A stretch of 64,000 nucleotides of DNA from Candidatus Thorarchaeota archaeon. GTDB taxonomy: Archaea; Asgardarchaeota; Thorarchaeia; Thorarchaeales; Thorarchaeaceae. Where the stretch lies: the NCBI GenBank assembly GCA_048882485.1, contig JBHLRP010000001.1, positions 160,001-224,000 on the forward strand. The letters run 5' to 3'. The notes beneath the pieces were generated by a model that was given only the letters and a program-made list of their open reading frames with translations, was not told the origin of the DNA and did no database searches. Shown here piece by piece: positions 1-64,000 of the stretch. How positions within the stretch are numbered: position 1 is the first letter of the stretch; every line of letters starts with the position of its first letter. Made by a program: the position numbers and the translations under genes.

Positions 1-1194
1 CAGCTGGACGCCATGGATAAGACAAGTCTGAAGCTTGTCAGCGATGCAAAGAAGAAGATACGGGAACTGCACGACGACCTCGAGGACATAGATGCGAAGA
101 TACAGGTGGTTCAAGCAAACATACAACGGATGCGGGGTCATCGGCGCACGGAAACCACCAAAGAAGTAAAGGTGATGCTGGACGTCAAGGAGAACACGGA
201 AATCGAGCTGGAGATGACGTACCAGCTAGGTGCCTCTGGTTGGACGCCTACATATGATGTTGACATAGGAGATGAAACTGCCAACGTGAAACGGATTGCT
301 ATGGTGCATAACGGAACGTTGGAGGACTGGGTAGATGTAGAACTGGTCGTTTCAACTGCAAGTGCCAGACGTGTTGAAGCTGTGGAGGCTAAACCATTCT
401 ATGTTGATGTGTATTCGCACTCAATTGGACGTGGCATGTCCGGAGTTGCCGCGAAGGGATATGCAGAAGGCGCCGCAGACATGGATGATGAATTGGAGCT
501 CTATGCAGTGGAAGAAGCGCCAATGCCTGAGCCAGTCCCGGAAATCATTGAAACCTATGCAACCGCGAGTGAGACTCTTGGTGGGACAATCATATACGAT
601 GTTCCTGGAAAGGTTACATTGCCTGCAGGTGAGGAACCGCAGCCAATAACACTGACTGAAGAGTCCTTTGAAGCGAAACGCCTGCACTACTGGAATGCGT
701 ATGCGATGCCAGAGGTCGTGGCTCAGGACGAGATCACTAATGGTGACTCTGTAATGCTACCTGGCAATGTCAGAGTCTACGCAAAAGGAGATTTCCTTGG
801 TGAAACTAACATTGGTCTTAAGGCACCTCGTGAAACCTTCAGGCTAGGGACTAGAACTGCGTATGATGTGAAAGCTGAGAAGAAACTCCTAGAGAAGGAT
901 ACCGAGAAAGCAGGATTGACCAGAGGAAAACGCAGGCGAGGATACCAATATCAGCTTGAGGTCAAGAGCTTTTCAAAGGAGCCATTGGATATCCGCATCG
1001 TTGACCGTATTCCTCACAGCAATTCTGAGAAGATCCAAGTTGAGTTCAAGCCATTGGATTTGGCACCCAAGAAGAATGTTATGGGTGTGCTTGAGTGGGA
1101 AGTCGAAATCGAAGCCCAAAAGGAGCTAAGCATCAAATACGCATTCGAAGTAGAGTGGGAAAGAGATCTGACGATACGACCTCCATTGCCGTAG
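1..1194 (+). CDS. DUF4139 domain protein (mucoidy inhibitor MuiA-like family), 5'-partial
   Basis: Frame is open from base 1. Coiled-coil segment followed by GWTPTYDV, NGTLEDWVDVELVVSTA, NGDSVMLPGNVRVY and IRIVDRIPHS motifs typical of DUF4139 proteins. Confidence 0.85.
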   Translation, partial: QLDAMDKTSLKLVSDAKKKIRELHDDLEDIDAKIQVVQANIQRMRGHRRTETTKEVKVMLDVKENTEIELEMTYQLGASGWTPTYDVDIGDETANVKRIAMVHNGTLEDWVDVELVVSTASARRVEAVEAKPFYVDVYSHSIGRGMSGVAAKGYAEGAADMDDELELYAVEEAPMPEPVPEIIETYATASETLGGTIIYDVPGKVTLPAGEEPQPITLTEESFEAKRLHYWNAYAMPEVVAQDEITNGDSVMLPGNVRVYAKGDFLGETNIGLKAPRETFRLGTRTAYDVKAEKKLLEKDTEKAGLTRGKRRRGYQYQLEVKSFSKEPLDIRIVDRIPHSNSEKIQVEFKPLDLAPKKNVMGVLEWEVEIEAQKELSIKYAFEVEWERDLTIRPPLP

Positions 1195-1268
1195 AAAGAT
1201 TCGGCATTCGCAGAAGTTCTTACGGAGTTGCGACACCTTAAATACGGACGGGGGCAGAATCTAATTCA

Positions 1269-1308
1269 CAACTCGCGAAAGACTAGTTTCGCTTGTTGGT
1301 AAAGGAGG
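1269..1308 (+). promoter_or_regulatory. 5'-leader inverted repeat and Shine-Dalgarno of the ABC operon
   Basis: CAAC-TC-GCGAAA-GACTAG-TTTCGC-TT-GTTG (1269-1298) directly before AGGAGG (1303-1308). TATA-like CTTAAATA near 1236. Confidence 0.4.
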
Positions 1309-1315
1309 AAACCTC

Positions 1316-2980
1316 TTGTCAAGAAACCAACAAATTGCGATAGTAGTCATAATAGTGATTGCGGTTGGTGGAATTGCAGGCTATATGCTGTTCTTCCCAC
1401 CAGTTACAACGGAAGATGTCATTATCTTCGGAACGACTGATACCGTTGAGAAAAGCATAGATATGGCGCAATCGTATGACTTCTTCGGTTGGGAGATCAT
1501 CACGACTCTCAGCTCTGGTCTGGTAGAGATAATACCAGGTTCGGAGGGGACATCTGATGATATCCGTGGAGCCCTCGCCTCAAGTTGGACGAGGAGTACT
1601 GATGGAAAAACATGGGACTTTGTACTGCGAGAAGGTGTCACCTTCAGAGATGGTAAAGCATTCGACTCATCTGTCGTCAAGTACAGCTTCGATAGGAACT
1701 GCAACCTCACAGGTACCGGTCTGCAGGAGCCTGATGGTCCGACATTCAACATGGGTTATGCAGACATCATTCATGATGTTGAAGTAACGGGTGATTACAC
1801 TGTCAGATTCAATCTAAACATTGCATTCGCACCGTTCCTGCAACTCATGGCCTGTGCAGCATCTTACATGGTGCATCCAGACTATGCACCACTGAGTGAC
1901 GGCGATCCCGCCACTATCGATTACGTGGAGTACACTGCCGGTGATGTCAGAGCCAGCCATCCACTTGGACTTGGCCCCTACACCCTCACTGAGTGGTCAC
2001 GAGTAGGTGGTGAAGACGAGTCGATGCGTCTCGAGGCCAACCCTGCTTATTGGAATGCTGAAAACATTCCCAAGACAGATGTAATAATCATCCAGTTCTA
2101 TGAGGATGAGGCTGGCCTTGCGGCAGCCATGACTGCTGGCGACATTGATGTTGCATTCAGACATCTCACTCCAGCACAGGTGGACAGCTTCCGAAACAAT
2201 GTTGATTTCACTGTCTGGGAAGGCCCTGGTGCTTCAATTCAGTATCTGTTGTTCCAGCAGGACATCTATCCATATAATGAAACAATGATTCGACAGGGAA
2301 TTGCTGCTGCACTGAACAGGACCAACGTAGCGGAAACTGTATTCCTTGGAAACGTTGATCCGCTGTATAGTGTCATTCCTGCAGGAATGGCATTCCACAA
2401 GCCGACCTTCACGGTCTACGGTGAAGCAAACTACACCTTCACCGTTAGTGCATTGGCACCCTTTGGCTATAACAACGTAACCAAGCTTCATGTCAATCTA
2501 TACTACGAGTCTTCAGCGCACTATCCATCAAGCGCTCAACAGGCTGCTGTGTATAAGAGCGACTTGGAGGCTAGTGGAGTCATAGAAGTAGAGCTACGTA
2601 GCTATGACTGGCCAACATACAGGGAAGAGAGAAATGCCGGATCGATGGATGTGTTCATCTACGGATGGTATCCTGACTACATTGACCCAGACAACTATGG
2701 CTTCTTGCCATTCGCGTCCTGGCTCCATCTCGGATACAACGCATCATATCCAGCGGGAGGCATTGCTCAGAACGCCTTATGGCAGGCAGGCCGCAGCGCA
2801 GAAGATGATGCTGGCAGGCAAGCAGCCTACTATGATCTGCAGGACCTACAGGCACAGGAGTGCTCACTGGTTCCGCTCTGGCAGGGACAGCAAAATTGTG
2901 TCTCTAATAGCAATATCACTGGTATCATCCTTGACGTCACTTTGAACTGGCGTCATTGGCTGCTAGACTGGAAACCCTAG
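1316..2980 (+). CDS. dppA: ABC transporter substrate-binding protein, family 5 (peptide/nickel)
   Basis: N-terminal TM anchor; LASSW..S.DGKTWDFVLREGVTFRDG, GLGPYTL, IRQGIAAALNR and GWYPDYIDPD motifs; first gene of a complete five-gene ABC operon. Confidence 0.9.
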   Translation: MSRNQQIAIVVIIVIAVGGIAGYMLFFPPVTTEDVIIFGTTDTVEKSIDMAQSYDFFGWEIITTLSSGLVEIIPGSEGTSDDIRGALASSWTRSTDGKTWDFVLREGVTFRDGKAFDSSVVKYSFDRNCNLTGTGLQEPDGPTFNMGYADIIHDVEVTGDYTVRFNLNIAFAPFLQLMACAASYMVHPDYAPLSDGDPATIDYVEYTAGDVRASHPLGLGPYTLTEWSRVGGEDESMRLEANPAYWNAENIPKTDVIIIQFYEDEAGLAAAMTAGDIDVAFRHLTPAQVDSFRNNVDFTVWEGPGASIQYLLFQQDIYPYNETMIRQGIAAALNRTNVAETVFLGNVDPLYSVIPAGMAFHKPTFTVYGEANYTFTVSALAPFGYNNVTKLHVNLYYESSAHYPSSAQQAAVYKSDLEASGVIEVELRSYDWPTYREERNAGSMDVFIYGWYPDYIDPDNYGFLPFASWLHLGYNASYPAGGIAQNALWQAGRSAEDDAGRQAAYYDLQDLQAQECSLVPLWQGQQNCVSNSNITGIILDVTLNWRHWLLDWKP

Positions 2981-3018
2981 GCTGGAAACAGATGCTATCC
3001 ACGCTGAAATACTAAAGC

Positions 3019-3055
3019 GGTGCTACTGATTCAGTAGCACCATCCTATCTTTTTT
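3019..3055 (+). terminator. Stem-loop plus T-tract after the substrate-binding gene
   Basis: Perfect 10-bp stem GGTGCTACTG-ATT-CAGTAGCACC (3019-3041) followed by TTTTTT (3050-3055). Confidence 0.6.
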
Positions 3056-3174
3056 GATTCTTATTGCTAGCAGAAACATGAAGCTGCTTTTTGCCATTTA
3101 TGGCTCAGTCCGTATTCCTTAAAACGTCAATACTCCCGTTCCAGAGATAACCTCAGTGAATAGGAGTCGATAAG

Positions 3175-4194
3175 TTGTCATTAAGATCCTACATTGCCAG
3201 TCGAATTTTGCTCACTATTCCCATGATTATGCTGCTCTTGACGCTAGTATTTGTAATCCTCAGAATTGTACCAGGGGATCCAGCCCTGCTTCATTTTGAG
3301 AGGAACGTTGACCCTGAAGCGCTGGCTCTATTCAAGCACAGATTGGGACTTGACAAACCAATCCATGAACAGTATTTCGACTATCTTGCTGGCATCATCA
3401 GAGGCGACTTTGGACTCTCAATGCAGGACTTTGCACCTGTCAGTGATCATCTCATTGGCAGGTTCCCTGCTACCGTGGAGCTATCTATCTACTCCATGCT
3501 TATTGCTGTAGGTCTTGGAGTGTTCTTGGGAGTAAAGTCCTCAAAGAAATATGATACCAATACCGACCAGGGGATACGACTGTTCGGAATTGTCACCTAT
3601 GCAATTCCAGTGTTCTTCCTTGGAATGATTTTCCAATTCATTTTCGGAATCTGGCTGGATTGGCTTCCTACAGGGCAACGTTTTGACCCGCGCTTATTGT
3701 ATGACTATGAACCACAGACCATCACTGGACTTTACACCATCGATAGTCTTCTCACTGGCAATATTACAGGGTTCGTCACCTCTCTCAAATACCTCTTTCT
3801 ACCATCGCTCACTCTTGGCCTGATTCTATGTGGTGTCTTCATCCGACTTACTAGAACAAATATGCTTGAAACGCTTCGACAGGATTTTGTTGTAGCAGCT
3901 GAAGCCAGAGGTCTTTCAGACAACACAGTCACCTATGGCTACGCTCTGAAGAATGCATTCTTGCCCATTCTAACAATGATTGGGCTGCAATTCGCAATAC
4001 TTCTGGCTGGAGCCATTCTGACCGAGACCACATTCAACTGGCCCGGACTCGGAACATACTTGGTTGGGCGCATTGGCCACAGAGACTACACTGCAATTCA
4101 GGGTACTGTTGTCTTCTTTGGAATTCTCGTTAGCTTGGTGAGTCTCTTCGTTGACATATTATATGCGTATCTTGATCCTCGAATACGACTATGA
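3175..4194 (+). CDS. dppB: Peptide/nickel ABC transporter permease (DppB/OppB)
   Basis: PGDPA, LGLDKPI..QY, RFPATVELS, EAA-loop AAEARGLS, ETTFNWPGLG and C-terminal LDPRIR. Confidence 0.95.
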   Translation: MSLRSYIASRILLTIPMIMLLLTLVFVILRIVPGDPALLHFERNVDPEALALFKHRLGLDKPIHEQYFDYLAGIIRGDFGLSMQDFAPVSDHLIGRFPATVELSIYSMLIAVGLGVFLGVKSSKKYDTNTDQGIRLFGIVTYAIPVFFLGMIFQFIFGIWLDWLPTGQRFDPRLLYDYEPQTITGLYTIDSLLTGNITGFVTSLKYLFLPSLTLGLILCGVFIRLTRTNMLETLRQDFVVAAEARGLSDNTVTYGYALKNAFLPILTMIGLQFAILLAGAILTETTFNWPGLGTYLVGRIGHRDYTAIQGTVVFFGILVSLVSLFVDILYAYLDPRIRL

Positions 4195-4205
4195 GGTGTA
4201 GAGTT

Positions 4206-5480
4206 ATGGAAAATGTACAAGACAGAAGAATAGTCAGCGGAGTGCTCTATCAACTCAGTCCTAGGAGAGAGACCTTCGAAAAACGGTCGCGTACTTGGTG
4301 GCTCATCTTCATCATTGTTGTTGGAGGATCATTGGTCCTCCTTGCGGGATTATTCATACTCGCGGCTCAGTCAATAAGTCAAATTGGCATTCAGGTGGTG
4401 CTCATTACTTTCGGCGTCACGATTTGCATGATGATCTTCTTGGCCATCAAGGATCTGAAAATCGAAGACGGCACTCTCACAACTGCAAGGGGATATGCTC
4501 TTTTCATCGTCATGTGTGTGGTAGTTACCCTAATACTAATCCCTGTTAGTCTAGTCTACCATCCTTTGGATTCACTTACTTTCTGGATAGCGACGGTGGG
4601 TGGAGGACTGACCTTGTCCTTTACGGGACTGATGATACGTGACATCTACCCAGAACTAAGACAACGCGGGACTGCTGGCATCCTGACGATTTCTGGTCTT
4701 CTAATTGTATTTGCTATAATATACATGACCTTCATTGCGCCGTTCATCACTCCATATCTCCCCTTCTCAATCAATGTTGGCCCTATTCTTGCCCCTCCCT
4801 CATCAGGGTTCCCTCTCGGCACGACTGACCTCGGACAGGATTTGTTGAGTAGAGTGATTGCTGGAGGTGCTACCATGCTCCAAGTAGCTGGAATCTCAGT
4901 GGCAGTCTGTTTCACAATCGGAGTGCCTGTGGGTCTTTTGGCGTCATTTAGGGGAGGACTTACAGATCGCATTATTTCATTGGTTATGGATAGCATCTTT
5001 GCATTCCCAGGACTTGTCCTTGCAATCGCTATTGCTGCCATGCTGGGCCCTGGTGCATTTAACATGGCAATCTCTATTTCCGTCGTATATGTTCCATCCT
5101 ATTTTAGAGTGGTCCGAAGTCAGGTGTTGACAGTTAGAGAGCTGCCTTATGTTGAGGCTGCAGTTGTAATGGGAGCTAAAGAACGAGACATCATGTTCCG
5201 GTACATCCTCCCGAATGTCCTCCCTTCAGCTGTGGTCGTGATGTCTATCAATTTTGCAGATGCTGTCCTGACAGCAGCGGGATTGACTTTCGTAGGCCTA
5301 GGACTCCCTGTCGACATTGCAGATTGGGGGTGGGACTTAACAAATGGCCGCAATCAGATGATTGTAGGTGCCTGGTGGGTTAGCAGCTTCCCTGGACTAA
5401 TGGTTGTTATTCTTGCTCTAGGCTTTACACTCGCCGGAGATGGCTTGAATGAGATACTAACGCCTAAGCTTCAGGAGTGA
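4206..5480 (+). CDS. dppC: Peptide/nickel ABC transporter permease (DppC/OppC) with N-terminal multi-TM extension
   Basis: PLGTTDLGQDLLSRV, YVEAAVVMGA, ILPNV and GDGLNEIL motifs. ATG at 4206 follows GAGGTG (ORF track start is 4191). Confidence 0.92.
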   Translation: MENVQDRRIVSGVLYQLSPRRETFEKRSRTWWLIFIIVVGGSLVLLAGLFILAAQSISQIGIQVVLITFGVTICMMIFLAIKDLKIEDGTLTTARGYALFIVMCVVVTLILIPVSLVYHPLDSLTFWIATVGGGLTLSFTGLMIRDIYPELRQRGTAGILTISGLLIVFAIIYMTFIAPFITPYLPFSINVGPILAPPSSGFPLGTTDLGQDLLSRVIAGGATMLQVAGISVAVCFTIGVPVGLLASFRGGLTDRIISLVMDSIFAFPGLVLAIAIAAMLGPGAFNMAISISVVYVPSYFRVVRSQVLTVRELPYVEAAVVMGAKERDIMFRYILPNVLPSAVVVMSINFADAVLTAAGLTFVGLGLPVDIADWGWDLTNGRNQMIVGAWWVSSFPGLMVVILALGFTLAGDGLNEILTPKLQE

Positions 5481-6496
5481 TGTATTTGACTGACGTTCTC
5501 AGAATTGAAAATCTGGTTGTGGAGTATACCACAAGGCGAGGAACAGCACGTGCATTGGACAAGGCGTTCATCACACTGGAAGAGAACAAGACACTTGGGC
5601 TAGCGGGCGAGAGTGGATGCGGGAAGAGCACGCTCGGACGTGCAATCATGAGGTTAGTACCGTATCCAGGAAAAATCATCGAAGGTAAAATTCACCTGAA
5701 TCTTGATGAAACAGTTCCTGCAAAGACCTCGGATATTCCCAAGGGTGAAGTCAATCTAATGGATCTAGACGAAGATCAAATGCGTGCTCTTCGAGGGCGC
5801 ATGATTGCTTATATTTTCCAAGATCCGATGACATCACTCAATCCGATGCTCAATATTGGTGACCACTTCATCCAGATTATGAAGGCCCATGACGATGAAA
5901 TTGAGGATGAAGCCGCACTCGACAGAGCGAAGGAGATTCTTGACAGCTTGGGCATTTTGGCTGAACGAGTGACTGACTATCCACATCAGTTTAGCGGCGG
6001 GATGCGCCAGAGGGTAATGATAGGATTGGGATTGGCCCTACGTCCTAGACTACTAATATCTGATGAGCCAACAACATCTCTTGATGTCATTGTTGAGGCG
6101 CAAATCCTGGAGCAAATGGCTGAGCTCAAGGAAAAGTTCAATCTAACAATGATCTTGATCACACACAATCTAGGCGTGTTGGCACAGACTGCAGATGATA
6201 TTGCTATCATCTATGCTGGCCGGATTATGGAGCATGCAACAACTGAGGCGCTATTTGGAAACCCGCAACACCCCTACACTAAAGCTCTGCTTGCGGCTGT
6301 TCCTGATGTATCAAAGCCAGAGAAGAAGATCACCTGGATTCCTGGTGCTCCACCAGATCTTATGGACTTCATTCCCGGTTGCATGTATAATCCAAGGTGT
6401 TCTCATGCAATGGACATTTGCAGAACTACGCAACCAACTCTGATGGATAGTAAGAGTGGGGGAAAAGTAGCATGTTGGCTATATGAGGAGGAATAA
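5477..6496 (+). CDS. dppD: Peptide ABC transporter ATP-binding protein (DppD/OppD)
   Basis: Walker A GESGCGKS, IFQDPMTSLNP, YPHQFSGGMRQR, DEPTTSLD and C-terminal Cys motif. Confidence 0.95.
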   Translation: MMYLTDVLRIENLVVEYTTRRGTARALDKAFITLEENKTLGLAGESGCGKSTLGRAIMRLVPYPGKIIEGKIHLNLDETVPAKTSDIPKGEVNLMDLDEDQMRALRGRMIAYIFQDPMTSLNPMLNIGDHFIQIMKAHDDEIEDEAALDRAKEILDSLGILAERVTDYPHQFSGGMRQRVMIGLGLALRPRLLISDEPTTSLDVIVEAQILEQMAELKEKFNLTMILITHNLGVLAQTADDIAIIYAGRIMEHATTEALFGNPQHPYTKALLAAVPDVSKPEKKITWIPGAPPDLMDFIPGCMYNPRCSHAMDICRTTQPTLMDSKSGGKVACWLYEEE

Positions 6497-6499
6497 ATC

Positions 6500-7477
6500 T
6501 TGAAGCTTGTCGAAGTGAAGAATGTTAAGAAGTACTTCCCTGTTCAGAAAAGCTTCATAGATCAGATCATATCAAAAGAGCAGACCTATGTAAGAGCTGT
6601 GGATGACATTTCCTTCTATGTGAAGAAAGGTGAAGTTCTTGGCCTTGCAGGGGAGAGCGGCTCAGGTAAGACCACCATGGGTAGACTCTGTGTAAGACTC
6701 ATTGAGCCAACTGAAGGTCAGATTTTGTTTGATGGGAAGGATATCGCACACCTGAAAGGCAAAGAGCTTATGTTAATGAAGAGACGATTTCAATTTACCT
6801 TCCAAGATCCTACATCATCACTCAATCCGCGGCTTTCAATTGGAGAGGCAATAGGTGATGCTCTCAGACTGCAACGGATAGGAAACAGGGATGAACAAGC
6901 ATTCAGGTCTCGTGAAGTTCTGGAAAGAGTCGGGCTTTCCCCTGCTGATTCGTTTTACGACAGGCTGCCCCATCAGCTTAGTGGGGGTCAGAAACAAAGA
7001 GTAGTATTTGGGAGAGCGATAATTCTCAACCCCGAGTTCATCGTGACCGATGAGCCAGTAGCCATGGTAGATGTTTCAATCAAGGCCCAGATTCTTGAAC
7101 TGATGATGGATCTCAAGAGAGAGCTGAATCTAACGTATCTGTTCATCTCCCATGACTTGGCTACTTCGCGATATGTCTGCGATTATATCGCAATTATGTA
7201 CCTTGGCAAACTAATCGAGATTGCTGATAAAGACCAAATCTATGAGGACCCGCTTCATCCGTACAGTCAAGGACTAATGAGTGCAATACCTATTCCTGAT
7301 CCAAAGGCTCAGAAAGCAGCTCCAATTCCGAAGGGTGAGATCCCGAGTCCAATAGATCCACCTTCAGGATGCCGTTTTCATCCTCGGTGCCCAAAGGCCT
7401 TTGATAGGTGCCCCAAGGAAGAACCCGAGTTGAAATCTGTTGGAAATGGAAGGGTTGTAGCCTGTCATTTGTACTGA
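6500..7477 (+). CDS. dppF: Peptide ABC transporter ATP-binding protein (DppF/OppF)
   Basis: GESGSGKT, FQDPTSSLNP, PHQLSGGQKQR, PSGCRFHPRC and VACHLY. Confidence 0.95.
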   Translation: MKLVEVKNVKKYFPVQKSFIDQIISKEQTYVRAVDDISFYVKKGEVLGLAGESGSGKTTMGRLCVRLIEPTEGQILFDGKDIAHLKGKELMLMKRRFQFTFQDPTSSLNPRLSIGEAIGDALRLQRIGNRDEQAFRSREVLERVGLSPADSFYDRLPHQLSGGQKQRVVFGRAIILNPEFIVTDEPVAMVDVSIKAQILELMMDLKRELNLTYLFISHDLATSRYVCDYIAIMYLGKLIEIADKDQIYEDPLHPYSQGLMSAIPIPDPKAQKAAPIPKGEIPSPIDPPSGCRFHPRCPKAFDRCPKEEPELKSVGNGRVVACHLY

Positions 7478-7499
7478 CAGAACTCCGTCCTTAACCCCA

Positions 7500-10217
7500 C
7501 TAAAGCTCTCCGCGGCTCTTCTTAATGGCGGCTTGTGCGGCAGCAAGTCTTGCAAGTGGCAACCTGTAAGGAGAACAAGACACATAGTCTAATCCAATCT
7601 TGTAGAAGAACTCGACTGAGCGTGGGTCTCCACCATGTTCACCACAGACTCCAATCTTCATTCCTGGTCTTGTCTGTCTTCCCCTATCAATGGCAATCTC
7701 CATCAGCTGACCAATGCCTCGCTTGTCGATGCTTTGGAAGGGATCATTCCTTAGAATATGATCCTCGAGATAAGTAGGGAGAAATGTGCCGATGTCATCG
7801 CGACTGAATCCAAAGCCCATCTGCGACAGGTCATTCGTGCCAAATGAGAAGAACTCGGCGCTCTGGGCCATATCACCAGCTCTCATGCAGGCACGAGGAA
7901 TTTCGATCATAGTGCCGTAGAGGAAATCAATCTCAAGGCCTGTTTCTTCTTTGAACTTCTTGTAGAGGTCATCGACTCGCATCCTCATGTACTTGAGTTC
8001 AGCAGCTCCAATGGTGACAGGTATCATGAGTTCCAGCTTGACTTTCTTGCCTTCTCTTATCAGCTCTGCAGCGGCATCGAATATAGCACGCACCTGCATT
8101 TCATATACTTCAGGGTATATGATTCCTAGGCGCACGCCCCTCAAACCCATCATGGGATTAGCTTCATGAAGGGAATCCCCTCGAGTGCGTACATCCTCCA
8201 TAGCAATCCCTAACGCATGAGCAAGTCTCTCTTGACCAATCCTACTCTGTGGCACAAATTCGTGCAGCGGTGGGTCTAGCAGGCGAATTGTTACCGGCAA
8301 TCCGTCCATGACCTCTAAAGTTGCTTTAATGTCACGCTTTACGTATGGTGATAACTCTGTGAGAGCGGCTCTTCTTTCGGCATTGGTTTTGCTGATGATC
8401 ATTTTTCTAAGGAGGAAGAGCGGCTCGTCTGAACCTTCCCCGTAGAACATGTGCTCGCTCCTCAAAAGGCCTATTCCTTCAGCACCAAACTCCAGTGCTA
8501 TTCTAGCATCTTCAGGATTGTCTGCGTTTGCTCTTACACCCATCTGCCTGAACCCATCCACCATATCCATGAATTCCTGTAGACGTGGATTCTTGCTCGA
8601 ATCCATCATGGGTAGTTCGCCCTCATAGATGAATCCCCTTGTACCATTCAAGGTCATGACATCTCCCTGCTGGTAGATTTTTCCATTGACAGTCATGCTC
8701 TTATCAAAGGGATCTATCTCAAGAGCAGAAGCTCCCACTATGCATGTCTTACCCCAGCCCCGCGTGACCAGTGCCGCGTGACTTGTCATGCCTCCCCGTC
8801 CAGTAAGGACCCCGATGGCTGCGCGCATTCCTTCAATATCTTCAGGGCTTGTTTCTTCTCTTACAAGGATGACACTTTTGCCCTGATTAGCCCATTCCAC
8901 TGCATCCTCTTGGGTAAAGACAATTTGCCCAACTGCTCCTCCAGGACCTGCGGGAAGTCCCTGTGCAATTGGAGTCTTCTTCTTCTCTTCCTCCGGATCA
9001 AGAATTGGATATAGAAGCTGACTCAGCTGTTCGGGAGTAATCCGCATGACAGCGGTTGGTTTGTTAATCATTCCCTCTTCCAACATGTCCATGGCAATGT
9101 TTAAGGCCGCAGTCGCTGTTCTCTTCCCAACTCTATGCTGGACTAGGAATAATCGACCTTGCTCAATTGTGAATTCGAGGTCTAGCATGTCCCTCGAATC
9201 ATCTTCAAGAGTCTGTCTAATGCTAACAAGCTCCTCGTATAATTCAGGCATTTCTGCCTGTAGCGTCGGCAGGTCCTTGTTCTGATCATTCTTGCTTTCG
9301 TCATTCATTGGATTGGGAGTTCGGATTCCTGCTACGACATCCTCTCCTTGCGCGTTGAACAGACACTCACCATAGAACTTGTCTTCACCTGTAGCAGGAT
9401 CTCTTGTGAATGCTACACCAGTAGCTGAATCTTCCCCAAGGTTGCCAAACACCATGCTCTGGACGGTGCATGCAGTGCCCCACTCATCAGGTATGCCTTC
9501 TATTCTTCTATACGCAACGGCACGATTTCCCCACCAGCTCTTGAACACTCCACCTACAGCTCCCCAGAGCTGTTCATATGGGTCATCTGGAAACTCTCTC
9601 CCAAGGGTATGTTTCACTCTTTCTTTAAACTCCCTAATCAAGTCCTTTAGATCCTCAACCGTGAGATCTGTATCACTTATCCGACCGGCTTCTCGCTTCT
9701 TCTTATTCATAATCCATTCAAGCTGCTGTCTAATTCCTTGCCCTTCTTGGGGCTCAACCCCTTCAGCCTTCTCCATTACGACATCAGCATACATCATGAT
9801 GAGTCGACGATAGGAGTCATAGGCGAATCTCTCATCGCCTGACGCTTTGATTAGACCTGGGAGTGTCTTTGTCGTGAGGCCTACATTGAGGACTGTGTCC
9901 ATCATTCCTGGCATTGATTGCCTCGCACCTGAGCGACATGAAACAAGTAGTGGATTGTCCGGATCACCGAATTTCTTTCCCAGAATCTTCTCTACCCAAG
10001 CGAGTGCTTCTTTTGATTCCTCTTTCACTGAATCCGACAGGCCACCAGTTGAAAGGTACTCATTGCAGACATCAGTAGCAATAGTGAAACCGGGCGGCAC
10101 TGGCAAGCCTAGTAGTGTGGCTCCAGCAAGGGATGCACCCTTACCACCAAGCGAATTTTTCATGTCGGCTTTACCATCAGCTTTCCCAGCACCAAATTTG
10201 TAAACGCGCTTTCCCAA
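7500..10217 (-). CDS. ppdK: Pyruvate, phosphate dikinase
   Basis: LGGKGA, PLLVSCRSGA..SMPGMMDTVLN, phospho-His motif GGMTSHAALV, FSFGTNDL and CGEHGGDP. Confidence 0.97.
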   Translation of the reverse strand: MGKRVYKFGAGKADGKADMKNSLGGKGASLAGATLLGLPVPPGFTIATDVCNEYLSTGGLSDSVKEESKEALAWVEKILGKKFGDPDNPLLVSCRSGARQSMPGMMDTVLNVGLTTKTLPGLIKASGDERFAYDSYRRLIMMYADVVMEKAEGVEPQEGQGIRQQLEWIMNKKKREAGRISDTDLTVEDLKDLIREFKERVKHTLGREFPDDPYEQLWGAVGGVFKSWWGNRAVAYRRIEGIPDEWGTACTVQSMVFGNLGEDSATGVAFTRDPATGEDKFYGECLFNAQGEDVVAGIRTPNPMNDESKNDQNKDLPTLQAEMPELYEELVSIRQTLEDDSRDMLDLEFTIEQGRLFLVQHRVGKRTATAALNIAMDMLEEGMINKPTAVMRITPEQLSQLLYPILDPEEEKKKTPIAQGLPAGPGGAVGQIVFTQEDAVEWANQGKSVILVREETSPEDIEGMRAAIGVLTGRGGMTSHAALVTRGWGKTCIVGASALEIDPFDKSMTVNGKIYQQGDVMTLNGTRGFIYEGELPMMDSSKNPRLQEFMDMVDGFRQMGVRANADNPEDARIALEFGAEGIGLLRSEHMFYGEGSDEPLFLLRKMIISKTNAERRAALTELSPYVKRDIKATLEVMDGLPVTIRLLDPPLHEFVPQSRIGQERLAHALGIAMEDVRTRGDSLHEANPMMGLRGVRLGIIYPEVYEMQVRAIFDAAAELIREGKKVKLELMIPVTIGAAELKYMRMRVDDLYKKFKEETGLEIDFLYGTMIEIPRACMRAGDMAQSAEFFSFGTNDLSQMGFGFSRDDIGTFLPTYLEDHILRNDPFQSIDKRGIGQLMEIAIDRGRQTRPGMKIGVCGEHGGDPRSVEFFYKIGLDYVSCSPYRLPLARLAAAQAAIKKSRGEL

Positions 10218-10458
10218 TGTTTCTACCTTCTCTCAATTCAATATCAATACTCAATCATTAGCGCCCCAAGTGTTGCTCATTGTAGGGGGACATCATTATG
10301 AAACTCAAATGATCCCTGTTCATCTTGTTTGAGTTATCGATAGTTGGGTGCTTCAGCTGTTTTTAATGTGTTCCTCTGGCAAACGAAAATGATTCGATTC
10401 CGAAAGGCTTTTGCACAGCCTCGGCTCGCTATGTAAACGTCAAGATGAGGCCATTAAG

Positions 10459-11925
10459 ATGATTGATCTCACCAAGAATGAAGAGCAACTGAAGCGAACC
10501 ATCGAACGCTGTAGGGAACGGAATATCGTTATACCAACCTTTGAGCAAATGAAAAACCCTTCCAAGACTCCTGAAAGAATCAAGAAGGAGCTGAAAGATA
10601 TTGAACTCTGGGATGTGGTTCCTCAAAACTTGTTCAGAATTACTTGGAAGAACGAGCCCACGGAGAAGGGAGGTCTCTTTCAATTAATCACAAATTACTT
10701 GGAGATCCCACCCAAACTGACTGGAGTTGAGGCTCGAATCATCGCTCCAATAGGCAAGTGGTTTCCAACAGGCGCTCACAAAGTTGGGGCGGCATTCGGC
10801 TGTCTTGTTCCCCCACTTGTGACAGGACAGTTCGATCCAACAAAACACAAAGCTGTATGGCCTTCCACGGGCAATTACTGCAGAGGCGGTGCCTACGATT
10901 CTTCTCTTCTTGCGTGTGAGAGCGTGGCAATACTACCTGAGGAGATGTCACAAGAGCGATTTGATTGGCTGGCTAGTGTTGCGGGTGAGGTCATCAAGAC
11001 ACCGGGCTCAGAGAGTAATGTGAAAGAAATCTACGACAAGGTCTGGGAGCTTCGGAGGACAAGGAATGATGTTTTCATCTTCAACCAGTTCTCTGAGTTT
11101 GGCAATTATCTCTGGCACTATGAGGTTACAGGTAACATGTTCAAAGAGGTTCTTGACAAGGAGCTTGGTAAAGGCCGCTATCATGGTCTCTGCCTTACAA
11201 CCGGCTCCGCTGGTACCATAGCTAGCGGTGACTTGATGAAACAGCAGTACCCAACCTCAAAGGTTGCCGCTGGCGAGGCAGTTCAATGTCCGACACTTTG
11301 GATTAACGGTTATGGGGCTCATAGAATCGAAGGGATTGGTGACAAGCACGTCCCATGGATTCACAATTTGCGCAATACTGACATGATAATCGCAATTGAT
11401 GACAACGATCCAATGAATCTAATACGTTTCTTCAATGAGCCTGCTGGACGCGAGTATCTCATCAAGGATATCGGAATATCTGAAACCCTTGTCAACCAGC
11501 TTGATCTCCTTGGTATCTCTAGTGTGGCAAATTTGCTAATGGCTATCAAGTATGCCAAGTTCTATGAATTGACAAGCAGAGATATTGTCCTTACAGTCTT
11601 CACTGATTCCATCGATATGTATCAATCAAGGCTTGAGGAGGCACGGGCTGAACATGGTGAATATACTCGTGAAGACGCGATTCGGGACTATCACCGCCAT
11701 CTCATGGCGCAAAAGACTGATGCCATGATTGAGCTGGGTCATTATGAGAGAAAGCGTGTCCATCATCTCAAGTATTTCACTTGGATTGAGCAACAGATGT
11801 TTGACTTGGACGAGCTGAATGCCCAATGGTTTGATTATCCCGAATACTGGGAGCGTGTCCAACAGACGACGCCAAGAATAGATGAACTCATAGTAGAATT
11901 CAATGAGGAAGTAGGACTGATTTAG
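10459..11925 (+). CDS. PLP-dependent enzyme, fold type II (cysteine synthase/tryptophan synthase beta superfamily)
   Basis: PTGAHKVG (Schiff-base Lys), PSTGNY, FNQF, TGSAGT glycine loop and HRIEGIG. Likely start ATG 10459 (ORF track 10411). Confidence 0.85.
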   Translation: MIDLTKNEEQLKRTIERCRERNIVIPTFEQMKNPSKTPERIKKELKDIELWDVVPQNLFRITWKNEPTEKGGLFQLITNYLEIPPKLTGVEARIIAPIGKWFPTGAHKVGAAFGCLVPPLVTGQFDPTKHKAVWPSTGNYCRGGAYDSSLLACESVAILPEEMSQERFDWLASVAGEVIKTPGSESNVKEIYDKVWELRRTRNDVFIFNQFSEFGNYLWHYEVTGNMFKEVLDKELGKGRYHGLCLTTGSAGTIASGDLMKQQYPTSKVAAGEAVQCPTLWINGYGAHRIEGIGDKHVPWIHNLRNTDMIIAIDDNDPMNLIRFFNEPAGREYLIKDIGISETLVNQLDLLGISSVANLLMAIKYAKFYELTSRDIVLTVFTDSIDMYQSRLEEARAEHGEYTREDAIRDYHRHLMAQKTDAMIELGHYERKRVHHLKYFTWIEQQMFDLDELNAQWFDYPEYWERVQQTTPRIDELIVEFNEEVGLI

Positions 11926-11936
11926 TCTGTGGCACC

Positions 11937-12455
11937 TCAAACGATATACAGAAAGGATGAGGTTTCATCGTTTGTCCTAACAGGAGTCCATCCTTTGAAT
12001 CGGAACCGATAGGAGACCACTCGAGTACCCGGTTTGAGTTCTCTTGAGAATTTTTCTTTCAGTTTCTTGTTTACCTCAACTCCCTGGTAAACAGTGACCA
12101 CAGTGGCATCTTCAATATTCGATTTGAAGAAATTCTCTCTGAGGATTTTGGACGTAGGTGCAAGACCTTGCCGTCTAATTGAGATTCGTGACCATAGCAC
12201 TCTCAGCGGATCCATCTCAATTCCCACTGATTTCGCACCAAACTCCTTTGCAGCCATAGTGACGATGCGTCCATCTCCGGAGCCAATGTCATAGACTATG
12301 TCCTGCGGACCAACTTCTGCTAGCTCAAGCATTATCCGTGCCTTCTTCCTTGGTGTTGGAACCCATGGGGCGCCAATAGCTGACGACCACGCGATCCAAA
12401 CCATAAAGCTCGCAAAGATGAACTCCAGAATGATAATTAGCACCCAGATCTCCAT
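11937..12455 (-). CDS. Membrane-anchored class I SAM-dependent methyltransferase (FAM173/aKMT-like)
   Basis: N-terminal TM helix, GAPWVPTP, motif I VYDIGSGDGRIV, VGIEMDP and ELKPGTRVVSYRF. Likely start ATG 12455 (ORF track 12518). Confidence 0.85.
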   Translation of the reverse strand: MEIWVLIIILEFIFASFMVWIAWSSAIGAPWVPTPRKKARIMLELAEVGPQDIVYDIGSGDGRIVTMAAKEFGAKSVGIEMDPLRVLWSRISIRRQGLAPTSKILRENFFKSNIEDATVVTVYQGVEVNKKLKEKFSRELKPGTRVVSYRFRFKGWTPVRTNDETSSFLYIV

Positions 12456-12676
12456 CAGTGACTCATGAAGGCTTGAAGTGAGTTTGGATAAAAATGAACC
12501 GGGCATTAGAACTGTCACCTTCTGCCAACTGGTAAAACCAACCGCGAATGGTCCACTGCTTTAAACAGCATTTGCTGAAATACCTAAGAAGCGAAGTATG
12601 TAGGCCGAAAGATACGCCGTCTCTAGCCAGGGTGCCACTAATTGAGGAGCTCCAACGGTAAGCCTGTTAGAGTATA

Positions 12677-15600
12677 GTGTATGTTGGTCGATTCGGAGGC
12701 GAAAGGGTGCCTCAATGCAGTAGAGTAGCTATTCCCGTAGTGGCATTTACGCTAGTCTGTATGCTATTCTTGAGTCCGCCCTGTCATTTGTCATTTTCAC
12801 GTGACAATTATGCATCGAATCTCAGTTCCAATTATGAACTGGAAAAAGCAAATCTTCCATCTGACATGGCTTTACAATCAGGAGTTCTAAATCCCGTTTC
12901 CATTCATCATACAGGAACCACTCATGGCTACACGCAGGCACAGTCGCTCAGAACAGATGTTGCTGCAAATCCTCAATCAGAAATCCTACTCCCTGCCGGA
13001 GCTCCCGAGAATTATTATTCAGCAGATTGCTATGACGGAGGTTTCTTTTTGGTTGGTTCAGGGGGATATGCAGATTTTGGCTCCACCGCTGGGACGCTAT
13101 CATGGTGGGGCAAATGGGACAGGGATGCTCCGCATGGGCGATTCTGGGGTCAAAACAACAACTTTGAAACACGCTGGTCTGGTGGAAGCCTAGTGCTTGA
13201 TTGGGGGAGTGATAATACATTCTTTGGTGTCAAATCAGACTGGCTGGAAAGTCACTGGTATTTCTTTGCAATAGTATGGGATGAATCGACAAATTTCATT
13301 GGATTCTACTGGGGTGACGAGTCAACAATTCCGCAGGAGGATGCATCGACCTATGCTTGGACGGGATCAGTGGCTGGTCTGCATACCCGAAACGCCATAA
13401 TGAACTCAGAGATGAAGACTGATAGTATAGATGGGCATATTGATGACTTCAGATATTTCACAACTGCTCGATCTATTGATGACATTAGAGGCGACTACAT
13501 ACAAAGGCTGTCGGGAGAAGAGCCCGGCCTTTCGAATTATTACACATTTGAGAATGACTTGTCTGACTCTGCAGGAACAATCGATCTAGACACCTCTGGC
13601 AGCTATTTGTTTAGCCATGACACCTTTTCTGTACCGGATGGATGGAGAGCTGAACAACTGTCGGTTAATGTATTGAATCTAAGAAGACTGTATGTTTTGA
13701 ATGGGAGCTTTGATTCTGGACTGCCTGGAGTGAATGAGGATTGGCCTTTGGGAACAGATGGAACATACTATGCAGCGGGATGGTTAGCTCGACGCGAGGC
13801 TGTTTCTTTTCCAGGAAGACAGCGGGCTACGTATGATGCTTCAGGGCACATAGCACTTGAAAACGAGGGCTACTATGTCACAGCTTCTACAGCCTACAGG
13901 CATTATGATGGAACCAGAATTTACTGGTATCAGAATGTGAACAATAGCATGCTGAATGAGCAATTTGAGTTCGAGTTCAATTATCTTTACCAGAGTGGTC
14001 CAATTGGAACTCATTTCGAAGGCATTTTTGAGCTTCGCTTTGAGATTAGGGATGGACCACTTGTTCTGTGGAATTGGTCACAAGATCTCGTAAACATATC
14101 CCAGAGGCAGACTTGGTATAGTACAGGGATGATTCCGGTGAACCTGACTGGTGCGCCGTCTTCGTTTGAAGCGCGCTTGGTCATGGAAGTCACAACTGCG
14201 GGTTCATATGTGGAGATTCCGGAAACTGACAGCGACTTGGATGGTGATTCCACAAATGGTATGTTCGTAACAGTGTTAGCTGATGATATCTCTTTTATTG
14301 GAGCGACTCGGCCTTCCTGCGAAAGTGTGGACTTGTCTGTAAGTACTCCTCAAACTGGAGGAGTGAGTATAACCGGAGCTTTGGGAACAGGCTCTGCATT
14401 GCTTAATTACCAGTCATGGAATGAATCTGCTATTCCTATTGCTTTCTCTTCCAATTCCTCTGTGTCTTTTGATATATCCGCCAAAGTCAGTAAAATGAAG
14501 AGATATCTGCTCTCATTTGCATCCCCTAGCTTAGGTTCTGAGGGTGTATCATACTCGGTTGAGCATGATGCAAGTCCTAATATCACCATGTTCACTTTTG
14601 TGGGATCATATCCTGAAGCTGAGGATCTTGGCCTTTTTGTCTATCATCCTGATTCATGGGAGAATATTACGATTACAGATCCATTTGGCGATGATGATTC
14701 TGATACATTAACTGTAGGGGCTGGATACTTCGAAGTGCCAGCAGGAGCTATTGATTCTGTTGGCTGGTGGAAAATACAGATGCAAGCGCCAAACTACGCG
14801 AAAGAGATCAGAACTCAGAAATTCAATTCTCTGGGATCTGGATGGGTGGATGAAACAGTCTTTCGAACTGGTGACAGAATCCGATGCCAGGTAGTAATTG
14901 GCACGGTTTCAGATTATCCTCCTTCTGTCATGAATCTTCAATCTGAGATATTACTTCCATCCAACGAGTTTTGGGCAAGCGCATTCATGAATAATGCAAC
15001 TGGATACATCCTTACTAGCGAAAGCTTCACGTTCGGTTCATATAACGCCTCAATCGGCGAATGGATGGCAACTGCCTTCTGGGAGAATGGTAGTGCAATT
15101 GCATTTGGGCACGTTCATTTCGAGGTCTATCATGGATTGACCATGTTTGCTCATACTCCAAATATTGAACGCAATCTAGGTGAGAGCTTTACTGCTGCAG
15201 TTTACATTCATGACCAGCAGACAGGAGAGCCGATATTGAATGGAGACTCTGTAGTTGTTGGCAATTGGTCTACAGGTCCAGCATTCTTTAGTCCCAACCT
15301 TGCAAAAGGATGGTGGGAGGCGGATTTCAACACTTCAGAAATTGGAGTCGGACTTTGGGTTATAGCAATTAATGCGACAATTCCCTACTATGAGGCCGTA
15401 AACTGCACAATCGATATTCAAGTCATGACGCTGACTGTCATGACGACTCTTGGTACCTACTACGCTGAGATAAGTCCAGGCAGCACATATGAGGCCAAAT
15501 TTAGATACATGTTTCTCGATGGCACAGGAATTGAGAATGCAGATGTGTTTGTTGCTACCTGGAGTGGACCAGCATCAGGAATAGAATACAATGATACAGT

Positions 15601-17437
15601 TGAGATGCCAGGCGAACCCGGCAATTACACGATTACATTCACTGGAAACCTCGGTGGAACATATTTCATAACTGTAACTGGACTAAAAGAAGACCATGCA
15701 ACGGCAGCCACATCATTCTATATAATTGTCGGAGCTATATCCACTAATCTTGATGTTTCAGGTGACGAACTGCCTAGTGATCTGTACTATAACCAGACCT
15801 ACACTTGCACGCTCTTCTATTCAGACCTGGAGTCAACAGGAATTGATGGCGCCTCTGTGAATATCACATTCAATCCAGTTGCTACGATAGAATGGGTAGA
15901 CATCGGTGGTGGCTATTACCAATTCTCAATCAGAGTGCCATCACTCGGCTCCTTTGCAATCTATGCGAGATTCCAGCAATTTGGCTACGCTTTTACCGAC
16001 ACGTCATTCATCTTTAATGTCATCGAAGTCCCAACCTCCATCTCGAGTTACGGGCTTGTACCATCCTACTATGATACTAGAACCTATCAATTTGCCCTAC
16101 ATTATAATTCAACTCTAGAGAGCGGGGTTTTGGGTGCTACACTCACACCATCTGTTTCAATTCGTCCTTTCTACAGGTTTACAAGAGCTGGCAATGGCTG
16201 GTACAATTTCACTTTGACTCCCTCATATGGCAATTATACTGCGACCTTCTGGCTAACAAAGCCTGGTTACCAAGAGCAGGAATTTAGCTTCGACTTATCA
16301 ACTGTCAAAATTCCAATTATGCTCTCTTCTCTTTACCCAATAGAATCAACTTACTCCAGAAAAGCCGGTTCAGACCTTACGATTAGGATTGCGCCAATTG
16401 CAGCTGACACAGGTGAAGCCCTCATAGGTGCAACGGTGAGCTATGTAATCGAGAATGTAGATGTAGGTAGGCCTGAGCCGAATCCTTCAGGCTCATTTGT
16501 GGAAGCATTCGGTGTTTACACTGCAAACATTACAATGCCCTTTCCAGGATTGTATGTGCTTCGCATTACGATTCTCAAGGACAGTTACGAAACTGTTCAA
16601 AATGAAATCGTACTTAGCTCTTATGCGAATCCTGAAACAGTCCTGGTTCAAAACCTTCAAGCTGGTTTGCTAGGCGCACTGGCACTGCTTTGTGTGATTT
16701 CTGTGACGATGCTGAGTCGGAGATACTTTCATGCAATAACCACTCAGAAGAATCTGGAGCTCCTAGCATTCAAAGGACGGCTTGAGGATGCTCGCAACTT
16801 GATAGGGCTTCTAATAATCCATCGAAAGGTGGGCTTACCCGTCTATTCTCGGATATTCAAGGGTGCCTTTGAGGAATCAATGCTCAGTTCATTTATAGCC
16901 GCGATTTCGCAATTCAGAGCCGAGTTCTCTTGGGATGAACCAATCTGGACTGCTATACCCATCACGGAAGTCATCACTGCCGTTCAGACTGAGGTGCTAA
17001 TTTGTGCCATCATAACACTTGAGGGGTCCTCGGTGAAACAGAAAGAGCAATTGGAGGCGTTTGGGCGCGAGGTAGGAGGTTTCTATGATCACGAGGACGA
17101 CACTTTGAGGGCGATGTTCCATACCCCGGAGCTTTCTGAATCCTTTGCTAGGATATTTGACCCCATCTTCGAGGGCTACTTCGATGGAGTTCTCATGCTT
17201 CGCTATGTAGGGGTGAAGAAGAATCTTCCCGGTCATCTAAAGCCAGTATCAGAAGCGATGGCCTCCCTAAGCATTGATTATGGAGTGACACCTGAAGCAA
17301 TAATCAAAGCTCTAGTTATGCTGGGGTATGGTGAACATGAAGCCCATAGTCTGACACTAGAAGCAATTGATCGTGGTTACTTGATTGCAGGCGAAAGGAA
17401 GCTGCCTCCGCCAGCTCTCGGTGAACTCCTTGAATGA
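12677..17437 (+). CDS. Large single-pass surface protein: LamG-like jellyroll, Ig-like repeats, TM helix, cytoplasmic longin/roadblock-like domain
   Basis: Signal peptide; GTLSWW...WYFFAIVWD...GHIDDFRYF LamG-like motifs; GxGxY-type beta repeats; TM near 16660-16717; tail GLLIIHRKVGLPVYSR...SMLSSFIAAISQF. Possible start GTG 12707 after GGAGG. Confidence 0.75.
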   Translation: MYVGRFGGERVPQCSRVAIPVVAFTLVCMLFLSPPCHLSFSRDNYASNLSSNYELEKANLPSDMALQSGVLNPVSIHHTGTTHGYTQAQSLRTDVAANPQSEILLPAGAPENYYSADCYDGGFFLVGSGGYADFGSTAGTLSWWGKWDRDAPHGRFWGQNNNFETRWSGGSLVLDWGSDNTFFGVKSDWLESHWYFFAIVWDESTNFIGFYWGDESTIPQEDASTYAWTGSVAGLHTRNAIMNSEMKTDSIDGHIDDFRYFTTARSIDDIRGDYIQRLSGEEPGLSNYYTFENDLSDSAGTIDLDTSGSYLFSHDTFSVPDGWRAEQLSVNVLNLRRLYVLNGSFDSGLPGVNEDWPLGTDGTYYAAGWLARREAVSFPGRQRATYDASGHIALENEGYYVTASTAYRHYDGTRIYWYQNVNNSMLNEQFEFEFNYLYQSGPIGTHFEGIFELRFEIRDGPLVLWNWSQDLVNISQRQTWYSTGMIPVNLTGAPSSFEARLVMEVTTAGSYVEIPETDSDLDGDSTNGMFVTVLADDISFIGATRPSCESVDLSVSTPQTGGVSITGALGTGSALLNYQSWNESAIPIAFSSNSSVSFDISAKVSKMKRYLLSFASPSLGSEGVSYSVEHDASPNITMFTFVGSYPEAEDLGLFVYHPDSWENITITDPFGDDDSDTLTVGAGYFEVPAGAIDSVGWWKIQMQAPNYAKEIRTQKFNSLGSGWVDETVFRTGDRIRCQVVIGTVSDYPPSVMNLQSEILLPSNEFWASAFMNNATGYILTSESFTFGSYNASIGEWMATAFWENGSAIAFGHVHFEVYHGLTMFAHTPNIERNLGESFTAAVYIHDQQTGEPILNGDSVVVGNWSTGPAFFSPNLAKGWWEADFNTSEIGVGLWVIAINATIPYYEAVNCTIDIQVMTLTVMTTLGTYYAEISPGSTYEAKFRYMFLDGTGIENADVFVATWSGPASGIEYNDTVEMPGEPGNYTITFTGNLGGTYFITVTGLKEDHATAATSFYIIVGAISTNLDVSGDELPSDLYYNQTYTCTLFYSDLESTGIDGASVNITFNPVATIEWVDIGGGYYQFSIRVPSLGSFAIYARFQQFGYAFTDTSFIFNVIEVPTSISSYGLVPSYYDTRTYQFALHYNSTLESGVLGATLTPSVSIRPFYRFTRAGNGWYNFTLTPSYGNYTATFWLTKPGYQEQEFSFDLSTVKIPIMLSSLYPIESTYSRKAGSDLTIRIAPIAADTGEALIGATVSYVIENVDVGRPEPNPSGSFVEAFGVYTANITMPFPGLYVLRITILKDSYETVQNEIVLSSYANPETVLVQNLQAGLLGALALLCVISVTMLSRRYFHAITTQKNLELLAFKGRLEDARNLIGLLIIHRKVGLPVYSRIFKGAFEESMLSSFIAAISQFRAEFSWDEPIWTAIPITEVITAVQTEVLICAIITLEGSSVKQKEQLEAFGREVGGFYDHEDDTLRAMFHTPELSESFARIFDPIFEGYFDGVLMLRYVGVKKNLPGHLKPVSEAMASLSIDYGVTPEAIIKALVMLGYGEHEAHSLTLEAIDRGYLIAGERKLPPPALGELLE

Positions 17438-17655
17438 TCAGCCATCTAGAAAATCACCAAGGATTTCCTATACAGTACCAGTCAAGTAATGAGCGGTTTC
17501 AGCAAATTTCTGACCATTCAATCATTGCATGCCAGTCATGGCCATACTAATAGCCCCAAAGAGAGCTAGTGGTGGCATTTATCGGGACATAAATCTCTTT
17601 GAGGGAATCGCATTTATCAGACAACTCATCAACGCTGTCAAAGGTCCGGATATGA

Positions 17656-18789
17656 ATGAGTGAGTTCATAATTCGTTATTTCAGTCCGCACGGACGCCAG
17701 GAGGAAAGGAAATTCAGGAGTGATGCTTCACGAATAGAGCTTTCAATGAGGGCCGCAAGTGAAATCGACCTCACCCCTTTGCAGGATTGTGACCAGCTAG
17801 AAAGATTGGACCTATCTCACAATTTCCTTGAGGCAATAGATTTGGCTCCCTTGATGGACAAGAAATCTCTTCAAGTTCTTCGTCTGCAGGACAATAGACT
17901 CTCAGCGTTGGATCTTTGGCCCCTGCACTCTTGTCCGAATCTTACTGAGATTGAACTTACTGAGAATAGGCTAAGAACCCTAGACGTAACTCCTGTGTTC
18001 ACATGCAGACTTCTGCGCGCAGATTCCAGTGTGGTGTTGACCGCAGACAGCATTCTAAAGCATATACTCACACCGGAGATGATCATGGCGCAGTTTCACT
18101 CGGTCCGCACAGATAGGACAGCTTGGACTGCTGCACCCGTAGTCATTTGGAATGATTATGACAAGTTAGTGAAAACCATAGGTTGGCCTCTAGTATTTCA
18201 ACGCATGAAATCAGTCCTATCAAAGATATCAGAGGTTAATTGGTTTGACGCACAGAAGGGTCTACTAGAATCCCTTGGCATGCCAGAACTCTCAGGCTTG
18301 GATGTGAACCCTATGAAGATTCTTGTTGATGTGTCTGAGGAAGAAGATTATGAGTCTTCGAAAGAACGCATCTATGACCGAGTGGTTGAACTTCTAGCTG
18401 ATCAAATAGAAAGAGGCGGCCCTACTCTATTCCTTAATGTACTGAGGATGAAGGACACTCGAGCATCACGCTTAATCCCTTCCATTGCAAAACAGAGAGT
18501 GGCCGAACTTGAGGAGTTGGAAGTGCAGACACTTCGCGGTATTGCTTTCCTTCATTCAATCTGGATGACATCCTATGGATTTGATGTTCTCAGTGCCCTT
18601 GATTGCGGTCTGACTGCAAACTCAGTTGATATGAACCAAATCAAGATGGCTTTCGCCGAAGCTGGCTTTGAGCTAAACATCAGGCGAGTGAATTCGATTG
18701 CTCATAGAAATTGGGGTGATACGTCTCGCAGCTTTAGGCGATTTATTTTCAGATTGGCACGTTCTCATACTGGAAGAAAGGGGATGTAA
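17656..18789 (+). CDS. Leucine-rich repeat protein
   Basis: Repeats LERLDLSHNFL, LQVLRLQDNRL and LTEIELTENRL; C-terminal GGPTLFL...WMTSYGF block shared with the gene at 49642-50817. Confidence 0.85.
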   Translation: MSEFIIRYFSPHGRQEERKFRSDASRIELSMRAASEIDLTPLQDCDQLERLDLSHNFLEAIDLAPLMDKKSLQVLRLQDNRLSALDLWPLHSCPNLTEIELTENRLRTLDVTPVFTCRLLRADSSVVLTADSILKHILTPEMIMAQFHSVRTDRTAWTAAPVVIWNDYDKLVKTIGWPLVFQRMKSVLSKISEVNWFDAQKGLLESLGMPELSGLDVNPMKILVDVSEEEDYESSKERIYDRVVELLADQIERGGPTLFLNVLRMKDTRASRLIPSIAKQRVAELEELEVQTLRGIAFLHSIWMTSYGFDVLSALDCGLTANSVDMNQIKMAFAEAGFELNIRRVNSIAHRNWGDTSRSFRRFIFRLARSHTGRKGM

Positions 18790-19190
18790 AGTGTTCACGT
18801 CGCTTCCAACGCAAGCACATATGCAAGAAACAGATTGAGGTTGCTCTTGACTCGAGCTCTCGCGAGAAGGCCTCCAAATGCAGAGAGCTCATTTTCAAAA
18901 GCGGCCTGCATGTGATTACCTCACGAAGTAGACACGGGCTAGAGCCTTAGTTGATAGGAGCTTTGCTTTAGTCATTCTCTTCTTCTTTGTTTCATTCCTA
19001 TTGTATTTTGTAAACGCCATTGTTGTTCAGAATATAGTATGGCTGGTCACGCGATATACTATTTCTGAGAACTACTGCCCAAATCTATGGTCACGGTGTG
19101 ACCATATGCCCTTCCTTTATCTTTGACTTACCCTTTCCGGCAGACTAAATTGAGAGCGGAATTAATGACAAATCCCTTGGGTGCTGCAAA

Positions 19191-19781
19191 ATGGCAAGAA
19201 GAGAAACCTTCAAGGATCCACTTGTTAGGGTACGAATCTCTCGAGTCAGATTCCCCAAGATGTGTCCTGTCTGTGGCTCTGAAACGAATGGAGTCACCAA
19301 AGTAGTCACCACTCATAATAACACAAAGTTCCTTTCTCGTGGTGCAATGGCTCACTATGATCGAAAACTAGTTGGGACTCCTGTTCCTGATATCAAGACC
19401 TTTCATGTATACGTTTGTGAGGACCACGATCTTGAGGATGGGGGCATCATGAGGCTGAGAGCAGCTTCCACTTTCTATGCAGCATTAGCTGTCTGCATGC
19501 TCGTCTTTGCAGTAATGTTGATAGGAAATGATCTTAGCCATGGTCGACCACTCACTGTTTGGACGGCTCTCTTCTTCACATTTGTAGGAGCTACAATGAC
19601 ACTGGTATTTGTGGCATTTCGGCCATACGGAATAGAAACCGCCTTCAAGATTGTCGGATTTGATTATGACTTGCGACATGTGTGGCTTCAGCTGGAGAAT
19701 CCCACATATCGAAATGCTATGCTTCAAGAGAATGCTATGGATTCCGAGCTCGCTTCTTGGATTGTTCGCGGCGGAACTTAG
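19191..19781 (+). CDS. Hypothetical membrane protein with putative Zn-binding motif
   Basis: FPKMCPVCG...CEDH followed by two TM helices. Confidence 0.7.
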   Translation: MARRETFKDPLVRVRISRVRFPKMCPVCGSETNGVTKVVTTHNNTKFLSRGAMAHYDRKLVGTPVPDIKTFHVYVCEDHDLEDGGIMRLRAASTFYAALAVCMLVFAVMLIGNDLSHGRPLTVWTALFFTFVGATMTLVFVAFRPYGIETAFKIVGFDYDLRHVWLQLENPTYRNAMLQENAMDSELASWIVRGGT

Positions 19782-19787
19782 AAACGA

Positions 19788-21227
19788 CTAGGCTCTGCTT
19801 CTTCTATCTCGTGTTTCATAGTACTGGCAAGTCTTCGATAAAGCTCCTACCGCCTCGCTCATATTTCTGAAAACGGGGAGTCCCTCTTCAACAAAGACAT
19901 TCCAGCACTTCATGCGAGCCTCTGCATAAGCCACCTCTGGTATTGCAACAAGAACTGGCTTGTTTTGACTATCTACAATATGTCGACCAGACTCAGACAT
20001 GATTTTCCAGAAGAACTCGGTCGCATCTTGTAATCCCATTATAGTACCCACCTGGTGAATATGATGAGGATCAGCCTCGAGTATTATTGAATCAAATCTC
20101 TTCTCTTCTCCAACAGTCTTTATAATCTCACCAATATTCTCCAAGTCGTAGTAATCAGCAGCAAGATCGATGGGATTGCCCAAAGAAGTTCCTACATCCT
20201 TTATCATTGGATCCAGTTTCTCTAAGATTTCTTTGGAGGTCCTTGGAACCTTCAATCCGCTTTCGATACAGAGGTCTGTGTATACGACACTGGTTCCTCC
20301 GCTAATTGCGATGATGCCGACATTATGTGATTCCGGCTTCGGACTCAGTGAGAACACGCTAAGAGTGGCTATCAAGTCCTCAAGAGTCCTAACGGTGGGA
20401 ACATTGGCTTGTCGAAAGGCCGCATCCCATACATGCCTGCTTCCTGCCAAAGCTCCGGTGTGCGAGGATACTACCCTTGATCCTTCCTGAGATCTTCCTC
20501 CCTTGAGTACAACTACCGGTTTCATCTCAGCGAGGTTTCTTAGGGCTTTCAGGAACTCCTTCCCCTGACTAGTTCCTTCAATATAAGCACCAACAGCACT
20601 TGTTTCATCATCTGTCTGGAAATACTCAAGCAACTCGGTCGGAGCGACATCAACTCCATTGCCAAATGAGAACACCTTGCTAAAGCCCACACCGGATTCA
20701 ACGCCTGCGGTATACGTACTGATAGCCACACCCCCCGATTGGGAGATGAATCCTACATTTCCGATCCTCTGCATGACAGTTGGCATGAAACTGAATCCAA
20801 TCTTCGGATACATCAGACCCATGCAATTTGGTCCAAAAACCCGGGTTGGCAACTCGTCGATTACTTGCTTGAGTTCTTGCTCACGACGCAACCCTTCTTC
20901 GGTTCCAAGCTCGGAAAACCCACTTGTGAATATCGTTGCGCCCTTTGCTCCTTTTTCTGACGCCTGTTTCAATACTTCCGGTACAGCTTGATAGGGGACT
21001 CTAATAATGGCATAGTCTATCCTCTCTGGTATATCCTCTACACTCTGATACATCCTCTGCCCCAGAACTGTCCCTTCTCTTCTTGAAACTAGCCACACTC
21101 TGAGATCATGCTGCCATTGCAGCATTGAATGCGCCCAGTAGTATCCCATTGATGGAGAAACGCCAATTATCGCTACTGACTCAATTTCAAGCATTTCTTT
21201 GATTGTTGGTTTGCTCTTCAATATCAT
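19788..21227 (-). CDS. Acyl-CoA synthetase (ADP-forming) alpha-subunit family / CoA-binding protein
   Basis: SVAIIGVS, IFTSGFSE.G, GPNCMG, ISQSGG, phospho-His SSHTGALAG and GNPIDL; no ATP-grasp domain. Confidence 0.9.
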   Translation of the reverse strand: MILKSKPTIKEMLEIESVAIIGVSPSMGYYWAHSMLQWQHDLRVWLVSRREGTVLGQRMYQSVEDIPERIDYAIIRVPYQAVPEVLKQASEKGAKGATIFTSGFSELGTEEGLRREQELKQVIDELPTRVFGPNCMGLMYPKIGFSFMPTVMQRIGNVGFISQSGGVAISTYTAGVESGVGFSKVFSFGNGVDVAPTELLEYFQTDDETSAVGAYIEGTSQGKEFLKALRNLAEMKPVVVLKGGRSQEGSRVVSSHTGALAGSRHVWDAAFRQANVPTVRTLEDLIATLSVFSLSPKPESHNVGIIAISGGTSVVYTDLCIESGLKVPRTSKEILEKLDPMIKDVGTSLGNPIDLAADYYDLENIGEIIKTVGEEKRFDSIILEADPHHIHQVGTIMGLQDATEFFWKIMSESGRHIVDSQNKPVLVAIPEVAYAEARMKCWNVFVEEGLPVFRNMSEAVGALSKTCQYYETRDRRSRA

Positions 21228-21604
21228 CAGAAGCTCTCCGGGCTCGCGAAGGGGAATCTGACGGTGATTTAAGAGTAGCGAAGGACCGAATCTACGAATC
21301 GAGCTCTTTACTCATCTACAAATATCAGCTTCCTCCCCCCATAATAGGCTCTGAGATCTATATTAGTAGGCGTCGGCCGAGTCTTTGCAATTTGGGTCGT
21401 GTGTGTGGAGTCTGTATGCCAGCAGGCATGAAAGTCGTTGAACTCTTTCGGAGTACCGAAGGCCGACGCACTGAGTTCAACATATCATCTCAGTAATATA
21501 TATGAATTTGTCATATATGATATGAGGTGCTACGAAGGTATGAATGGCGCCATTCATCAGGGAGTACGGTGTCATAATTTGAATACAGCGACCATTGAGT
21601 TAAT

Positions 21605-23809
21605 ATGATTTCAGACCTCGTCGTCATCATGCGTGTCCCCACCCGCCTGTTTCCCATTCTTCTATGTCTAATGATTATACAGTCTGTATCCTCTACGCAA
21701 GCTATGCCAGTTGAATCATCATTTCAAATTAGCCAGACCTACGATCACAGAGACACCATAAACCGAGCTTGGTCCATTGAAATTGTGCTGGTGAATTACG
21801 AAGCTTCCCTCATTGAAGAAGCCACCCTGATAGGCGGGCTCCCGGTGTCGAGCAATCATTCGACTCCTGCTGTGGATATCAGCTATCAAATTGATTACAG
21901 TGTTACGCATGCAGGAGAAACTTGGACTGATGATTTAACTCAATACATGATTGAGAACTCAATAGATGGTCCTGAAACAGGGTCGCAGCTAGACGAGGCT
22001 GCCTTGGAATATCAAGAGAACAATCCAGACGAGCCACAAACGATATTCACTCCCAGAGCTGGAAGAGTTATCGATGGTGAGGCGGTAGAAGATTGGCTCA
22101 ATGAGAATCCAGCTGTTACTCCTCCGAATCTTGGGTACATTCTCTACATTTTCAATTTCAGCGACTTCGATAGCGCTGACCATTCATTTGAGCACTGGTA
22201 CGATTACAATCCCGTTGATTCCGATTCGGGCGAATCACAGAATTGGTTTCGTCTGGAATGGGACAATGAGCTGAATCCTGATGTAAAGCTACAATATGCA
22301 GGCTTTGGCGGCCGCCACAACTTATTCGTCCTAGATGCGAGTGCAGATCAATGGTACCTAAGATGGGCACGCATCTGGTGGGGTTCTCCCCCCTATGATG
22401 ATCAACCTGAGCACTGCACCATGGATCTTGAGGACAAAGCGGCTTCAGTGGACTTGGGAACACCTGGGGGAGTGCATGACCTCAATGTATACCTGCATGA
22501 TTATCTGTATGACCCTGTAGCATTCCTATTCATTCCACAGCAAAATAGTCCATCTGCCTACGTTGATTCGGGCAGATTAGTTGGATTGGTATTCTGTTTG
22601 GATGTCGCTACGGGCATACCAGTCCAGAGCCTAGCTTGGGTCACTGATGCCGACAGACAACGTCATCATCTTTCCGAGCTCCTGCCATTTATCCCATGGG
22701 AGGTCAGCATAGATTTTCTCAACATCGACAACCATCCAGCTTGGGATGCTCTCTTTTGGAGGAATGCCTACGACGAGGATGGGACTACCGTTGTGAATGG
22801 CTCAACGATGTTCGGGGATATCTATACAAACATGAGACCAGACTACATTGACACAGAAAGTGATGACATCCAGGTCTTTGGGGTTGTCTTCATAAAGCAG
22901 CAGATGGAGATGATTTACCAAAACCGAACCTTCACTGGACTGGGCGGGATGGGCCAGACGGTGATTTGGAAGGCTTGGGAACGATATTATCGTCCTGATG
23001 GAATCACACCAAAGGATGGCGTTTCAAGTGTTCAACTTCATGAAACGATGCATAGTATTGGAATAGGACATACATGGAATTACGGGCACTACGTTGGCGA
23101 CTTCAGCCATAGTCCAATGGGCTACTTCAGCTTCCATAATGGCACTGCAACCTTCGACCAAAACTGGGTACAGGGCACGTACCTCGATCAGATGGAGGCT
23201 GAGGTCTGGAATGATTTTGCCGAGAAGTCCCAAGATGTCAGTAATGACGAACGGCAAGAAACATATGAGGCTCAAGAATGGGCTCTGCAGAGCTTTGACT
23301 TGGCTCAATCCTACTACAATCACATGATGTGGTTGGAATGCTACAATGAATTGGTCCGTGCTCGCGATTACACCCTGAACATGTTCTATTCGCAACTTGA
23401 CACAACATCGCCAGTCATTCAAGATTGGGGTGTTGATAGTCTGCCAATAGATCAATCCGGATTCGATGTCTGGGTAACTGTTACCGACGACCTCTCGGGT
23501 GTGCAGAATGTGAGCATCATTCTGGAGATGAATGAAGAAATCTATGGCCAATACCCTTGCTCACAAGATGGCACCAATTGGAGTGCTTCCATCCCCGCCT
23601 TCGATATTATCGAAGACACAGACTTGGATGTCTATGCAACAGCATCCGATTGGGGAATGAATGGCGCGCAATTGCTCCTGTTCAGTCAAGAGTTTACGAC
23701 TACCGTTCCTGAATTTCCGGTAGCCATTGTGTTTGGCGTTAGTGCCATAGTGATAGTTGCAGCAGCCGGAGTATTGATTTATAGACGGAGGGAATCTGGC
23801 CGGTTCTGA
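21605..23809 (+). CDS. Secreted, membrane-anchored metzincin-like zinc metalloprotease
   Basis: Signal peptide; HETMHSIGIGH (HExxHxxGxxH) followed by Met-turn-like SPMGY; C-terminal VPEFP, TM helix and RRR. Confidence 0.7.
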   Translation: MISDLVVIMRVPTRLFPILLCLMIIQSVSSTQAMPVESSFQISQTYDHRDTINRAWSIEIVLVNYEASLIEEATLIGGLPVSSNHSTPAVDISYQIDYSVTHAGETWTDDLTQYMIENSIDGPETGSQLDEAALEYQENNPDEPQTIFTPRAGRVIDGEAVEDWLNENPAVTPPNLGYILYIFNFSDFDSADHSFEHWYDYNPVDSDSGESQNWFRLEWDNELNPDVKLQYAGFGGRHNLFVLDASADQWYLRWARIWWGSPPYDDQPEHCTMDLEDKAASVDLGTPGGVHDLNVYLHDYLYDPVAFLFIPQQNSPSAYVDSGRLVGLVFCLDVATGIPVQSLAWVTDADRQRHHLSELLPFIPWEVSIDFLNIDNHPAWDALFWRNAYDEDGTTVVNGSTMFGDIYTNMRPDYIDTESDDIQVFGVVFIKQQMEMIYQNRTFTGLGGMGQTVIWKAWERYYRPDGITPKDGVSSVQLHETMHSIGIGHTWNYGHYVGDFSHSPMGYFSFHNGTATFDQNWVQGTYLDQMEAEVWNDFAEKSQDVSNDERQETYEAQEWALQSFDLAQSYYNHMMWLECYNELVRARDYTLNMFYSQLDTTSPVIQDWGVDSLPIDQSGFDVWVTVTDDLSGVQNVSIILEMNEEIYGQYPCSQDGTNWSASIPAFDIIEDTDLDVYATASDWGMNGAQLLLFSQEFTTTVPEFPVAIVFGVSAIVIVAAAGVLIYRRRESGRF

Positions 23810-23965
23810 CGGCACCATTCGAAAAATCGCAGGTATTTTGATTTTTTGGAATCAATATTCACCCATTTGTTTAATATGTGGGAGAGTCGACTCTCTTACA
23901 TCCTCAGCTGAGTTCAATTCAGGAGCAGTATGGGTCACACTGCATCTATTGGAGGAGACGTTAGA

Positions 23966-26900
23966 ATGCACAGTCGTCGGACTCTTTCACTTACAATCTT
24001 GCTACTGCCGATTCTTCTTCTGTCGACCTTTGGAGGTCATAACATTATAGGACAAGATACTGAAAGATCTCGTCTTGTTGATATTGGAGGAGGACAGACT
24101 ATTGAGGTCCAACAGGATGAAGTCCTCCAGTCATACAGCCTATCCGATGTACCGCTTTCTCGTGATGGCGTTGGGTCTCCTCTGAATGTTTCAGAATATG
24201 GGGCGAGGACTGACAGCTTCACGGATATCGAACTCACCTATGAAACCTCCAACACGACGACTTCTGATACAACTTCTGTGCCATTAGGTCCTCTCTGGGA
24301 AGGGACAGCAATTTCCACCTATATCAGTGATCTGCAAGAGAATCGAACTTGGCTAACAAATCCTGATTTTGCTACAACAGCTGACTGGGTCACAGGCCAC
24401 GATGATGTTGGGGATTACACAAACCAATTGACAAACACTATTAGTGGGGGATACGTCAGCTTTACACAATCAGGATATTGGGACGGTAGCTGGTACCGAC
24501 ACGATCTTGGTGACCGCTGCTATGCTGAGCAGAGTATATCCACAAATAGCGGGGAGGTCACGTGGGTAGGAGTGTCACTTGACTATTATGTGGATGACGA
24601 CTGGGGTGGAGGACCCGTTGGCTTTTGGGAGCTCTACGTTCAAGTAGGATCGGCGGATATTCCAGCTAATCATCTTTGGGATAAGCAGTTCAGTGATGTT
24701 CTGGCGCAGACAACATGGTACTCCACTGGGCTTATTGAAGGGGATGCCTCACTGATTACATCCTCAGATTTCACCTTGCAGATTGGAATGAGGACCACAC
24801 GAACATTTGGATGTAGACCTCAGCTGAATGGCGAAGTCCGAATGGACAATGTGAAGGTGTACGTCAAGTCCCGCGTTCAGCCTTCGCAAGTGAATCTGCA
24901 GATGAACGGATTGGATGTTGCGAACGTTAGCGACGGAATTGGTGGCTGGCTATGGGGAATTGGCACTGCATCTGAGGTGCCACAAAGTCCTTGGATTGCA
25001 AACTCCGTTAACTCAACCTTCACTTGGACCCCCAACCCAGTCAATCCTGATCCAAATGATGTGATTCGCGTGACTTTCTCTGTTGATATGACTGTCTTTG
25101 CGCGGAAGTTAGATAGCTCCTCATTGTATAAAGCTGAAGTTCAAAGCTATGGGGATTACTTCACAGTTTCGAATAACTCTCAGGTCAGCTGGAATAGCTA
25201 TTATTTCGTTGCTGTTCCTAACGGCTACTCAAATCCATATTTCTTCAATCTGACAAAAGAAGCGACTCGCACATTCGATATGGTGTCAGAACCTAGATAC
25301 CCCGACTCTGACTTTCCCTATTGGACTCAGGACTCGACCAGTGTGAATGTTTCCGTGTACGAGGAAGTTACTGGCATATATCAGAATGGATTCTGGCGTC
25401 TTCAAGGGCACTCCGCCAACATGATTCAGAACCTGCAGATGTGGACTGGCTCTGCTTGGGATTCAACTTTCACCTATCGTGCCTATGACAATGTGCGCTT
25501 CAGGGCGCAACTCAGTTCTGCTTTCAATGGTGCAGTGGTAAGCTTCTCAATCTATGATACTTCCGGGGCATTATGGGACCGCCTTGAGGCCACAGTTATT
25601 GGAGGGTTTGCTGAAACCACAGACGTGAATCTTGATGCTTTGACAGCTGAGGTTGGAAAATGGACTGTTCAAGCGTTTGCGAACGATTCTGTTTCAGGCG
25701 GCCCGATTCATGATGTGGGTTTCTATGGCAGAGTGTTTACGATTCAACATTCCACAGACATGTATGTAACATACCCGCGACAGTCGCAGATCACTTGGAT
25801 GAGCAACCTCACGTACGGCCAGGACATGTTGCTTCAGGTGAGAGTTAATGATTCTGATAATGGTGACCTTCTTCCAGGTGGTTCCGCAACCTACAATTGG
25901 ACCAGTGGAGTCAACCCTTTGAATGACATGGGAACAGGAGAATACAGCGTTGTTCTGAACACAGCTGACTTAGGCACTCCCGGTCGATATGCCATCACTC
26001 TAACGTGGAGCAATATCTACTATGACTCAATCCTAGAAACATTCGTCATCAATGTCATAGAAGAAACAAGTCTAAGTTCTCCTGATGCACCAGGACTGAC
26101 AGTTCCTCGTAGCTCTGATGCAGCCTTTGAGCTCATCTTTGCCGATTCCCGTGATGCAGGTATTGATGGAGCCACCATACTCTGTAATTGGACCGACTCA
26201 TCATACACAATTGTCCCAGCAGCTGGTGAACCTGGGAACTATACATTGACGATAACAACTCCGAATACGGACCTAGGAACATATGCAGTAATTGTCACCG
26301 CGCAGAAGGACTTCTACGTCACAGCCAGCATCACGCTATTCATTGAAGTCAGACAGTTGTTCACATCAGTGTCGACCTCTCGGAGCGTTGTCTACCTTCC
26401 AATCGGATTCCAGGAGTCTGTTTCATTGACAGTGTGGGACACGGATCATGATCTGCCTATTACTGGGGCTGATAGCTCAATAGTATGCAATTGGTCAGAA
26501 AGTCATGTTCTCGGAGATCAGAACTACACAGTAACAATGACATCTCCAGGGATATATGAAGTTGTATTCTTCTCCACTGAAGCTGACTTTCTACAGAGCT
26601 ACGATGTCGTCTTTGATGTGAGTAGGTTTGGCTATCAGAATCATACTTTCTCAATTACGGTCATTGTCACCAGCCATCTTACCCTCTTATCTCTTGATAA
26701 TCCCGTTGAGCCTACACCTTATACCGGGACTATTCTCATCAATGTGACATATTTTGATGCATCAACACTCTCAGGCATAATTGGATCAGATGTGTTAATC
26801 TATGTGACCTCTCCAGTCGTCGAGCCTCTGAGCTATACGGTATACAATGGTTCAATCGCTGGACAATACATTATTGCTGTGCCTGCGAGCCAATGGGGTG

Positions 26901-29900
26901 ATATTGGCTGGAAGCAACTATCAGTATATGCGAATTGGACCGGCCAACGTGCAAAGTACGATAATAAAGTCCTAACCTTCTCAGTAAGAATCTCAGGAGC
27001 CCCGACGGACCTATTCCTAGGGACCAGTCCAACATCCACGCCTTATGGTGAGAATGTTACATTTACTATAATCTACTGGGATGTCGGTGCCACCAACGGA
27101 ATTGTGAATGGCACTGGCCCATTCGCCAATAACGTTCTCATCTATATTGAAGTAATCACACCAGGGCAAACATTAACACAGAGCCTCATGGTGATTACAG
27201 AAATCGATTTCGTTGGTAGTCCTGGTGAATACCGGATAGAGTTCAACTCATCCTATTTGTCTGGACTTATCGAATGTCAGCTGCGGATACGTGTTAATTG
27301 GACAAAAGGAGCCCTTCCGCTCTATGAGAACAGAACTCTAATCCTCAGCGTCTTTTCCACTTACAGACAGACAGTCGTTAATTGGAATCCATTACCTGTC
27401 ACACCGTACGATGAAAAGGTCAATCTTACACTAACCTTCAAGGATGTATTGTCGGACAGCAATATTTTAGATAGTCCAAGTCTTGAAATCGCGACTCCAG
27501 GTTATGCATTCACAATCTATTATGACGGTGATGCCACTGGCATATTCTTCATAGAGGTTGATACGTCGCTCTTCTTGTCAACTGGAACCCATTCATTTCA
27601 GGTGAATCTTGTATGGTCTGGTAGTCCATTCTATCAGAATCGTACGGTGAACATCTTCATCAACGTGCGTGAACGGTACACATCGCTAACGCATGGCGTA
27701 TACTCACCGGTTGAATTTGGCAACAATTTAACCTTGGTGTTCATATACACTGATCAGGATGATCTCACATCGCTGGGAATGGACGGAGGCACTCTCACAG
27801 TAATGGGATTGGCTGGATTCTACGATGTCGCGGACAATGGCGATGGAACCTACACACTTGAGTTGAGGACTGATGGATTCCCGTCTACTGGAACTTTCAT
27901 CGTAAACGTTTCAATTGCCTATGGAGGAGCCAGGTTTTCTGCAGATGCTGTTGACTTCTTCTACTTGACAATTCAAGCTAGACGTACCCAGATGACAAGT
28001 GAGCTTCCAGATCTTGCACCATTCCTCACTCAAGCTAACATAACAGTCCAATACATCGATGACAGTACAGATGTGGGGATTGAAGGAGCTCAGGTCTACG
28101 CATTTTGTGCTACATCTTCCCAGCCTCTTGTACCAGACAGCAACTACTGGGTCGATGACCTTGGTTCTGGCTACTACAGAGTCCGCATATCCACTATTGC
28201 CCTTGGCAATTTTGGCCGATACACAATTGAAATCACAGCAAACTGGACTGGCAGTCCCTTCTATCTAGAACGAGTCCGACTGGTGGACATTGAGGTTTCA
28301 AGAAGACCTGTCAGCCTGAGTGTTTCAAAATCACCGCTCAACACACCCTTCCTTGAGAATGTGAATTTCGAATTGACAATAGCTGATTCTCTCGATGGCT
28401 CTCCAATATCACTAAACAAGAGTGTACTCATTATCACACATGGAGGAGGCACGCTGATTCTGGATTCAGAATACAGCATAAGTGGTGCCAATGGTGTCTA
28501 TGTAATATCAATCAACTCGACTGTTCTAACATCTGTGCTAGTTTCGGGTCATCCGATCTTTGTCAAGTTCTTCTGGGGCGACTTCACTCCATATTATGCC
28601 AACTCGACAACATCAACCGCAGTCGAAATCAATACTCGCTTCACGCAAGGTCGTGTGCTTGCAACTCCAGGTGCCTTCTATTACTTTAACTTGAGTGCCA
28701 TTATCGAATTCAGCGACTACCTCTCGGGTAATCCTATCCCTGGTGCCATGGTGACTTTTACGTGCGTCAATGATTCTGTCTTCTCAAGTTGGATTGTTGA
28801 CATGGGCGATGGGCGATACACCATCATCGTCGATACAAACGACCTTGAAGATGGCATAGGTCGCTACTTCTTCAGTGCCGATATCACATGGTCTGAATCT
28901 CCATATTATGAAGATGTCATTGGGTTGGCGTTCAGTGTGCTAGTCAATCCGGTTTCAACAAGCCTGAATTTTGTCCTACCTCAAGGAGTCACATACTATC
29001 TTGGGGACCTAGTAGTTGGAAACATCACCTTCACAGATATCAACGAAGGTCAAGGCATTGATGGAGCCACTGTTGTCAGTGATTGGACAGCCCTCTGGGG
29101 AACTACTCACACAATCACTCCACTTGGAAACGGCATCTACAGGATGGAGATTGACACATCAGGACTCAATGCGCAAATCTATACCTTCAGCATTAATGCT
29201 TCAAAGCCCCTCCATCTTAGCAGATCAGTCACAGCGGACATTCTATTGGCAGCTATCCCTGTTGAGATTGATCTAGTATTCTCACCGACTGACCCTGTTT
29301 GGGGTGATGTTCTTGAGTTCAGCGCTAACATCACTGACGCCCGAAATGGAGCCCCTGTCCTAGGAGCCACTGTAAATCTCACCCTCTACGGGCGAACATA
29401 TACTATGGCCGAAATCGGTGGTGGTATTTACAATGCTACCGTTTCAACAATGGGTCTTGTTAGTGGCGAATATACAATCAGGGTCGAATCAACTCTTCTG
29501 AACTATGAAACCAGACAGAGAGACTTTCAGATTCGCATTGATAAAGTCGCAGCTAATATGCTGGCTTCATTGGACCCGCAAATCGCAGTTAACGGAGAAA
29601 CAGTGACAATTGAAGCTGATTACTTAATATTGTCAAACGGCACGGCTATAGACATTGGCTTGGTCACATATAGCTGGATTGGAGGTACTGGTTTTCTCAC
29701 TTGGGTGCCTGCGCAGCAGAAGTACATCGGTCAAATGATTGTAGCAAGCGCAGCTGTAGGTAACCACCAGATTCTCATCCAAGCAAGCTCCTCAATCTAC
29801 AAGAGTGTGAGTACTCCCATAACTATTGAGATAACTGAGATTACCACTGCTCTATCTGCGTATCAAGACATTACTGTTTTGTCAGCAGTTTCTGGAGATT

Positions 29901-31690
29901 TCGTGAATGTTACAGTCTACTTGGAGAATGTTGATCTGACTGGACCAGTTCTTGGTGCCACATTGACATACGGAATAGATGTGATTATAGGTGACCTGAC
30001 CGAGTTGGGCAATGGCTACTACACCGCTCAAGTACCAACTGGTGCACCCCTACAAATAGGCGACTGGGTTCTTACTGTGTCAAGTGTAAAGGATGGATTT
30101 ACTCCTGCCTCTACGCAATTCACAATAACAATTCTCAAAGTGCCAACTGCAGTCCTTCCAATAAGCGATGTGCTACAGAATGGATACTATGGGACCAACT
30201 TAACATTCCTCTTGAGCTTTAATGACACCTTCAACAACATTGGAATAACAGGTGCATTGGCGACATATGTGCTAGAAGGCAGGGGTGGCACACTTGTGGA
30301 GATTGGTGGTGGAGTCTATTCTCTAACCATCAATACCACTTGGGTTTCAGCTGGCCTAATCTCCCATGATATCTCAGTAACCTTCCAAAAGAATCTCTTT
30401 GACTATGCCTATAGCGTTGTTAAGTTTGTATCAATGCCAATCTCAACTGAGGTTATTGGGTCTGATTCCGCCACAGTTCCAGTTGGTGACGACTTCACTC
30501 AGATGTTCCAGTTTAATGATACTCTAAACAATGAGCTTCTCGTTGACGCATCTGTTACAGCATTCTGGGAGTTTGGTTCCGCTCCACTGTTTGCATTGGG
30601 CAATGGATCATATAGATTCGGTCCCACTGAGGCTGGCTTTAGCAGGCTGGAAGTGAGAAGCGAACCCTATGCACTTAGGATTCTATTCAGCAAAGCTAAC
30701 TACTCAACAGAGCAGCTGAATTTTGAACTCACGATTCGTGAGATTGCGACCACAATGATTTTCGAACCTCTGCCCCCAAGCATCTATGTTGGAGAACCTA
30801 TCTATGTCCGAGTTACCTACATGGATGTCGACCATGGCGTTCCAATCATCGGCGCAATCAACACCACAATTGGTTTCGACAATGAACCTGATCTAGCGTC
30901 GGTTCATCCAAACGGCACGTATGTGTTTGTTTTCGTTCCAAGAGGCGTGGCTCTTACCGAGCTGATTATCACTCTGGACAAGGAGGACTATCAGACCGGT
31001 GTCCTATCCTTTGATATCTACTCAGAGTTCTCACCTGAAACCCTAGGTCTGTTTAGGACATTCAGCTATGCAGGGCTTTTGCTGATCCTCGTTGCTGGAC
31101 TGGCAGCTGCATATGTGAGAGTCTGGTCTGTACCGAAGCTTCTCAGAATCATTAGACGCATGGTCTCATTGCTAGGCAAGGGGCAAATCCCACCTGCTGC
31201 AAAAGTCCGTGATAGAAGGGCATACCTCCTGCACGTGATGAATGACGAATTGGAGCCTGTTGGCATCAGGAAGACAATGCAGGACGTTGCTGTGTCCACG
31301 GTTGAGGTTGAGGCTCTTGATGTTGAACAGCTATTAGAAGAACTGCAAGTCGTCGTTGGCCTCACTCATGAAGACATTTCTGTTTTGAGGAGTGACCTAG
31401 AAAAGATGCGACCCAGCGAGCGCGCAGGGTTCATTGGAGAGGTCATTCGACAGGAGAGAGCAAGGAGAGCTCGGGAACTAGCCGAGGTTGAGGTGTCAGC
31501 TGAGGCACCTGAGGCGGTTTCAGAGGCTGAACGCATGCTGACAGAGGATGAGCTTGAACATTTGAAACAGGAGCTCATCAAGATGGGAATAGAACCGTCT
31601 GAGGCGGACCTCATGGTGGAGCAAGCGAAATCGCTTACTAAAGCGGAAATAGACGCACTACTGGATCAGATAGGAGGTCTAAAGGAATGA
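23966..31690 (+). CDS. Giant single-pass cell-surface protein with Ig-like repeats (paralogue A)
   Basis: Signal peptide after ATG 23966 (GGAGGAG upstream; ORF track 23930); many beta repeats with GxGxY and PIxGA motifs; TM near 31061-31125; helical cytoplasmic tail of about 190 aa. Confidence 0.85.
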   Translation: MHSRRTLSLTILLLPILLLSTFGGHNIIGQDTERSRLVDIGGGQTIEVQQDEVLQSYSLSDVPLSRDGVGSPLNVSEYGARTDSFTDIELTYETSNTTTSDTTSVPLGPLWEGTAISTYISDLQENRTWLTNPDFATTADWVTGHDDVGDYTNQLTNTISGGYVSFTQSGYWDGSWYRHDLGDRCYAEQSISTNSGEVTWVGVSLDYYVDDDWGGGPVGFWELYVQVGSADIPANHLWDKQFSDVLAQTTWYSTGLIEGDASLITSSDFTLQIGMRTTRTFGCRPQLNGEVRMDNVKVYVKSRVQPSQVNLQMNGLDVANVSDGIGGWLWGIGTASEVPQSPWIANSVNSTFTWTPNPVNPDPNDVIRVTFSVDMTVFARKLDSSSLYKAEVQSYGDYFTVSNNSQVSWNSYYFVAVPNGYSNPYFFNLTKEATRTFDMVSEPRYPDSDFPYWTQDSTSVNVSVYEEVTGIYQNGFWRLQGHSANMIQNLQMWTGSAWDSTFTYRAYDNVRFRAQLSSAFNGAVVSFSIYDTSGALWDRLEATVIGGFAETTDVNLDALTAEVGKWTVQAFANDSVSGGPIHDVGFYGRVFTIQHSTDMYVTYPRQSQITWMSNLTYGQDMLLQVRVNDSDNGDLLPGGSATYNWTSGVNPLNDMGTGEYSVVLNTADLGTPGRYAITLTWSNIYYDSILETFVINVIEETSLSSPDAPGLTVPRSSDAAFELIFADSRDAGIDGATILCNWTDSSYTIVPAAGEPGNYTLTITTPNTDLGTYAVIVTAQKDFYVTASITLFIEVRQLFTSVSTSRSVVYLPIGFQESVSLTVWDTDHDLPITGADSSIVCNWSESHVLGDQNYTVTMTSPGIYEVVFFSTEADFLQSYDVVFDVSRFGYQNHTFSITVIVTSHLTLLSLDNPVEPTPYTGTILINVTYFDASTLSGIIGSDVLIYVTSPVVEPLSYTVYNGSIAGQYIIAVPASQWGDIGWKQLSVYANWTGQRAKYDNKVLTFSVRISGAPTDLFLGTSPTSTPYGENVTFTIIYWDVGATNGIVNGTGPFANNVLIYIEVITPGQTLTQSLMVITEIDFVGSPGEYRIEFNSSYLSGLIECQLRIRVNWTKGALPLYENRTLILSVFSTYRQTVVNWNPLPVTPYDEKVNLTLTFKDVLSDSNILDSPSLEIATPGYAFTIYYDGDATGIFFIEVDTSLFLSTGTHSFQVNLVWSGSPFYQNRTVNIFINVRERYTSLTHGVYSPVEFGNNLTLVFIYTDQDDLTSLGMDGGTLTVMGLAGFYDVADNGDGTYTLELRTDGFPSTGTFIVNVSIAYGGARFSADAVDFFYLTIQARRTQMTSELPDLAPFLTQANITVQYIDDSTDVGIEGAQVYAFCATSSQPLVPDSNYWVDDLGSGYYRVRISTIALGNFGRYTIEITANWTGSPFYLERVRLVDIEVSRRPVSLSVSKSPLNTPFLENVNFELTIADSLDGSPISLNKSVLIITHGGGTLILDSEYSISGANGVYVISINSTVLTSVLVSGHPIFVKFFWGDFTPYYANSTTSTAVEINTRFTQGRVLATPGAFYYFNLSAIIEFSDYLSGNPIPGAMVTFTCVNDSVFSSWIVDMGDGRYTIIVDTNDLEDGIGRYFFSADITWSESPYYEDVIGLAFSVLVNPVSTSLNFVLPQGVTYYLGDLVVGNITFTDINEGQGIDGATVVSDWTALWGTTHTITPLGNGIYRMEIDTSGLNAQIYTFSINASKPLHLSRSVTADILLAAIPVEIDLVFSPTDPVWGDVLEFSANITDARNGAPVLGATVNLTLYGRTYTMAEIGGGIYNATVSTMGLVSGEYTIRVESTLLNYETRQRDFQIRIDKVAANMLASLDPQIAVNGETVTIEADYLILSNGTAIDIGLVTYSWIGGTGFLTWVPAQQKYIGQMIVASAAVGNHQILIQASSSIYKSVSTPITIEITEITTALSAYQDITVLSAVSGDFVNVTVYLENVDLTGPVLGATLTYGIDVIIGDLTELGNGYYTAQVPTGAPLQIGDWVLTVSSVKDGFTPASTQFTITILKVPTAVLPISDVLQNGYYGTNLTFLLSFNDTFNNIGITGALATYVLEGRGGTLVEIGGGVYSLTINTTWVSAGLISHDISVTFQKNLFDYAYSVVKFVSMPISTEVIGSDSATVPVGDDFTQMFQFNDTLNNELLVDASVTAFWEFGSAPLFALGNGSYRFGPTEAGFSRLEVRSEPYALRILFSKANYSTEQLNFELTIREIATTMIFEPLPPSIYVGEPIYVRVTYMDVDHGVPIIGAINTTIGFDNEPDLASVHPNGTYVFVFVPRGVALTELIITLDKEDYQTGVLSFDIYSEFSPETLGLFRTFSYAGLLLILVAGLAAAYVRVWSVPKLLRIIRRMVSLLGKGQIPPAAKVRDRRAYLLHVMNDELEPVGIRKTMQDVAVSTVEVEALDVEQLLEELQVVVGLTHEDISVLRSDLEKMRPSERAGFIGEVIRQERARRARELAEVEVSAEAPEAVSEAERMLTEDELEHLKQELIKMGIEPSEADLMVEQAKSLTKAEIDALLDQIGGLKE

Positions 31691-34600
31691 AGTCATCCAC
31701 AAGATTGGCCTTGGTCATCGCATTAGCACTTTTACTTGCCTTTGGACCTAGCAGTCCAGCTTCCTTCGACTTTAATACGTCGTATAGTGAAAGCCGAGCC
31801 ACAAATTCCAATGGTGATGCCATGCGGAGCCCATTGGGAATAGACGAAAAACCTGTAGTGTTGTCTGAGCAAGGAATGACTACTTGGCAAGGTCTGTCCT
31901 CGGGCATACCTACTGTTGCGTATGGGAATCGAACCGATACTCATCTAAATAATCAGATGCTCTATTCTCCAGGCACTGGTACGACTACTGATACCTCAGT
32001 TTATATTCCGATGGAGAATGATTGGGAAGGTCATGAGCTGTTTGTAGGTGTTTATGACTTAACTGAGAATCGTACTTGGACGCAAGATCCTGACATGGAG
32101 AGTAGCCCTGGGTCCTGGACGCTAGGCACAAATCCAGTCGGCACAGGAGCTCAACCCTACTCTCAGTGGTCATCGAATGGGCACGGTGCTGGAGATGACT
32201 GCTTGGAGGTTGGAATCACAAGTCCCCCCACAACTGGAGGTTCAAACAACGGCGATCCGAGCGTTGATGAAAGCGCCTTTGCTAACCAGACTTTTGCTGT
32301 ACCGAGAGGCGATGTCCGCTGGGCCGGGCTCCGATTAGACTATTGGGGTGACGCTCAGTTTCCATGGGCAAACAACTCCCTTAATGGCTTTGTTGCTATC
32401 TATGTTTCAGTTGAAACTGCGGGTCATGCTTCACGTGTTTGGCAGAAATCATTTGGAGAGATACCACTAAACAGAACCTGGTATGATAGCGGCCTAATCC
32501 CCCTTGATGATCTCTCAATATTTGATCTATCAGATGATGTGTATATTGAAGTTGGAATTTTCAGCCAAATCACGGTCAACTACATTCCTGATTTAGAGCC
32601 TGTGGCGAGAGTGGACAACGTAGAGCTTTATTTGGAAACTCTAGCCGATCCAAGCGATGTCAACCTTCAAGTAAACGGATTGGATGTTAATGATTACAGC
32701 GTTGGACCAACAACTATTCCTGGACTTGGCAATGTGACCCATCTTCCTGACCCGACATGGGCCTCAGGACCGGTAATGGTTAATTTCTCATGGACTCCGA
32801 CGCCATCAACACCTGACCCTGACAGGGAAATTCAAGTCGATTTCAATATTGAAACAAACCTGTACGCACGAGGAGATGAAACCTCAGTCTATACGCAAGA
32901 TCCCAATGCGTTTGGCGAAGTCTTTGAAGTCGAGAACGCAACAGAAGTCGATTATCTTACATGGTTCAACGCTGATATTCCAATGGGATACGACAACAGA
33001 TACTTCTTCAACATGACGCTTCCCGAGGGCCGCGACGTCTACTATGTAGGATCACCTCTCTTGACATCGGAGAATATAACTGACTGGAATGAGGGTCATG
33101 GCCCGACCTGGTTTGCAAATATCTCTGCATTCAACTACCCCGATAGATGGGGCTACTGGCTAATTAAGAGCACTGGACCCAATATGATATCTGACGTCTT
33201 GATGTTTGATCCATCCACACGCTCGAACTCGAGGTTTGTTGACTTACGTGCTGGCGATTCTGCGAAGCTAGTCACACAGTTGGACTCAGGTTTTGCTGGT
33301 GTCGATGTTAATCTAACAGTCTATTCACCATCCGGCGCAATTTGGTACACGACTCTGGCAACAGTGAATAGCACTGGATATGCAGAAACCCCTGTATTGA
33401 CCTTCGGACAGAACGCTACCGCTGGTAGCTATGTCCTTGAGGCCTTCTGTGGCAATTCAATAGGTATGACCGCATGGAATGAAACTGGCTTCTTCAGACG
33501 TGCATTCAAAGTTGTTCATGCTTCAAATTCAGAGCTTCTCAACCCTATTGATGCACAGATTACATGGATAGCAAATGTGACATATCCCGATCTATTCCTC
33601 GTCAGAATACGTATCAATGACAGCGATATGCCCGTAGTGACTGTGCCAGGAGGGCAGATGTCATCCAACTGGACAACTGGTCCACAGGCTTTTGGAGATG
33701 CTGGAAACGGGGAGTACATTATAACACTTGATTCTGGTGATCTACCTTCAAACGGAATCTGGATTATGGAAATCACATGGACTCACCCATACTTCGATTC
33801 CATAGTTGATTACTTGACAATCAATCTGAATTACGATGCAACATTCGTACTTGAAGACCCTGAATCACCTGGTATCTCAGTGCCCAAGAATTACAACTCT
33901 AGCTTCCAAGTTAGATTCGAGGATTCGATAGGGAATCCAATTGACTATGGCAGTGTAGACTGCAATTGGACAAGCTATTACACTGTCAATCCCGTCGCAG
34001 GCTCTCCGGGGAGTTACCTCGTCTGGCTGAATACAACATTTGTGGACATGGGCGAATATGTCGTGGAGGTCACTGGCAATGCCAATTTTGTGCTCCCACA
34101 GCGATATCTCATCTATGTGACTGTAAGAGAGCTAAATACTAGAGCCACATATGTCCAGAATGTGCTTGAGATTCCAGTTGGCGAAGCTAGCTCTTTCACG
34201 GTGGAGTGGATGAACGCGGATCACGATGCTCCTTTGACGGGGCTGAATGATTCAATTACCACAACTTGGGCTGGGATCTATTCGGTGGATGAAGTTTCAC
34301 CTGGCCTCTACAACATCACAATCTATACCTTGGATAGCGATGCTCCAGGGAACTATTCAGTTTCAGTCAGCCTTTCTGGATACCTGATGAGAAATCAGAC
34401 ATTCACCATATCTGTAATCATCAGATCTCATAGCACACTATTCACTCTAGACGAACCAATCCAGCAGACTCAATTCAATGAACAGGTGATGGTTCTAGTA
34501 TTCTTCCAGGACACTGACTTGCAGGTTGGTATCACGAACATCACTGGAAACGTGCACATTACTATCACATCGCCGGAGATTGGAAATGTCCAGTTTGCAT

Positions 34601-37600
34601 TAGTAGCCTCTTCATTGGGTGATGGACATTACAACATCAGCATTCCTAGCACTCAATGGGGTAGCGTGGGATGGAAGAATCTGACAATATCAGTTTCATG
34701 GACCGGAACCAAATACACAGGTCAATCCTTTACCACTCGCGTGCGTCTCACTGGGACGACGACAGACATATTTCTGGACCAAGCTCCTAGTGCGGTCTAT
34801 TTCCTGAATGAATTCAGCTTCACTGTTGTCTACTATGATGTGACGAATACAACGAACATATCGAATAACACTCTCAATGTCCTGTTGACAATTGATCCAC
34901 TAACAGCAGGACATCCCGTTACTCAGAGTGACTTTGTTGTGGCGGAAACAGGTCTTGGAACAGGGATATATGAATTCAGGTTGGACAGCACCCAACTGGA
35001 CGCTACTGGCTCATTCATATTCCGCATCGGGTTCATGTGGCCGAAGGGAGTATCACCTCTCTATGAAAACCAGACCATGACTGTTACCTTAGTCGTGCTT
35101 CAGAGACCCACCTACATCGATTATATACCAGTGCCCTCAACACCCTATGGTGAGCTTGCTGACCTGGAGTTCAGCTACATAGACTTCCTCACCACTACCC
35201 GCATCGGTGACTCTCCTCAGATGTCGATATCTCTACTCAATGGAACTGTAGGCTATTCCTATTCATATGATTCAGGAGCGGTGTCTTTCCTTCTGCAAGT
35301 GAATACTTCAACATTGCCTGGAATTGGAAGTCACATGCTTGTTCTGAATGTCACCTGGGTAGGATCCCCATACTACACAACTAGTGTGACCTTGGCGTAC
35401 ACTGTGACTGTAATCCAAAGAACTACACAGTTGACCCATGATTCATTCGCTCCTGGTCAGTGGGGCAATAATGTAACAATCGAATTCACCTATACAGACC
35501 TGGTGGCTGGATCTTCTGTCGGAATGACTGGAACCCTCTCATTGAATGCTTCCCTAGCTGGATGGTATACAGTTGTCTATGCAGGAAATGGACACTATCT
35601 TGTGACCGTGAATACCTCGGGCGTCGGATCAGATGGCCTCTATACGATAGTAGCTAGTATTGATCACACTCAGCCAACGTTTGCCAGTGCTATTGACACA
35701 TTTGGCTTTTCAGTTCTTAAACGGTCCACGCAATTTGGATATGAGAGTCCAGACCCGGTCCCCTATTTGGAAAATGTCACTTTTGTAATCACCTATATTG
35801 ATGACAGCACAGGGAGAGGTGTCAGTGGAGCCTCAGTCATTGTTGATTGCAGCAACTCCACCTTTGCACTAGCGCTGAATACAAACTACTGGGTGACATA
35901 CCTCGGATTAGGGCAATATCTCATAGAAGTAGAAAGCACTGCTCTAGGGAATCTTGGAACCTATATCCTGGGTGTATCTGTTTCATATTCTGGAGCGCCG
36001 TACTACCTTCCTGCGAATAATGACATCACCTCTAGAGTGATTGAGAGAACAACCCAGATCCTCATTATTCAGACTCCGGGCGATACACCGTTCCTCGAGA
36101 ATGTGACATTCCAGTTCAAGTTTGAGGATTATATCACTGGAATGATCATTCCTATTGACAAGTCACACATTTCCCTGTCGCATGGAGTGGCAGAGACTCC
36201 TATTTCAATAGGTGAATACGCCCTTTACGACTTTGGCACATACTATGAGATAAGCTTCAATTCGACCGTCCTCAATCCTTCATCCCTTGTTGTTGGTGAA
36301 GAGATTCAGCTGGAGATCGATGTAACTGGTGCTCCTCCCTACTATGCACTGCGAAGCACCAAAGCAATAGCCACTACGACTGAAAGATCCACGCAGATTC
36401 TCTTCCCGCTAATTGAAGAAGTGCCCTACACAGACAACTTTACGATTGAGCTCGACTATATTGACTTCTTGTCGGGACAAGGCATAGAGAATGCAGTGAT
36501 AACACTTTCAAGCACTAATTGGTCTGGTCCTGCGTATCAAGTCGCAGAACTGGGCGGCGGCTCATATAGAGTCTATGTTAATTCAACCGTCTTTGGCGGT
36601 ATTGGCACTGTCTACTTTGATATCTCAGCTAGCAAGGGAGGAGTCCCATTCTACTCCTCGAGACTCGCTACTGGTGTGCCTGCAAGCATACGAGCAATCA
36701 TCACATCTCTAGTTGCAGAAGCACCTCCGCCTGGTTCGACAGCAGTAGGTGTTCCAATCAATGTCACACTGACTCTCATGGACTTCGATCATGATGTACC
36801 TCTATCTGGTGCTGTTATCACAACGGATTGGACATCTCTATATGGGACAAGCTATCAGCTTGTTGAGAAAGGCGGTGGTGTCTACACCCTAACACTCAAC
36901 ATGACAGGGCTAATAGCACAGGACTACCCGTTTGCGGTCACCGCCCAGAAGTCACTCTATCAAGACTCAAACATCGTTGTATCGGTTACTCCTGGAGCCT
37001 CAACTTTCACATTAGTTCTTCATAAAACAGCAGTCTATGCACTCTGGGGTGAAGTTCATGACATCCGCATTGATGTTAGGGAGAGCTATTACTATAGTCT
37101 GATCCCTGGGGCGAATGTGACTCTGCTTTGGAATAGCACCATCTACTACTTCACCGATTTAGCAAATGGTACATATTCGCTAATGCTTGACACATCCAAC
37201 GAGAACTTCGGCGTTTATAATCTGCAGATATCTGTGTCACGGCAATACTACCAGACACGTCAGACTAGTCTTACTCTCGTAGTATCAAAGGCACCAGGTC
37301 AAATTCTTAGCGAGCAAACAGTGTTTGATGTGGTTGTCAACACAACTCAAGTATTCACCATCTATCTTAACGACACCATCACAGGTTCTCATGTTGTTGC
37401 CTCCTCAATAACTATGGAGTGGAACAATACTGTCTATCCTCTTGTAACAAATGGCACTCCTGGATTCTACTTGGCAAGCATTGATGCCACAGGATTCGCC
37501 TTGGGTCAGTATGAGGCGGTTATTACTGCGGCTTCCTTGAATCATGTTTTCCTAGATGCGATTGTAGACATCAACATCGTCCCAATTCCAACGAATATCG

Positions 37601-39411
37601 GACTAGCAAGCGGTGCAGCAGCTCTGTTTGTGGTTCGAGGGGCAATGCTCTCGATTCTCGTTGAGTACAATGATACATACTATGGTGGATATGTTACTGG
37701 CGCAAATGTCACATATGTTCTTGGTAGCCTAAGAGGAAGTCTTACCGAGCATGCAAATGGTACATACAATGCGACAATTGATACCAGTAATCTGCCTGCA
37801 CAAACCATATTCCTTAGAATCATAGGTTCCAAAACTGGAATGGCAACAGCCACGAGGACTCTGGTTGTAACAATACAACCTGTGCCCACTGAAGTGACTG
37901 TAGACACACTTCTGCGCGAAGGATATCATGGCGATCTCGTGGAGTTCACCTTCTACTACAATGACACATACAATCTCCAACCAATTGCAGGAGCCTTTGC
38001 GGATGTTAGTTGGGAAGGCGGCACAGGAGATGTAACTGACCAAGGTAATGGATATTATCTTGTTGAGATTACTCTGACTCCAACTTCACCTAGACTCTAT
38101 GATATTGTGGCAAGCTTCAGTCTCCAGAACTATTCCTTGTCATCACTCACAGTGAGAATTCTCATTAGAGCTACTCCAGCACATATTGAAGGCCCAACGG
38201 CCTACGATGTCCCTGTCAATCATACTGGCTCTGTCGTATTCAATGTAATCAATGATTTAACAAACGAAACCATTGAAGGTCTTCAGGGATTGGCATATTG
38301 GGAAGGCGGACTGATAATGGAACTATTCCAGATGGACAATGGGAGCTATGAATTGAGAGTGCCGGACTATCTCATCATGACAAGCTATCGAATTGAGATT
38401 GGATTCTCTACGTCGATTTACAGCCTATCGTCGCAGTTCCTTGACCTGACTGTTCGTCCAGTGCTCACCATGATTGATACACTTGGAATAAACACAACAA
38501 TATTGACATTCCCAGGAGCTCAGGATTCCATAGTAGTACTTCTTCGAGACCTAGACCATAATATGGGCATCAGCGATGCCAATGCAACCGTCTATTATGA
38601 TCCCGCACAAATCTCATTTCCAGAGGACAGAAGGCCGCCTGTCATTGATGGTGTATACACATTCCCATTTGTAGTACGCACTGGCGGCACAATCAATGTG
38701 ACTATCACCTTCACAAAGGATCTGTACTTCTCCCAGCAAATTACCTTCACTCTGAAATCAGACTTTTCAGATGAGCAGATTCTTGCCCAGAACCTAGCAT
38801 TGACCGGAGGCTTCCTCTTTATCTTCGTGGCAATTGGGATTGTCGCCTATGTCAAGCACTTTGCCATCCCATGGATTATTCGACAGCTGAATAAGATGAT
38901 AGCTGCACTGGCCAAAGGAAGAGTTCCGAGTGCTCCAAAGGTGCGTGCCAGAGAGGATTTGGTCCTTGAGATCATCAATGAGGAACTGAAGCCATCTGGA
39001 CTTGGCAAAGAGCTAGAGGATGTCCCAGGTCCAAGCATTGAAGCAGTCATTCCTGAGATAGAAGACCTATTGGAGCGTCTAGCTGAAATCACGGGACTTG
39101 GAAAATTGGAGCTTGAGGCATTCAGACAGGACCTTGCCAGAATGCGTGCCAGTGAGCGACCTGGATTCATTCGTGAGGTAATTGAGCAGGAGGAGGCTCG
39201 CCGTGCAGAGGCATTGGCCGAAGCTGAACCAATTCCCGCAGAGGCCAAGGAGATTCTAGAGGAGAAGCCCGAGGAGCTTGAAGAGCTTCGCTTGAAATTG
39301 AAGCGCAAGGGCATGTCTGACGATGAGATTGAGATCATCATTGATCAGGCAAAGGGTCTCTCAAAGGCTGACCTAGAAGCACTGCTTGATAGTCTTGGAA
39401 TAAAGCTCTGA
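31687..39411 (+). CDS. Giant single-pass cell-surface protein with Ig-like repeats (paralogue B)
   Basis: ATGA overlap with paralogue A; colinear similarity (ENRTW, WYDSGLI, TPFLENV, PLYEN); TM near 38794-38853; homologous cytoplasmic tail. Confidence 0.85.
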   Translation: MKSSTRLALVIALALLLAFGPSSPASFDFNTSYSESRATNSNGDAMRSPLGIDEKPVVLSEQGMTTWQGLSSGIPTVAYGNRTDTHLNNQMLYSPGTGTTTDTSVYIPMENDWEGHELFVGVYDLTENRTWTQDPDMESSPGSWTLGTNPVGTGAQPYSQWSSNGHGAGDDCLEVGITSPPTTGGSNNGDPSVDESAFANQTFAVPRGDVRWAGLRLDYWGDAQFPWANNSLNGFVAIYVSVETAGHASRVWQKSFGEIPLNRTWYDSGLIPLDDLSIFDLSDDVYIEVGIFSQITVNYIPDLEPVARVDNVELYLETLADPSDVNLQVNGLDVNDYSVGPTTIPGLGNVTHLPDPTWASGPVMVNFSWTPTPSTPDPDREIQVDFNIETNLYARGDETSVYTQDPNAFGEVFEVENATEVDYLTWFNADIPMGYDNRYFFNMTLPEGRDVYYVGSPLLTSENITDWNEGHGPTWFANISAFNYPDRWGYWLIKSTGPNMISDVLMFDPSTRSNSRFVDLRAGDSAKLVTQLDSGFAGVDVNLTVYSPSGAIWYTTLATVNSTGYAETPVLTFGQNATAGSYVLEAFCGNSIGMTAWNETGFFRRAFKVVHASNSELLNPIDAQITWIANVTYPDLFLVRIRINDSDMPVVTVPGGQMSSNWTTGPQAFGDAGNGEYIITLDSGDLPSNGIWIMEITWTHPYFDSIVDYLTINLNYDATFVLEDPESPGISVPKNYNSSFQVRFEDSIGNPIDYGSVDCNWTSYYTVNPVAGSPGSYLVWLNTTFVDMGEYVVEVTGNANFVLPQRYLIYVTVRELNTRATYVQNVLEIPVGEASSFTVEWMNADHDAPLTGLNDSITTTWAGIYSVDEVSPGLYNITIYTLDSDAPGNYSVSVSLSGYLMRNQTFTISVIIRSHSTLFTLDEPIQQTQFNEQVMVLVFFQDTDLQVGITNITGNVHITITSPEIGNVQFALVASSLGDGHYNISIPSTQWGSVGWKNLTISVSWTGTKYTGQSFTTRVRLTGTTTDIFLDQAPSAVYFLNEFSFTVVYYDVTNTTNISNNTLNVLLTIDPLTAGHPVTQSDFVVAETGLGTGIYEFRLDSTQLDATGSFIFRIGFMWPKGVSPLYENQTMTVTLVVLQRPTYIDYIPVPSTPYGELADLEFSYIDFLTTTRIGDSPQMSISLLNGTVGYSYSYDSGAVSFLLQVNTSTLPGIGSHMLVLNVTWVGSPYYTTSVTLAYTVTVIQRTTQLTHDSFAPGQWGNNVTIEFTYTDLVAGSSVGMTGTLSLNASLAGWYTVVYAGNGHYLVTVNTSGVGSDGLYTIVASIDHTQPTFASAIDTFGFSVLKRSTQFGYESPDPVPYLENVTFVITYIDDSTGRGVSGASVIVDCSNSTFALALNTNYWVTYLGLGQYLIEVESTALGNLGTYILGVSVSYSGAPYYLPANNDITSRVIERTTQILIIQTPGDTPFLENVTFQFKFEDYITGMIIPIDKSHISLSHGVAETPISIGEYALYDFGTYYEISFNSTVLNPSSLVVGEEIQLEIDVTGAPPYYALRSTKAIATTTERSTQILFPLIEEVPYTDNFTIELDYIDFLSGQGIENAVITLSSTNWSGPAYQVAELGGGSYRVYVNSTVFGGIGTVYFDISASKGGVPFYSSRLATGVPASIRAIITSLVAEAPPPGSTAVGVPINVTLTLMDFDHDVPLSGAVITTDWTSLYGTSYQLVEKGGGVYTLTLNMTGLIAQDYPFAVTAQKSLYQDSNIVVSVTPGASTFTLVLHKTAVYALWGEVHDIRIDVRESYYYSLIPGANVTLLWNSTIYYFTDLANGTYSLMLDTSNENFGVYNLQISVSRQYYQTRQTSLTLVVSKAPGQILSEQTVFDVVVNTTQVFTIYLNDTITGSHVVASSITMEWNNTVYPLVTNGTPGFYLASIDATGFALGQYEAVITAASLNHVFLDAIVDINIVPIPTNIGLASGAAALFVVRGAMLSILVEYNDTYYGGYVTGANVTYVLGSLRGSLTEHANGTYNATIDTSNLPAQTIFLRIIGSKTGMATATRTLVVTIQPVPTEVTVDTLLREGYHGDLVEFTFYYNDTYNLQPIAGAFADVSWEGGTGDVTDQGNGYYLVEITLTPTSPRLYDIVASFSLQNYSLSSLTVRILIRATPAHIEGPTAYDVPVNHTGSVVFNVINDLTNETIEGLQGLAYWEGGLIMELFQMDNGSYELRVPDYLIMTSYRIEIGFSTSIYSLSSQFLDLTVRPVLTMIDTLGINTTILTFPGAQDSIVVLLRDLDHNMGISDANATVYYDPAQISFPEDRRPPVIDGVYTFPFVVRTGGTINVTITFTKDLYFSQQITFTLKSDFSDEQILAQNLALTGGFLFIFVAIGIVAYVKHFAIPWIIRQLNKMIAALAKGRVPSAPKVRAREDLVLEIINEELKPSGLGKELEDVPGPSIEAVIPEIEDLLERLAEITGLGKLELEAFRQDLARMRASERPGFIREVIEQEEARRAEALAEAEPIPAEAKEILEEKPEELEELRLKLKRKGMSDDEIEIIIDQAKGLSKADLEALLDSLGIKL

Positions 39412-39447
39412 TGTGTAATGACTGAGTGAGAAGAGCAACTTCTTCTC

Positions 39448-40482
39448 TCACTTCGCCCTATTTCGTCGTCTGGTGACAATGCCAAGTGCTATGAATCCAA
39501 CAATCACACTGAACCACAGCGTGACGAATCGGATGATGATGGTCGCCGCTCCGGTGATAGCTTGGCCAATTTCCCCAGTTAGACCGAGTAAAGCTGGAAT
39601 TAGAATGAGGGCGGTCGCCTCATACCCTCCTAGTCCACCTGGCGTAAAGACAAGAGCACCAATAACTGAGGCTGCACTATGAATGAAGGTGGAGATTAGA
39701 AGTAGGTTTAGAGAACTCGGCTCCAGTGAGGGAAATCCCGCTCCGGTGAGCAGGGACAATAAGAGCCAGAGCTCGACACATTCCATGAACCAGCCTGGAA
39801 TGCTGACTCCTGTACTGACCATCATTGGCTTTGGTGAAAGAGTTGAAGATAATGTGTCCTCAATAAGATCTGTACTGCTCTGGAATCGTTTTAGAGGACC
39901 AAACGATGTCATCTTTTTCAGGAATTTATTATAGAACCTAGGTTGACTCAGGAAAATGGCACCTACCAAGACAACTCCACCAAGAAGGATAAGGGTGAGG
40001 ATTTGATCTGCCGCTGATACACCCAGTGCGAATCCAACAAGGGCCAGTAGTATCATAGCAAGCAAATCAGTGACTCTCTCTGACACCACCACTGGGACTG
40101 TCTTTGCAATAGGTGTGCCATCGAGTTCGTTAATGAAATAGCCTTTGATGGCTTCACCGATTTTACCTGGACTCGCAGTAAGTGTGAAGCCCGCCAAGAA
40201 GATACTGAAACTGTCGGCATGAGAAAGGCTTACTCCGATTCTTCCCAAATAGTATTGCCACTTGAAATAGCGAAAGATGTAATTCAGAAAAGATAACACC
40301 ATCATCGCTGGGAATACCCACCACCATTCGATTGTAGCAATAGCTGCGGCCACCTCATCATATTTGCTGTAGAAGAAAATAGCAAGATAGATGATGATAG
40401 CAACCATCACGAAAACCACGAGGTGCCGAAGATTGATGAAGGACGACTCTTTTTGCTGGCTTGCCTCATTGTTCTCGATCAT
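39448..40482 (-). CDS. Lysylphosphatidylglycerol synthase TM-domain / UPF0104 flippase-like membrane protein
   Basis: FRYFKWQYYL, SPGKIGEAIK, ERVTDL, TPGGLGGYEA and IRFVTLW motifs; about 8 TM helices; ATG 40482 overlaps the PHP stop (ATGA). Confidence 0.85.
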   Translation of the reverse strand: MIENNEASQQKESSFINLRHLVVFVMVAIIIYLAIFFYSKYDEVAAAIATIEWWWVFPAMMVLSFLNYIFRYFKWQYYLGRIGVSLSHADSFSIFLAGFTLTASPGKIGEAIKGYFINELDGTPIAKTVPVVVSERVTDLLAMILLALVGFALGVSAADQILTLILLGGVVLVGAIFLSQPRFYNKFLKKMTSFGPLKRFQSSTDLIEDTLSSTLSPKPMMVSTGVSIPGWFMECVELWLLLSLLTGAGFPSLEPSSLNLLLISTFIHSAASVIGALVFTPGGLGGYEATALILIPALLGLTGEIGQAITGAATIIIRFVTLWFSVIVGFIALGIVTRRRNRAK

Positions 40483-41159
40483 GGTGGCCACTTCCTCAGC
40501 CTCTGCCATATGAAACCAGGAATATGAACATAGAAGAAAGATACATGCCCTGTGATCTGAGTCCTCCCCCTACGAAGCTCCTCATAGATGTCGTCAGCAG
40601 TCTCTATGTCCTGCAGCCAAGTTTTGCCATGGCCTACTTCTCTACCAAAATGCCCGTCACTTCCAGCTGTCATTGGTTTGCCAAGCCGCCTAGCCAGACG
40701 CTGAGCTTTTGTGTTGTGGATGGGGAGAAGACAACGGGAATTTATGCCCTCAATGAGATCCACATGCTCGCTGATTAGGTCCTCAGGGAGCATCTTTCGA
40801 ACAGCAGTTTGCTTCCGAAAGGGATCCTTTGGATGAGGCAGAATTGTCAGAGCGTTCTGATCGTGGATGTCATCTGCTATTTCTTCAAACGTTCGATTCT
40901 CAATCGGTTCAGTGACGAACAGACCAATCAGCTCGCCGTGGTCAGAGGATTTGTACTCACAACCGTTGATGAGAAACTTATCATTCCTGACAATAGGCTT
41001 GAAGATGGACGGCTGCCAATGCTCAGTAAGTGCCATGCCCCTTAGCCCTTTCTTCCTCATCAGCTTGAACAGATTCGCCGGCCTATTCAACCCATCCTTC
41101 GAGAATAGGGTGTGCGTATGAAGGTCAAAGGCTGAGAGGCGCGTGCTCATCTGCAACAC
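40479..41159 (-). CDS. PHP-domain metal-dependent phosphoesterase
   Basis: DLHTHTLFSKDG, ALTEH, GCE, PHP and AGSDGH metal-ligand motifs. Confidence 0.9.
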   Translation of the reverse strand: MLQMSTRLSAFDLHTHTLFSKDGLNRPANLFKLMRKKGLRGMALTEHWQPSIFKPIVRNDKFLINGCEYKSSDHGELIGLFVTEPIENRTFEEIADDIHDQNALTILPHPKDPFRKQTAVRKMLPEDLISEHVDLIEGINSRCLLPIHNTKAQRLARRLGKPMTAGSDGHFGREVGHGKTWLQDIETADDIYEELRRGRTQITGHVSFFYVHIPGFIWQRLRKWPP

Positions 41160-42155
41160 CTATGGAAGCGCTTCAGGGGGCGGGAAAATAACCTGAATGA
41201 ATTCGAATACAGGCTGCCAGAAGAACATCGTGAATAGTAATGTTCCAAGGAAAATTATGCTTCCGACAAGAATCCCCAGGTCTTTGAAGGCTAGATGTGG
41301 CTTTCGGCCCACTGGACTTCCTGATTGGATGAGGTACACATATCTCATTATAAGTCCTGCAGCTATTGGAACTGTCATCATGACAGGCTGAGCGACTGGG
41401 TTTGGAAAGTTATTGTATACATAGAGCGCGTAGAAGAGCACAAACCAAGTGGCTGACATAGTAATTCCTTGGTCCAGCATTCTGTCCGTATACTGATCAA
41501 ACACCTCTTTGTGAGCCTCAGCATCTTCACCTAGGAGTTGTAACTCGTTCTTTCGCTTCCCGAATCCCAGAATCAGTGCGAAGAAGAATATACCCACTAC
41601 CAGCCAGGATGTGAATGGAACGCCGATGAGAAAAGTGCCTCCAATTGCTCTGAGGATGAATCCCACTGCGAGGATGACTACATCAACAACAGCCCATTGG
41701 CGAAGGAAGTGGTTGTATAGTTGAGCATTGACAATATACAGGATGACAATGAGTAGGAAGAGACCTCCCACAGCTCCCACTCGATAATACGCTCCGAGCA
41801 TTCCTACACCATAGTATGACAACAAGAGCCCTGCAGCCATGAGGACAGCAGCCAGAATATAGGCTGTCCTCTTCGATGCCCCGCCAGAAGGAAGGGGGCG
41901 ATTCTTTTTCTCAGGATGGGCTGAGTCCTTTTCCATGTCTGAAATGTCATTAATGATGTATCCCGCACTTGATACAAAGCAAAGTGCAACGAATCCAAGA
42001 ATAAGTAGGGGATAGTTCGCCCAGTCGAATATTGCTGGTAGCTTCTCCCATGGCCATTGCTGTGGAATCTCCACGAAAATCACTGCAATGAAGACAAGCA
42101 AGTTCTTGTACCACTGCCATGGGCGCATTAATTTGATGTAGTCCTTAGCTGCCAT
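41160..42155 (-). CDS. UbiA-family polyprenyl-phosphate phosphoribosyltransferase (DPPR synthase-like)
   Basis: MRPWQWYKNLLVF, YIINDISD.EKD..HPEKKNRPLPSG, GFILRAIGG and GKRKNEL motifs, characteristic of the Rv3806c-like UbiA subfamily. Confidence 0.85.
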   Translation of the reverse strand: MAAKDYIKLMRPWQWYKNLLVFIAVIFVEIPQQWPWEKLPAIFDWANYPLLILGFVALCFVSSAGYIINDISDMEKDSAHPEKKNRPLPSGGASKRTAYILAAVLMAAGLLLSYYGVGMLGAYYRVGAVGGLFLLIVILYIVNAQLYNHFLRQWAVVDVVILAVGFILRAIGGTFLIGVPFTSWLVVGIFFFALILGFGKRKNELQLLGEDAEAHKEVFDQYTDRMLDQGITMSATWFVLFYALYVYNNFPNPVAQPVMMTVPIAAGLIMRYVYLIQSGSPVGRKPHLAFKDLGILVGSIIFLGTLLFTMFFWQPVFEFIQVIFPPPEALP

Positions 42156-42170
42156 TTCTGATCCTCCATC

Positions 42171-43250
42171 CTATTCTGAATATGATTTCCAAAGTTCTCC
42201 CCATTCGGTTTCCTCAAGGAACCAGTTTACCCATTTCTTGCCCTTTAGTGGAAGCCAGATGCCATCATGATACAGTCCGGAGAGCTGTGTGGGAAGCCAC
42301 ATTAGGGGCGAGCGGAAAAGGAATTGCTCCATGCCCGGAAATCGTAGGAATCCTCTATTCCAAGCGATTACTGGCGATTTGCCTGGACTCATATGGAAAT
42401 TGGGCAAATCCTTCCATGACTCGTAGTCACCAACAATCTCAATGTCCTCAGGATCTGCGCTCCCCAGTCCTAGGCTGTCAGCAATCTGAAGCTTATGAAC
42501 ACAATTTAGATCTAATCCCATGATTCTGGATTGTACCGTATCAGCAGCTACCATGTCGTTTGTAGCGATTAGCAGATTCCCAATCTTTGGAATCATTGTT
42601 CGTGGTCCTGCCCCGTCCCCCATGACAGTCCCATCAGTAAGAACAAACTCAGAGTTGGAGATCGTCTGCTGAAGCAAAAGCAGATCAACCAGCACCTCAT
42701 GGATCTTGAGATGGGCAAGGTGTCTCTTTTTGGTCAAATAAAGCCCAAATGAGTCCTTGAGAGCCCCTGTCATCTGAGTATGCCCATGAGTCTTCACAGT
42801 TGGAAGATGAATAATGTTGGTCCCAAAGATTTCTTTCGGAGCGATTATCTCACCAAAGACATCCTCAAGAACTAGGGTCTTCTGAGGGAGCTTCACGTCA
42901 ACATAGGTTGCCTCAATGAGTGGGAGGAACTTGATTCGATGTTTCTTTATCACAGGATACCAGTTATTCCCCCTAGTGCCAGCATAAATGTTTGTGACAA
43001 CGGTTTCATTCTCGACCGCTTGAATGTTGCGCGGTGAATAGCCATCGGCTATCATTTTTCTCAGAAGGCCATCGAATACATAGGGATTAGTTGAGCAGGC
43101 AGGATAGAACTTTGACCAAGATAGATTGAGCTTGATGGTAGTTGCGACATTCTTTGAAACATGTTTCTGATATTCAGCCTCATCGAGGAGGCGACCAATG
43201 TCGTCAAAGATTGTCTTTGGAGTGGTGTTTACAACAGCTACCTTGGGCAT
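42171..43250 (-). CDS. DUF362 domain protein
   Basis: TIKLNLSW...STNP, IHLPTVKTHGHTQMTGALKDSFG, DG...GAGP and DMVAADTV; no fused ferredoxin domain. Confidence 0.85.
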   Translation of the reverse strand: MPKVAVVNTTPKTIFDDIGRLLDEAEYQKHVSKNVATTIKLNLSWSKFYPACSTNPYVFDGLLRKMIADGYSPRNIQAVENETVVTNIYAGTRGNNWYPVIKKHRIKFLPLIEATYVDVKLPQKTLVLEDVFGEIIAPKEIFGTNIIHLPTVKTHGHTQMTGALKDSFGLYLTKKRHLAHLKIHEVLVDLLLLQQTISNSEFVLTDGTVMGDGAGPRTMIPKIGNLLIATNDMVAADTVQSRIMGLDLNCVHKLQIADSLGLGSADPEDIEIVGDYESWKDLPNFHMSPGKSPVIAWNRGFLRFPGMEQFLFRSPLMWLPTQLSGLYHDGIWLPLKGKKWVNWFLEETEWGELWKSYSE

Positions 43251-43616
43251 ATGATTCTCCCTCGAGGCGATTTAATCTCCCGCTATTGAGTCTTTTCGAG
43301 TTGATGGATTGGTCGAATGGGGTGCCCTTAAGAACTTCTCTCTAATTGCAGTTTTGTACCAAGAAGGATGCTCTTAATGCAGCAAATGAAGCTGGAAAGA
43401 GCATTGAAGACTTCTTTATTCGTCTGCAGGAAATAACTACAAGTTCTCTTGAATCACTATATCCTGACCAAGAGAGAAATAGAGTCAAGGAGTTGTTCAA
43501 ATAATGGATACTTTCCCTAATCCTTGGATTTCCCTAGGAATACCTTTGCTAAACACTCTTCTTCTTTTATTGTTGTGCTATTGGTATAACTCCAATAGGA
43601 GAAAGCCAGACAACGA

Positions 43617-44531
43617 TCATTGGCCCGCGTCAATCCCTACTTGTATCACATCTGTCTTCAATCTGTCCTTGAGATGCACAATCTTTGGCTTCACTCGGTT
43701 GTTATATGACGCACTGAACACACTGACTAATTTTCCATCAAAGAACGTCTGAACGCCATCTGGAAAAACTTGGTGCGCTCTGAACATCAAAGCGAGGTCC
43801 AAGGATTCAGCAAATTCATTGAATGCTAGCCGCCCATAGATCCTTGAGCCGCCTCCCCTCCAATTGGGACTGAATCTGAAATCCCCCTCCGCTGGGTCGT
43901 TCCATGTCAATTGGAGCGCAATTGGGTCTTGGAAATCTTCATGGAATCGGTCTACTCTTTGAATCTGCTCAAGCGTATCTACTCCTTCTGGTATTCCTCC
44001 ATGACAGGAGAACACGCCGTTAGAACTCAAGCCTCCCAATGGTAGCACCTTGAATCCTGAGCAATAGATATCAAATACATCTGGTGAGTACCTGGCTGTC
44101 ACCGCATTGTAGAATCCATATGACCTGGCGATACTGTTGGCCTCATGATTGCCCCTTAATGCCATCACTCTGTATGGATATTCAATTGCCACCGAAAACA
44201 CAAGATTGACAGTTTCGATTTGTTGTGGTCCCCTATCCGCATAGTCACCAAGAAATACCATTGTTGCATCCTTACGATTCTGTACAAGTTGTTGAGCAAC
44301 CAGAGCGCTTTGAAGCTCTCCATGCAGATCACCAACGTAGTAAACGTCTCTTCGTGGTGTTTCGACAATATTAGGGAACCCCCTATATTGATCACTCAAG
44401 GTTCCAACCAACTGCTCTATTTCCTCTGCAGTGAGGTCAACTTTACCCTCTAGGACTCGCTTTGCAAGATGCATCTCAAATAAATACTCATGAGGTGTCC
44501 TAAAGAACTTGGCTCTTGGCGCTAATCCCAC
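43617..44531 (-). CDS. Ser/Thr protein phosphatase, PPP family (metallophosphoesterase)
   Basis: GDLHG, GDYADRG, LRGNHE, CHGG, WNDP, RAHQ and VFSASY; alternative start ATG 44474. Confidence 0.92.
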   Translation of the reverse strand: MGLAPRAKFFRTPHEYLFEMHLAKRVLEGKVDLTAEEIEQLVGTLSDQYRGFPNIVETPRRDVYYVGDLHGELQSALVAQQLVQNRKDATMVFLGDYADRGPQQIETVNLVFSVAIEYPYRVMALRGNHEANSIARSYGFYNAVTARYSPDVFDIYCSGFKVLPLGGLSSNGVFSCHGGIPEGVDTLEQIQRVDRFHEDFQDPIALQLTWNDPAEGDFRFSPNWRGGGSRIYGRLAFNEFAESLDLALMFRAHQVFPDGVQTFFDGKLVSVFSASYNNRVKPKIVHLKDRLKTDVIQVGIDAGQ

Positions 44532-45022
44532 CCCAGGGCATTGAATGCCTTTTCAACAGCATCTTGTGGAGATTCAGCGGGCAGGACCACATCATCCCTT
44601 CTCTCATCTATCTTTGTTCCAGCCAAGCGCTTTGCCCATCCGCCTGACGGCACTAGTGCAATGACTGGTCTGTCAGAAAACCAAGCAATTGCCATCTCGC
44701 TCAATGTTCCAGCGGATCCTGCAATTGCTATAACCGCATCCCCTGTCTTGGCAACCAAGAAGTTCCTAGCATATCCCATTCCCGTGGGAACAGCAATGTC
44801 CACATACTTGTTGGCATGTTCTTTGAAGTCAGTAGGAAGAATTCCAATGGTAGTGCCTCCATGCCTCTTTGCTCCTCTGCAAGCGGCTTCCATCACGCCA
44901 CCTAGTCCACCGCAGACAACAGCGGCACCACGTTTTGCTATCTCTTCACCTACCGCTTCAGCTAAGTCTAGGACACTCTCATCGCTATCGGATCCACCTA
45001 TCACGGAAATACTCCTTATCAT
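44522..45022 (-). CDS. TIGR00725 / LOG-family Rossmann-fold nucleotide-binding protein
   Basis: ISVIGG, VCGGLGGVMEAACRGAK..GG.TIGILP, TGMGYARN and GSAGTLSEMA. Likely start ATG 45022 (ORF track 45127 overlaps the upstream gene). Confidence 0.9.
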   Translation of the reverse strand: MIRSISVIGGSDSDESVLDLAEAVGEEIAKRGAAVVCGGLGGVMEAACRGAKRHGGTTIGILPTDFKEHANKYVDIAVPTGMGYARNFLVAKTGDAVIAIAGSAGTLSEMAIAWFSDRPVIALVPSGGWAKRLAGTKIDERRDDVVLPAESPQDAVEKAFNALGWD

Positions 45023-45032
45023 AGGATTCACA

Positions 45033-46154
45033 CTACTGGTCTTGTTCTTGAGATTGAATTCTTCTAGCAATAGACTCGTAATCAATCTCGGAAAGCCTGC
45101 CGTCTTGCAATCTACGGTTGGCTTCATCCAGTAGTGTCCAGGAAACTCCCTTCTTGATATATCCTAGCCTCGTGAGTCTTTCCTCAAGGAGTGGCTTGCT
45201 GCTCAGGTCATGGGGCAGGTCAATTTTTGAACATCTTGATGCTCGGTATAGCTGCTTCTCAACGTGGTCTGGAATCTCTCGAGTTGCTAGTGCGTAGATT
45301 TTGGCCAAGGTCAATAACGCTCTTGTACTAAGGTCTTCTGATGACCATCCTGCATCTGTTCCTACTATGCAGATCTTCGACCTCCGCACGCATTTCTTGA
45401 GACAATACTGGCATATCACTGGTTCAAGAATGGCATCTCCCATTGAAAGCTCAATCCTCATAGTTCCTTCATCAAGTTCCAAGATACAATGTGTACTTGT
45501 TGAGCTGATACCAAATGCCTCCGCGTTCTTCTTGATTATCATTATCTCTTCATTCGAATTCGGAGGCAATTGATTAGGACTGGAAATCGGTTGCTGTGCG
45601 GGACATGCATCTTCAGTCAATAGTGCTACGAACGGGAGGTTTCTATTGGAATCGCCACTTCGCAGCATCGAAGCCAGAGAGCCTATGGTTTCTCCAACGC
45701 TTTCCAAATGGCGAATTAGGGGCTGAACTCCCATTACATTTGCAATGTGCTTAACCGCCTCTTCAGTTCCTTGACTGTTTCCTACAATGACCACAATCAG
45801 GAATGCTCTAGACTTCTCAGTGAGAGTCCTATACAAATCAAGGAATGAGTCTGCTTCTTCCGGTCTTAACACAATTATCGCCCCCCTGTGCCCTCTCATG
45901 AATGTTTGAGTGAGGCCTGGAAACCTCTCCGTTATGGGCAATGCCCACAATTGGAGTACAGCTTCTCCACCATCGTCTAGCCTACTCCTAGATACTCCAA
46001 TGCCTACTCCAACTGTGGAGTGCAGCTGATATGCTACGACACCTTCCGAAGCAATATTGAGAAATCCTGTTTGCAGAGCGGAATTCACTCCAAGAACCAA
46101 AGCCTTGTACATGACCCTGGCTCCGTCAGGGATTTCTTCTGAAGGACGATACAC
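45033..46154 (-). CDS. Degenerate Rab-like small GTPase domain fused to a Cys-rich domain
   Basis: YKALVLG...STVGVG...VLQLW.....ERFPGLTQTFMRGHRGAIIV follows the Rab consensus, but G1 and G3 are substituted; C-terminal CQYCLKKC...C. Confidence 0.65.
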   Translation of the reverse strand: MYRPSEEIPDGARVMYKALVLGVNSALQTGFLNIASEGVVAYQLHSTVGVGIGVSRSRLDDGGEAVLQLWALPITERFPGLTQTFMRGHRGAIIVLRPEEADSFLDLYRTLTEKSRAFLIVVIVGNSQGTEEAVKHIANVMGVQPLIRHLESVGETIGSLASMLRSGDSNRNLPFVALLTEDACPAQQPISSPNQLPPNSNEEIMIIKKNAEAFGISSTSTHCILELDEGTMRIELSMGDAILEPVICQYCLKKCVRRSKICIVGTDAGWSSEDLSTRALLTLAKIYALATREIPDHVEKQLYRASRCSKIDLPHDLSSKPLLEERLTRLGYIKKGVSWTLLDEANRRLQDGRLSEIDYESIARRIQSQEQDQ

Positions 46155-46449
46155 GGGTTCTCCTTCTCATAGACGAAAAAATAGCTATGGGTCATGGATG
46201 TCATGCTTGTAGGTGGCTAAATACGCTCAAACGTAACAGGAAAGTGAGTCCCAAGGTTTAGGAGATGGAATCTTGCGAAGCTCACGGTTCAACAGGCGTT
46301 ATCTGAAGAAATCAAGTCAGATGCCTATGCGGCAATATGCAGATTTTCCAAGGGTAATTCCGCAGAGCATGATATACAAGAAAGATGCCTGAGTTTCATG
46401 CAATAGGATAACCTTATTCAGCCGAATCATTACTTTCTCCCTGATTAGG

Positions 46450-46809
46450 ATGGTCAAAGTATATAGAGCGTCTGAGGTCGATCTGAAGGGTCGAGCCGGC
46501 TATGGGGTTAAATACGTTGCAGACATTGGCTTCACAAGCCCAATCGAGAATGCTGGTTTCATTCTTGTTAAGATTCCACCCGACAAGAAGACTACTCCTC
46601 ATGCGCATGGATATCTCGAAGAAGCCTTTGTGATCATGAATCCCACAAGGATGGGAGTTGATGAAACACTCTATGACCTGAATGAGGGAGATGTGGTCTT
46701 GGTCCAGCCAGGTGAGCGACATTGGTTTGAAACGCCTGATGGTGAAGATGTTACCATAATCGCAGTGAAATTGCCAAACTTGAAAAATGACAAGATAGAA
46801 ACTGATTGA
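46450..46809 (+). CDS. Cupin domain protein
   Basis: PHAHGYLEEAF...GDVVLVQPGERHWF cupin metal motifs. Confidence 0.9.
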   Translation: MVKVYRASEVDLKGRAGYGVKYVADIGFTSPIENAGFILVKIPPDKKTTPHAHGYLEEAFVIMNPTRMGVDETLYDLNEGDVVLVQPGERHWFETPDGEDVTIIAVKLPNLKNDKIETD

Positions 46810-46814
46810 ATCTT

Positions 46815-47225
46815 CTAGTAGTCTTCTTCCTCATAATCCCTGAACATCATATCTAGGCGGTCCCTTCTTGCGGGATTGCGTGATTCAGGAAAAGACCTCT
46901 TGAGAATGCCATCAAGCTCCCTCCAGTCCTCCTGCCGTTTCTTCCTACCATACACACCTGCCAGAGTAATCACAATATATGATATGGCGCCCACGATGTA
47001 GAGATCCGTCCTTGAATCAAAGATCGATGACATTATTGCCATCGCAAGCACGGCGATACCCCCCACAATCATTGTGTTGATGAAGCAGTCGCATCTTAAT
47101 TCCATTTCCGGAGGTCCAATAAGGAAATCATCAGGGTCCGATCCAGGAGCACGATTGAGGATATAATTGAACCAAGAAGCAAACAGCACTCCACCAAGAA
47201 TGCCTAACGCTACGACTGGGTTCAC
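46815..47225 (-). CDS. Hypothetical membrane protein
   Basis: Three hydrophobic helices and a charged tail; lies 25 bp downstream of the PIN gene on the same strand. Confidence 0.7.
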   Translation of the reverse strand: MNPVVALGILGGVLFASWFNYILNRAPGSDPDDFLIGPPEMELRCDCFINTMIVGGIAVLAMAIMSSIFDSRTDLYIVGAISYIVITLAGVYGRKKRQEDWRELDGILKRSFPESRNPARRDRLDMMFRDYEEEDY

Positions 47226-47250
47226 TTTTCACACATCCAATTTGCACAAA

Positions 47251-49065
47251 TTATATTTCAGGTTCAGGTTCTGCGATTTTGAGCCAGCTGAAACCATACT
47301 CGCCTTCATAAGAAATCTCTGAATCATCGCCAGGAGTTATTATAAGCATAACAGAGTATTTGTCCACCACCTCTGGATCTGCATTCGCTAGGCTGAATTT
47401 CCCACCAATCAGCGCTACCTTGTGGCCTGTCTTCAAGTTTGCAAGCTCAGGATGTTTCATGATATCTATCCCGATTCTGACCTGAAGCTGCTCATTCCTA
47501 ACAACAAGTGTTGTATTGTCGCTTATTGTTTCCACTGATAAGACATCCATCCAACTGCAAACTTCATCGGGCAGCTCCTCCAAATCTACTGGCTCTTTTG
47601 TAGTCATATCTTCAATGGGCGGCAAATTGCCTTGAATCTCGTTCAGAATCGGAGTTATTTTTGATGTGTCCCAGCCCTTCTTCACAAACATCTTGAGCGC
47701 ATGCTCGGCAATCTTCTCCAAAGCTGGCTTGAATCTATCGTGCGATGAGGATGAGATCTTATAGAGCATAAGGAAGGATGCAAGAGCCCCTTCTTCCTTG
47801 CCATAAGCCACACCGACCTTATATGAAGTCACGACCAATTGCCAAGCATTATCGTGCTCATCAAATTGAATTGCATGTTTTGCGATATCACTCAACAAGG
47901 CAAGAGTTGCAGATGGATATTGGAGCTTGCTCTTTGTGAGAGAGAAGCCACCCATGAACTCTCTCAAGACCTGCATGATGACGTATAGGCCTTCTGAGGT
48001 CTCAATCATATCCTCGAGTCCCACCCTTCGAATCATTGAGTCGTAAAGGGAGTAATAGTAGTCAATCTCTTCGTAGTCCTCACGGATCATTGCTAGAACA
48101 ATGCGAACAAAGAACACGCTTGCTTTGAGTTCATCATTGGACACCCCAGCGAACATTAGGAGCCTGAATGCCTCATCGGAGATGACCAATGCCTCTTCAA
48201 TGCCCTCCCTGGTTCCACGATAAAGGTGACAAATCATTTCCAAGTAATAGAGAAACAGCGTCAAGTCCGATGCATGTTGAACAAGCTTCGAATGAGTGTC
48301 TGAATCGTTGGTGAGTGTGGAAACTATGAGTAGTCGTTCAATCTCGTTTTGAATGGCTTCGATCTCAAGGGCTAGTGTGTTATACTTGCCATTTCTGAAG
48401 TCCTCAAACATCGTGGGAATTCCTGCTTTGATGTCTTCGAGGAAATCAAGAATAAAGAGCGGCTGTCCCCTTGAAAGCTGCCTATCCAACCCTTCTGCAG
48501 GTGCCTTGACTGCCCTAAGTACTCGGAGCGCATGTTCCTCTATGAGTCTAATTCTTGTGACGGGATCATAGGCCTCTTGGCGCGAGATACTATATCTCAC
48601 TTCCTCGCCATAGATTCTCTCACGCAGCACTGATAGCTTATTCTTTAGTCCCTCATCATCAATGGATTCCATGAGCTCAAGAACAAACGCCGAACCAACT
48701 ATTCCTTCCACGTCCACCTGGATGTCTTGAATGGTATTGAGTAGCTTCAGGTCACTAGTGACAATCTTAGACTTCTTGACCCTCATTGCCCCAAGAATGA
48801 GGGACATGTCATTGTGCTGAGGAAGAGAACTCTCAGGCTTATTGATACTCTCCATCAGTTCCTTGATGTCCTTTGTGAGGGTTTCATCAATCTGGACTAC
48901 TTGCTCTGCCTCCCTTCTCAGGTACCATCTGAGTTCCTGAAAAACCTGGCGAGTGACCCAGAGTTCCATTCCTGCCCTTTTGGCTGCCTCCTTCACTATG
49001 AAGACATCTTTCGGTCGGTTGCTGAAACCGCTGATGAAGAAGTTTGCATCTAGATATACGCGCAT
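47251..49065 (-). CDS. PIN-domain protein with long helical region
   Basis: N-terminal VYLDANFFI, VFQEL, NDMSLI and IVTSDLKL give the four acidic PIN residues; followed by a helical-repeat-like region and a beta-rich C-terminus. Confidence 0.75.
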   Translation of the reverse strand: MRVYLDANFFISGFSNRPKDVFIVKEAAKRAGMELWVTRQVFQELRWYLRREAEQVVQIDETLTKDIKELMESINKPESSLPQHNDMSLILGAMRVKKSKIVTSDLKLLNTIQDIQVDVEGIVGSAFVLELMESIDDEGLKNKLSVLRERIYGEEVRYSISRQEAYDPVTRIRLIEEHALRVLRAVKAPAEGLDRQLSRGQPLFILDFLEDIKAGIPTMFEDFRNGKYNTLALEIEAIQNEIERLLIVSTLTNDSDTHSKLVQHASDLTLFLYYLEMICHLYRGTREGIEEALVISDEAFRLLMFAGVSNDELKASVFFVRIVLAMIREDYEEIDYYYSLYDSMIRRVGLEDMIETSEGLYVIMQVLREFMGGFSLTKSKLQYPSATLALLSDIAKHAIQFDEHDNAWQLVVTSYKVGVAYGKEEGALASFLMLYKISSSSHDRFKPALEKIAEHALKMFVKKGWDTSKITPILNEIQGNLPPIEDMTTKEPVDLEELPDEVCSWMDVLSVETISDNTTLVVRNEQLQVRIGIDIMKHPELANLKTGHKVALIGGKFSLANADPEVVDKYSVMLIITPGDDSEISYEGEYGFSWLKIAEPEPEI

Positions 49066-49298
49066 CTAATCTGACTCCATGACTTGCCATCCCAAGTGGG
49101 GGTGGAGACTCCCTCGACTGCGAATGCTTGTCGTCTGGATTGAATTTCGACCTACATTAAGGTCTTTCGCTGGGGATGTAACTTGGATAAGCAGTAAGGA
49201 GCACGGAAAAACGTTTTGCTCCATTCCCTGCTTCCTTTTAATTCACTCACATTGCCCTGAAACGATTTGGTGAGAAATGTTTCCTGAAGATGTTCAAC

Positions 49299-49592
49299 TT
49301 AGATTTCAATATCTTCGATTCCATTATCTAATGCGTAGTTTAGTGCTTCAGCTTCGGTTTCGAATCGTCTGACGATATCAAATTCGTAATATGAGGTGTC
49401 TCCATCCCTCGACAGCTCCATTATTGGTCCTGCAAACTGTCCTGGATCACGATATACTCTGACCAAACAAATGAATTTGGTTTTAACCGCCTCCGCGCAT
49501 GCATCACATCTGTTGGGCCCTCGTGCACAATGCGGCGGCGAGATGACTCTAATCATCTCCTCATATGGCCTTTCGTTTTCTGAGAAGTCCAT
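49299..49592 (-). CDS. Small hypothetical Cys-containing protein
   Basis: 97-aa ORF with normal composition and HC.....CDAC...C motif. Confidence 0.6.
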   Translation of the reverse strand: MDFSENERPYEEMIRVISPPHCARGPNRCDACAEAVKTKFICLVRVYRDPGQFAGPIMELSRDGDTSYYEFDIVRRFETEAEALNYALDNGIEDIEI

Positions 49593-49641
49593 ACTTTAAG
49601 CAATACATTTTGTGCTTTGAGTCTATCTTGCTCAGACTCAT

Positions 49642-50817
49642 TCATCCTCTTACAAGTCCTAGCACCTTGCTTTTGAGTCCCAAGGAAACTTTTGATGCAT
49701 AGATGTCGCTTTGCCCTCTTCTCGCGTGCTTGACCTTTAGATGGTAGCCTAGTTCCTCGATAGACTCCCGAACCTTTCCAAATCCGCTAATCCATGTTTC
49801 GCACTTCATTCCAAGTGCCTTTAATACTTAAAAGCCATAGACAGTCATCCACAGTGGTCTTAAACTTATTCGGTCCCCCCGAATGTAGAGGACTGTTTTC
49901 TGAATCTCTTCCTCTCGCCTCCTTAGTATGAGCGGAATGAGAACCGAGGCAGGAGTAGCTGCTAATCTATCAACTTCCAGAAAAAGCGTAGAGCCACCGT
50001 TTTTGAGTGGCTTCTCAATCAACCTGTTGAGTCCCATATAGATGGAATGTCGCTCTTCCTCAATAGTCATCTCCTCCTTTGGAGTGAGCATCGCTATATT
50101 CGCCGGATTGCCATCATACGCAGCCAGTTCCCCCATACCGATTGCTTCAATCAACTCATTTGCCAAAGCATAATGATTCTTCTGATCAGTGGCATTTGAG
50201 GCTTTAATAACAAGTCTTCTAACTCCATCTCGCCCTAGAGTTTCAAGTACGCGTTCGAACCTTGGGGGCTTAGGATTTCTGATATATGCCCAATGTGGTA
50301 TTCCTCTGCTTCTATGGAAATTGAGAACAGCGATAATCATTCCTTCGAGGAAAATCTTCTTCTCCGGAATCAATGGTGCATGTTCATGATGGTCATACAG
50401 ACCTGGCAGCATCAGCCGCTCCAAATTCAAACAGAAATGTAATGGTAAGGTGTCAAGGTCATCGAGCGGATTTCCGGAGAGATTTAACTGTTCCAGTTTC
50501 CTGCAATGCAGGAGCGGGTATAAATCAATGGATGAAAGGTCATTGCGGCTGAGGTCCAAATACCTTAGATGCCTGCAATTGGACAGTGGTTGAAGATTAA
50601 TCGTCTTTAATCTGTTCTCACACAGAACAATGAAATTTAGGTTCTTGAGTTCTGCCGCTTGGCTGAGGTCTATTCTCTCAGTTCGTCTGTGATGGAGAAT
50701 AATCCTATCAGAGTCTTTCCTAAGAATCAGACTTCTCTCGTCGTTCCAGTCATCTGAATATCGCAATTCAACACGTGAATCAGACACCCTCTTGCACTCC
50801 CCATAGTGAACCCGCAT
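49642..50817 (-). pseudogene. Leucine-rich repeat gene interrupted by an in-frame TAA
   Basis: LRRs (LRYLDLSRNDL, LEQLNLSGNPL). After the TAA at 49828-49830 the same frame continues for 61 codons (VLKALGMKCE...IEELGYHLKV...) to TGA at 49642-49644, matching the tail of the paralogue at 17656. Confidence 0.75.
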
Positions 50818-51229
50818 GCTCCTTCAAGCATGGTTCATCCTCTTAGTTGTACAATACGAACTCTTTTGAACACCACTTAACTCGATGTGCGATGGCATCA
50901 TATTCGATGGTGAAGCTGATATGCGGCTGATCAAGCATAATGAGGATATATTGGTGCAGGTGGTTCTCCGTCAGATAAGCACGTAATGATGGCGCCAAAT
51001 CAAATCTAGGTCTTGTTCACCTTCCATTCGCTAACGAAAAATAGGGAAGTATTATATCAGCGATAAACCTGTTTTTGCAAGTTCGCTGGGCGGCCGAGAA
51101 TGGAGAGAGAGGTCGCAGGCACACGCCAGCATTATTGGTTGTAAGATTCGCTGGGGATGCCACCACGGCCTTTGCGTGCTAGACCCTTGTTCCTGATGTC
51201 GGACGTCTTGAGAGGAGGCATACGCACAC

Positions 51230-54200
51230 ATGAGCCGGAAACTAATGAAAGTCCGACTGCTATCTCTAGTTTTCATGACAATGATGCTTGTTGGGTATAT
51301 CCCACAGGCTGCTTGGGCTGGACAGGTTTTGAAACAGGAAGAGCCCCTGTTTGAAGATCCGTTGGCCAAGTATGATATTGAGCCTGTGTATATCATCTAT
51401 GACCCTTCACACGATTTAATGAAGGCCATATCTGAAGATGTGCATGAGGTTCTTGATTTTAGGCTTGAGCAAATCCGAATGATACCAATCACGGACTGGA
51501 GAAGCCTTGAGAACACTCTGATGGACGAACCTTGGATTGCCATTTACGCTTTGCAGTCACATCTTGAGGGTGTTCAATTCGCCGAAATGAATGTGACGTG
51601 GGCTCAATTCTATGAGCTGTTATCGAAGCATCCAATGACGCAGCATATTGTAGGTATGGGGAATACGCGGTCATTGGAACCGCTCATCCCAGAGTCTAAC
51701 TCAAACATCCGAACCAGCGAAGCGGAGCAAATTGATGGTTTGCTCCTAGCTTTCTTTGACATGTGGACATTGCATGAAGCTATTTCCACCAAATCTCATG
51801 TTAGCAGCGATTATGAGAATGCAGCTGGAGACCTTCGAACCATAGCACTGAAAATCTATGGCGACAATTTCAATGCGTTCTTTAAGCGGAGCATAGAGCC
51901 AATAAATCCCATTGGTGAGATAGATACCGATGATCTGAACCGGCGAACAGAGGAGATGTGGGCCAGACATGCACCAACCATTGAGCCCGCATTCTATCAT
52001 ATGGATGAGGATGGGAAGTTAATTGAGCTGCCTGAGGATGAGCTTCCCGAAGACTTCTCCCCTGCGATTAAGATTAGTACCGCTGAGGAGGTTGCATCTA
52101 GTGATTATATTCTGGGTGAGATTCCGCTTCTCTCTGCCCTCAGAGGACCCATTGGAGAGATTATTGATGTTCTGCTAAGCGTGCTTGGAGATTCCGGTTC
52201 AACGGTCATCTCCATCCCAACTGATCTCATCGAAACCATAAAGGAACTCTTCGAAGTTCTGGAACCAATTATCGGAATTGTGAAAGACTTCGACCTAGAG
52301 TCTCCCTTGAAATCAATTGTGCAGGCCATCGCTAGTGAGTTCCCATTTCTAGCTGAATTCAAAGATTATCTGAATATCATTTTGAAAGCTCTGTTCAATT
52401 TCAGAGGCGATATAGAGAGTATCCTTGGAATTGTCGGAGAACTAGTCACAGCGCTTCTACCAGACTCAGTTCCTGACATCGTAAAGGACTTCATTGGACA
52501 GATTCTTGGCACCGAGAATGGTCTTTGGGACCTGATCAGCAATGTCGTTTCGGAGGGCAAGGGTGTATTCGATACAATCTTCAGCTTCTTCACGAAGAAC
52601 ACTCTCCAAGCATTCCTCAATAAGACCCTTGCCGCCACGCTAGGAATGACCTCTGGACAGGTTTCCACACTACTTCCGCGAATCATCAGCTTCGTGGAAG
52701 GGACAATCGACTTTTTGACTACCAAAGACTTTGTGAAATTCATCGAGTCCATTGGCACTGACCTGCTGGGCTCAATCCTCTCAGTGACTGGCTTGGATGA
52801 TGCCGTGGATAAGGTGATGTCCATAGTCAAAATGGGCATGTCCGCTTTCGATTTATTGGATGAGTTCGACACGACCTCATTCCTGCAATTTGGTATGGAT
52901 ATGTTAAATGAGATAATTGGGCCTTCTAATATCCCTGATGGGGCTGAAGACCTTGCTCAACAGATCATGGGTGTAGTCAAGTCATTTCAGGAAGGCTCTT
53001 TCAGTGACATAAATGGTTTCAAATCACAGATATCAAGCATCCTTAATTCAGAAACTAGTGGTGTCACTCAAGCCATTAAAGATGTCATAACTGACACAAT
53101 GGCTATGCTGACAGGCTTCTTTAATGAGGGCTTCGACAAGAATCAGCTACCTGATCTCTTTGATATTGCCGCAGACCTGATTAATGAGGTCATAGGAGGA
53201 GGAGACGCTGCTCAAGTCATTGATGCGCTCAACAATGCTGTAAAGCCACTCATGGGCCTAATTGCCATCGTATCTGACAGTGATGCTTTGAAGAACATGG
53301 TAAGCAAGACAGTCAGTAATTTCGTATCCGAGCTCAGCGATGCTCCCACGATGATAAAGAACGTCCTCTCATATCTGGATGTGGAGAACATCATTAGTGG
53401 CTTGCCTGGTTCGGATGATGTGCTGGATACTGCTGGACAAATAGTCGGCGGTATCATCACCATGATTCAGAGTATCAAGGGGCAATCATTCCAGGGCATC
53501 ATGCAAGCCGTTCTGATGGCCGCTGGCTCGTTGGTTGGGTCACTGCCCGCCCTTGATGATGTTCCAATAGATGCTTTCCTGAAACTTCTGCAGTCATTCT
53601 TCCCAGATGCCTTCGGTTTCAGCAAGGACGACCTACCAAGTACGAACGAGATCATTGGTGACATAATGGATTATGCTGAAGGACTCCTCGGACCAGGCTT
53701 TGACGAGTCCATGCTTCAGGACACCCTTGAATTCTTCATGGACATCAAGGACATATTCACCAATGGTGTAAAGTGGCTGCTGGGGAAGGTGTTCGACTGG
53801 TTGAGTGGATTGATCAACCCCGTCCTAGAGGACATTGAGAACACAATCGAGGGATTGTTTGCAGGCCTCGATGACCTCTTAGGATTCTCAGGTAGCTTCC
53901 CGATAGGTCTTGGTGACTGGTCACTGTTCACCCTGGAATACTCTCTCGGGATTCGGGCGAACTTCGCCATCGACCTGAACCCCATCTTCGACATGATTGT
54001 GAGCATGATCTTCGATGCTCGCGAGGTCTTCTCCACGGACAATATTGGAGACTTCTTCAAGACCATATTCAGCTTCTTTGAGATCTCGCCACAGTTCTAT
54101 GCTGAGCTCGGCATTGGAGGTTTCGACACTGAGAAGAATCAGCTCATGAAGACCATGCTCACCACTCTCGGGCTGAAACTCTCCTTTGAGGGATCAGCCA

Positions 54201-57200
54201 AATTCGTCGTGAACCTCTTCACCTTCAGAGGTGGGATGTTTGAGTGGGACAACTTCTTCAAGATTATTGAATGGGGTCTTCACATTAAGATACACATCGG
54301 CAAGGTCTTCACACTCCTAGACTTCCTCACAGCAGGCGTAGGAGGCGGCGCTCTCAACGCAATTGCGGAGTTTCTGGGACTTGACTCCATAACAGTCGAG
54401 GTCTACTTTGAGATAGCTATCGACATTGTGAAGAAGGCAGCCACGGCTGTTGCTGCCGAGGTCTCTAGCATGACGCTCACCATCACATTCGGGGTGGCCA
54501 TACATATACCAATAGAACTGATCATCGTGGCCATCATCATAGATGGGTCGCTGGAGATCATATTGACGTTCTTCCAGGACTTCGCAGATCCGGCTCCAAT
54601 GAAGATCACATTGCGGCTGATTTTCACGCTCAAGGTGAAGTTCCGATTCCTGATGTTCGATGACTCTTCCACCTTCACTTGGGAGCCTGGCGGTCCATGG
54701 GACCTGTCACCACACCAGGGAGATACGGAATATAACACATCGGGAGTGGGATTTGACCAGGACGGGGATGGCTTAGGCGACTCGTTCGAGGACGAGACAC
54801 CCGGCCTGGACAAGACGAAGGCCGACACCGACAATGATGGAGCAAATGATAAACTCGAGTTCCAGACAATGGGAACGGACCATGCAAATCCTGATTCGGA
54901 TGGGGACGGGCTGTTGGACGGCGAGGAATGGGACCTCGGTACCAATCCGATGCGCGAAGACACTGATTGGGACGACGTGGACGATTACAAGGAAGTCAAG
55001 GTCTACAAGACCAATCCTCTCGAGCAGGACTCAGATGGAGACGGCTTAACAGATGCGTATGAGATCTACACGAAACTCGACATCTCTAATGTCACTCCGA
55101 CTGTCACTGAGGTCGTCATCGGTGGTCAGTCTTTCAATGATCGCACAGATCCTCTGAATCCCGATACAGATGGAGACGGTTTGCTCGACGGCGATGAAGG
55201 ACCAATGGGCGCCTACTATGGAGACCCCTCCCTCTACAATGATACAGAGGACACAAGCTCATCTACTGGGTGGGCAATGGACCCGAACCCACTCATTTTC
55301 AACGGTGGTTTCACTCATCCTCTCGACGCAGACACCGACGACGACTCTGCACTGCAGCTCTACAACGGAGTTGTTGACTCTCAGGCCTACCTGTTCCTAA
55401 AGGACATGAATGACGGAGCGGAGGTTGCAGGATTCACGATAATCATCTATGATGAGGAAGGGGAGCCGGAGAACAAGCATGTCTTCACGAACCCGTGTAA
55501 TCCGGACACTGATGGAGACACAGGCATCACAGACCGTACTCCGCTACCCGGAATGTGGATCAACAGTGATGGCTACGAACTTGCTCAGACTCCGCCCACG
55601 GACCCAACTGATGGAGACTCCGACGATGATGGGCTATTAGATGGGCTAGAAGGTGTCCTGAACCCATACAGCAACCATACCAATCCAAACGATGCTGACA
55701 CCGACGACGATGGTCTGTTTGACCTCCAAGAGATTCTCCTAGGAGCTGATCCTCGAGAGCAAGACACCGACGGAGATATGATCTCTGATGGCGATGAGTT
55801 CTACAGGTTCTTCACCAATCCTAATGTCTGGGACAGTGATTTCGACGGGCTAGGAGACGGAGAGGAAGTCTACATATGGCACTCCAATCCGCTCATCGAT
55901 GACAGTGACGCAGACAAAATCTATGATGGCGACGAAGTGCTGATGTATGGCTCGGACCCCATGGATGAGGATTCGGACAACGACGGTCTCACAGATTATG
56001 AAGAGATCTTCATCTACGGAACTGATCCCTTTGATTATGATAGCGACGATGATCTCTTGAGCGACGGCGAAGAGATCGAGGTCTATAACTGCGACCCCTT
56101 GTCTTGGGATACTGATCACGACTCGATAACAGAACCTAACGAGTATGGGGAGATGACATTCCCACTCAATGACTACCAGGAGGCCCATGGATTCTACATC
56201 TACCGTTTGATGGAAAACGGCACCATGTACAGGGAGTGGGTCTACACCAATATCACGGAGAGCGACACTGACGAAGATGGTCTCTCAGATGCCATGGAGC
56301 TTTATCTCGCTTCAGACCTGATTCCGTGGTTGGACCCCATACCTCTGGACCCGACAAATGCAGACACAGACCACGACTTCATCCCAGATGGTACTGAGCT
56401 AGCCATAGTGAACGTTTCAGGGCTCATTTATCCGTATAGAGCAATGACAGTGTTCTATAGATACAATACTTCGCCAGTCTTACGTGATTCAGACAATGAT
56501 ACCTTGATAGATTATCAAGAAGTGCTGGTATTCAATACCAACCCGGCGAACAATGATACTGACAATGACACCATCGCGGACTGGTGGGAGGTCTGGGTCT
56601 ACAATACATCTGCAATCTATAACGACACAGATGGTGATGGGCTCTTTGATTTTGAAGAGACCTTGGTGGAGGTGTGGCCTTATGGACCATGGCCGCCAGC
56701 CAACTGGTCCACAGGACTGGGAACTGAAGGGGGCTTTGCCTTGGCAGAGGACACACCGTTTGGATTGGCTAAGGACTTGCCAGCAAGGTGGTTGCAGCCC
56801 GCGGCGCCTATCTATAGCACTTTGGCGACGGATCCAGACTGCGACGATGATTGGTTGCCTGACGGAGCCGAAGTCAATTTCTATCATACCGACCCATTAG
56901 ACGAGGACTCAGATGGGGACGGCACTCTGGACACGATGGAATTCGATACTGATTTTGATGGGCTTGAAGACGGGCTTGAATTCAAGCTCCAGCTGTATAA
57001 GACAGGAGGCGGAATATTCGATCAAGATTCAGATGGCGATGGAATCTCAGATGGCTCTGAATACTATCTCTATCACACTGATCCCGGCTCGATTGATTCC
57101 GATGGTGACGGCTATCCCGACGGGCTTGAGGTAGCCATTGGCACAAATCCTGGATCCAACACGACTATCTACGAATATGAGTATGCAATCTCTGCAGCTC

Positions 57201-57781
57201 GGGGAGAAGCATCGATGGACATCCTGATGCCATTGGCCGTTGTGAATAATGCTCAAACTGTTGACGTGAATGTCTTGAACTTTACCTCATTCAAGTCCAT
57301 GGAGTTCCGATATAACACAACCAGTGGGGGATGGAGTGACAACATAACAATGACCTATAATCCCGCAACCATGACATGGATCTACGCCAATATGCAGTGG
57401 GAGATTGGCGGCTACCGGATTCAGGTATTCGCAATGGACTACGAAGACAACCTTCACTCAGCAACTAGGGATTTCACCGTCGCTGCAGCACCAACCTATC
57501 CAGAGCCCATCAATCCGCTTGTCTATCTTGGAATAGGAGTAGGAGTAGGAATCTTCGTTATCCTGTTCCTCTTGTATGGATTACCGATGATTGTCAGGTA
57601 CATGCGCAAGAGGCGAGAAACGGACACAGGGGGCGTGCCTCCAGAGCTGGAGGCGCTCACGGCGGATAGTGCTGAAGAAGAACCCGAGAAGCCAAAGAAG
57701 AGTGCCTCCAAGACGAAAAGCAAGGGAACTTCAACGAAGAGAAAATCCAGCTCGAAGACGAGCAAAAAGGGAGGTGCATAG
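51230..57781 (+). CDS. Giant membrane-anchored protein with helical region, beta-rich region and TSP3-like Ca-binding repeats
   Basis: GGAGG upstream; signal peptide; about 26 DxDxD motifs, many in the context T(N/D)PxxxDxDxDGxxDGxE; C-terminal TM and Lys/Ser-rich tail. Confidence 0.85.
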   Translation: MSRKLMKVRLLSLVFMTMMLVGYIPQAAWAGQVLKQEEPLFEDPLAKYDIEPVYIIYDPSHDLMKAISEDVHEVLDFRLEQIRMIPITDWRSLENTLMDEPWIAIYALQSHLEGVQFAEMNVTWAQFYELLSKHPMTQHIVGMGNTRSLEPLIPESNSNIRTSEAEQIDGLLLAFFDMWTLHEAISTKSHVSSDYENAAGDLRTIALKIYGDNFNAFFKRSIEPINPIGEIDTDDLNRRTEEMWARHAPTIEPAFYHMDEDGKLIELPEDELPEDFSPAIKISTAEEVASSDYILGEIPLLSALRGPIGEIIDVLLSVLGDSGSTVISIPTDLIETIKELFEVLEPIIGIVKDFDLESPLKSIVQAIASEFPFLAEFKDYLNIILKALFNFRGDIESILGIVGELVTALLPDSVPDIVKDFIGQILGTENGLWDLISNVVSEGKGVFDTIFSFFTKNTLQAFLNKTLAATLGMTSGQVSTLLPRIISFVEGTIDFLTTKDFVKFIESIGTDLLGSILSVTGLDDAVDKVMSIVKMGMSAFDLLDEFDTTSFLQFGMDMLNEIIGPSNIPDGAEDLAQQIMGVVKSFQEGSFSDINGFKSQISSILNSETSGVTQAIKDVITDTMAMLTGFFNEGFDKNQLPDLFDIAADLINEVIGGGDAAQVIDALNNAVKPLMGLIAIVSDSDALKNMVSKTVSNFVSELSDAPTMIKNVLSYLDVENIISGLPGSDDVLDTAGQIVGGIITMIQSIKGQSFQGIMQAVLMAAGSLVGSLPALDDVPIDAFLKLLQSFFPDAFGFSKDDLPSTNEIIGDIMDYAEGLLGPGFDESMLQDTLEFFMDIKDIFTNGVKWLLGKVFDWLSGLINPVLEDIENTIEGLFAGLDDLLGFSGSFPIGLGDWSLFTLEYSLGIRANFAIDLNPIFDMIVSMIFDAREVFSTDNIGDFFKTIFSFFEISPQFYAELGIGGFDTEKNQLMKTMLTTLGLKLSFEGSAKFVVNLFTFRGGMFEWDNFFKIIEWGLHIKIHIGKVFTLLDFLTAGVGGGALNAIAEFLGLDSITVEVYFEIAIDIVKKAATAVAAEVSSMTLTITFGVAIHIPIELIIVAIIIDGSLEIILTFFQDFADPAPMKITLRLIFTLKVKFRFLMFDDSSTFTWEPGGPWDLSPHQGDTEYNTSGVGFDQDGDGLGDSFEDETPGLDKTKADTDNDGANDKLEFQTMGTDHANPDSDGDGLLDGEEWDLGTNPMREDTDWDDVDDYKEVKVYKTNPLEQDSDGDGLTDAYEIYTKLDISNVTPTVTEVVIGGQSFNDRTDPLNPDTDGDGLLDGDEGPMGAYYGDPSLYNDTEDTSSSTGWAMDPNPLIFNGGFTHPLDADTDDDSALQLYNGVVDSQAYLFLKDMNDGAEVAGFTIIIYDEEGEPENKHVFTNPCNPDTDGDTGITDRTPLPGMWINSDGYELAQTPPTDPTDGDSDDDGLLDGLEGVLNPYSNHTNPNDADTDDDGLFDLQEILLGADPREQDTDGDMISDGDEFYRFFTNPNVWDSDFDGLGDGEEVYIWHSNPLIDDSDADKIYDGDEVLMYGSDPMDEDSDNDGLTDYEEIFIYGTDPFDYDSDDDLLSDGEEIEVYNCDPLSWDTDHDSITEPNEYGEMTFPLNDYQEAHGFYIYRLMENGTMYREWVYTNITESDTDEDGLSDAMELYLASDLIPWLDPIPLDPTNADTDHDFIPDGTELAIVNVSGLIYPYRAMTVFYRYNTSPVLRDSDNDTLIDYQEVLVFNTNPANNDTDNDTIADWWEVWVYNTSAIYNDTDGDGLFDFEETLVEVWPYGPWPPANWSTGLGTEGGFALAEDTPFGLAKDLPARWLQPAAPIYSTLATDPDCDDDWLPDGAEVNFYHTDPLDEDSDGDGTLDTMEFDTDFDGLEDGLEFKLQLYKTGGGIFDQDSDGDGISDGSEYYLYHTDPGSIDSDGDGYPDGLEVAIGTNPGSNTTIYEYEYAISAARGEASMDILMPLAVVNNAQTVDVNVLNFTSFKSMEFRYNTTSGGWSDNITMTYNPATMTWIYANMQWEIGGYRIQVFAMDYEDNLHSATRDFTVAAAPTYPEPINPLVYLGIGVGVGIFVILFLLYGLPMIVRYMRKRRETDTGGVPPELEALTADSAEEEPEKPKKSASKTKSKGTSTKRKSSSKTSKKGGA
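54748..57135 (+). repeat. Coding array of TSP3-like Ca-binding repeats
   Basis: DQDGDG, DTDNDG, DSDGDG, DTDGDG, DSDDDG, DSDFDG, DSDNDG and similar motifs, often about 22 aa apart. Confidence 0.85.
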
Positions 57782-57782
57782 A

Positions 57783-60700
57783 GTGAAGCTGAAGCTATTA
57801 ACAGTATCAATCATTGCGCTCTTTGTTGTAAGCGCTTTCAGTGTCATCCCGAGTACACCACTGTTGGGTACACATACAATGCCAACAGCAGCCGATGAAA
57901 CCCCTATTGGCTGGGAAGACCTCACTCCTGATATCCAAGCAAAGGTCTCTGAGATGTTCGCACCCACTGTTCAGACTATGCCATCTGACCAGGACATTGG
58001 TCAGGTTCTTGGCGACCGCGTGAACGACTATAAGCTGAATTATGAACCTTGGCGTTCCAAAGCTGCAATCCATGCGATTGCATATGATGAAGGGACAGGC
58101 TTTCTAGCAATGGGTGGAGGCTATTTGTATGACAACCAGATTCACATCTTCCGGCTCAATACTGAGACTCAGCTCTGGGACAAGGTCTGGGATACTGGAG
58201 ACAGTGTCTTCCAAAGCGATGTGATGGCTCTCGACTTTGCTGATACTGACCTTAACAACTTCATCGAAATCATTGCTGGATGCTCCGACGGATTTGTATA
58301 TGTCTTTGAACAGCGCCATCTGTACGATCCCTACGCCAACACTGAGAACCAATTTGACCATGTTTGGACATCTCCCGACATGTTCCGAGTCTTCGCCCTA
58401 AAGGTCGATGATGTCGACAGGGACTACAGACCTGACATCATAGCAGGTGGATGGGATGGCAAACTGCACCTGTTTGAATACGACAATCACTCTGGCTATC
58501 CATTTGTAGAAGAACACTGGATAACCTATGATGAAGTAGCGACGCTTGAAGTTGGCGAGAAGATATACAGCTTGGAGACCGGTGATACAAATTACAACGG
58601 TCTTCCTGAGATCGTCTGTGGTTCGAGAGATGGGACTGTCTACGTCTTTGAGAACGATGGGATCACCATCATGATCAATGGGCAGCCCTTCCCTCTGATT
58701 TATGACAATCACTACTATCTCAACTGGACCTCTGAGAACTATACCTGGACACCGATACAATCTATGGCTGTTGGTGAGCTTGATGGTACTCCGGGCGATG
58801 AGATTGTCATGGTCGCTCAGGGCCAAGGAGTCTTTACTCTTGAGTGGAATCCATTGAGGAAGACCTACGACTACCAAAAGGTCTACCGTGGCTTCAAACC
58901 TTGGGAGACATTTGGGTTCTGGCAGCTTGACAATTATGTCGACAGAATGATCTATGCACATAATGTCACTTATCACGACCCAGTGAATCCTGGCATTATA
59001 GAGAATGAACCTATCCAGTATGTCTGGAATGAGATTCTCGAGATATTTGAGCCAGATGCGAGCGTCTATCCATACAACTCAGGAATGGCTGGTCCTGTGC
59101 ATCTGCCAGGAGGAGGGATAGATGCCAACTTCTCTAGATTCAATGCCTTTTTGGTTGGGGTTGACAACGCAACAGCAATTCTCGACTTCGGCCTCGACGA
59201 GGAGGGAACTGGTGGGGCGAATAGCTATGATGACATGCTCGTCTATTTCAAATCAGGGACGGATATGAGTCATCTCCAGTATGACTTCTGGCTATACATC
59301 TCGCAAGATGGCACAGACTGGGAACTCGTTTCCTCAGAATACTACAATCCTGTTGGAAACATCCTCGGCGTGGATGTGGATGATGTGCTATCACCTAGGA
59401 AATGGGATTGGTTTAGATATGTCAAGATAATGGTGAATAATTCTGCATATTATGAGGTGAATGGAATAGAGCTTGTGCAAGTATACAATACGCTGACTGA
59501 TGCATTGAGTGTGACCGTCGGTCCGCTTCGGTTGGATGGCTTAAGCTATCTTCAGGGTCTTGAGGAGCCAATCAAAGTCTTAGTAGGCAGCGTGACTGGC
59601 GAAATCAATGCAATCATGTATAATGACACCACCCATGAGTACGAAGTAATATACGACTCAGGGGATGACTCGTTCTATACATTTGGTGCCAACATATGGG
59701 ATATGGTCTATGTTGGGAATGAGCCTGATGTGCCAACATGGAACTGGCAATATGGGATGGCGTGGCCCTCCGATTTTGGTACAACCTACAACTCATGGAG
59801 CTATGCGAATCTTGATCCTTGGCTCTGGGGTAGCTCCACATTCAACTACCTCATGGGAACAAATGAGGGCCAGGTCCGTGCATTTACAGTCCCTGATGTT
59901 GTCCCAATTGCATCTGAGCCAGTCATTGATGTCACGACACAGTCATACTTCAACAACATCAACGTTGAGCTCCCTCTGGATGGATGGGTGAACGTATCAG
60001 TTGAAGCACCTCTCTTCGTGAATGAATTGGAGGTTGCCAATCCCTATAGCATATGGCCATTCATCGCGATGGGCGTTCTCAATCCTTCAATTCCTATTGA
60101 GAGTATTCCCCTCACTGCTGAGGAGGGCTCTCCCTCAAGAGCTTCGATCGTGTTCTATTATAGGGATTCAGAGATATCGAATTTCAACCACCGTATTGAC
60201 CTCTACGAGGTAGATACCACTGGGGAACTCACCGAGTTAATCAATCTGGCAAAAGCTGAGCCTAAGCTAGACTTTGCAGACTTCGATAATGATGGTGATC
60301 TCGATTTTGCTGTATCCAACGGATATGTCTACATGGCTAGAAACATGTGGTATGAAACGGGAGTGATGAATTTCACCTATGTCAGGGGGTACTTTGATAA
60401 GATCAATTCCAAGGAAACTAGCAAGGTCTGGGGTCAACCTGAAATGGTGGACATCGATTCAGATGGCGATCTTGATATAATCATGAGCTATGCGAACAGC
60501 ATGGGGGCAACATGCTGGATCAATGATGGCACCTCGGAGGTTCCAATCTGGGTGGAAGACAAGAAGATCATGTCCAATCCACTCCCTGAAACCAACATGA
60601 AATATCAGAACTTCACTGATGTTCGAATCGTGCCCAAGATTGGAGGATACACCAGTGGCTATACCCTCGAGAGATGGTATGAATTCTGGGGATGGGACAT

Positions 60701-63700
60701 GGACTTTGATTGGACGCTAGCTGGTTATCGAGAATACAACCAAAGGATAGCATGGGCAGCGCCTGAATTCGATACAACAGAGAGCTACATTGTTGCTAGC
60801 TACCCAAGGGTAGCCCAACTCGACCTGTCTCTCATGAGTGGCGGAATAGATGGACTCGAGCTTTATAGTAACATTGGGTTCCACGTGCATGAATCATGGA
60901 GTAATGATGCAGATCTTGAGGAGTGGACACTCTCAATAACCACTGGGGATATCGATGGAGATGGGAATGGAGAGCTGATAGTCGGAGACTATGACAACAA
61001 TGTCTATGCTTTCGAGCACTTGGCGAATAATACCTACAAACGCATGTTCCGGTCTTTCGACCTCAATCACAGTGAGGTAACGGACATCTCTCCGTATCTC
61101 TATGAGGAGTTGGAAGGAATCTCAGGTGAATTCAATAGAAAGATCTGGGACCACGCCAAACACCTGGTTGCCGATGTTGACCTCGACCAAGATGGGTACA
61201 AGGAGATAATTGTGGCATCGAATCTCCAAATCTATGTCTTTGAAGATGAGGGTCTCTATGGAGGCGACCTCCTGACCTTCCAATACTCTATTGATCTTCG
61301 GGAATCAAACTGGGCAACGAGAACTCCATTTGTAAACGACGTGACTGAAATAACTGCAATGGCTGCGGGAGATGATTTGGACTATAATGGAGAACTCGAA
61401 TTGGCTGTCGCTGCTGGCCCATATCTCCTGATTTATAACATCCCGGTCGGTTCCTTTGAGGGATTCGAGGACAAGGAGTACTTCGTAACATCACCTGGAC
61501 TAGAAGGCCGATACTTCCTCGTAGGCAATCCGGAGTTCTCAGACTTCAGGTACTATTACATAAATGCGATGGTCCTCTGTGACACCGACAAGGATGGCTA
61601 TAGAGAGGTCTTGATAGGAGGAATCAACGATACTCGTCTTGTTCGTCAGAACGGTTTTGTTACTCTCTATGAGTGTCAGGGTGGCACTTTCTATGAAGCT
61701 TGGCATGCACCGCCAGAGGTGACCTATTGGAATCCAGTAAGTGTTTTGGCACTCGATGACCAGGATATGGACGGGTCACAAGAGATTGTAATTGGGCACA
61801 CCAACGGATTCGACTTGTGGGAGTGGATACCTGGAACAGATTCTCAGTACCAGAAGGTGGAATACGTGACAGCATCGCCAAACTATCCGAAAGTTCCATT
61901 GCGAACGAGCTACCATTCCTCGGATTCGTTGCTCAATTCAGCATTAACAAACCGTTCCATCAATGACTTGGCTCATGGTGTATATGGGATTCAAGAGAAT
62001 TGGACACTTATGGTATATGAGAATGGGCAAGAGATTTGGTGGAAATGGTACTCGGAGGTTGATGATGTATGGACTCCAGGCGCAAAATGGATGGATTTGG
62101 CTGGCCTCGCGTATACAGGCAATCTCAGCAACATAGTTTCAGAAATTCGTCCAAGTGTCCTGATTCCAGGCAATGGAGACATCTACGCTTCGTGGGAAGC
62201 GTATGATTCTGGCGGTCAGCACTATATCGCCTTGAGTTGGGGTGATGTGTCAGCAGGCGTCTGGCATGGCCCTATCCTTTGGCCTGATACTTATGGAATT
62301 CAGCCTATCGGTACCACATTCTATGATCGATACTACCCGAGCCTCTTTGAGTATGACTCAACCCATATTGGAATTGTTTTCATGTACGATGCATGGAATA
62401 TATTCACTGGAAATGTCTATGGACGTGTTGGAGCTGCATACATCAATGAGGACCTGTCAGGCGGTTGGGCAAACAATCATCCCAACTTCAATGACAGGAC
62501 CTACTATCAAGTGCACGATGTCGATGTCGTTGAGCTTAATGATGGTGATTTTGCCATTGCAATGTCAGCAGTCTATACACGGGCCGGAAAGGCTGACCAT
62601 GATATATGGGTAGTTGTGGGTAACAATGAATTCAACTTCACGGAAACGAATCCTCACCAGGCAACAACATCCTATGACGATGAGATGTTCGCATCGATTG
62701 ATGAGCTGAAATCTGAAGAGCATGCAATAGTCGTTGCGTACGAATCAATAGGAGTGGAGCTGGAAGATAGGCTCGGTATGGTTTCAAGCAAAACAAAGGG
62801 CAGAGAATGGAGCTATCAAGAAACACTCAACACTATCCCTGAATACATTGAGAGAACTGAGATGCCGGGAGGCTATGTCTACTATTCGCTCAAGGGATCT
62901 CCCATCAAGATATATCAGCTCTCAATATTCTCTCCCTCCGTGTTGGCGAGTGATGGAGCAGGATTCATGTATACGGCGACCTTCAGCTATAGACTGTACC
63001 TCCCACCGGGAATGGTTTCAGACAAGGGCTTCTGGATCGCTGTGCACGACATTGTCTACGGACGAAATCCACAGTCTGACTGGGCTCTGAACCACCTCCG
63101 AGATGTCATTGACCTTGATGTCGGCGATACAGATTCCGATGGCAGACGTGAAGTCGTGGTTGGATTTGAGAACCAGGTGGGTGTCTACGAGATGAAGCGC
63201 TCTACCAATGGCACCGACTTCATGAGCCATGAGGAGGCCTGGTTGTCCAATCCATTCGATAATCCCGTAACTGGCGTCACTGTATATGACACCAATGGCA
63301 ATGGGTGGGAGGAAATTGGAGTATCTTCGGAAAGAGGAGATGTATATATCTACGAGTATCTCGATCCGTCAGAAGGAGCAGTCAATCTGAAATACTCACA
63401 GCAGGCTTGGACCTATTCCACATACGGCGATCAGGATCCGCTTTTTGATGGTCTCCTATATCCGGACCTGATGCAAGCCTACGACCTGGATCAGGATGGA
63501 AGAGATGAGATAATTCTCGCGTCGTATCAACTCGGCATTATCCAGGCAATAGACGAGTTTGGGAGTCAAATCTGGGAGAATGCAGATGATGTATTCGATG
63601 GATTCTCAAGCATAATTCTGAGCGACCTATATGCTGATGGACTGCCTGAGATAATAGCTACATCGAAAGACGGCAACCTCTATGTCTTCAACATCCAAAC

Positions 63701-64000
63701 AGGGACTCTAAATTGGAGCTACAGCTCCACTGACCCGTTGTACTCCGTCACTACAGGTGATCTGACTGGTGATAGTATTCCAGAGATTGTATTCACGGAT
63801 GAGCTGGGATTCATCTACGTGATTAATACCACTGCTGATTTGTTGAACACCATCTCAACAGCTGGCACCATCATCTTTTCACCGTTGATTGGGAACTTCA
63901 CAGAAGCCCCGGACCCACAACTTGCATTTCTGACCGTAAATGAAACAATAGTAGTGATGAATCCGTTAAATGGAAGCTTATACTACAAGAGTCTCGATAA
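57783..64000 (+). CDS. Giant secreted FG-GAP/VCBS-repeat beta-propeller protein, 3'-partial (not in ORF track)
   Basis: GGAGGTG at 57770-57776, then GTG 57783 giving MKLKLLTVSIIALFVVSAFS. Frame checked at several points and open to the window end (2072 codons). At least 16 repeats such as ADTDLNNFIEIIAG, ADFDNDGDLDFAV, GDIDGDGNGELIVG, GDTDSDGRREVVVG and GDLTGDSIPEIVF. Confidence 0.9.
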   Translation, partial: MKLKLLTVSIIALFVVSAFSVIPSTPLLGTHTMPTAADETPIGWEDLTPDIQAKVSEMFAPTVQTMPSDQDIGQVLGDRVNDYKLNYEPWRSKAAIHAIAYDEGTGFLAMGGGYLYDNQIHIFRLNTETQLWDKVWDTGDSVFQSDVMALDFADTDLNNFIEIIAGCSDGFVYVFEQRHLYDPYANTENQFDHVWTSPDMFRVFALKVDDVDRDYRPDIIAGGWDGKLHLFEYDNHSGYPFVEEHWITYDEVATLEVGEKIYSLETGDTNYNGLPEIVCGSRDGTVYVFENDGITIMINGQPFPLIYDNHYYLNWTSENYTWTPIQSMAVGELDGTPGDEIVMVAQGQGVFTLEWNPLRKTYDYQKVYRGFKPWETFGFWQLDNYVDRMIYAHNVTYHDPVNPGIIENEPIQYVWNEILEIFEPDASVYPYNSGMAGPVHLPGGGIDANFSRFNAFLVGVDNATAILDFGLDEEGTGGANSYDDMLVYFKSGTDMSHLQYDFWLYISQDGTDWELVSSEYYNPVGNILGVDVDDVLSPRKWDWFRYVKIMVNNSAYYEVNGIELVQVYNTLTDALSVTVGPLRLDGLSYLQGLEEPIKVLVGSVTGEINAIMYNDTTHEYEVIYDSGDDSFYTFGANIWDMVYVGNEPDVPTWNWQYGMAWPSDFGTTYNSWSYANLDPWLWGSSTFNYLMGTNEGQVRAFTVPDVVPIASEPVIDVTTQSYFNNINVELPLDGWVNVSVEAPLFVNELEVANPYSIWPFIAMGVLNPSIPIESIPLTAEEGSPSRASIVFYYRDSEISNFNHRIDLYEVDTTGELTELINLAKAEPKLDFADFDNDGDLDFAVSNGYVYMARNMWYETGVMNFTYVRGYFDKINSKETSKVWGQPEMVDIDSDGDLDIIMSYANSMGATCWINDGTSEVPIWVEDKKIMSNPLPETNMKYQNFTDVRIVPKIGGYTSGYTLERWYEFWGWDMDFDWTLAGYREYNQRIAWAAPEFDTTESYIVASYPRVAQLDLSLMSGGIDGLELYSNIGFHVHESWSNDADLEEWTLSITTGDIDGDGNGELIVGDYDNNVYAFEHLANNTYKRMFRSFDLNHSEVTDISPYLYEELEGISGEFNRKIWDHAKHLVADVDLDQDGYKEIIVASNLQIYVFEDEGLYGGDLLTFQYSIDLRESNWATRTPFVNDVTEITAMAAGDDLDYNGELELAVAAGPYLLIYNIPVGSFEGFEDKEYFVTSPGLEGRYFLVGNPEFSDFRYYYINAMVLCDTDKDGYREVLIGGINDTRLVRQNGFVTLYECQGGTFYEAWHAPPEVTYWNPVSVLALDDQDMDGSQEIVIGHTNGFDLWEWIPGTDSQYQKVEYVTASPNYPKVPLRTSYHSSDSLLNSALTNRSINDLAHGVYGIQENWTLMVYENGQEIWWKWYSEVDDVWTPGAKWMDLAGLAYTGNLSNIVSEIRPSVLIPGNGDIYASWEAYDSGGQHYIALSWGDVSAGVWHGPILWPDTYGIQPIGTTFYDRYYPSLFEYDSTHIGIVFMYDAWNIFTGNVYGRVGAAYINEDLSGGWANNHPNFNDRTYYQVHDVDVVELNDGDFAIAMSAVYTRAGKADHDIWVVVGNNEFNFTETNPHQATTSYDDEMFASIDELKSEEHAIVVAYESIGVELEDRLGMVSSKTKGREWSYQETLNTIPEYIERTEMPGGYVYYSLKGSPIKIYQLSIFSPSVLASDGAGFMYTATFSYRLYLPPGMVSDKGFWIAVHDIVYGRNPQSDWALNHLRDVIDLDVGDTDSDGRREVVVGFENQVGVYEMKRSTNGTDFMSHEEAWLSNPFDNPVTGVTVYDTNGNGWEEIGVSSERGDVYIYEYLDPSEGAVNLKYSQQAWTYSTYGDQDPLFDGLLYPDLMQAYDLDQDGRDEIILASYQLGIIQAIDEFGSQIWENADDVFDGFSSIILSDLYADGLPEIIATSKDGNLYVFNIQTGTLNWSYSSTDPLYSVTTGDLTGDSIPEIVFTDELGFIYVINTTADLLNTISTAGTIIFSPLIGNFTEAPDPQLAFLTVNETIVVMNPLNGSLYYKSLD

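Follow-up and report, generated by a model that had tools for sequence, protein, structure and literature searches.

Two adjacent giant genes of a Thorarchaeota genome, here named A and B, are best explained as a vertically inherited, co-transcribed pair encoding paralogous giant type I membrane glycoproteins that occur only in Thorarchaeota and close kin. Moderate confidence is placed in this explanation as a whole. The genes lie in a window of 64 kb, which is the whole stretch of DNA that was analysed. Gene A is an ORF of 2586 aa at 23930..31690 of the forward strand, and gene B, with the same architecture, is an ORF of 2574 aa at 31687..39411 of the same strand. An alternative start of A at position 23966 corresponds to Met13 of the ORF and is preceded, 9 nt on its 5' side, by GGAGGA, the spacing being that of the GGAGG before the start codon of B. 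If this start is used, A has 2574 aa and is thus equal in length to B.

At the junction of the two genes (31672..31690, forward strand), an AGGAGGT Shine-Dalgarno sequence within the 3' end of A lies 9 nt upstream of the start codon of B, an ATG that overlaps the stop codon of A as ATGA at 31687-31690. A and B are probably translationally coupled. By BLASTP, the two proteins are 31% identical and colinear across about 2550 residues, with 4% gaps. The original prediction had described coupled, paralogous membrane proteins of about 2.6 kaa with related tails, and this observation is confirmed as a whole. The ATGA overlap of the two ORFs is where it was said to be, and the lengths are near-identical, with 2574 aa each from the start at 23966. 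The colinear repeats, noted despite strong divergence, number 17 in each protein at about 100 aa apiece and are in register, so that the two proteins are length-matched in the strict sense. All four peptides quoted at that time are present in the translations.

Conservation and neighbourhood of the pair

The original prediction asked for paired occurrence across Thorarchaeota, and this was found. The A-then-B order is present in about 15 genomes, which represent 11 genera or more and in most of which the two genes overlap by 4 nt (G000, G002, G005, G011, G012, where it is found twice, G017, G019, G020, G021, G022, G024, G025, G050 and G057, and probably G042); orthologues, therefore, do not usually occur singly. 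The overlap is of 4 nt in 10 of the 12 orthologous A/B junctions. Orthologous A proteins share 48-92% identity with A and about 31% with B, and the converse is true of orthologous B proteins. In a tree of the C-terminal region, the A proteins and the B proteins fall into two distinct clades, supported at 100 and 99. Further, 17 repeats are present in every one of the 23 full-length orthologues examined. In G018, a genome of the same family that is 96% complete, the head query found no A/B-type head. As the two genes are kept together in relatives, A and B probably work as a unit.

A different reading treats A and B as tandem paralogues that are independent of each other: they would share one operon through duplication only and act separately, for example on different ligands, with no contact between them. 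This is considered somewhat unlikely. Tandem duplication does recur, as in the tree of the C-terminal region the members of the G025 pair, of the C2 pair and of the G035 trio group with their own neighbours. Such grouping indicates recurrent tandem duplication or gene conversion in the family, so that the equality in repeat number may reflect inheritance and not selection. The constant repeat number could also be passive, because diverged repeats rarely slip, and the heads are more diverged than the stalks. Nevertheless, the split between A and B is old, at 31% identity, and yet both copies, their order and their overlap have been kept across these genera. G012 carries A-B-A-B, so that the two genes were duplicated together at least once, and an alpha-beta-alpha-beta array on G005:C8 likewise speaks for duplication of the pair as a whole.

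Immediately upstream of A, on the forward strand, lies P0153 (21605..23809), a protein of 734 aa with a signal peptide, an HExxHxxGxxH zinc-protease motif and a C-terminal membrane helix. It has no Pfam or PDB match; the motif and the membrane anchor are kept in two orthologues. An orthologue of P0153 is found immediately 5' of A in G000, G002, G019, G020, G021, G024, G050, G057 and G042. The genes upstream of the pair comprise P0153, an acyl-CoA synthetase-like gene, a small membrane protein, an LRR protein and another giant, and the pair is flanked by housekeeping genes (peptide ABC transporter, PPDK and acyl-CoA synthetase). A 377-aa LRR gene was considered as a conserved partner of the pair and rejected, since its linkage is confined to the genus.

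This neighbourhood bears on the proposal that an aloposon-like mobile element carries the pair as its cargo, as with Otus and Ephialtes of Heimdallarchaeum. Wu et al. (2022) described these tandem giants of aloposons and also noted giant genes in tandem in two MAGs of Thorarchaeota (PMC8813620). Otus and Ephialtes resemble A and B in being tandem paralogous giant genes of Asgard genomes. The aloposon giants, compared here by the features of their loci, have a downstream tRNA integration site and, on the upstream side, a cassette of four genes that includes a MinD/ParA-like ATPase, and neither was found at the A/B locus. ARAGORN detected no tRNA gene in the window, no MinD/ParA gene lies upstream, and the flanks are of the housekeeping kind. 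The gene order with P0153 is maintained from genus to genus, and the GC content is flat. A mobile-element origin is thus largely refuted and is regarded as highly improbable. A and B are shorter than the 3,000-aa cut-off of Wu et al., whose paper describes neither the tail nor the A/B classes nor the number of repeats (PMC8813620); in the literature searched, tandem giant genes of Thorarchaeota are named only in passing.

Architecture of the two proteins

Both proteins are built of a signal peptide, a head of about 590 aa, 17 Ig-like repeats, one membrane helix and a tail of 185 aa; Pfam gave no significant match to either protein over its whole length. By hydropathy, the N-terminal hydrophobic signal segments are residues 18-36 of A and 7-25 of B. 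The membrane helix of A (31076..31132, forward strand, residues 2383-2401) is seen in hydropathy and as an AF2 helix, and that of B (38797..38853, forward strand, residues 2371-2389) in hydropathy. N-glycosylation sequons number 51 and 66 in the ectodomains of A and B, a density 5-6 times the genome background of 0.46 per 100 aa, and none is found in the tails. The expected membrane proteins with a cytoplasmic tail are of the type I single-pass kind.

The head of A, modelled by AF2 with a pLDDT of 87.4, contains a jelly-roll beta-sandwich of the carbohydrate-binding-module/MAM type (24341..24877, forward strand, residues ~138-316), assigned through AF2, VIA-align and Foldseek. In VIA-align, its best likeness is to the CBM70 hyaluronan-binding module (Z 12.5), along with CBM16, CBM4, CBM61 and MAM (Z 10.5-11.6), and the Foldseek matches of the head include Eph, PTPRK and CBM. 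A macroglobulin/Ig-like domain follows (25415..25753, forward strand, residues ~496-608), for which VIA-align returned the MG domains of complement C5 and alpha-2-macroglobulin at Z 10-11 and an rmsd of about 2 A. The stalk of A (25790..31021, forward strand) consists of 17 tandem invasin/intimin-type Ig-like repeats of about 100 aa, and that of B (33559..38748, forward strand) of 17 such repeats in register with A, both delineated by iterated HMM searches. A profile of the 34 stalk repeats matched FdeC (4e9l, E 3.4e-8), a Big_1 protein (5ldy, 4e-5) and invasin (5n40, 2e-4) in the PDB. If extended, a rod of 17 such domains would measure several tens of nm.

Such a head-on-stalk design, with matching Big-type repeats and a distal fold of the sugar-binding type, is shared with invasin, intimin and FdeC and with giants of the SiiE/LapA type. 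In the bacterial Ig adhesins, the anchor is an outer-membrane barrel or a secretion-system plug and a cytoplasmic domain is lacking, whereas A and B are archaeal type I single-pass proteins with a large inner tail and are encoded as a fixed pair. Pfam found no outer-membrane beta-barrel domain in either; the anchor is the C-terminal helix, in a cell with a single membrane.

The same plan could also belong to an S-layer-like envelope or canopy with A and B as its two components, in which the Ig pillars would set the lattice height and the tail would be an elaborate anchor or lateral organiser, without signalling or docking. We consider this unlikely. Two-gene S-layers do exist, as with SlaA/SlaB of the Sulfolobales, and a fixed repeat number suits a layer of defined height. 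A Foldseek match to the Ig-array S-layer of Nitrosopumilus was also obtained (E 4e-6). The closest parallel is PySLP of Pyrobaculum arsenaticum, a solved S-layer protein that is a 292-kDa glycoprotein of about 2,600-2,700 residues with 19 Ig-like domains (bioRxiv 10.64898/2026.08.21.746120). It is like A and B in having a signal peptide, a pillar built of tandem Ig-like domains and one membrane helix at the C terminus. PySLP is, however, the product of one gene, and its homologues in Thermoproteota end in a short basic tail (bioRxiv 10.64898/2026.08.21.746120), whereas A and B are two diverged, coupled genes with a CBM-like head and a folded acidic tail of 185 aa. Proteins of the PySLP type are characterised by self-assembly into a paracrystalline lattice and by very high abundance. 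Moreover, the source genome encodes at least nine tail-bearing giants with varied heads and 7 to 23 repeats, a diversity that does not resemble a single lattice former. Among the Asgard relatives, the only ones imaged have no ordered S-layer; they carry unordered, protruding surface proteins, thought to mediate the cell-cell contacts of eukaryogenesis models (PMC9834061).

The cytoplasmic tail and its family

The tails occupy 31133..31687 in A, as defined by AF2 and alignments, and 38854..39408 in B, both on the forward strand. In order, the tail of A comprises a basic juxtamembrane helix, a further helix, a three-helix unit with a DLxKM[RK]xSE[RQ]xxFxxEVIxQE core, an acidic linker and a C-terminal three-helix bundle. 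The tail is net acidic, and its model is all-helical and confidently folded (AF2 pLDDT 90.6). The tails had been called clearly conserved. They are indeed the best-kept part, with 42% identity against 30% for the ectodomain between A and B, and 54% against 46% among orthologues, but the margin is moderate, as ectodomain residues 600-1500 also reach about 54% among orthologues.

The final bundle had also been described as reminiscent of UBA-like folds. A compact three-helix bundle is present at the tail end (AF2 helices 162-174, 179-189 and 194-208), and at about 40-50 residues it is of UBA size. No UBA-type Pfam family was matched in the nine tails of the genome at E up to 1, and the best recurring weak Pfam match was RecX_HTH1 (E 0.005, in four of nine tails). 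When the whole-tail model was compared by VIA-align, residues 159-209 aligned to assorted three-helix bundles at Z up to 5.6, with no UBA among the 50 matches listed. "UBA-like" thus describes a generic three-helix bundle of the predicted model and nothing more. Of the earlier interpretation as a length-matched adhesion receptor with a conserved tail, the paired conservation, the topology and the folded tail have stood, and the specific UBA likeness is not supported by these searches.

Searches for a relative of the tail gave similar results. Foldseek, which had been suggested for this purpose, returned no match to the tail model at E<=0.001. VIA-align in its wide mode gave generic helical bundles only (Z <=6.5, with three-helix bundles at Z 5-6.5, under the noise level stated for helical models). 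The tail sequence profile reached at best E 0.045 in the PDB, a match judged irrelevant, and the ESM Atlas search gave no usable match. The tail is a new family, with no known Pfam, PDB or fold relative. A likeness of the C-terminal motif to the villin headpiece was rejected on spacing, and villin headpiece is absent from the VIA-align matches too.

The heads and stalks that carry this tail differ among the giants of the source genome. Other tail-bearing giants encoded there also come as tandem pairs with matched stalks (23/23, 23/23 and ~22/21 repeats). Among 1.84 billion proteins, the tail profile found only 179 clusters, in which the tail is always C-terminal, and loci related to the A/B tail, found with a single-tail query, come from Candidatus Thorarchaeota/Promethearchaeota MAGs. 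The tail family is narrow and lineage-specific. An HMM search of all ORFs of at least 80 aa in the source genome detected no soluble protein with the C-terminal three-helix motif outside the giants. The neighbours of the tail-giant loci are, by Pfam, mostly unrelated housekeeping genes; no candidate partner gene was consistently linked to these loci, and all-against-all BLAST of the neighbours found no gene family common to all of them, only LRR-LRR matches and one GTPase-related pair.

The tail also carries a hint of pairing between A and B. Class-specific charge reversals between the two are only five over ~2,590 columns, and two of them fall in a tail helix, at positions 2510 and 2515 of A (P0001), where A is basic and B is acidic. 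Their spacing, i and i+5, would match the placement of g-e' ion pairs in parallel coiled coils of the heterospecific kind, and this class-specific reversal argues against the independent action of the two paralogues. Read from the sequences, it is the sole direct hint of a physical heterodimer. The charge pattern spans a single heptad, of which the a/d positions are alanines, and in alignments of the other tail-bearing pairs C2 and C19 the charge swap is absent.

Proposed working of the pair

In the explanation preferred here, A and B would be made together and act as one surface fibre unit of matched height. Each protein would present a distal head with a jelly roll of the sugar-binding type on its rod of 17 Ig-like domains. 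The two would most likely form a hetero-oligomer, joined at the stalk, the membrane helix or the tail. The heads may bind glycans or neighbouring cells or particles, while the conserved tail would dock the fibre to a cytoplasmic partner or lattice. The analysis shows the architecture and topology of the proteins, the conserved pairing, the fixed repeat count, the folded tail and the narrowness of the family; we infer co-assembly, adhesion and docking, and the explanation in its entirety is held to be evenly poised between right and wrong.

A stronger version takes A and B as an obligate heterodimeric transmembrane receptor, an analogue and not a homologue of the integrins. The heads would bind glycans or partner cells while kept at a set distance from the membrane, and the paired helical tails, as a new class, would couple this binding to a machine in the cytoplasm, for which the cytoskeleton, a small-GTPase module and an adaptor are examples. 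This version is thought to be quite unlikely. The logic of integrin alpha and beta is shared in that two different single-pass subunits carry an extracellular binding head; the tail link to the cytoplasm is, for A and B, only proposed. There is no relation in sequence or fold. Pfam and the head model, which consists of a jelly roll and Ig/MG-like sandwiches, revealed no beta-propeller or VWA/beta-I head, and no NPxY motif was seen. The tails of A and B, which are homologous to one another, have ten times the length of integrin alpha tails. If the receptor reading is true, the whole tail family would be a Thorarchaeota-wide system of outside-to-inside wiring.

Because it is short and soluble and has a confident model, the tail can be expressed and serve directly as bait, and the predicted charge-swap positions allow a simple mutational test of A:B pairing. 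In the literature searched, no molecular link from Asgard surface proteins to the cell interior is described. The A/B locus is a concrete candidate for such a link: it is a strictly conserved two-gene unit of giant surface rods, in which conservation is highest in a folded cytoplasmic domain of a new family. All members of a small family restricted to this lineage carry that domain.

The A–B locus and its neighbours

The overlapping genes A and B lie on contig C1 of a 3.96 Mb genome, which is 90% complete; the MAGs most closely related to it bear the names Candidatus Thorarchaeota or Promethearchaeota. ORF A occupies window positions 23930..31690 on the forward strand and encodes 2586 aa, and ORF B follows on the same strand at 31687..39411 with 2574 aa. 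They overlap by ATGA, and AGGAGGT is present inside the 3' end of A, 9 nt before the ATG of B. The products share 31% identity and are colinear across ~2550 residues with 4% gaps (BLASTP). The overlap, the near-equal length and the colinear divergence described in the original prediction are thus borne out, and all the peptides that it quoted are found in A and B. It placed the start of A at 23966, which corresponds to Met13 of the ORF and is preceded by GGAGGA with an identical 9-nt spacing; the first ATG has just AGGAG, 4 nt away. If 23966 is the genuine start, both proteins would be of 2574 aa.

Another gene, P0153 (window 21605-23809, forward strand, 734 aa), ends 120 nt upstream of A. Its product combines a signal peptide and a C-terminal membrane helix with an HExxHxxGxxH zinc-protease motif, and finds no match in Pfam or PDB. 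The motif and the membrane anchor are conserved. As P0153 is the immediate upstream neighbour of A in nine or more genomes, it is a candidate protease that may process or shed the A and B ectodomains. Within the 120-nt gap, a TTTAATAT box at window 23870-23877 is a possible archaeal TATA element, which would give A–B their own promoter. Downstream of B, on the opposite strand, lies a putative four-gene lipid-linked sugar operon.

Other giants are also found in the window. An adjoining 1586-aa giant (12677-17437, forward strand) carries the same stalk repeat as A and B in five copies (HMM), followed by a membrane helix and a quite different tail. A second tandem pair of giant ORFs, of 2183 aa and 2763 aa (51230-57781 and 57591-64000, forward strand; the latter continues beyond the window end), has neither the tail nor the stalk repeat of the A/B family. 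An element akin to the aloposons, Asgard mobile elements with giant genes (PMC8813620), was considered for the A/B locus and rejected because the 64-kb window holds no tRNA gene, the flanks are housekeeping genes and the GC content is flat.

Ectodomain and cytoplasmic tail

Both proteins carry a single hydrophobic signal segment near the N-terminus; a single membrane helix lies towards the C-terminus, with 185 residues after it. The ectodomains contain 51 and 66 N-x-S/T sequons (2.2 and 2.8 per 100 aa), against 0.46 per 100 aa in ordinary ORFs of the same genome. The tails have no sequons, and the stretch right after the membrane helix is strongly basic. Both proteins are predicted from this to be of type I topology, with dense glycosylation on the outside.

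Pfam recognised no family in either full-length protein. The head of A, modelled with AF2 on residues 37-628 with 23 orthologues as input, is all beta (pLDDT 87.4). In this predicted structure, residues ~138-316 form a jelly roll that is matched best by carbohydrate-binding modules and by MAM domains (CBM70, Z 12.5, rmsd 3.1 Å over 140 residues; CBM16, CBM4, CBM61 and MAM, Z 10.5-11.6), and residues ~496-608 form a macroglobulin/Ig-like sandwich (Z 10-11). Foldseek matches of the head include Eph, PTPRK and CBM ectodomains as well as a Nitrosopumilus S-layer. Both stalks consist of 17 repeats of ~100 aa, which are in register between A and B (iterated HMM), and the profile of these 34 repeats matches invasin/intimin-type Ig-like domains with solved structures (FdeC 4e9l, E 3.4e-8; 5ldy, 4e-5; 5n40, 2e-4).

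The tail was modelled with AF2 together with the membrane helix, using 46 sequences. The pLDDT of 90.6 with a pTM of 0.47 indicates that the parts of the tail are confidently predicted and that their mutual arrangement is uncertain. The membrane helix is followed by a basic juxtamembrane helix, a further helix, a three-helix unit, an acidic linker and a C-terminal three-helix bundle. The last helix of the three-helix unit is long and charged, and bears the most conserved motif of the family, DLxKM[RK]xSE[RQ]xxFxxEVIxQE. No known family was assigned by Pfam (nine tails), a PDB sequence profile, the ESM Atlas or Foldseek, and VIA-align gave only assorted helical bundles (best Z 6.5). The final bundle had been described as reminiscent of UBA-like folds; since no search placed the tail anywhere, this amounts only to 'three-helix bundle'.

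Against 1.84 billion representative proteins, the tail profile found only 179 clusters (92 at E<1e-30), always C-terminally in giant proteins or gene fragments. In public records, relatives are labelled either 'hypothetical protein' or 'conserved exported protein of unknown function'. The tail is the best-conserved region, both between A and B (42% identity, against 30% in the ectodomain) and among orthologues (54% against 46%), but the margin is moderate, with residues 600-1500 not far behind.

No candidate gene for a tail partner is consistently linked to the giant loci. LRR genes and one Roc-type GTPase adjoin some of them. In this genome three LRR genes next to giants are at window 17656-18789 (+), window 49828-50817 (-) and G000:C19:176-799 (+); the first and third products, the two that were read, are without a signal peptide. 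The 377-aa one of the three was rejected as a conserved companion of the A/B pair, its linkage being kept within the genus only. The GTPase-domain (Ras/Roc) protein of 446 aa (G000:C76:74-1414, +; locus L010:39-1376) is convergent with a 3271-aa tail-bearing giant, and its N-terminal part resembles a 157-aa ORF beside the 5373-aa giant on C16.

Conservation and history of the pair

Of 24 genomes sampled from the family, 23 have the tail, as does the only one sampled from a second family of the same order; weaker matches come from a few further families of the phylum. The 2.6-kaa loci were compared in 12 genomes, and in all 12 the A orthologue (48-92% identical to A, ~31% to B) is immediately followed by the B orthologue (43-89% identical to B), with a 4-nt overlap at 10 of the 12 junctions. 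Three further genomes show the same layout, and two are interrupted by contig ends. The refuting condition that orthologues usually occur singly thus fails. In G018 (96% complete), no A/B-type head was found with the query used. The repeat number is exactly 17 in each of the 23 full-length orthologues, even where the heads of A orthologues are longer by ~300 residues.

In a tree built on the last three repeats and the tail, A and B form separate clades (support 100 and 99). One genome, G012, has both genes twice in the order A-B-A-B; the second pair has a deeper branching point in the A clade as well as in the B clade, so A and B were duplicated together.

Nine tail-bearing giants are encoded in the genome studied here: A and B (window 23930..39411, +; 2586 and 2574 aa), a tandem pair on C2 (4159 and 3143 aa), a pair on C19 (6549 and 3992 aa, 4-nt overlap), two giants cut by contig ends (5373+ aa on C16 and 3271+ aa on C76) and a lone 1837-aa protein on C44. 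The two cut giants are probably a fourth pair, since both match an alpha-beta-alpha-beta array that is intact on G005:C8. The stalk repeat is common to all nine; most of the tails have a single C-terminal bundle, and two have four copies of it. When double-length gaps are treated as missed copies, the repeats per pair number 17/17, 23/23, 23/23 and ~22/21, and head lengths within repeat-matched pairs differ by up to 2,500 residues. The C2 pair, a pair in G025 and a trio in G035 each cluster with their own neighbours in the tree, which points to recurrent tandem duplication or gene conversion in the family, so equal repeat numbers may partly be inherited. A 180-aa protein on C2 (G000:C2:88870-89412, +; locus L050:1271-1810), in which an N-terminal membrane helix precedes a stretch like the giants' juxtamembrane region (hmmsearch E 8e-5), is possibly a 'tail-only' mini membrane protein without an ectodomain.

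Joint function and relation to known surface proteins

It is well supported that A and B act together. The original prediction went further, to a length-matched heterodimeric adhesion receptor, of which physical heterodimerisation, adhesion and docking at the tail are plausible hypotheses. Over ~2,590 aligned columns, only five positions show class-specific charge reversal (a share of basic residues of 80% or more in one class, and of acidic residues of 80% or more in the other). A tail helix holds two of the five, A 2510 and 2515, which are basic in A and acidic in B, and the density of reversals in the tail is ~8 times that of the ectodomain. In parallel coiled coils, g-e' ion pairs confer heterospecificity, as in Fos/Jun and designed acid/base zippers, and the i / i+5 spacing at an Ala-Ala seam is suggestive of this geometry. 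The pattern covers one heptad only, and the C2 and C19 pairs lack it. In one stalk repeat, residues 1455/1458 of the A protein (window ~28292-28303) read E..R in A orthologues and R..E in B orthologues, a reciprocal swap that looks like a compensated salt bridge.

A structural, S-layer-like role is a serious rival to the receptor reading. Among solved proteins, the nearest in design is PySLP of Pyrobaculum arsenaticum, an S-layer protein of 292 kDa that has 19 Ig-like domains as well as a C-terminal helix (bioRxiv 10.64898/2026.08.21.746120); it is encoded by a single gene and ends in a short basic tail, whereas A and B are two genes with a folded 185-aa tail. Cryo-tomography of a Lokiarchaeon has revealed protruding, unordered surface proteins and no ordered S-layer (PMC9834061). 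Bacterial adhesins of the invasin/FdeC type have the same kind of repeat and are likewise built as a head on a stalk, but differ in the anchor; the likeness to integrins is limited to the logic of two single-pass subunits. Tandem giant genes have also been noted in two Thorarchaeota MAGs (Wu et al. 2022, PMC8813620). A and B belong with the giant Ig-repeat surface proteins of archaea, among which their folded cytoplasmic domain is new, and together their two genes form a strictly conserved unit that encodes giant, glycosylated surface rods spanning the membrane once.

Follow-up and report, generated by a model that had tools for sequence, protein, structure and literature searches.

A putative operon for a lipid-linked pentofuranose donor in Thorarchaeota, with a LarA-fold DUF362 protein next to a DPPR synthase-type UbiA enzyme

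Bacterial three-component pentofuranose glycosylation systems were published by Kelly et al. 2024, and the Citrobacter youngae O1/O2 example consists of ORF15 (PPPRS-PRP), ORF14 (a MATE flippase), ORF12 (GT-C/GT136) and ORF13 (an SDR epimerase) (PMC11127046). The mycobacterial decaprenyl-phospho-arabinose pathway (Rv3806c, Rv3807c, DprE1/DprE2, Rv3789) follows the same logic that is proposed below, in which dephosphorylation of the lipid-linked sugar is followed by sugar inversion and flipping. Here we analyse a stretch of 64,000 nucleotides of a Candidatus Thorarchaeota archaeon genome (the window), in which four tightly coupled genes on the (-) strand, at 39448-43250, encode DUF362, UbiA, PHP and LPG_synthase_TM proteins. 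A first-pass annotation of the window had read these genes as an undescribed lipid-linked pentose pathway. That reading is supported as regards the type of the UbiA enzyme, the linkage of the genes and the kinship of DUF362 to LarA, but not as regards a transferase role for the UPF0104 protein; and the type of pathway is known from bacteria (PMC11127046), leaving the set of enzymes as the undescribed part.

The Thorarchaeota operon is most likely a variant of the three-component pentofuranose system in which other enzymes carry out three of the steps. In common with the Citrobacter-type systems it would have a PRPP-using UbiA-type synthase, a 5'-phosphatase, a flippase and an optional cytoplasmic sugar-inverting enzyme, together with a GT-C transferase that is here found in related loci, and the gene context of the distant loci matches the published scheme (PMC11127046). 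The differences are that the phosphatase would be a separate PHP protein rather than a fused HAD domain, that the candidate flippase is LPG_synthase_TM-like and shares no homology with the MATE or SMR proteins of the three-component systems, and that the extra enzyme would be a LarA-fold DUF362 protein instead of the SDR or DprE1/E2 enzymes of bacteria. Furthermore, DUF362 is the most constant partner here, whereas the epimerase is optional in the three-component systems, and those systems are bacterial, whereas the hosts here are archaea and the GT-C gene is unlinked in Thorarchaeota. Compared to the mycobacterial pathway, the first enzyme is homologous and keeps the PRPP-contact residues, but the carrier lipid here is presumably of the dolichol type, and the mycobacterial phosphatase (Rv3807c) and inverting enzymes (DprE1/E2) are, respectively, a PAP2 protein and a pair of FAD oxidase and SDR reductase. 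The first-pass annotation had listed DprE as missing from the window and had proposed comparing its occurrence beside DPPR synthases with that of the DUF362 subfamily. The absence holds: a genome-wide search for a DprE1-type ALO domain (PF04030), which did find it in the Corynebacterium glutamicum genome used as control, gave no match in the genome of the window (90.5% complete) or in 29 other carrier genomes, so that DprE1 was found in 0 of 30 carriers.

Organization and conservation of the operon

All four ORFs lie at the coordinates first annotated for them (Table 1), with Pfam matches above cut-offs in each case, and the tight co-directional packing that had been described is confirmed at the junctions. 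The gap between DUF362 and UbiA is 15 bp, the UbiA stop codon abuts the GTG start of PHP (an alternative ATG start lies 9 nt downstream of the GTG), and the PHP stop overlaps the start of the flippase-like gene by ccaccATGAtcgag (ATGA). Translation of the flippase-like gene probably begins at the ATG at 40482, giving a protein of about 344 aa; the longer ORF, 39448-40509, which starts at an in-frame ATG, would give one of 353 aa. The presumed promoter region upstream of DUF362 includes an A/T-rich 'attaaat' ~28 nt before the ATG and a 'gggag' ~10 nt before it.

Table 1. Features of the Thorarchaeota operon, with positions numbered along the window
Feature	Coordinates	Strand	Length and matches
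DUF362-family gene, first in operon, soluble LarA-fold protein (P0001)	42171..43250	-	359 aa; PF04015, E 1e-19
UbiA-family polyprenyl-phosphate phosphoribosyltransferase, DPPR/PPPRS type (P0002), predicted	41160..42155	-	331 aa; PF01040, NCBIfam and PDB match
PHP-domain phosphoesterase (P0003)	40479..41159	-	226 aa; PF13263 PHP_C 2.4e-17, PF02811 PHP 7e-7
LPG_synthase_TM / UPF0104 flippase-like membrane protein (P0004)	39448..40482	-	PF03706 3e-37; TIGR00374 7e-21
Intergenic region upstream of DUF362, presumed operon promoter	43251..43616	-	366 bp, no ORF

The arrangement recurs in all of the ~45 Thorarchaeota loci, the order DUF362-UbiA-PHP-flippase is kept in every one with enough contig, and across a family of Thorarchaeota order and spacing persist at protein identities of 54-98%. 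The DUF362-UbiA pair also recurs in four other phylum-level groups, namely DPANN, Methanosarcinales (including the cultured Methanolobus bombayensis), Chloroflexota and Rokubacteria. Because of this recurrence the gene arrangement is far from chance, and synteny in Thorarchaeota bears out the four-gene linkage on which the first-pass annotation had made its reading depend. A chance neighbourhood, or mis-called ORFs, would be a vanishingly improbable explanation for four genes that all have Pfam matches above cut-offs and keep their order and spacing in Thorarchaeota, with the pair kept across phyla, and is ruled out by the conserved synteny.

Among 41 Asgard genomes, UbiA is present in 21 and the DUF362 ortholog in 22, with both in 21 and adjacent in 20; the 201 Halobacteriota genomes include five with UbiA, five with DUF362 and four with both, always <=3 kb apart, and the two mismatches fall at contig edges. 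Where the genes are not adjacent, UbiA is encoded elsewhere in the same genome. The rest of the operon is less constant, as the 21 distant loci analysed have PHP beside the pair in 8 cases and the flippase-like gene in 7, and the two are absent from about two thirds of these loci; thus, UbiA and DUF362 are the only constant pair. About half of the 21 loci have PMT_2 GT-C genes next to the pair, 2 have AglB there, and GT2 genes occur as well.

The UbiA enzyme and its membrane and phosphatase partners

Among the NCBIfam models, NF008977 (DPPR synthase) gives the UbiA protein its highest score, 188 bits, followed by NF008978 at 142 bits. Models of DGGGP synthase and quinone prenyltransferases, the groups in which the first-pass annotation would have abandoned its reading, score <=56 bits, and the DPPR-synthase model leads every other subfamily by >130 bits. 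The score of 188 bits is below the equivalog cut-off of NF008977 (234 bits), which counts against the glycosylation reading. Eight partner UbiAs from other lineages likewise match NF008977 best, and three of the eight, those of Methanolobus, Chloroflexota and locus L013, are above the cut-off with 250-270 bits. Consistent with this placement, Rv3806c (8j8j, E 5e-23) leads the PDB matches, with DGGGPS at 1.5e-5, and in the phmmer alignment K17, Y66, N69 and D73 fall on Rv3806c K28, Y70, N73 and D77, of which Asn73 and Asp77 are ligands of Mg/pyrophosphate and Lys28 and Tyr70 contact the 5'-phosphate (PMC10994848). For Gln135 of Rv3806c, the ribose O3 contact, a Gln sits one position off the aligned column. 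The scores, the PDB match and the kept contact residues place the protein in the Rv3806c/DPPR-synthase type, as first annotated, and make it a candidate for the transfer of phosphoribose from PRPP to polyprenyl phosphate.

The PHP protein matches both the PHP and PHP_C models above cut-offs, and its translation has the DLHTH (N-terminal HxH) and GSDGH (C-terminal GSDxH) motifs. In the loci of Thorarchaeota and Methanolobus, and in several of those from DPANN, its gene comes after that of UbiA. Because of its family and this kept position, the PHP protein is a candidate phosphatase for the 5'-phosphate of polyprenyl-phospho-ribose-5-phosphate, a role already proposed for it and consistent with gene context. 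No PAP2 phosphatase is encoded in the window, as had been noted, and the only PAP2 gene of the genome is on another contig.

The fourth protein matches end to end the LPG_synthase_TM Pfam family, which it shares with the MprF flippase domain and the TIGR00374 flippase-like proteins, but has no synthase domain, and its cargo would be a polyprenyl-phospho-sugar rather than the aminoacyl-phospholipid of MprF. In one locus (L016) a fusion protein combines a member of the family with a GT2 polyprenyl-phosphate sugar synthase. The LPG_synthase_TM-like protein is thus a candidate flippase for a lipid-linked pentose, in agreement with gene context and with the first of the two roles that had been suggested for it. 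The other suggested role, that of the pentosyl transferase, more likely falls to a PMT_2-type GT-C enzyme, because genes of this type adjoin the pair in other lineages, although they are unlinked here. The window contains no GT-C gene, and no Thorarchaeota locus has one within 10 kb, which counts against the glycosylation reading; three PMT_2-type genes are found elsewhere in the window's own genome, unlinked to the operon.

The LarA fold of the DUF362 protein

The first-pass annotation had suggested a distant relationship between DUF362 and LarA-type racemases, and this holds at the level of both family and fold. LarA is the nickel-dependent lactate racemase. DUF362 (PF04015) and Lar_N (PF09861) belong to the same Pfam clan, CL0471 (PMC11770544). 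The DUF362 protein has no match to the Lar_N profile, PF04015 being its sole match, and the PF04015 model cross-matches a LarA homolog of this genome with 33 bits. The AF2 model (pLDDT 93) has the two-domain alpha/beta fold of LarA. Foldseek gave probability 1.0 for 11 LarA chains, and the LarA family provides the only strong structural matches, with VIA Z scores of 14.0-15.8 (rmsd 3.0-4.1 A over 206-239 aligned residues) and the next unrelated chain at Z 5.7. The DUF362 protein is the shorter of the two, at 359 aa compared to about 420 aa for LarA, and has a different, Trp-rich amphipathic C-terminal extension.

H155, K165 and H180 of DUF362 are invariant, and the spacing H155-x9-K165-x3-G169-x10-H180 matches that of H174-x9-K184-x4-G189-x10-H200 in LarA. 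K165, found without exception in 36 orthologs and 13 paralogs, aligns with the cofactor Lys184 inside the same (S/T)-G-(G/A)-x-K motif, and it is the motif plus the fold that make the two lysines equivalent, given that the profile-profile alignment is weak (probability 9%). The same alignment, at that probability of 9%, pairs H155 with the catalytic His174, places the site of Arg75 (or Lys; cofactor phosphate) at a 5-residue gap, and puts the invariant V85 at the position of His108, so that no equivalent was found in DUF362 for the second catalytic histidine. LarA homologs with a single histidine exist (PMC12611868). H180 is likened to the nickel-binding His200 by spacing, both being 11 residues past the conserved Gly. 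An intein lies exactly between K153 and T154 in >100 DUF362 ortholog clusters, marking the H155-H180 motif as conserved core.

Genes for the nickel-pincer cofactor are associated with the pair in part. LarC is encoded in the window's own genome, along with two LarE genes, and in Chloroflexota LarC is found in 48 of 52 carriers and 85 of 199 non-carriers or, in genomes without LarA, in 9 of 10 carriers and 32 of 133 non-carriers, all of these counts ignoring shared ancestry; the Chloroflexota carriers are also enriched for LarA. Counting against the pathway proposed below, a search of 23 distant carrier genomes gave no LarC in 13, of which 5 have no LarE either. Many DPANN carriers have no LarC, nor does Bacteroides thetaiotaomicron, in which DUF362-family genes are present.

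A proposed pathway and the alternatives to it

We consider it somewhat more probable than otherwise that the operon serves extracytoplasmic glycosylation by producing a pentofuranose donor linked to polyprenyl (dolichyl) phosphate, with DUF362 as the candidate sugar-inverting enzyme; every biochemical step is deduced from sequence, fold and gene context. The UbiA-type enzyme would move 5-phosphoribose from PRPP onto polyprenyl phosphate, as suggested by its homology and kept PRPP-contact residues, and the PHP phosphoesterase would take off the 5'-phosphate. DUF362 would then act on the lipid-linked ribose in the cytoplasm, most probably by inverting one hydroxyl of the ring (at C2', which yields arabinofuranose, or at C3', which yields xylofuranose) through a LarA-like transient oxidation and reduction, possibly with the nickel-pincer nucleotide cofactor, and would thereby fill the slot of DprE1/DprE2 or the SDR epimerase in bacteria. 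The LPG_synthase_TM-like protein would flip the donor across the membrane for use by a PMT_2-type GT-C transferase encoded elsewhere in the genome. The epimerase role of DUF362 is plausible from its fold, the three conserved residues, gene context and the partial association with nickel-pincer genes, while the narrower proposal that the subfamily is a nickel-pincer-nucleotide-dependent epimerase of polyprenyl-phospho-ribofuranose is a tentative one. In the literature searched, neither arabinofuranose nor xylofuranose of an archaeal glycan was attributed to a pathway of this kind, which counts against the glycosylation reading.

The constancy of the UbiA-DUF362 pair would be surprising if DUF362 were an 'auxiliary' epimerase, and a different role is conceivable. 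The operon may instead make a lipid-linked ribofuranose donor without epimerisation, with DUF362 essential beside UbiA as an oxidoreductase (yielding a keto- or modified pentose), as the 5'-phosphatase in loci that have no PHP, or as a non-catalytic or regulatory partner of the synthase. We regard this as possible rather than probable. In bacteria, a synthase, a phosphatase, a flippase and a GT-C suffice for a ribofuranose system, with epimerases optional (PMC11127046), and DUF362 is the one universal partner of UbiA, PHP being so much rarer in the distant loci. An equivalent is found for just one of the two LarA catalytic histidines, LarC and LarE are missing from many carriers, and the many invariant His, Asp and Cys residues of the DUF362 subfamily could bind a plain metal ion. 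However, we know of no LarA-fold member that acts as a phosphatase or scaffold, and the conserved Lys/His/His triad is the cofactor-binding and catalytic one. PHP and DUF362 occur together in every Thorarchaeota locus, so DUF362 is more than a stand-in for PHP, and the enrichment of LarC in Chloroflexota carriers extends to genomes that have no LarA.

A further alternative, and an improbable one, places the pair outside glycosylation altogether, the end product being a membrane lipid that carries phosphoribose or else a prenylated, cofactor-like metabolite. The unlinked GT-C gene of Thorarchaeota and the sub-cut-off score of their UbiA would fit such a product, as would the lactate-permease-like gene that precedes DUF362 in one order-level relative, but the pair is found among genes for PMT_2 GT-C, AglB, GT2, a Wzx-like flippase and nucleotide sugars in Methanolobus, DPANN, Chloroflexota and others, adjoins LptD and sugar-nucleotide genes in Rokubacteria, and shares the window's own genome with PMT_2-type genes.

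If the glycosylation reading is true, lipid-linked pentofuranose glycosylation extends to archaea, and a large and very conserved DUF362 subfamily gains its first testable function. To our knowledge, all LarA substrates are alpha-hydroxy acids, whereas the substrate of DUF362 would be a lipid-linked sugar. An epimerase of this kind would be the first LarA-fold enzyme to act on such a sugar, could add sugars to the hydroxy acids on which the LarA/nickel-pincer superfamily acts, and would be an oxygen- and flavin-independent one-protein substitute for DprE1/DprE2. Which proteins use the nickel-pincer cofactor in its many LarA-less producers is an open question in recent papers (PMC13524815), and DUF362 would be among the users sought in organisms with LarBCE but without LarA. 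The full cluster is present in a cultured carrier, Methanolobus bombayensis DSM 7082, which makes the idea directly testable. The DUF362 subfamily itself is spread over Asgard, DPANN and methanogenic archaea and several bacterial phyla.

Organization and conservation of the operon

The window is part of the metagenome-assembled genome of a Thorarchaeota (Asgard) archaeon, and the four packed, co-directional genes that the first-pass annotation had read as a lipid-linked pentose pathway were recovered as ORFs where it had placed them, with all Pfam matches above the curated cut-offs. Their junctions are also as it described, namely a 15-bp gap, a stop codon abutting a GTG start, and an ATGA overlap that reads ccaccATGAtc. 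A 366-bp intergenic region lies upstream of DUF362. The neighbors are unrelated to the operon: on one side a convergent gene encodes a giant surface protein, and on the other lie genes encoding a Metallophos phosphatase, a SLOG/LOG protein and a Ras-like protein.

Coordinates of the operon genes and of features at other loci
Feature	Locus	Position	Strand	Basis or remark
DUF362	window	42171-43250	-	ORF call; Pfam match above curated cut-off
UbiA	window	41160-42155	-	ORF call; Pfam match above curated cut-off
PHP + PHP_C	window	40479-41159	-	ORF call; Pfam matches above curated cut-off
LPG_synthase_TM	window	39448-40509	-	ORF call; Pfam match above curated cut-off
Intein example	L072	691-3339	+	...HLPTIK / C...HN / THGHT...; proteins P0125-P0230
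Methanolobus cluster	L087	5479-16313		
Amino_oxidase-family flavoprotein locus	L078	11056-13417	-	DPANN
Lactate-permease-family gene upstream of DUF362	L068	8004-9632	+	order-level relative
UbiA-DUF362 (intein)	L132-L134	9020-12649	+	Rokubacteria
DUF362 within long ORF	L135	15135-17069	+	Chloroflexota G483
LarB part of 666-aa protein	L135	3442-5442	-	Chloroflexota G483
LarE-LarB-LarC	L128	6204-8769	-	Woesearchaeota G042
LarB-LarC	L127	2577-4451	+	Aenigmatarchaeota G047

The DUF362 orthologs form a tight group, with 44-52% full-length identity across Asgard, DPANN, Methanosarcinales, Chloroflexota and Rokubacteria. In a tblastn survey of 85 loci, the order DUF362-UbiA-PHP-flippase was kept at all Thorarchaeota loci whose contig was long enough, and UbiA lay within ~3 kb of DUF362 at most of the distant loci; the proposed four-gene linkage thus stands in Thorarchaeota, and the DUF362-UbiA pair is kept across phyla. 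Among 41 Asgard genomes, 22 encode the DUF362 ortholog and 21 a UbiA resembling decaprenyl-phosphate phosphoribosyltransferase (DPPR synthase), with both present in 21 and adjacent in 20. Each gene occurs in five of 201 Halobacteriota genomes (all at least 85% complete), and four have both, always no more than 3 kb apart; both mismatches, with one gene found without the other, are at contig edges. In three genomes where the DUF362 ortholog has no adjacent UbiA, one is encoded elsewhere in the genome. When fused forms were looked for, no UbiA or PHP fusion turned up, only intein-bearing versions, and a protein atlas search returned DUF362 clusters only.

At 21 distant loci, picked for carrying UbiA, PHP is present at 8, a flippase-like gene at 7 and AglB at 2, about half have a PMT_2-type GT-C gene, and genes for GT2, nucleotide-sugar, methyltransferase and B12-radical-SAM proteins are common. 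The cluster is most complete (L087) in the cultured methanogen Methanolobus bombayensis DSM 7082, the obvious choice for experiments, where it runs radical SAM (radical SAM/SPASM), Wzx-like flippase, GT2, DUF362, PMT_2, UbiA, PHP, flippase-like. No GT-C genes were found within 10 kb in the Thorarchaeota flanks by tblastn with six GT-C protein queries; the window's genome has three PMT_2-type genes, all elsewhere, on contigs C5, C38 and C70.

Other neighbors are lineage-specific. At five DPANN loci (L078, L082, L084, L091 and L092) an Amino_oxidase-family flavoprotein (432-447 aa) and B12-binding radical SAM genes join the pair, and L078 and L091 also have a second, divergent DUF362 paralog; these neighbors hint at further modification of the sugar. 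In Rokubacteria the pair directly follows LptD, a DegT aminotransferase and UDP-glucose dehydrogenase, a context that suggests lipopolysaccharide modification. In the Chloroflexota genome G483 the ortholog lies inside a 644-aa ORF with 320 unexplained N-terminal residues, which may be an over-long ORF call.

UbiA and the proposed pentofuranose pathway

NCBIfam models place the window UbiA among the decaprenyl-phosphate phosphoribosyltransferases, with 188 bits to NF008977, short of the 234 bits set as its equivalog cut-off, and no more than 56 bits to the models for DGGGP synthase, heme o synthase, and quinone and chlorophyll prenyltransferases. The top solved structure is Rv3806c (8j8j, E 5e-23, versus 1.5e-5 for DGGGP synthase). 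K17 and Y66 align with Lys28 and Tyr70 of Rv3806c, which contact the 5'-phosphate of PRPP, and N69 and D73 with Asn73 and Asp77, which serve Mg/pyrophosphate (PMC10994848); a glutamine sits one position off the column of Gln135. For UbiA proteins adjoining DUF362 orthologs in other lineages, NF008977 was the best model in 8/8 and exceeded its cut-off in 3/8. The window protein and its counterparts therefore group with the Rv3806c type, as first annotated, rather than with DGGGP synthase or the quinone enzymes, a grouping that would have spoken against the pathway.

Kelly et al., whose survey covers bacteria only, described three-component systems in which a PPPRS, paired with a phosphoribose phosphatase, is joined by a flippase and a GT-C transferase, with optional cytoplasmic epimerases that act on lipid-linked ribose, DprE1/E2 giving arabinofuranose and an SDR xylofuranose (PMC11127046). 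The window operon fits this scheme with non-orthologous parts. The supposed lack of DprE1 was confirmed, in that no DprE1-type ALO domain was found in the window's genome or in 29 other genomes with the DUF362 ortholog, 6 of which are 94-99% complete, while a Corynebacterium control matched. The window's genome has a single PAP2 gene, which lies on a contig other than that of the window. In the literature, a search for arabinofuranose in archaeal glycans found nothing relevant.

At the level of the pathway it is well supported, by homology and by a synteny that spans domains, that the operon would make a lipid-linked pentofuranose donor from PRPP. By non-orthologous displacement, PHP is a reasonable candidate for the 5'-phosphatase, and the LPG_synthase_TM-like protein an equally reasonable candidate for the flippase. 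For DUF362, which had been proposed to replace DprE, the most economical reading is that of a putative LarA-like epimerase.

Fold, conserved residues and intein of DUF362

The AF2 model of DUF362 is confident (pLDDT 93, pTM 0.92), and Foldseek, the comparison suggested at the outset, returned enzymes of the LarA (nickel-pincer-nucleotide lactate racemase) family as its only strong structural relatives (probability 1.0). VIA-align gave Z 14.0-15.8 and rmsd 3.0-4.1 A over 206-239 residues against this family, versus Z 5.7 for the next unrelated chain. The proposed kinship is confirmed by Pfam, where DUF362 and DUF2088/Lar_N share clan CL0471 (PMC11770544). A profile of the DUF362 orthologs had no matches among PDB sequences; an hhalign match to a single LarA homolog was meaningless and a global hhalign was junk, and both were discarded.

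The only usable alignment of the two is a local profile-profile one with paralogs added, and it is weak (probability 9%, E 0.004). It pairs H155 with LarA His174 and K165 with Lys184, the spacing being H155-x9-K165-x3-G169-x10-H180 in DUF362 and H174-x9-K184-x4-G189-x10-H200 in LarA. In this weak alignment (probability 9%) LarA His108 faces the invariant V85, and Arg75 has no assignable equivalent; DUF362 is therefore not a strict member of the LarA family. It retains the lysine for the cofactor and a single catalytic histidine, and probably the nickel histidine. K40, E/D80, K153, H155, K165, H180, D206 and D237 are invariant or almost invariant, also in 13 paralogs, and S44, W45, C52, H157, H177, H184, R217, T218, Y327, H328 and D329 are specific to the subfamily. 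The subfamily also carries a C-terminal extension (residues 293-355), helical and rich in Trp, that may be a membrane-interface element.

In more than 100 clusters of the subfamily, a LAGLIDADG intein of ~520 residues interrupts the protein exactly between K153 and T154; these clusters come from Thorarchaeota, Hodarchaeota, Woesearchaeota, Nanoarchaeota, Rokubacteria and Binatia. Inteins usually occupy conserved functional motifs, and the insertion site fits a place for the K-T-H-G-H segment in the active site. So widespread an intein allele is unusual in a metabolic protein of unassigned function.

The window's genome has at least 11 other DUF362 paralogs outside the window (contigs C15, C5, C59, C27, C8, C40, C10, C61, C25 and C53), and the DUF362 Pfam model cross-matches a LarA homolog on its contig C79 at 33 bits. 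At L068 a gene of the lactate-permease family (PF02652, E 2e-37) is found immediately upstream of DUF362, a neighbor seen in one lineage only and curious beside a LarA-like fold.

Distribution of nickel-pincer cofactor genes

The window's genome encodes LarC, two LarE genes and two LarA homologs. In Asgard nearly every genome has LarC (37/41), and this phylum is therefore uninformative on whether DUF362 uses the nickel-pincer cofactor. LarC was found in 10 of 23 distant carriers of the ortholog, and neither LarC nor LarE was found in five, all genomes with no completeness figure. Among 14 control genomes, four of the five DUF362-positive ones have LarC, the exception being Bacteroides thetaiotaomicron. 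Four DPANN genomes encode LarC along with LarB and/or LarE, and no LarA could be found in them; across the DPANN genomes that were examined, LarC lies away from the DUF362-UbiA locus. The small genomes G042, with a LarE-LarB-LarC operon, and G047, with LarB-LarC, both have DUF362 genes, and canonical LarA (Lar_N) was not found in either. According to recent papers, in which DUF362 goes unnamed, the cofactor is made in many organisms that lack LarA (PMC13524815). Use of the cofactor by DUF362 is a live but unproven possibility.

Of 251 Chloroflexota genomes with a completeness of at least 80%, 52 have the ortholog, and LarC is present in 48/52 carriers versus 85/199 others (odds ratio 16, in a test that ignores shared ancestry). 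For genomes without LarA the figures are 9/10 versus 32/133 (odds ratio 28, Fisher p 5e-5, again ignoring shared ancestry). The unpublished genomes G301, G466 and G394 are among those counted; their removal would shift each cell by no more than 1. This co-occurrence points in the direction of an association of the pair with lar genes. No lar genes lie beside the pair at the Chloroflexota loci L085 and L095; in G483, LarC and LarB are 12.6 kb from it, with unrelated genes between, and LarB forms the C-terminal part of a 666-aa protein adjoining LarC.
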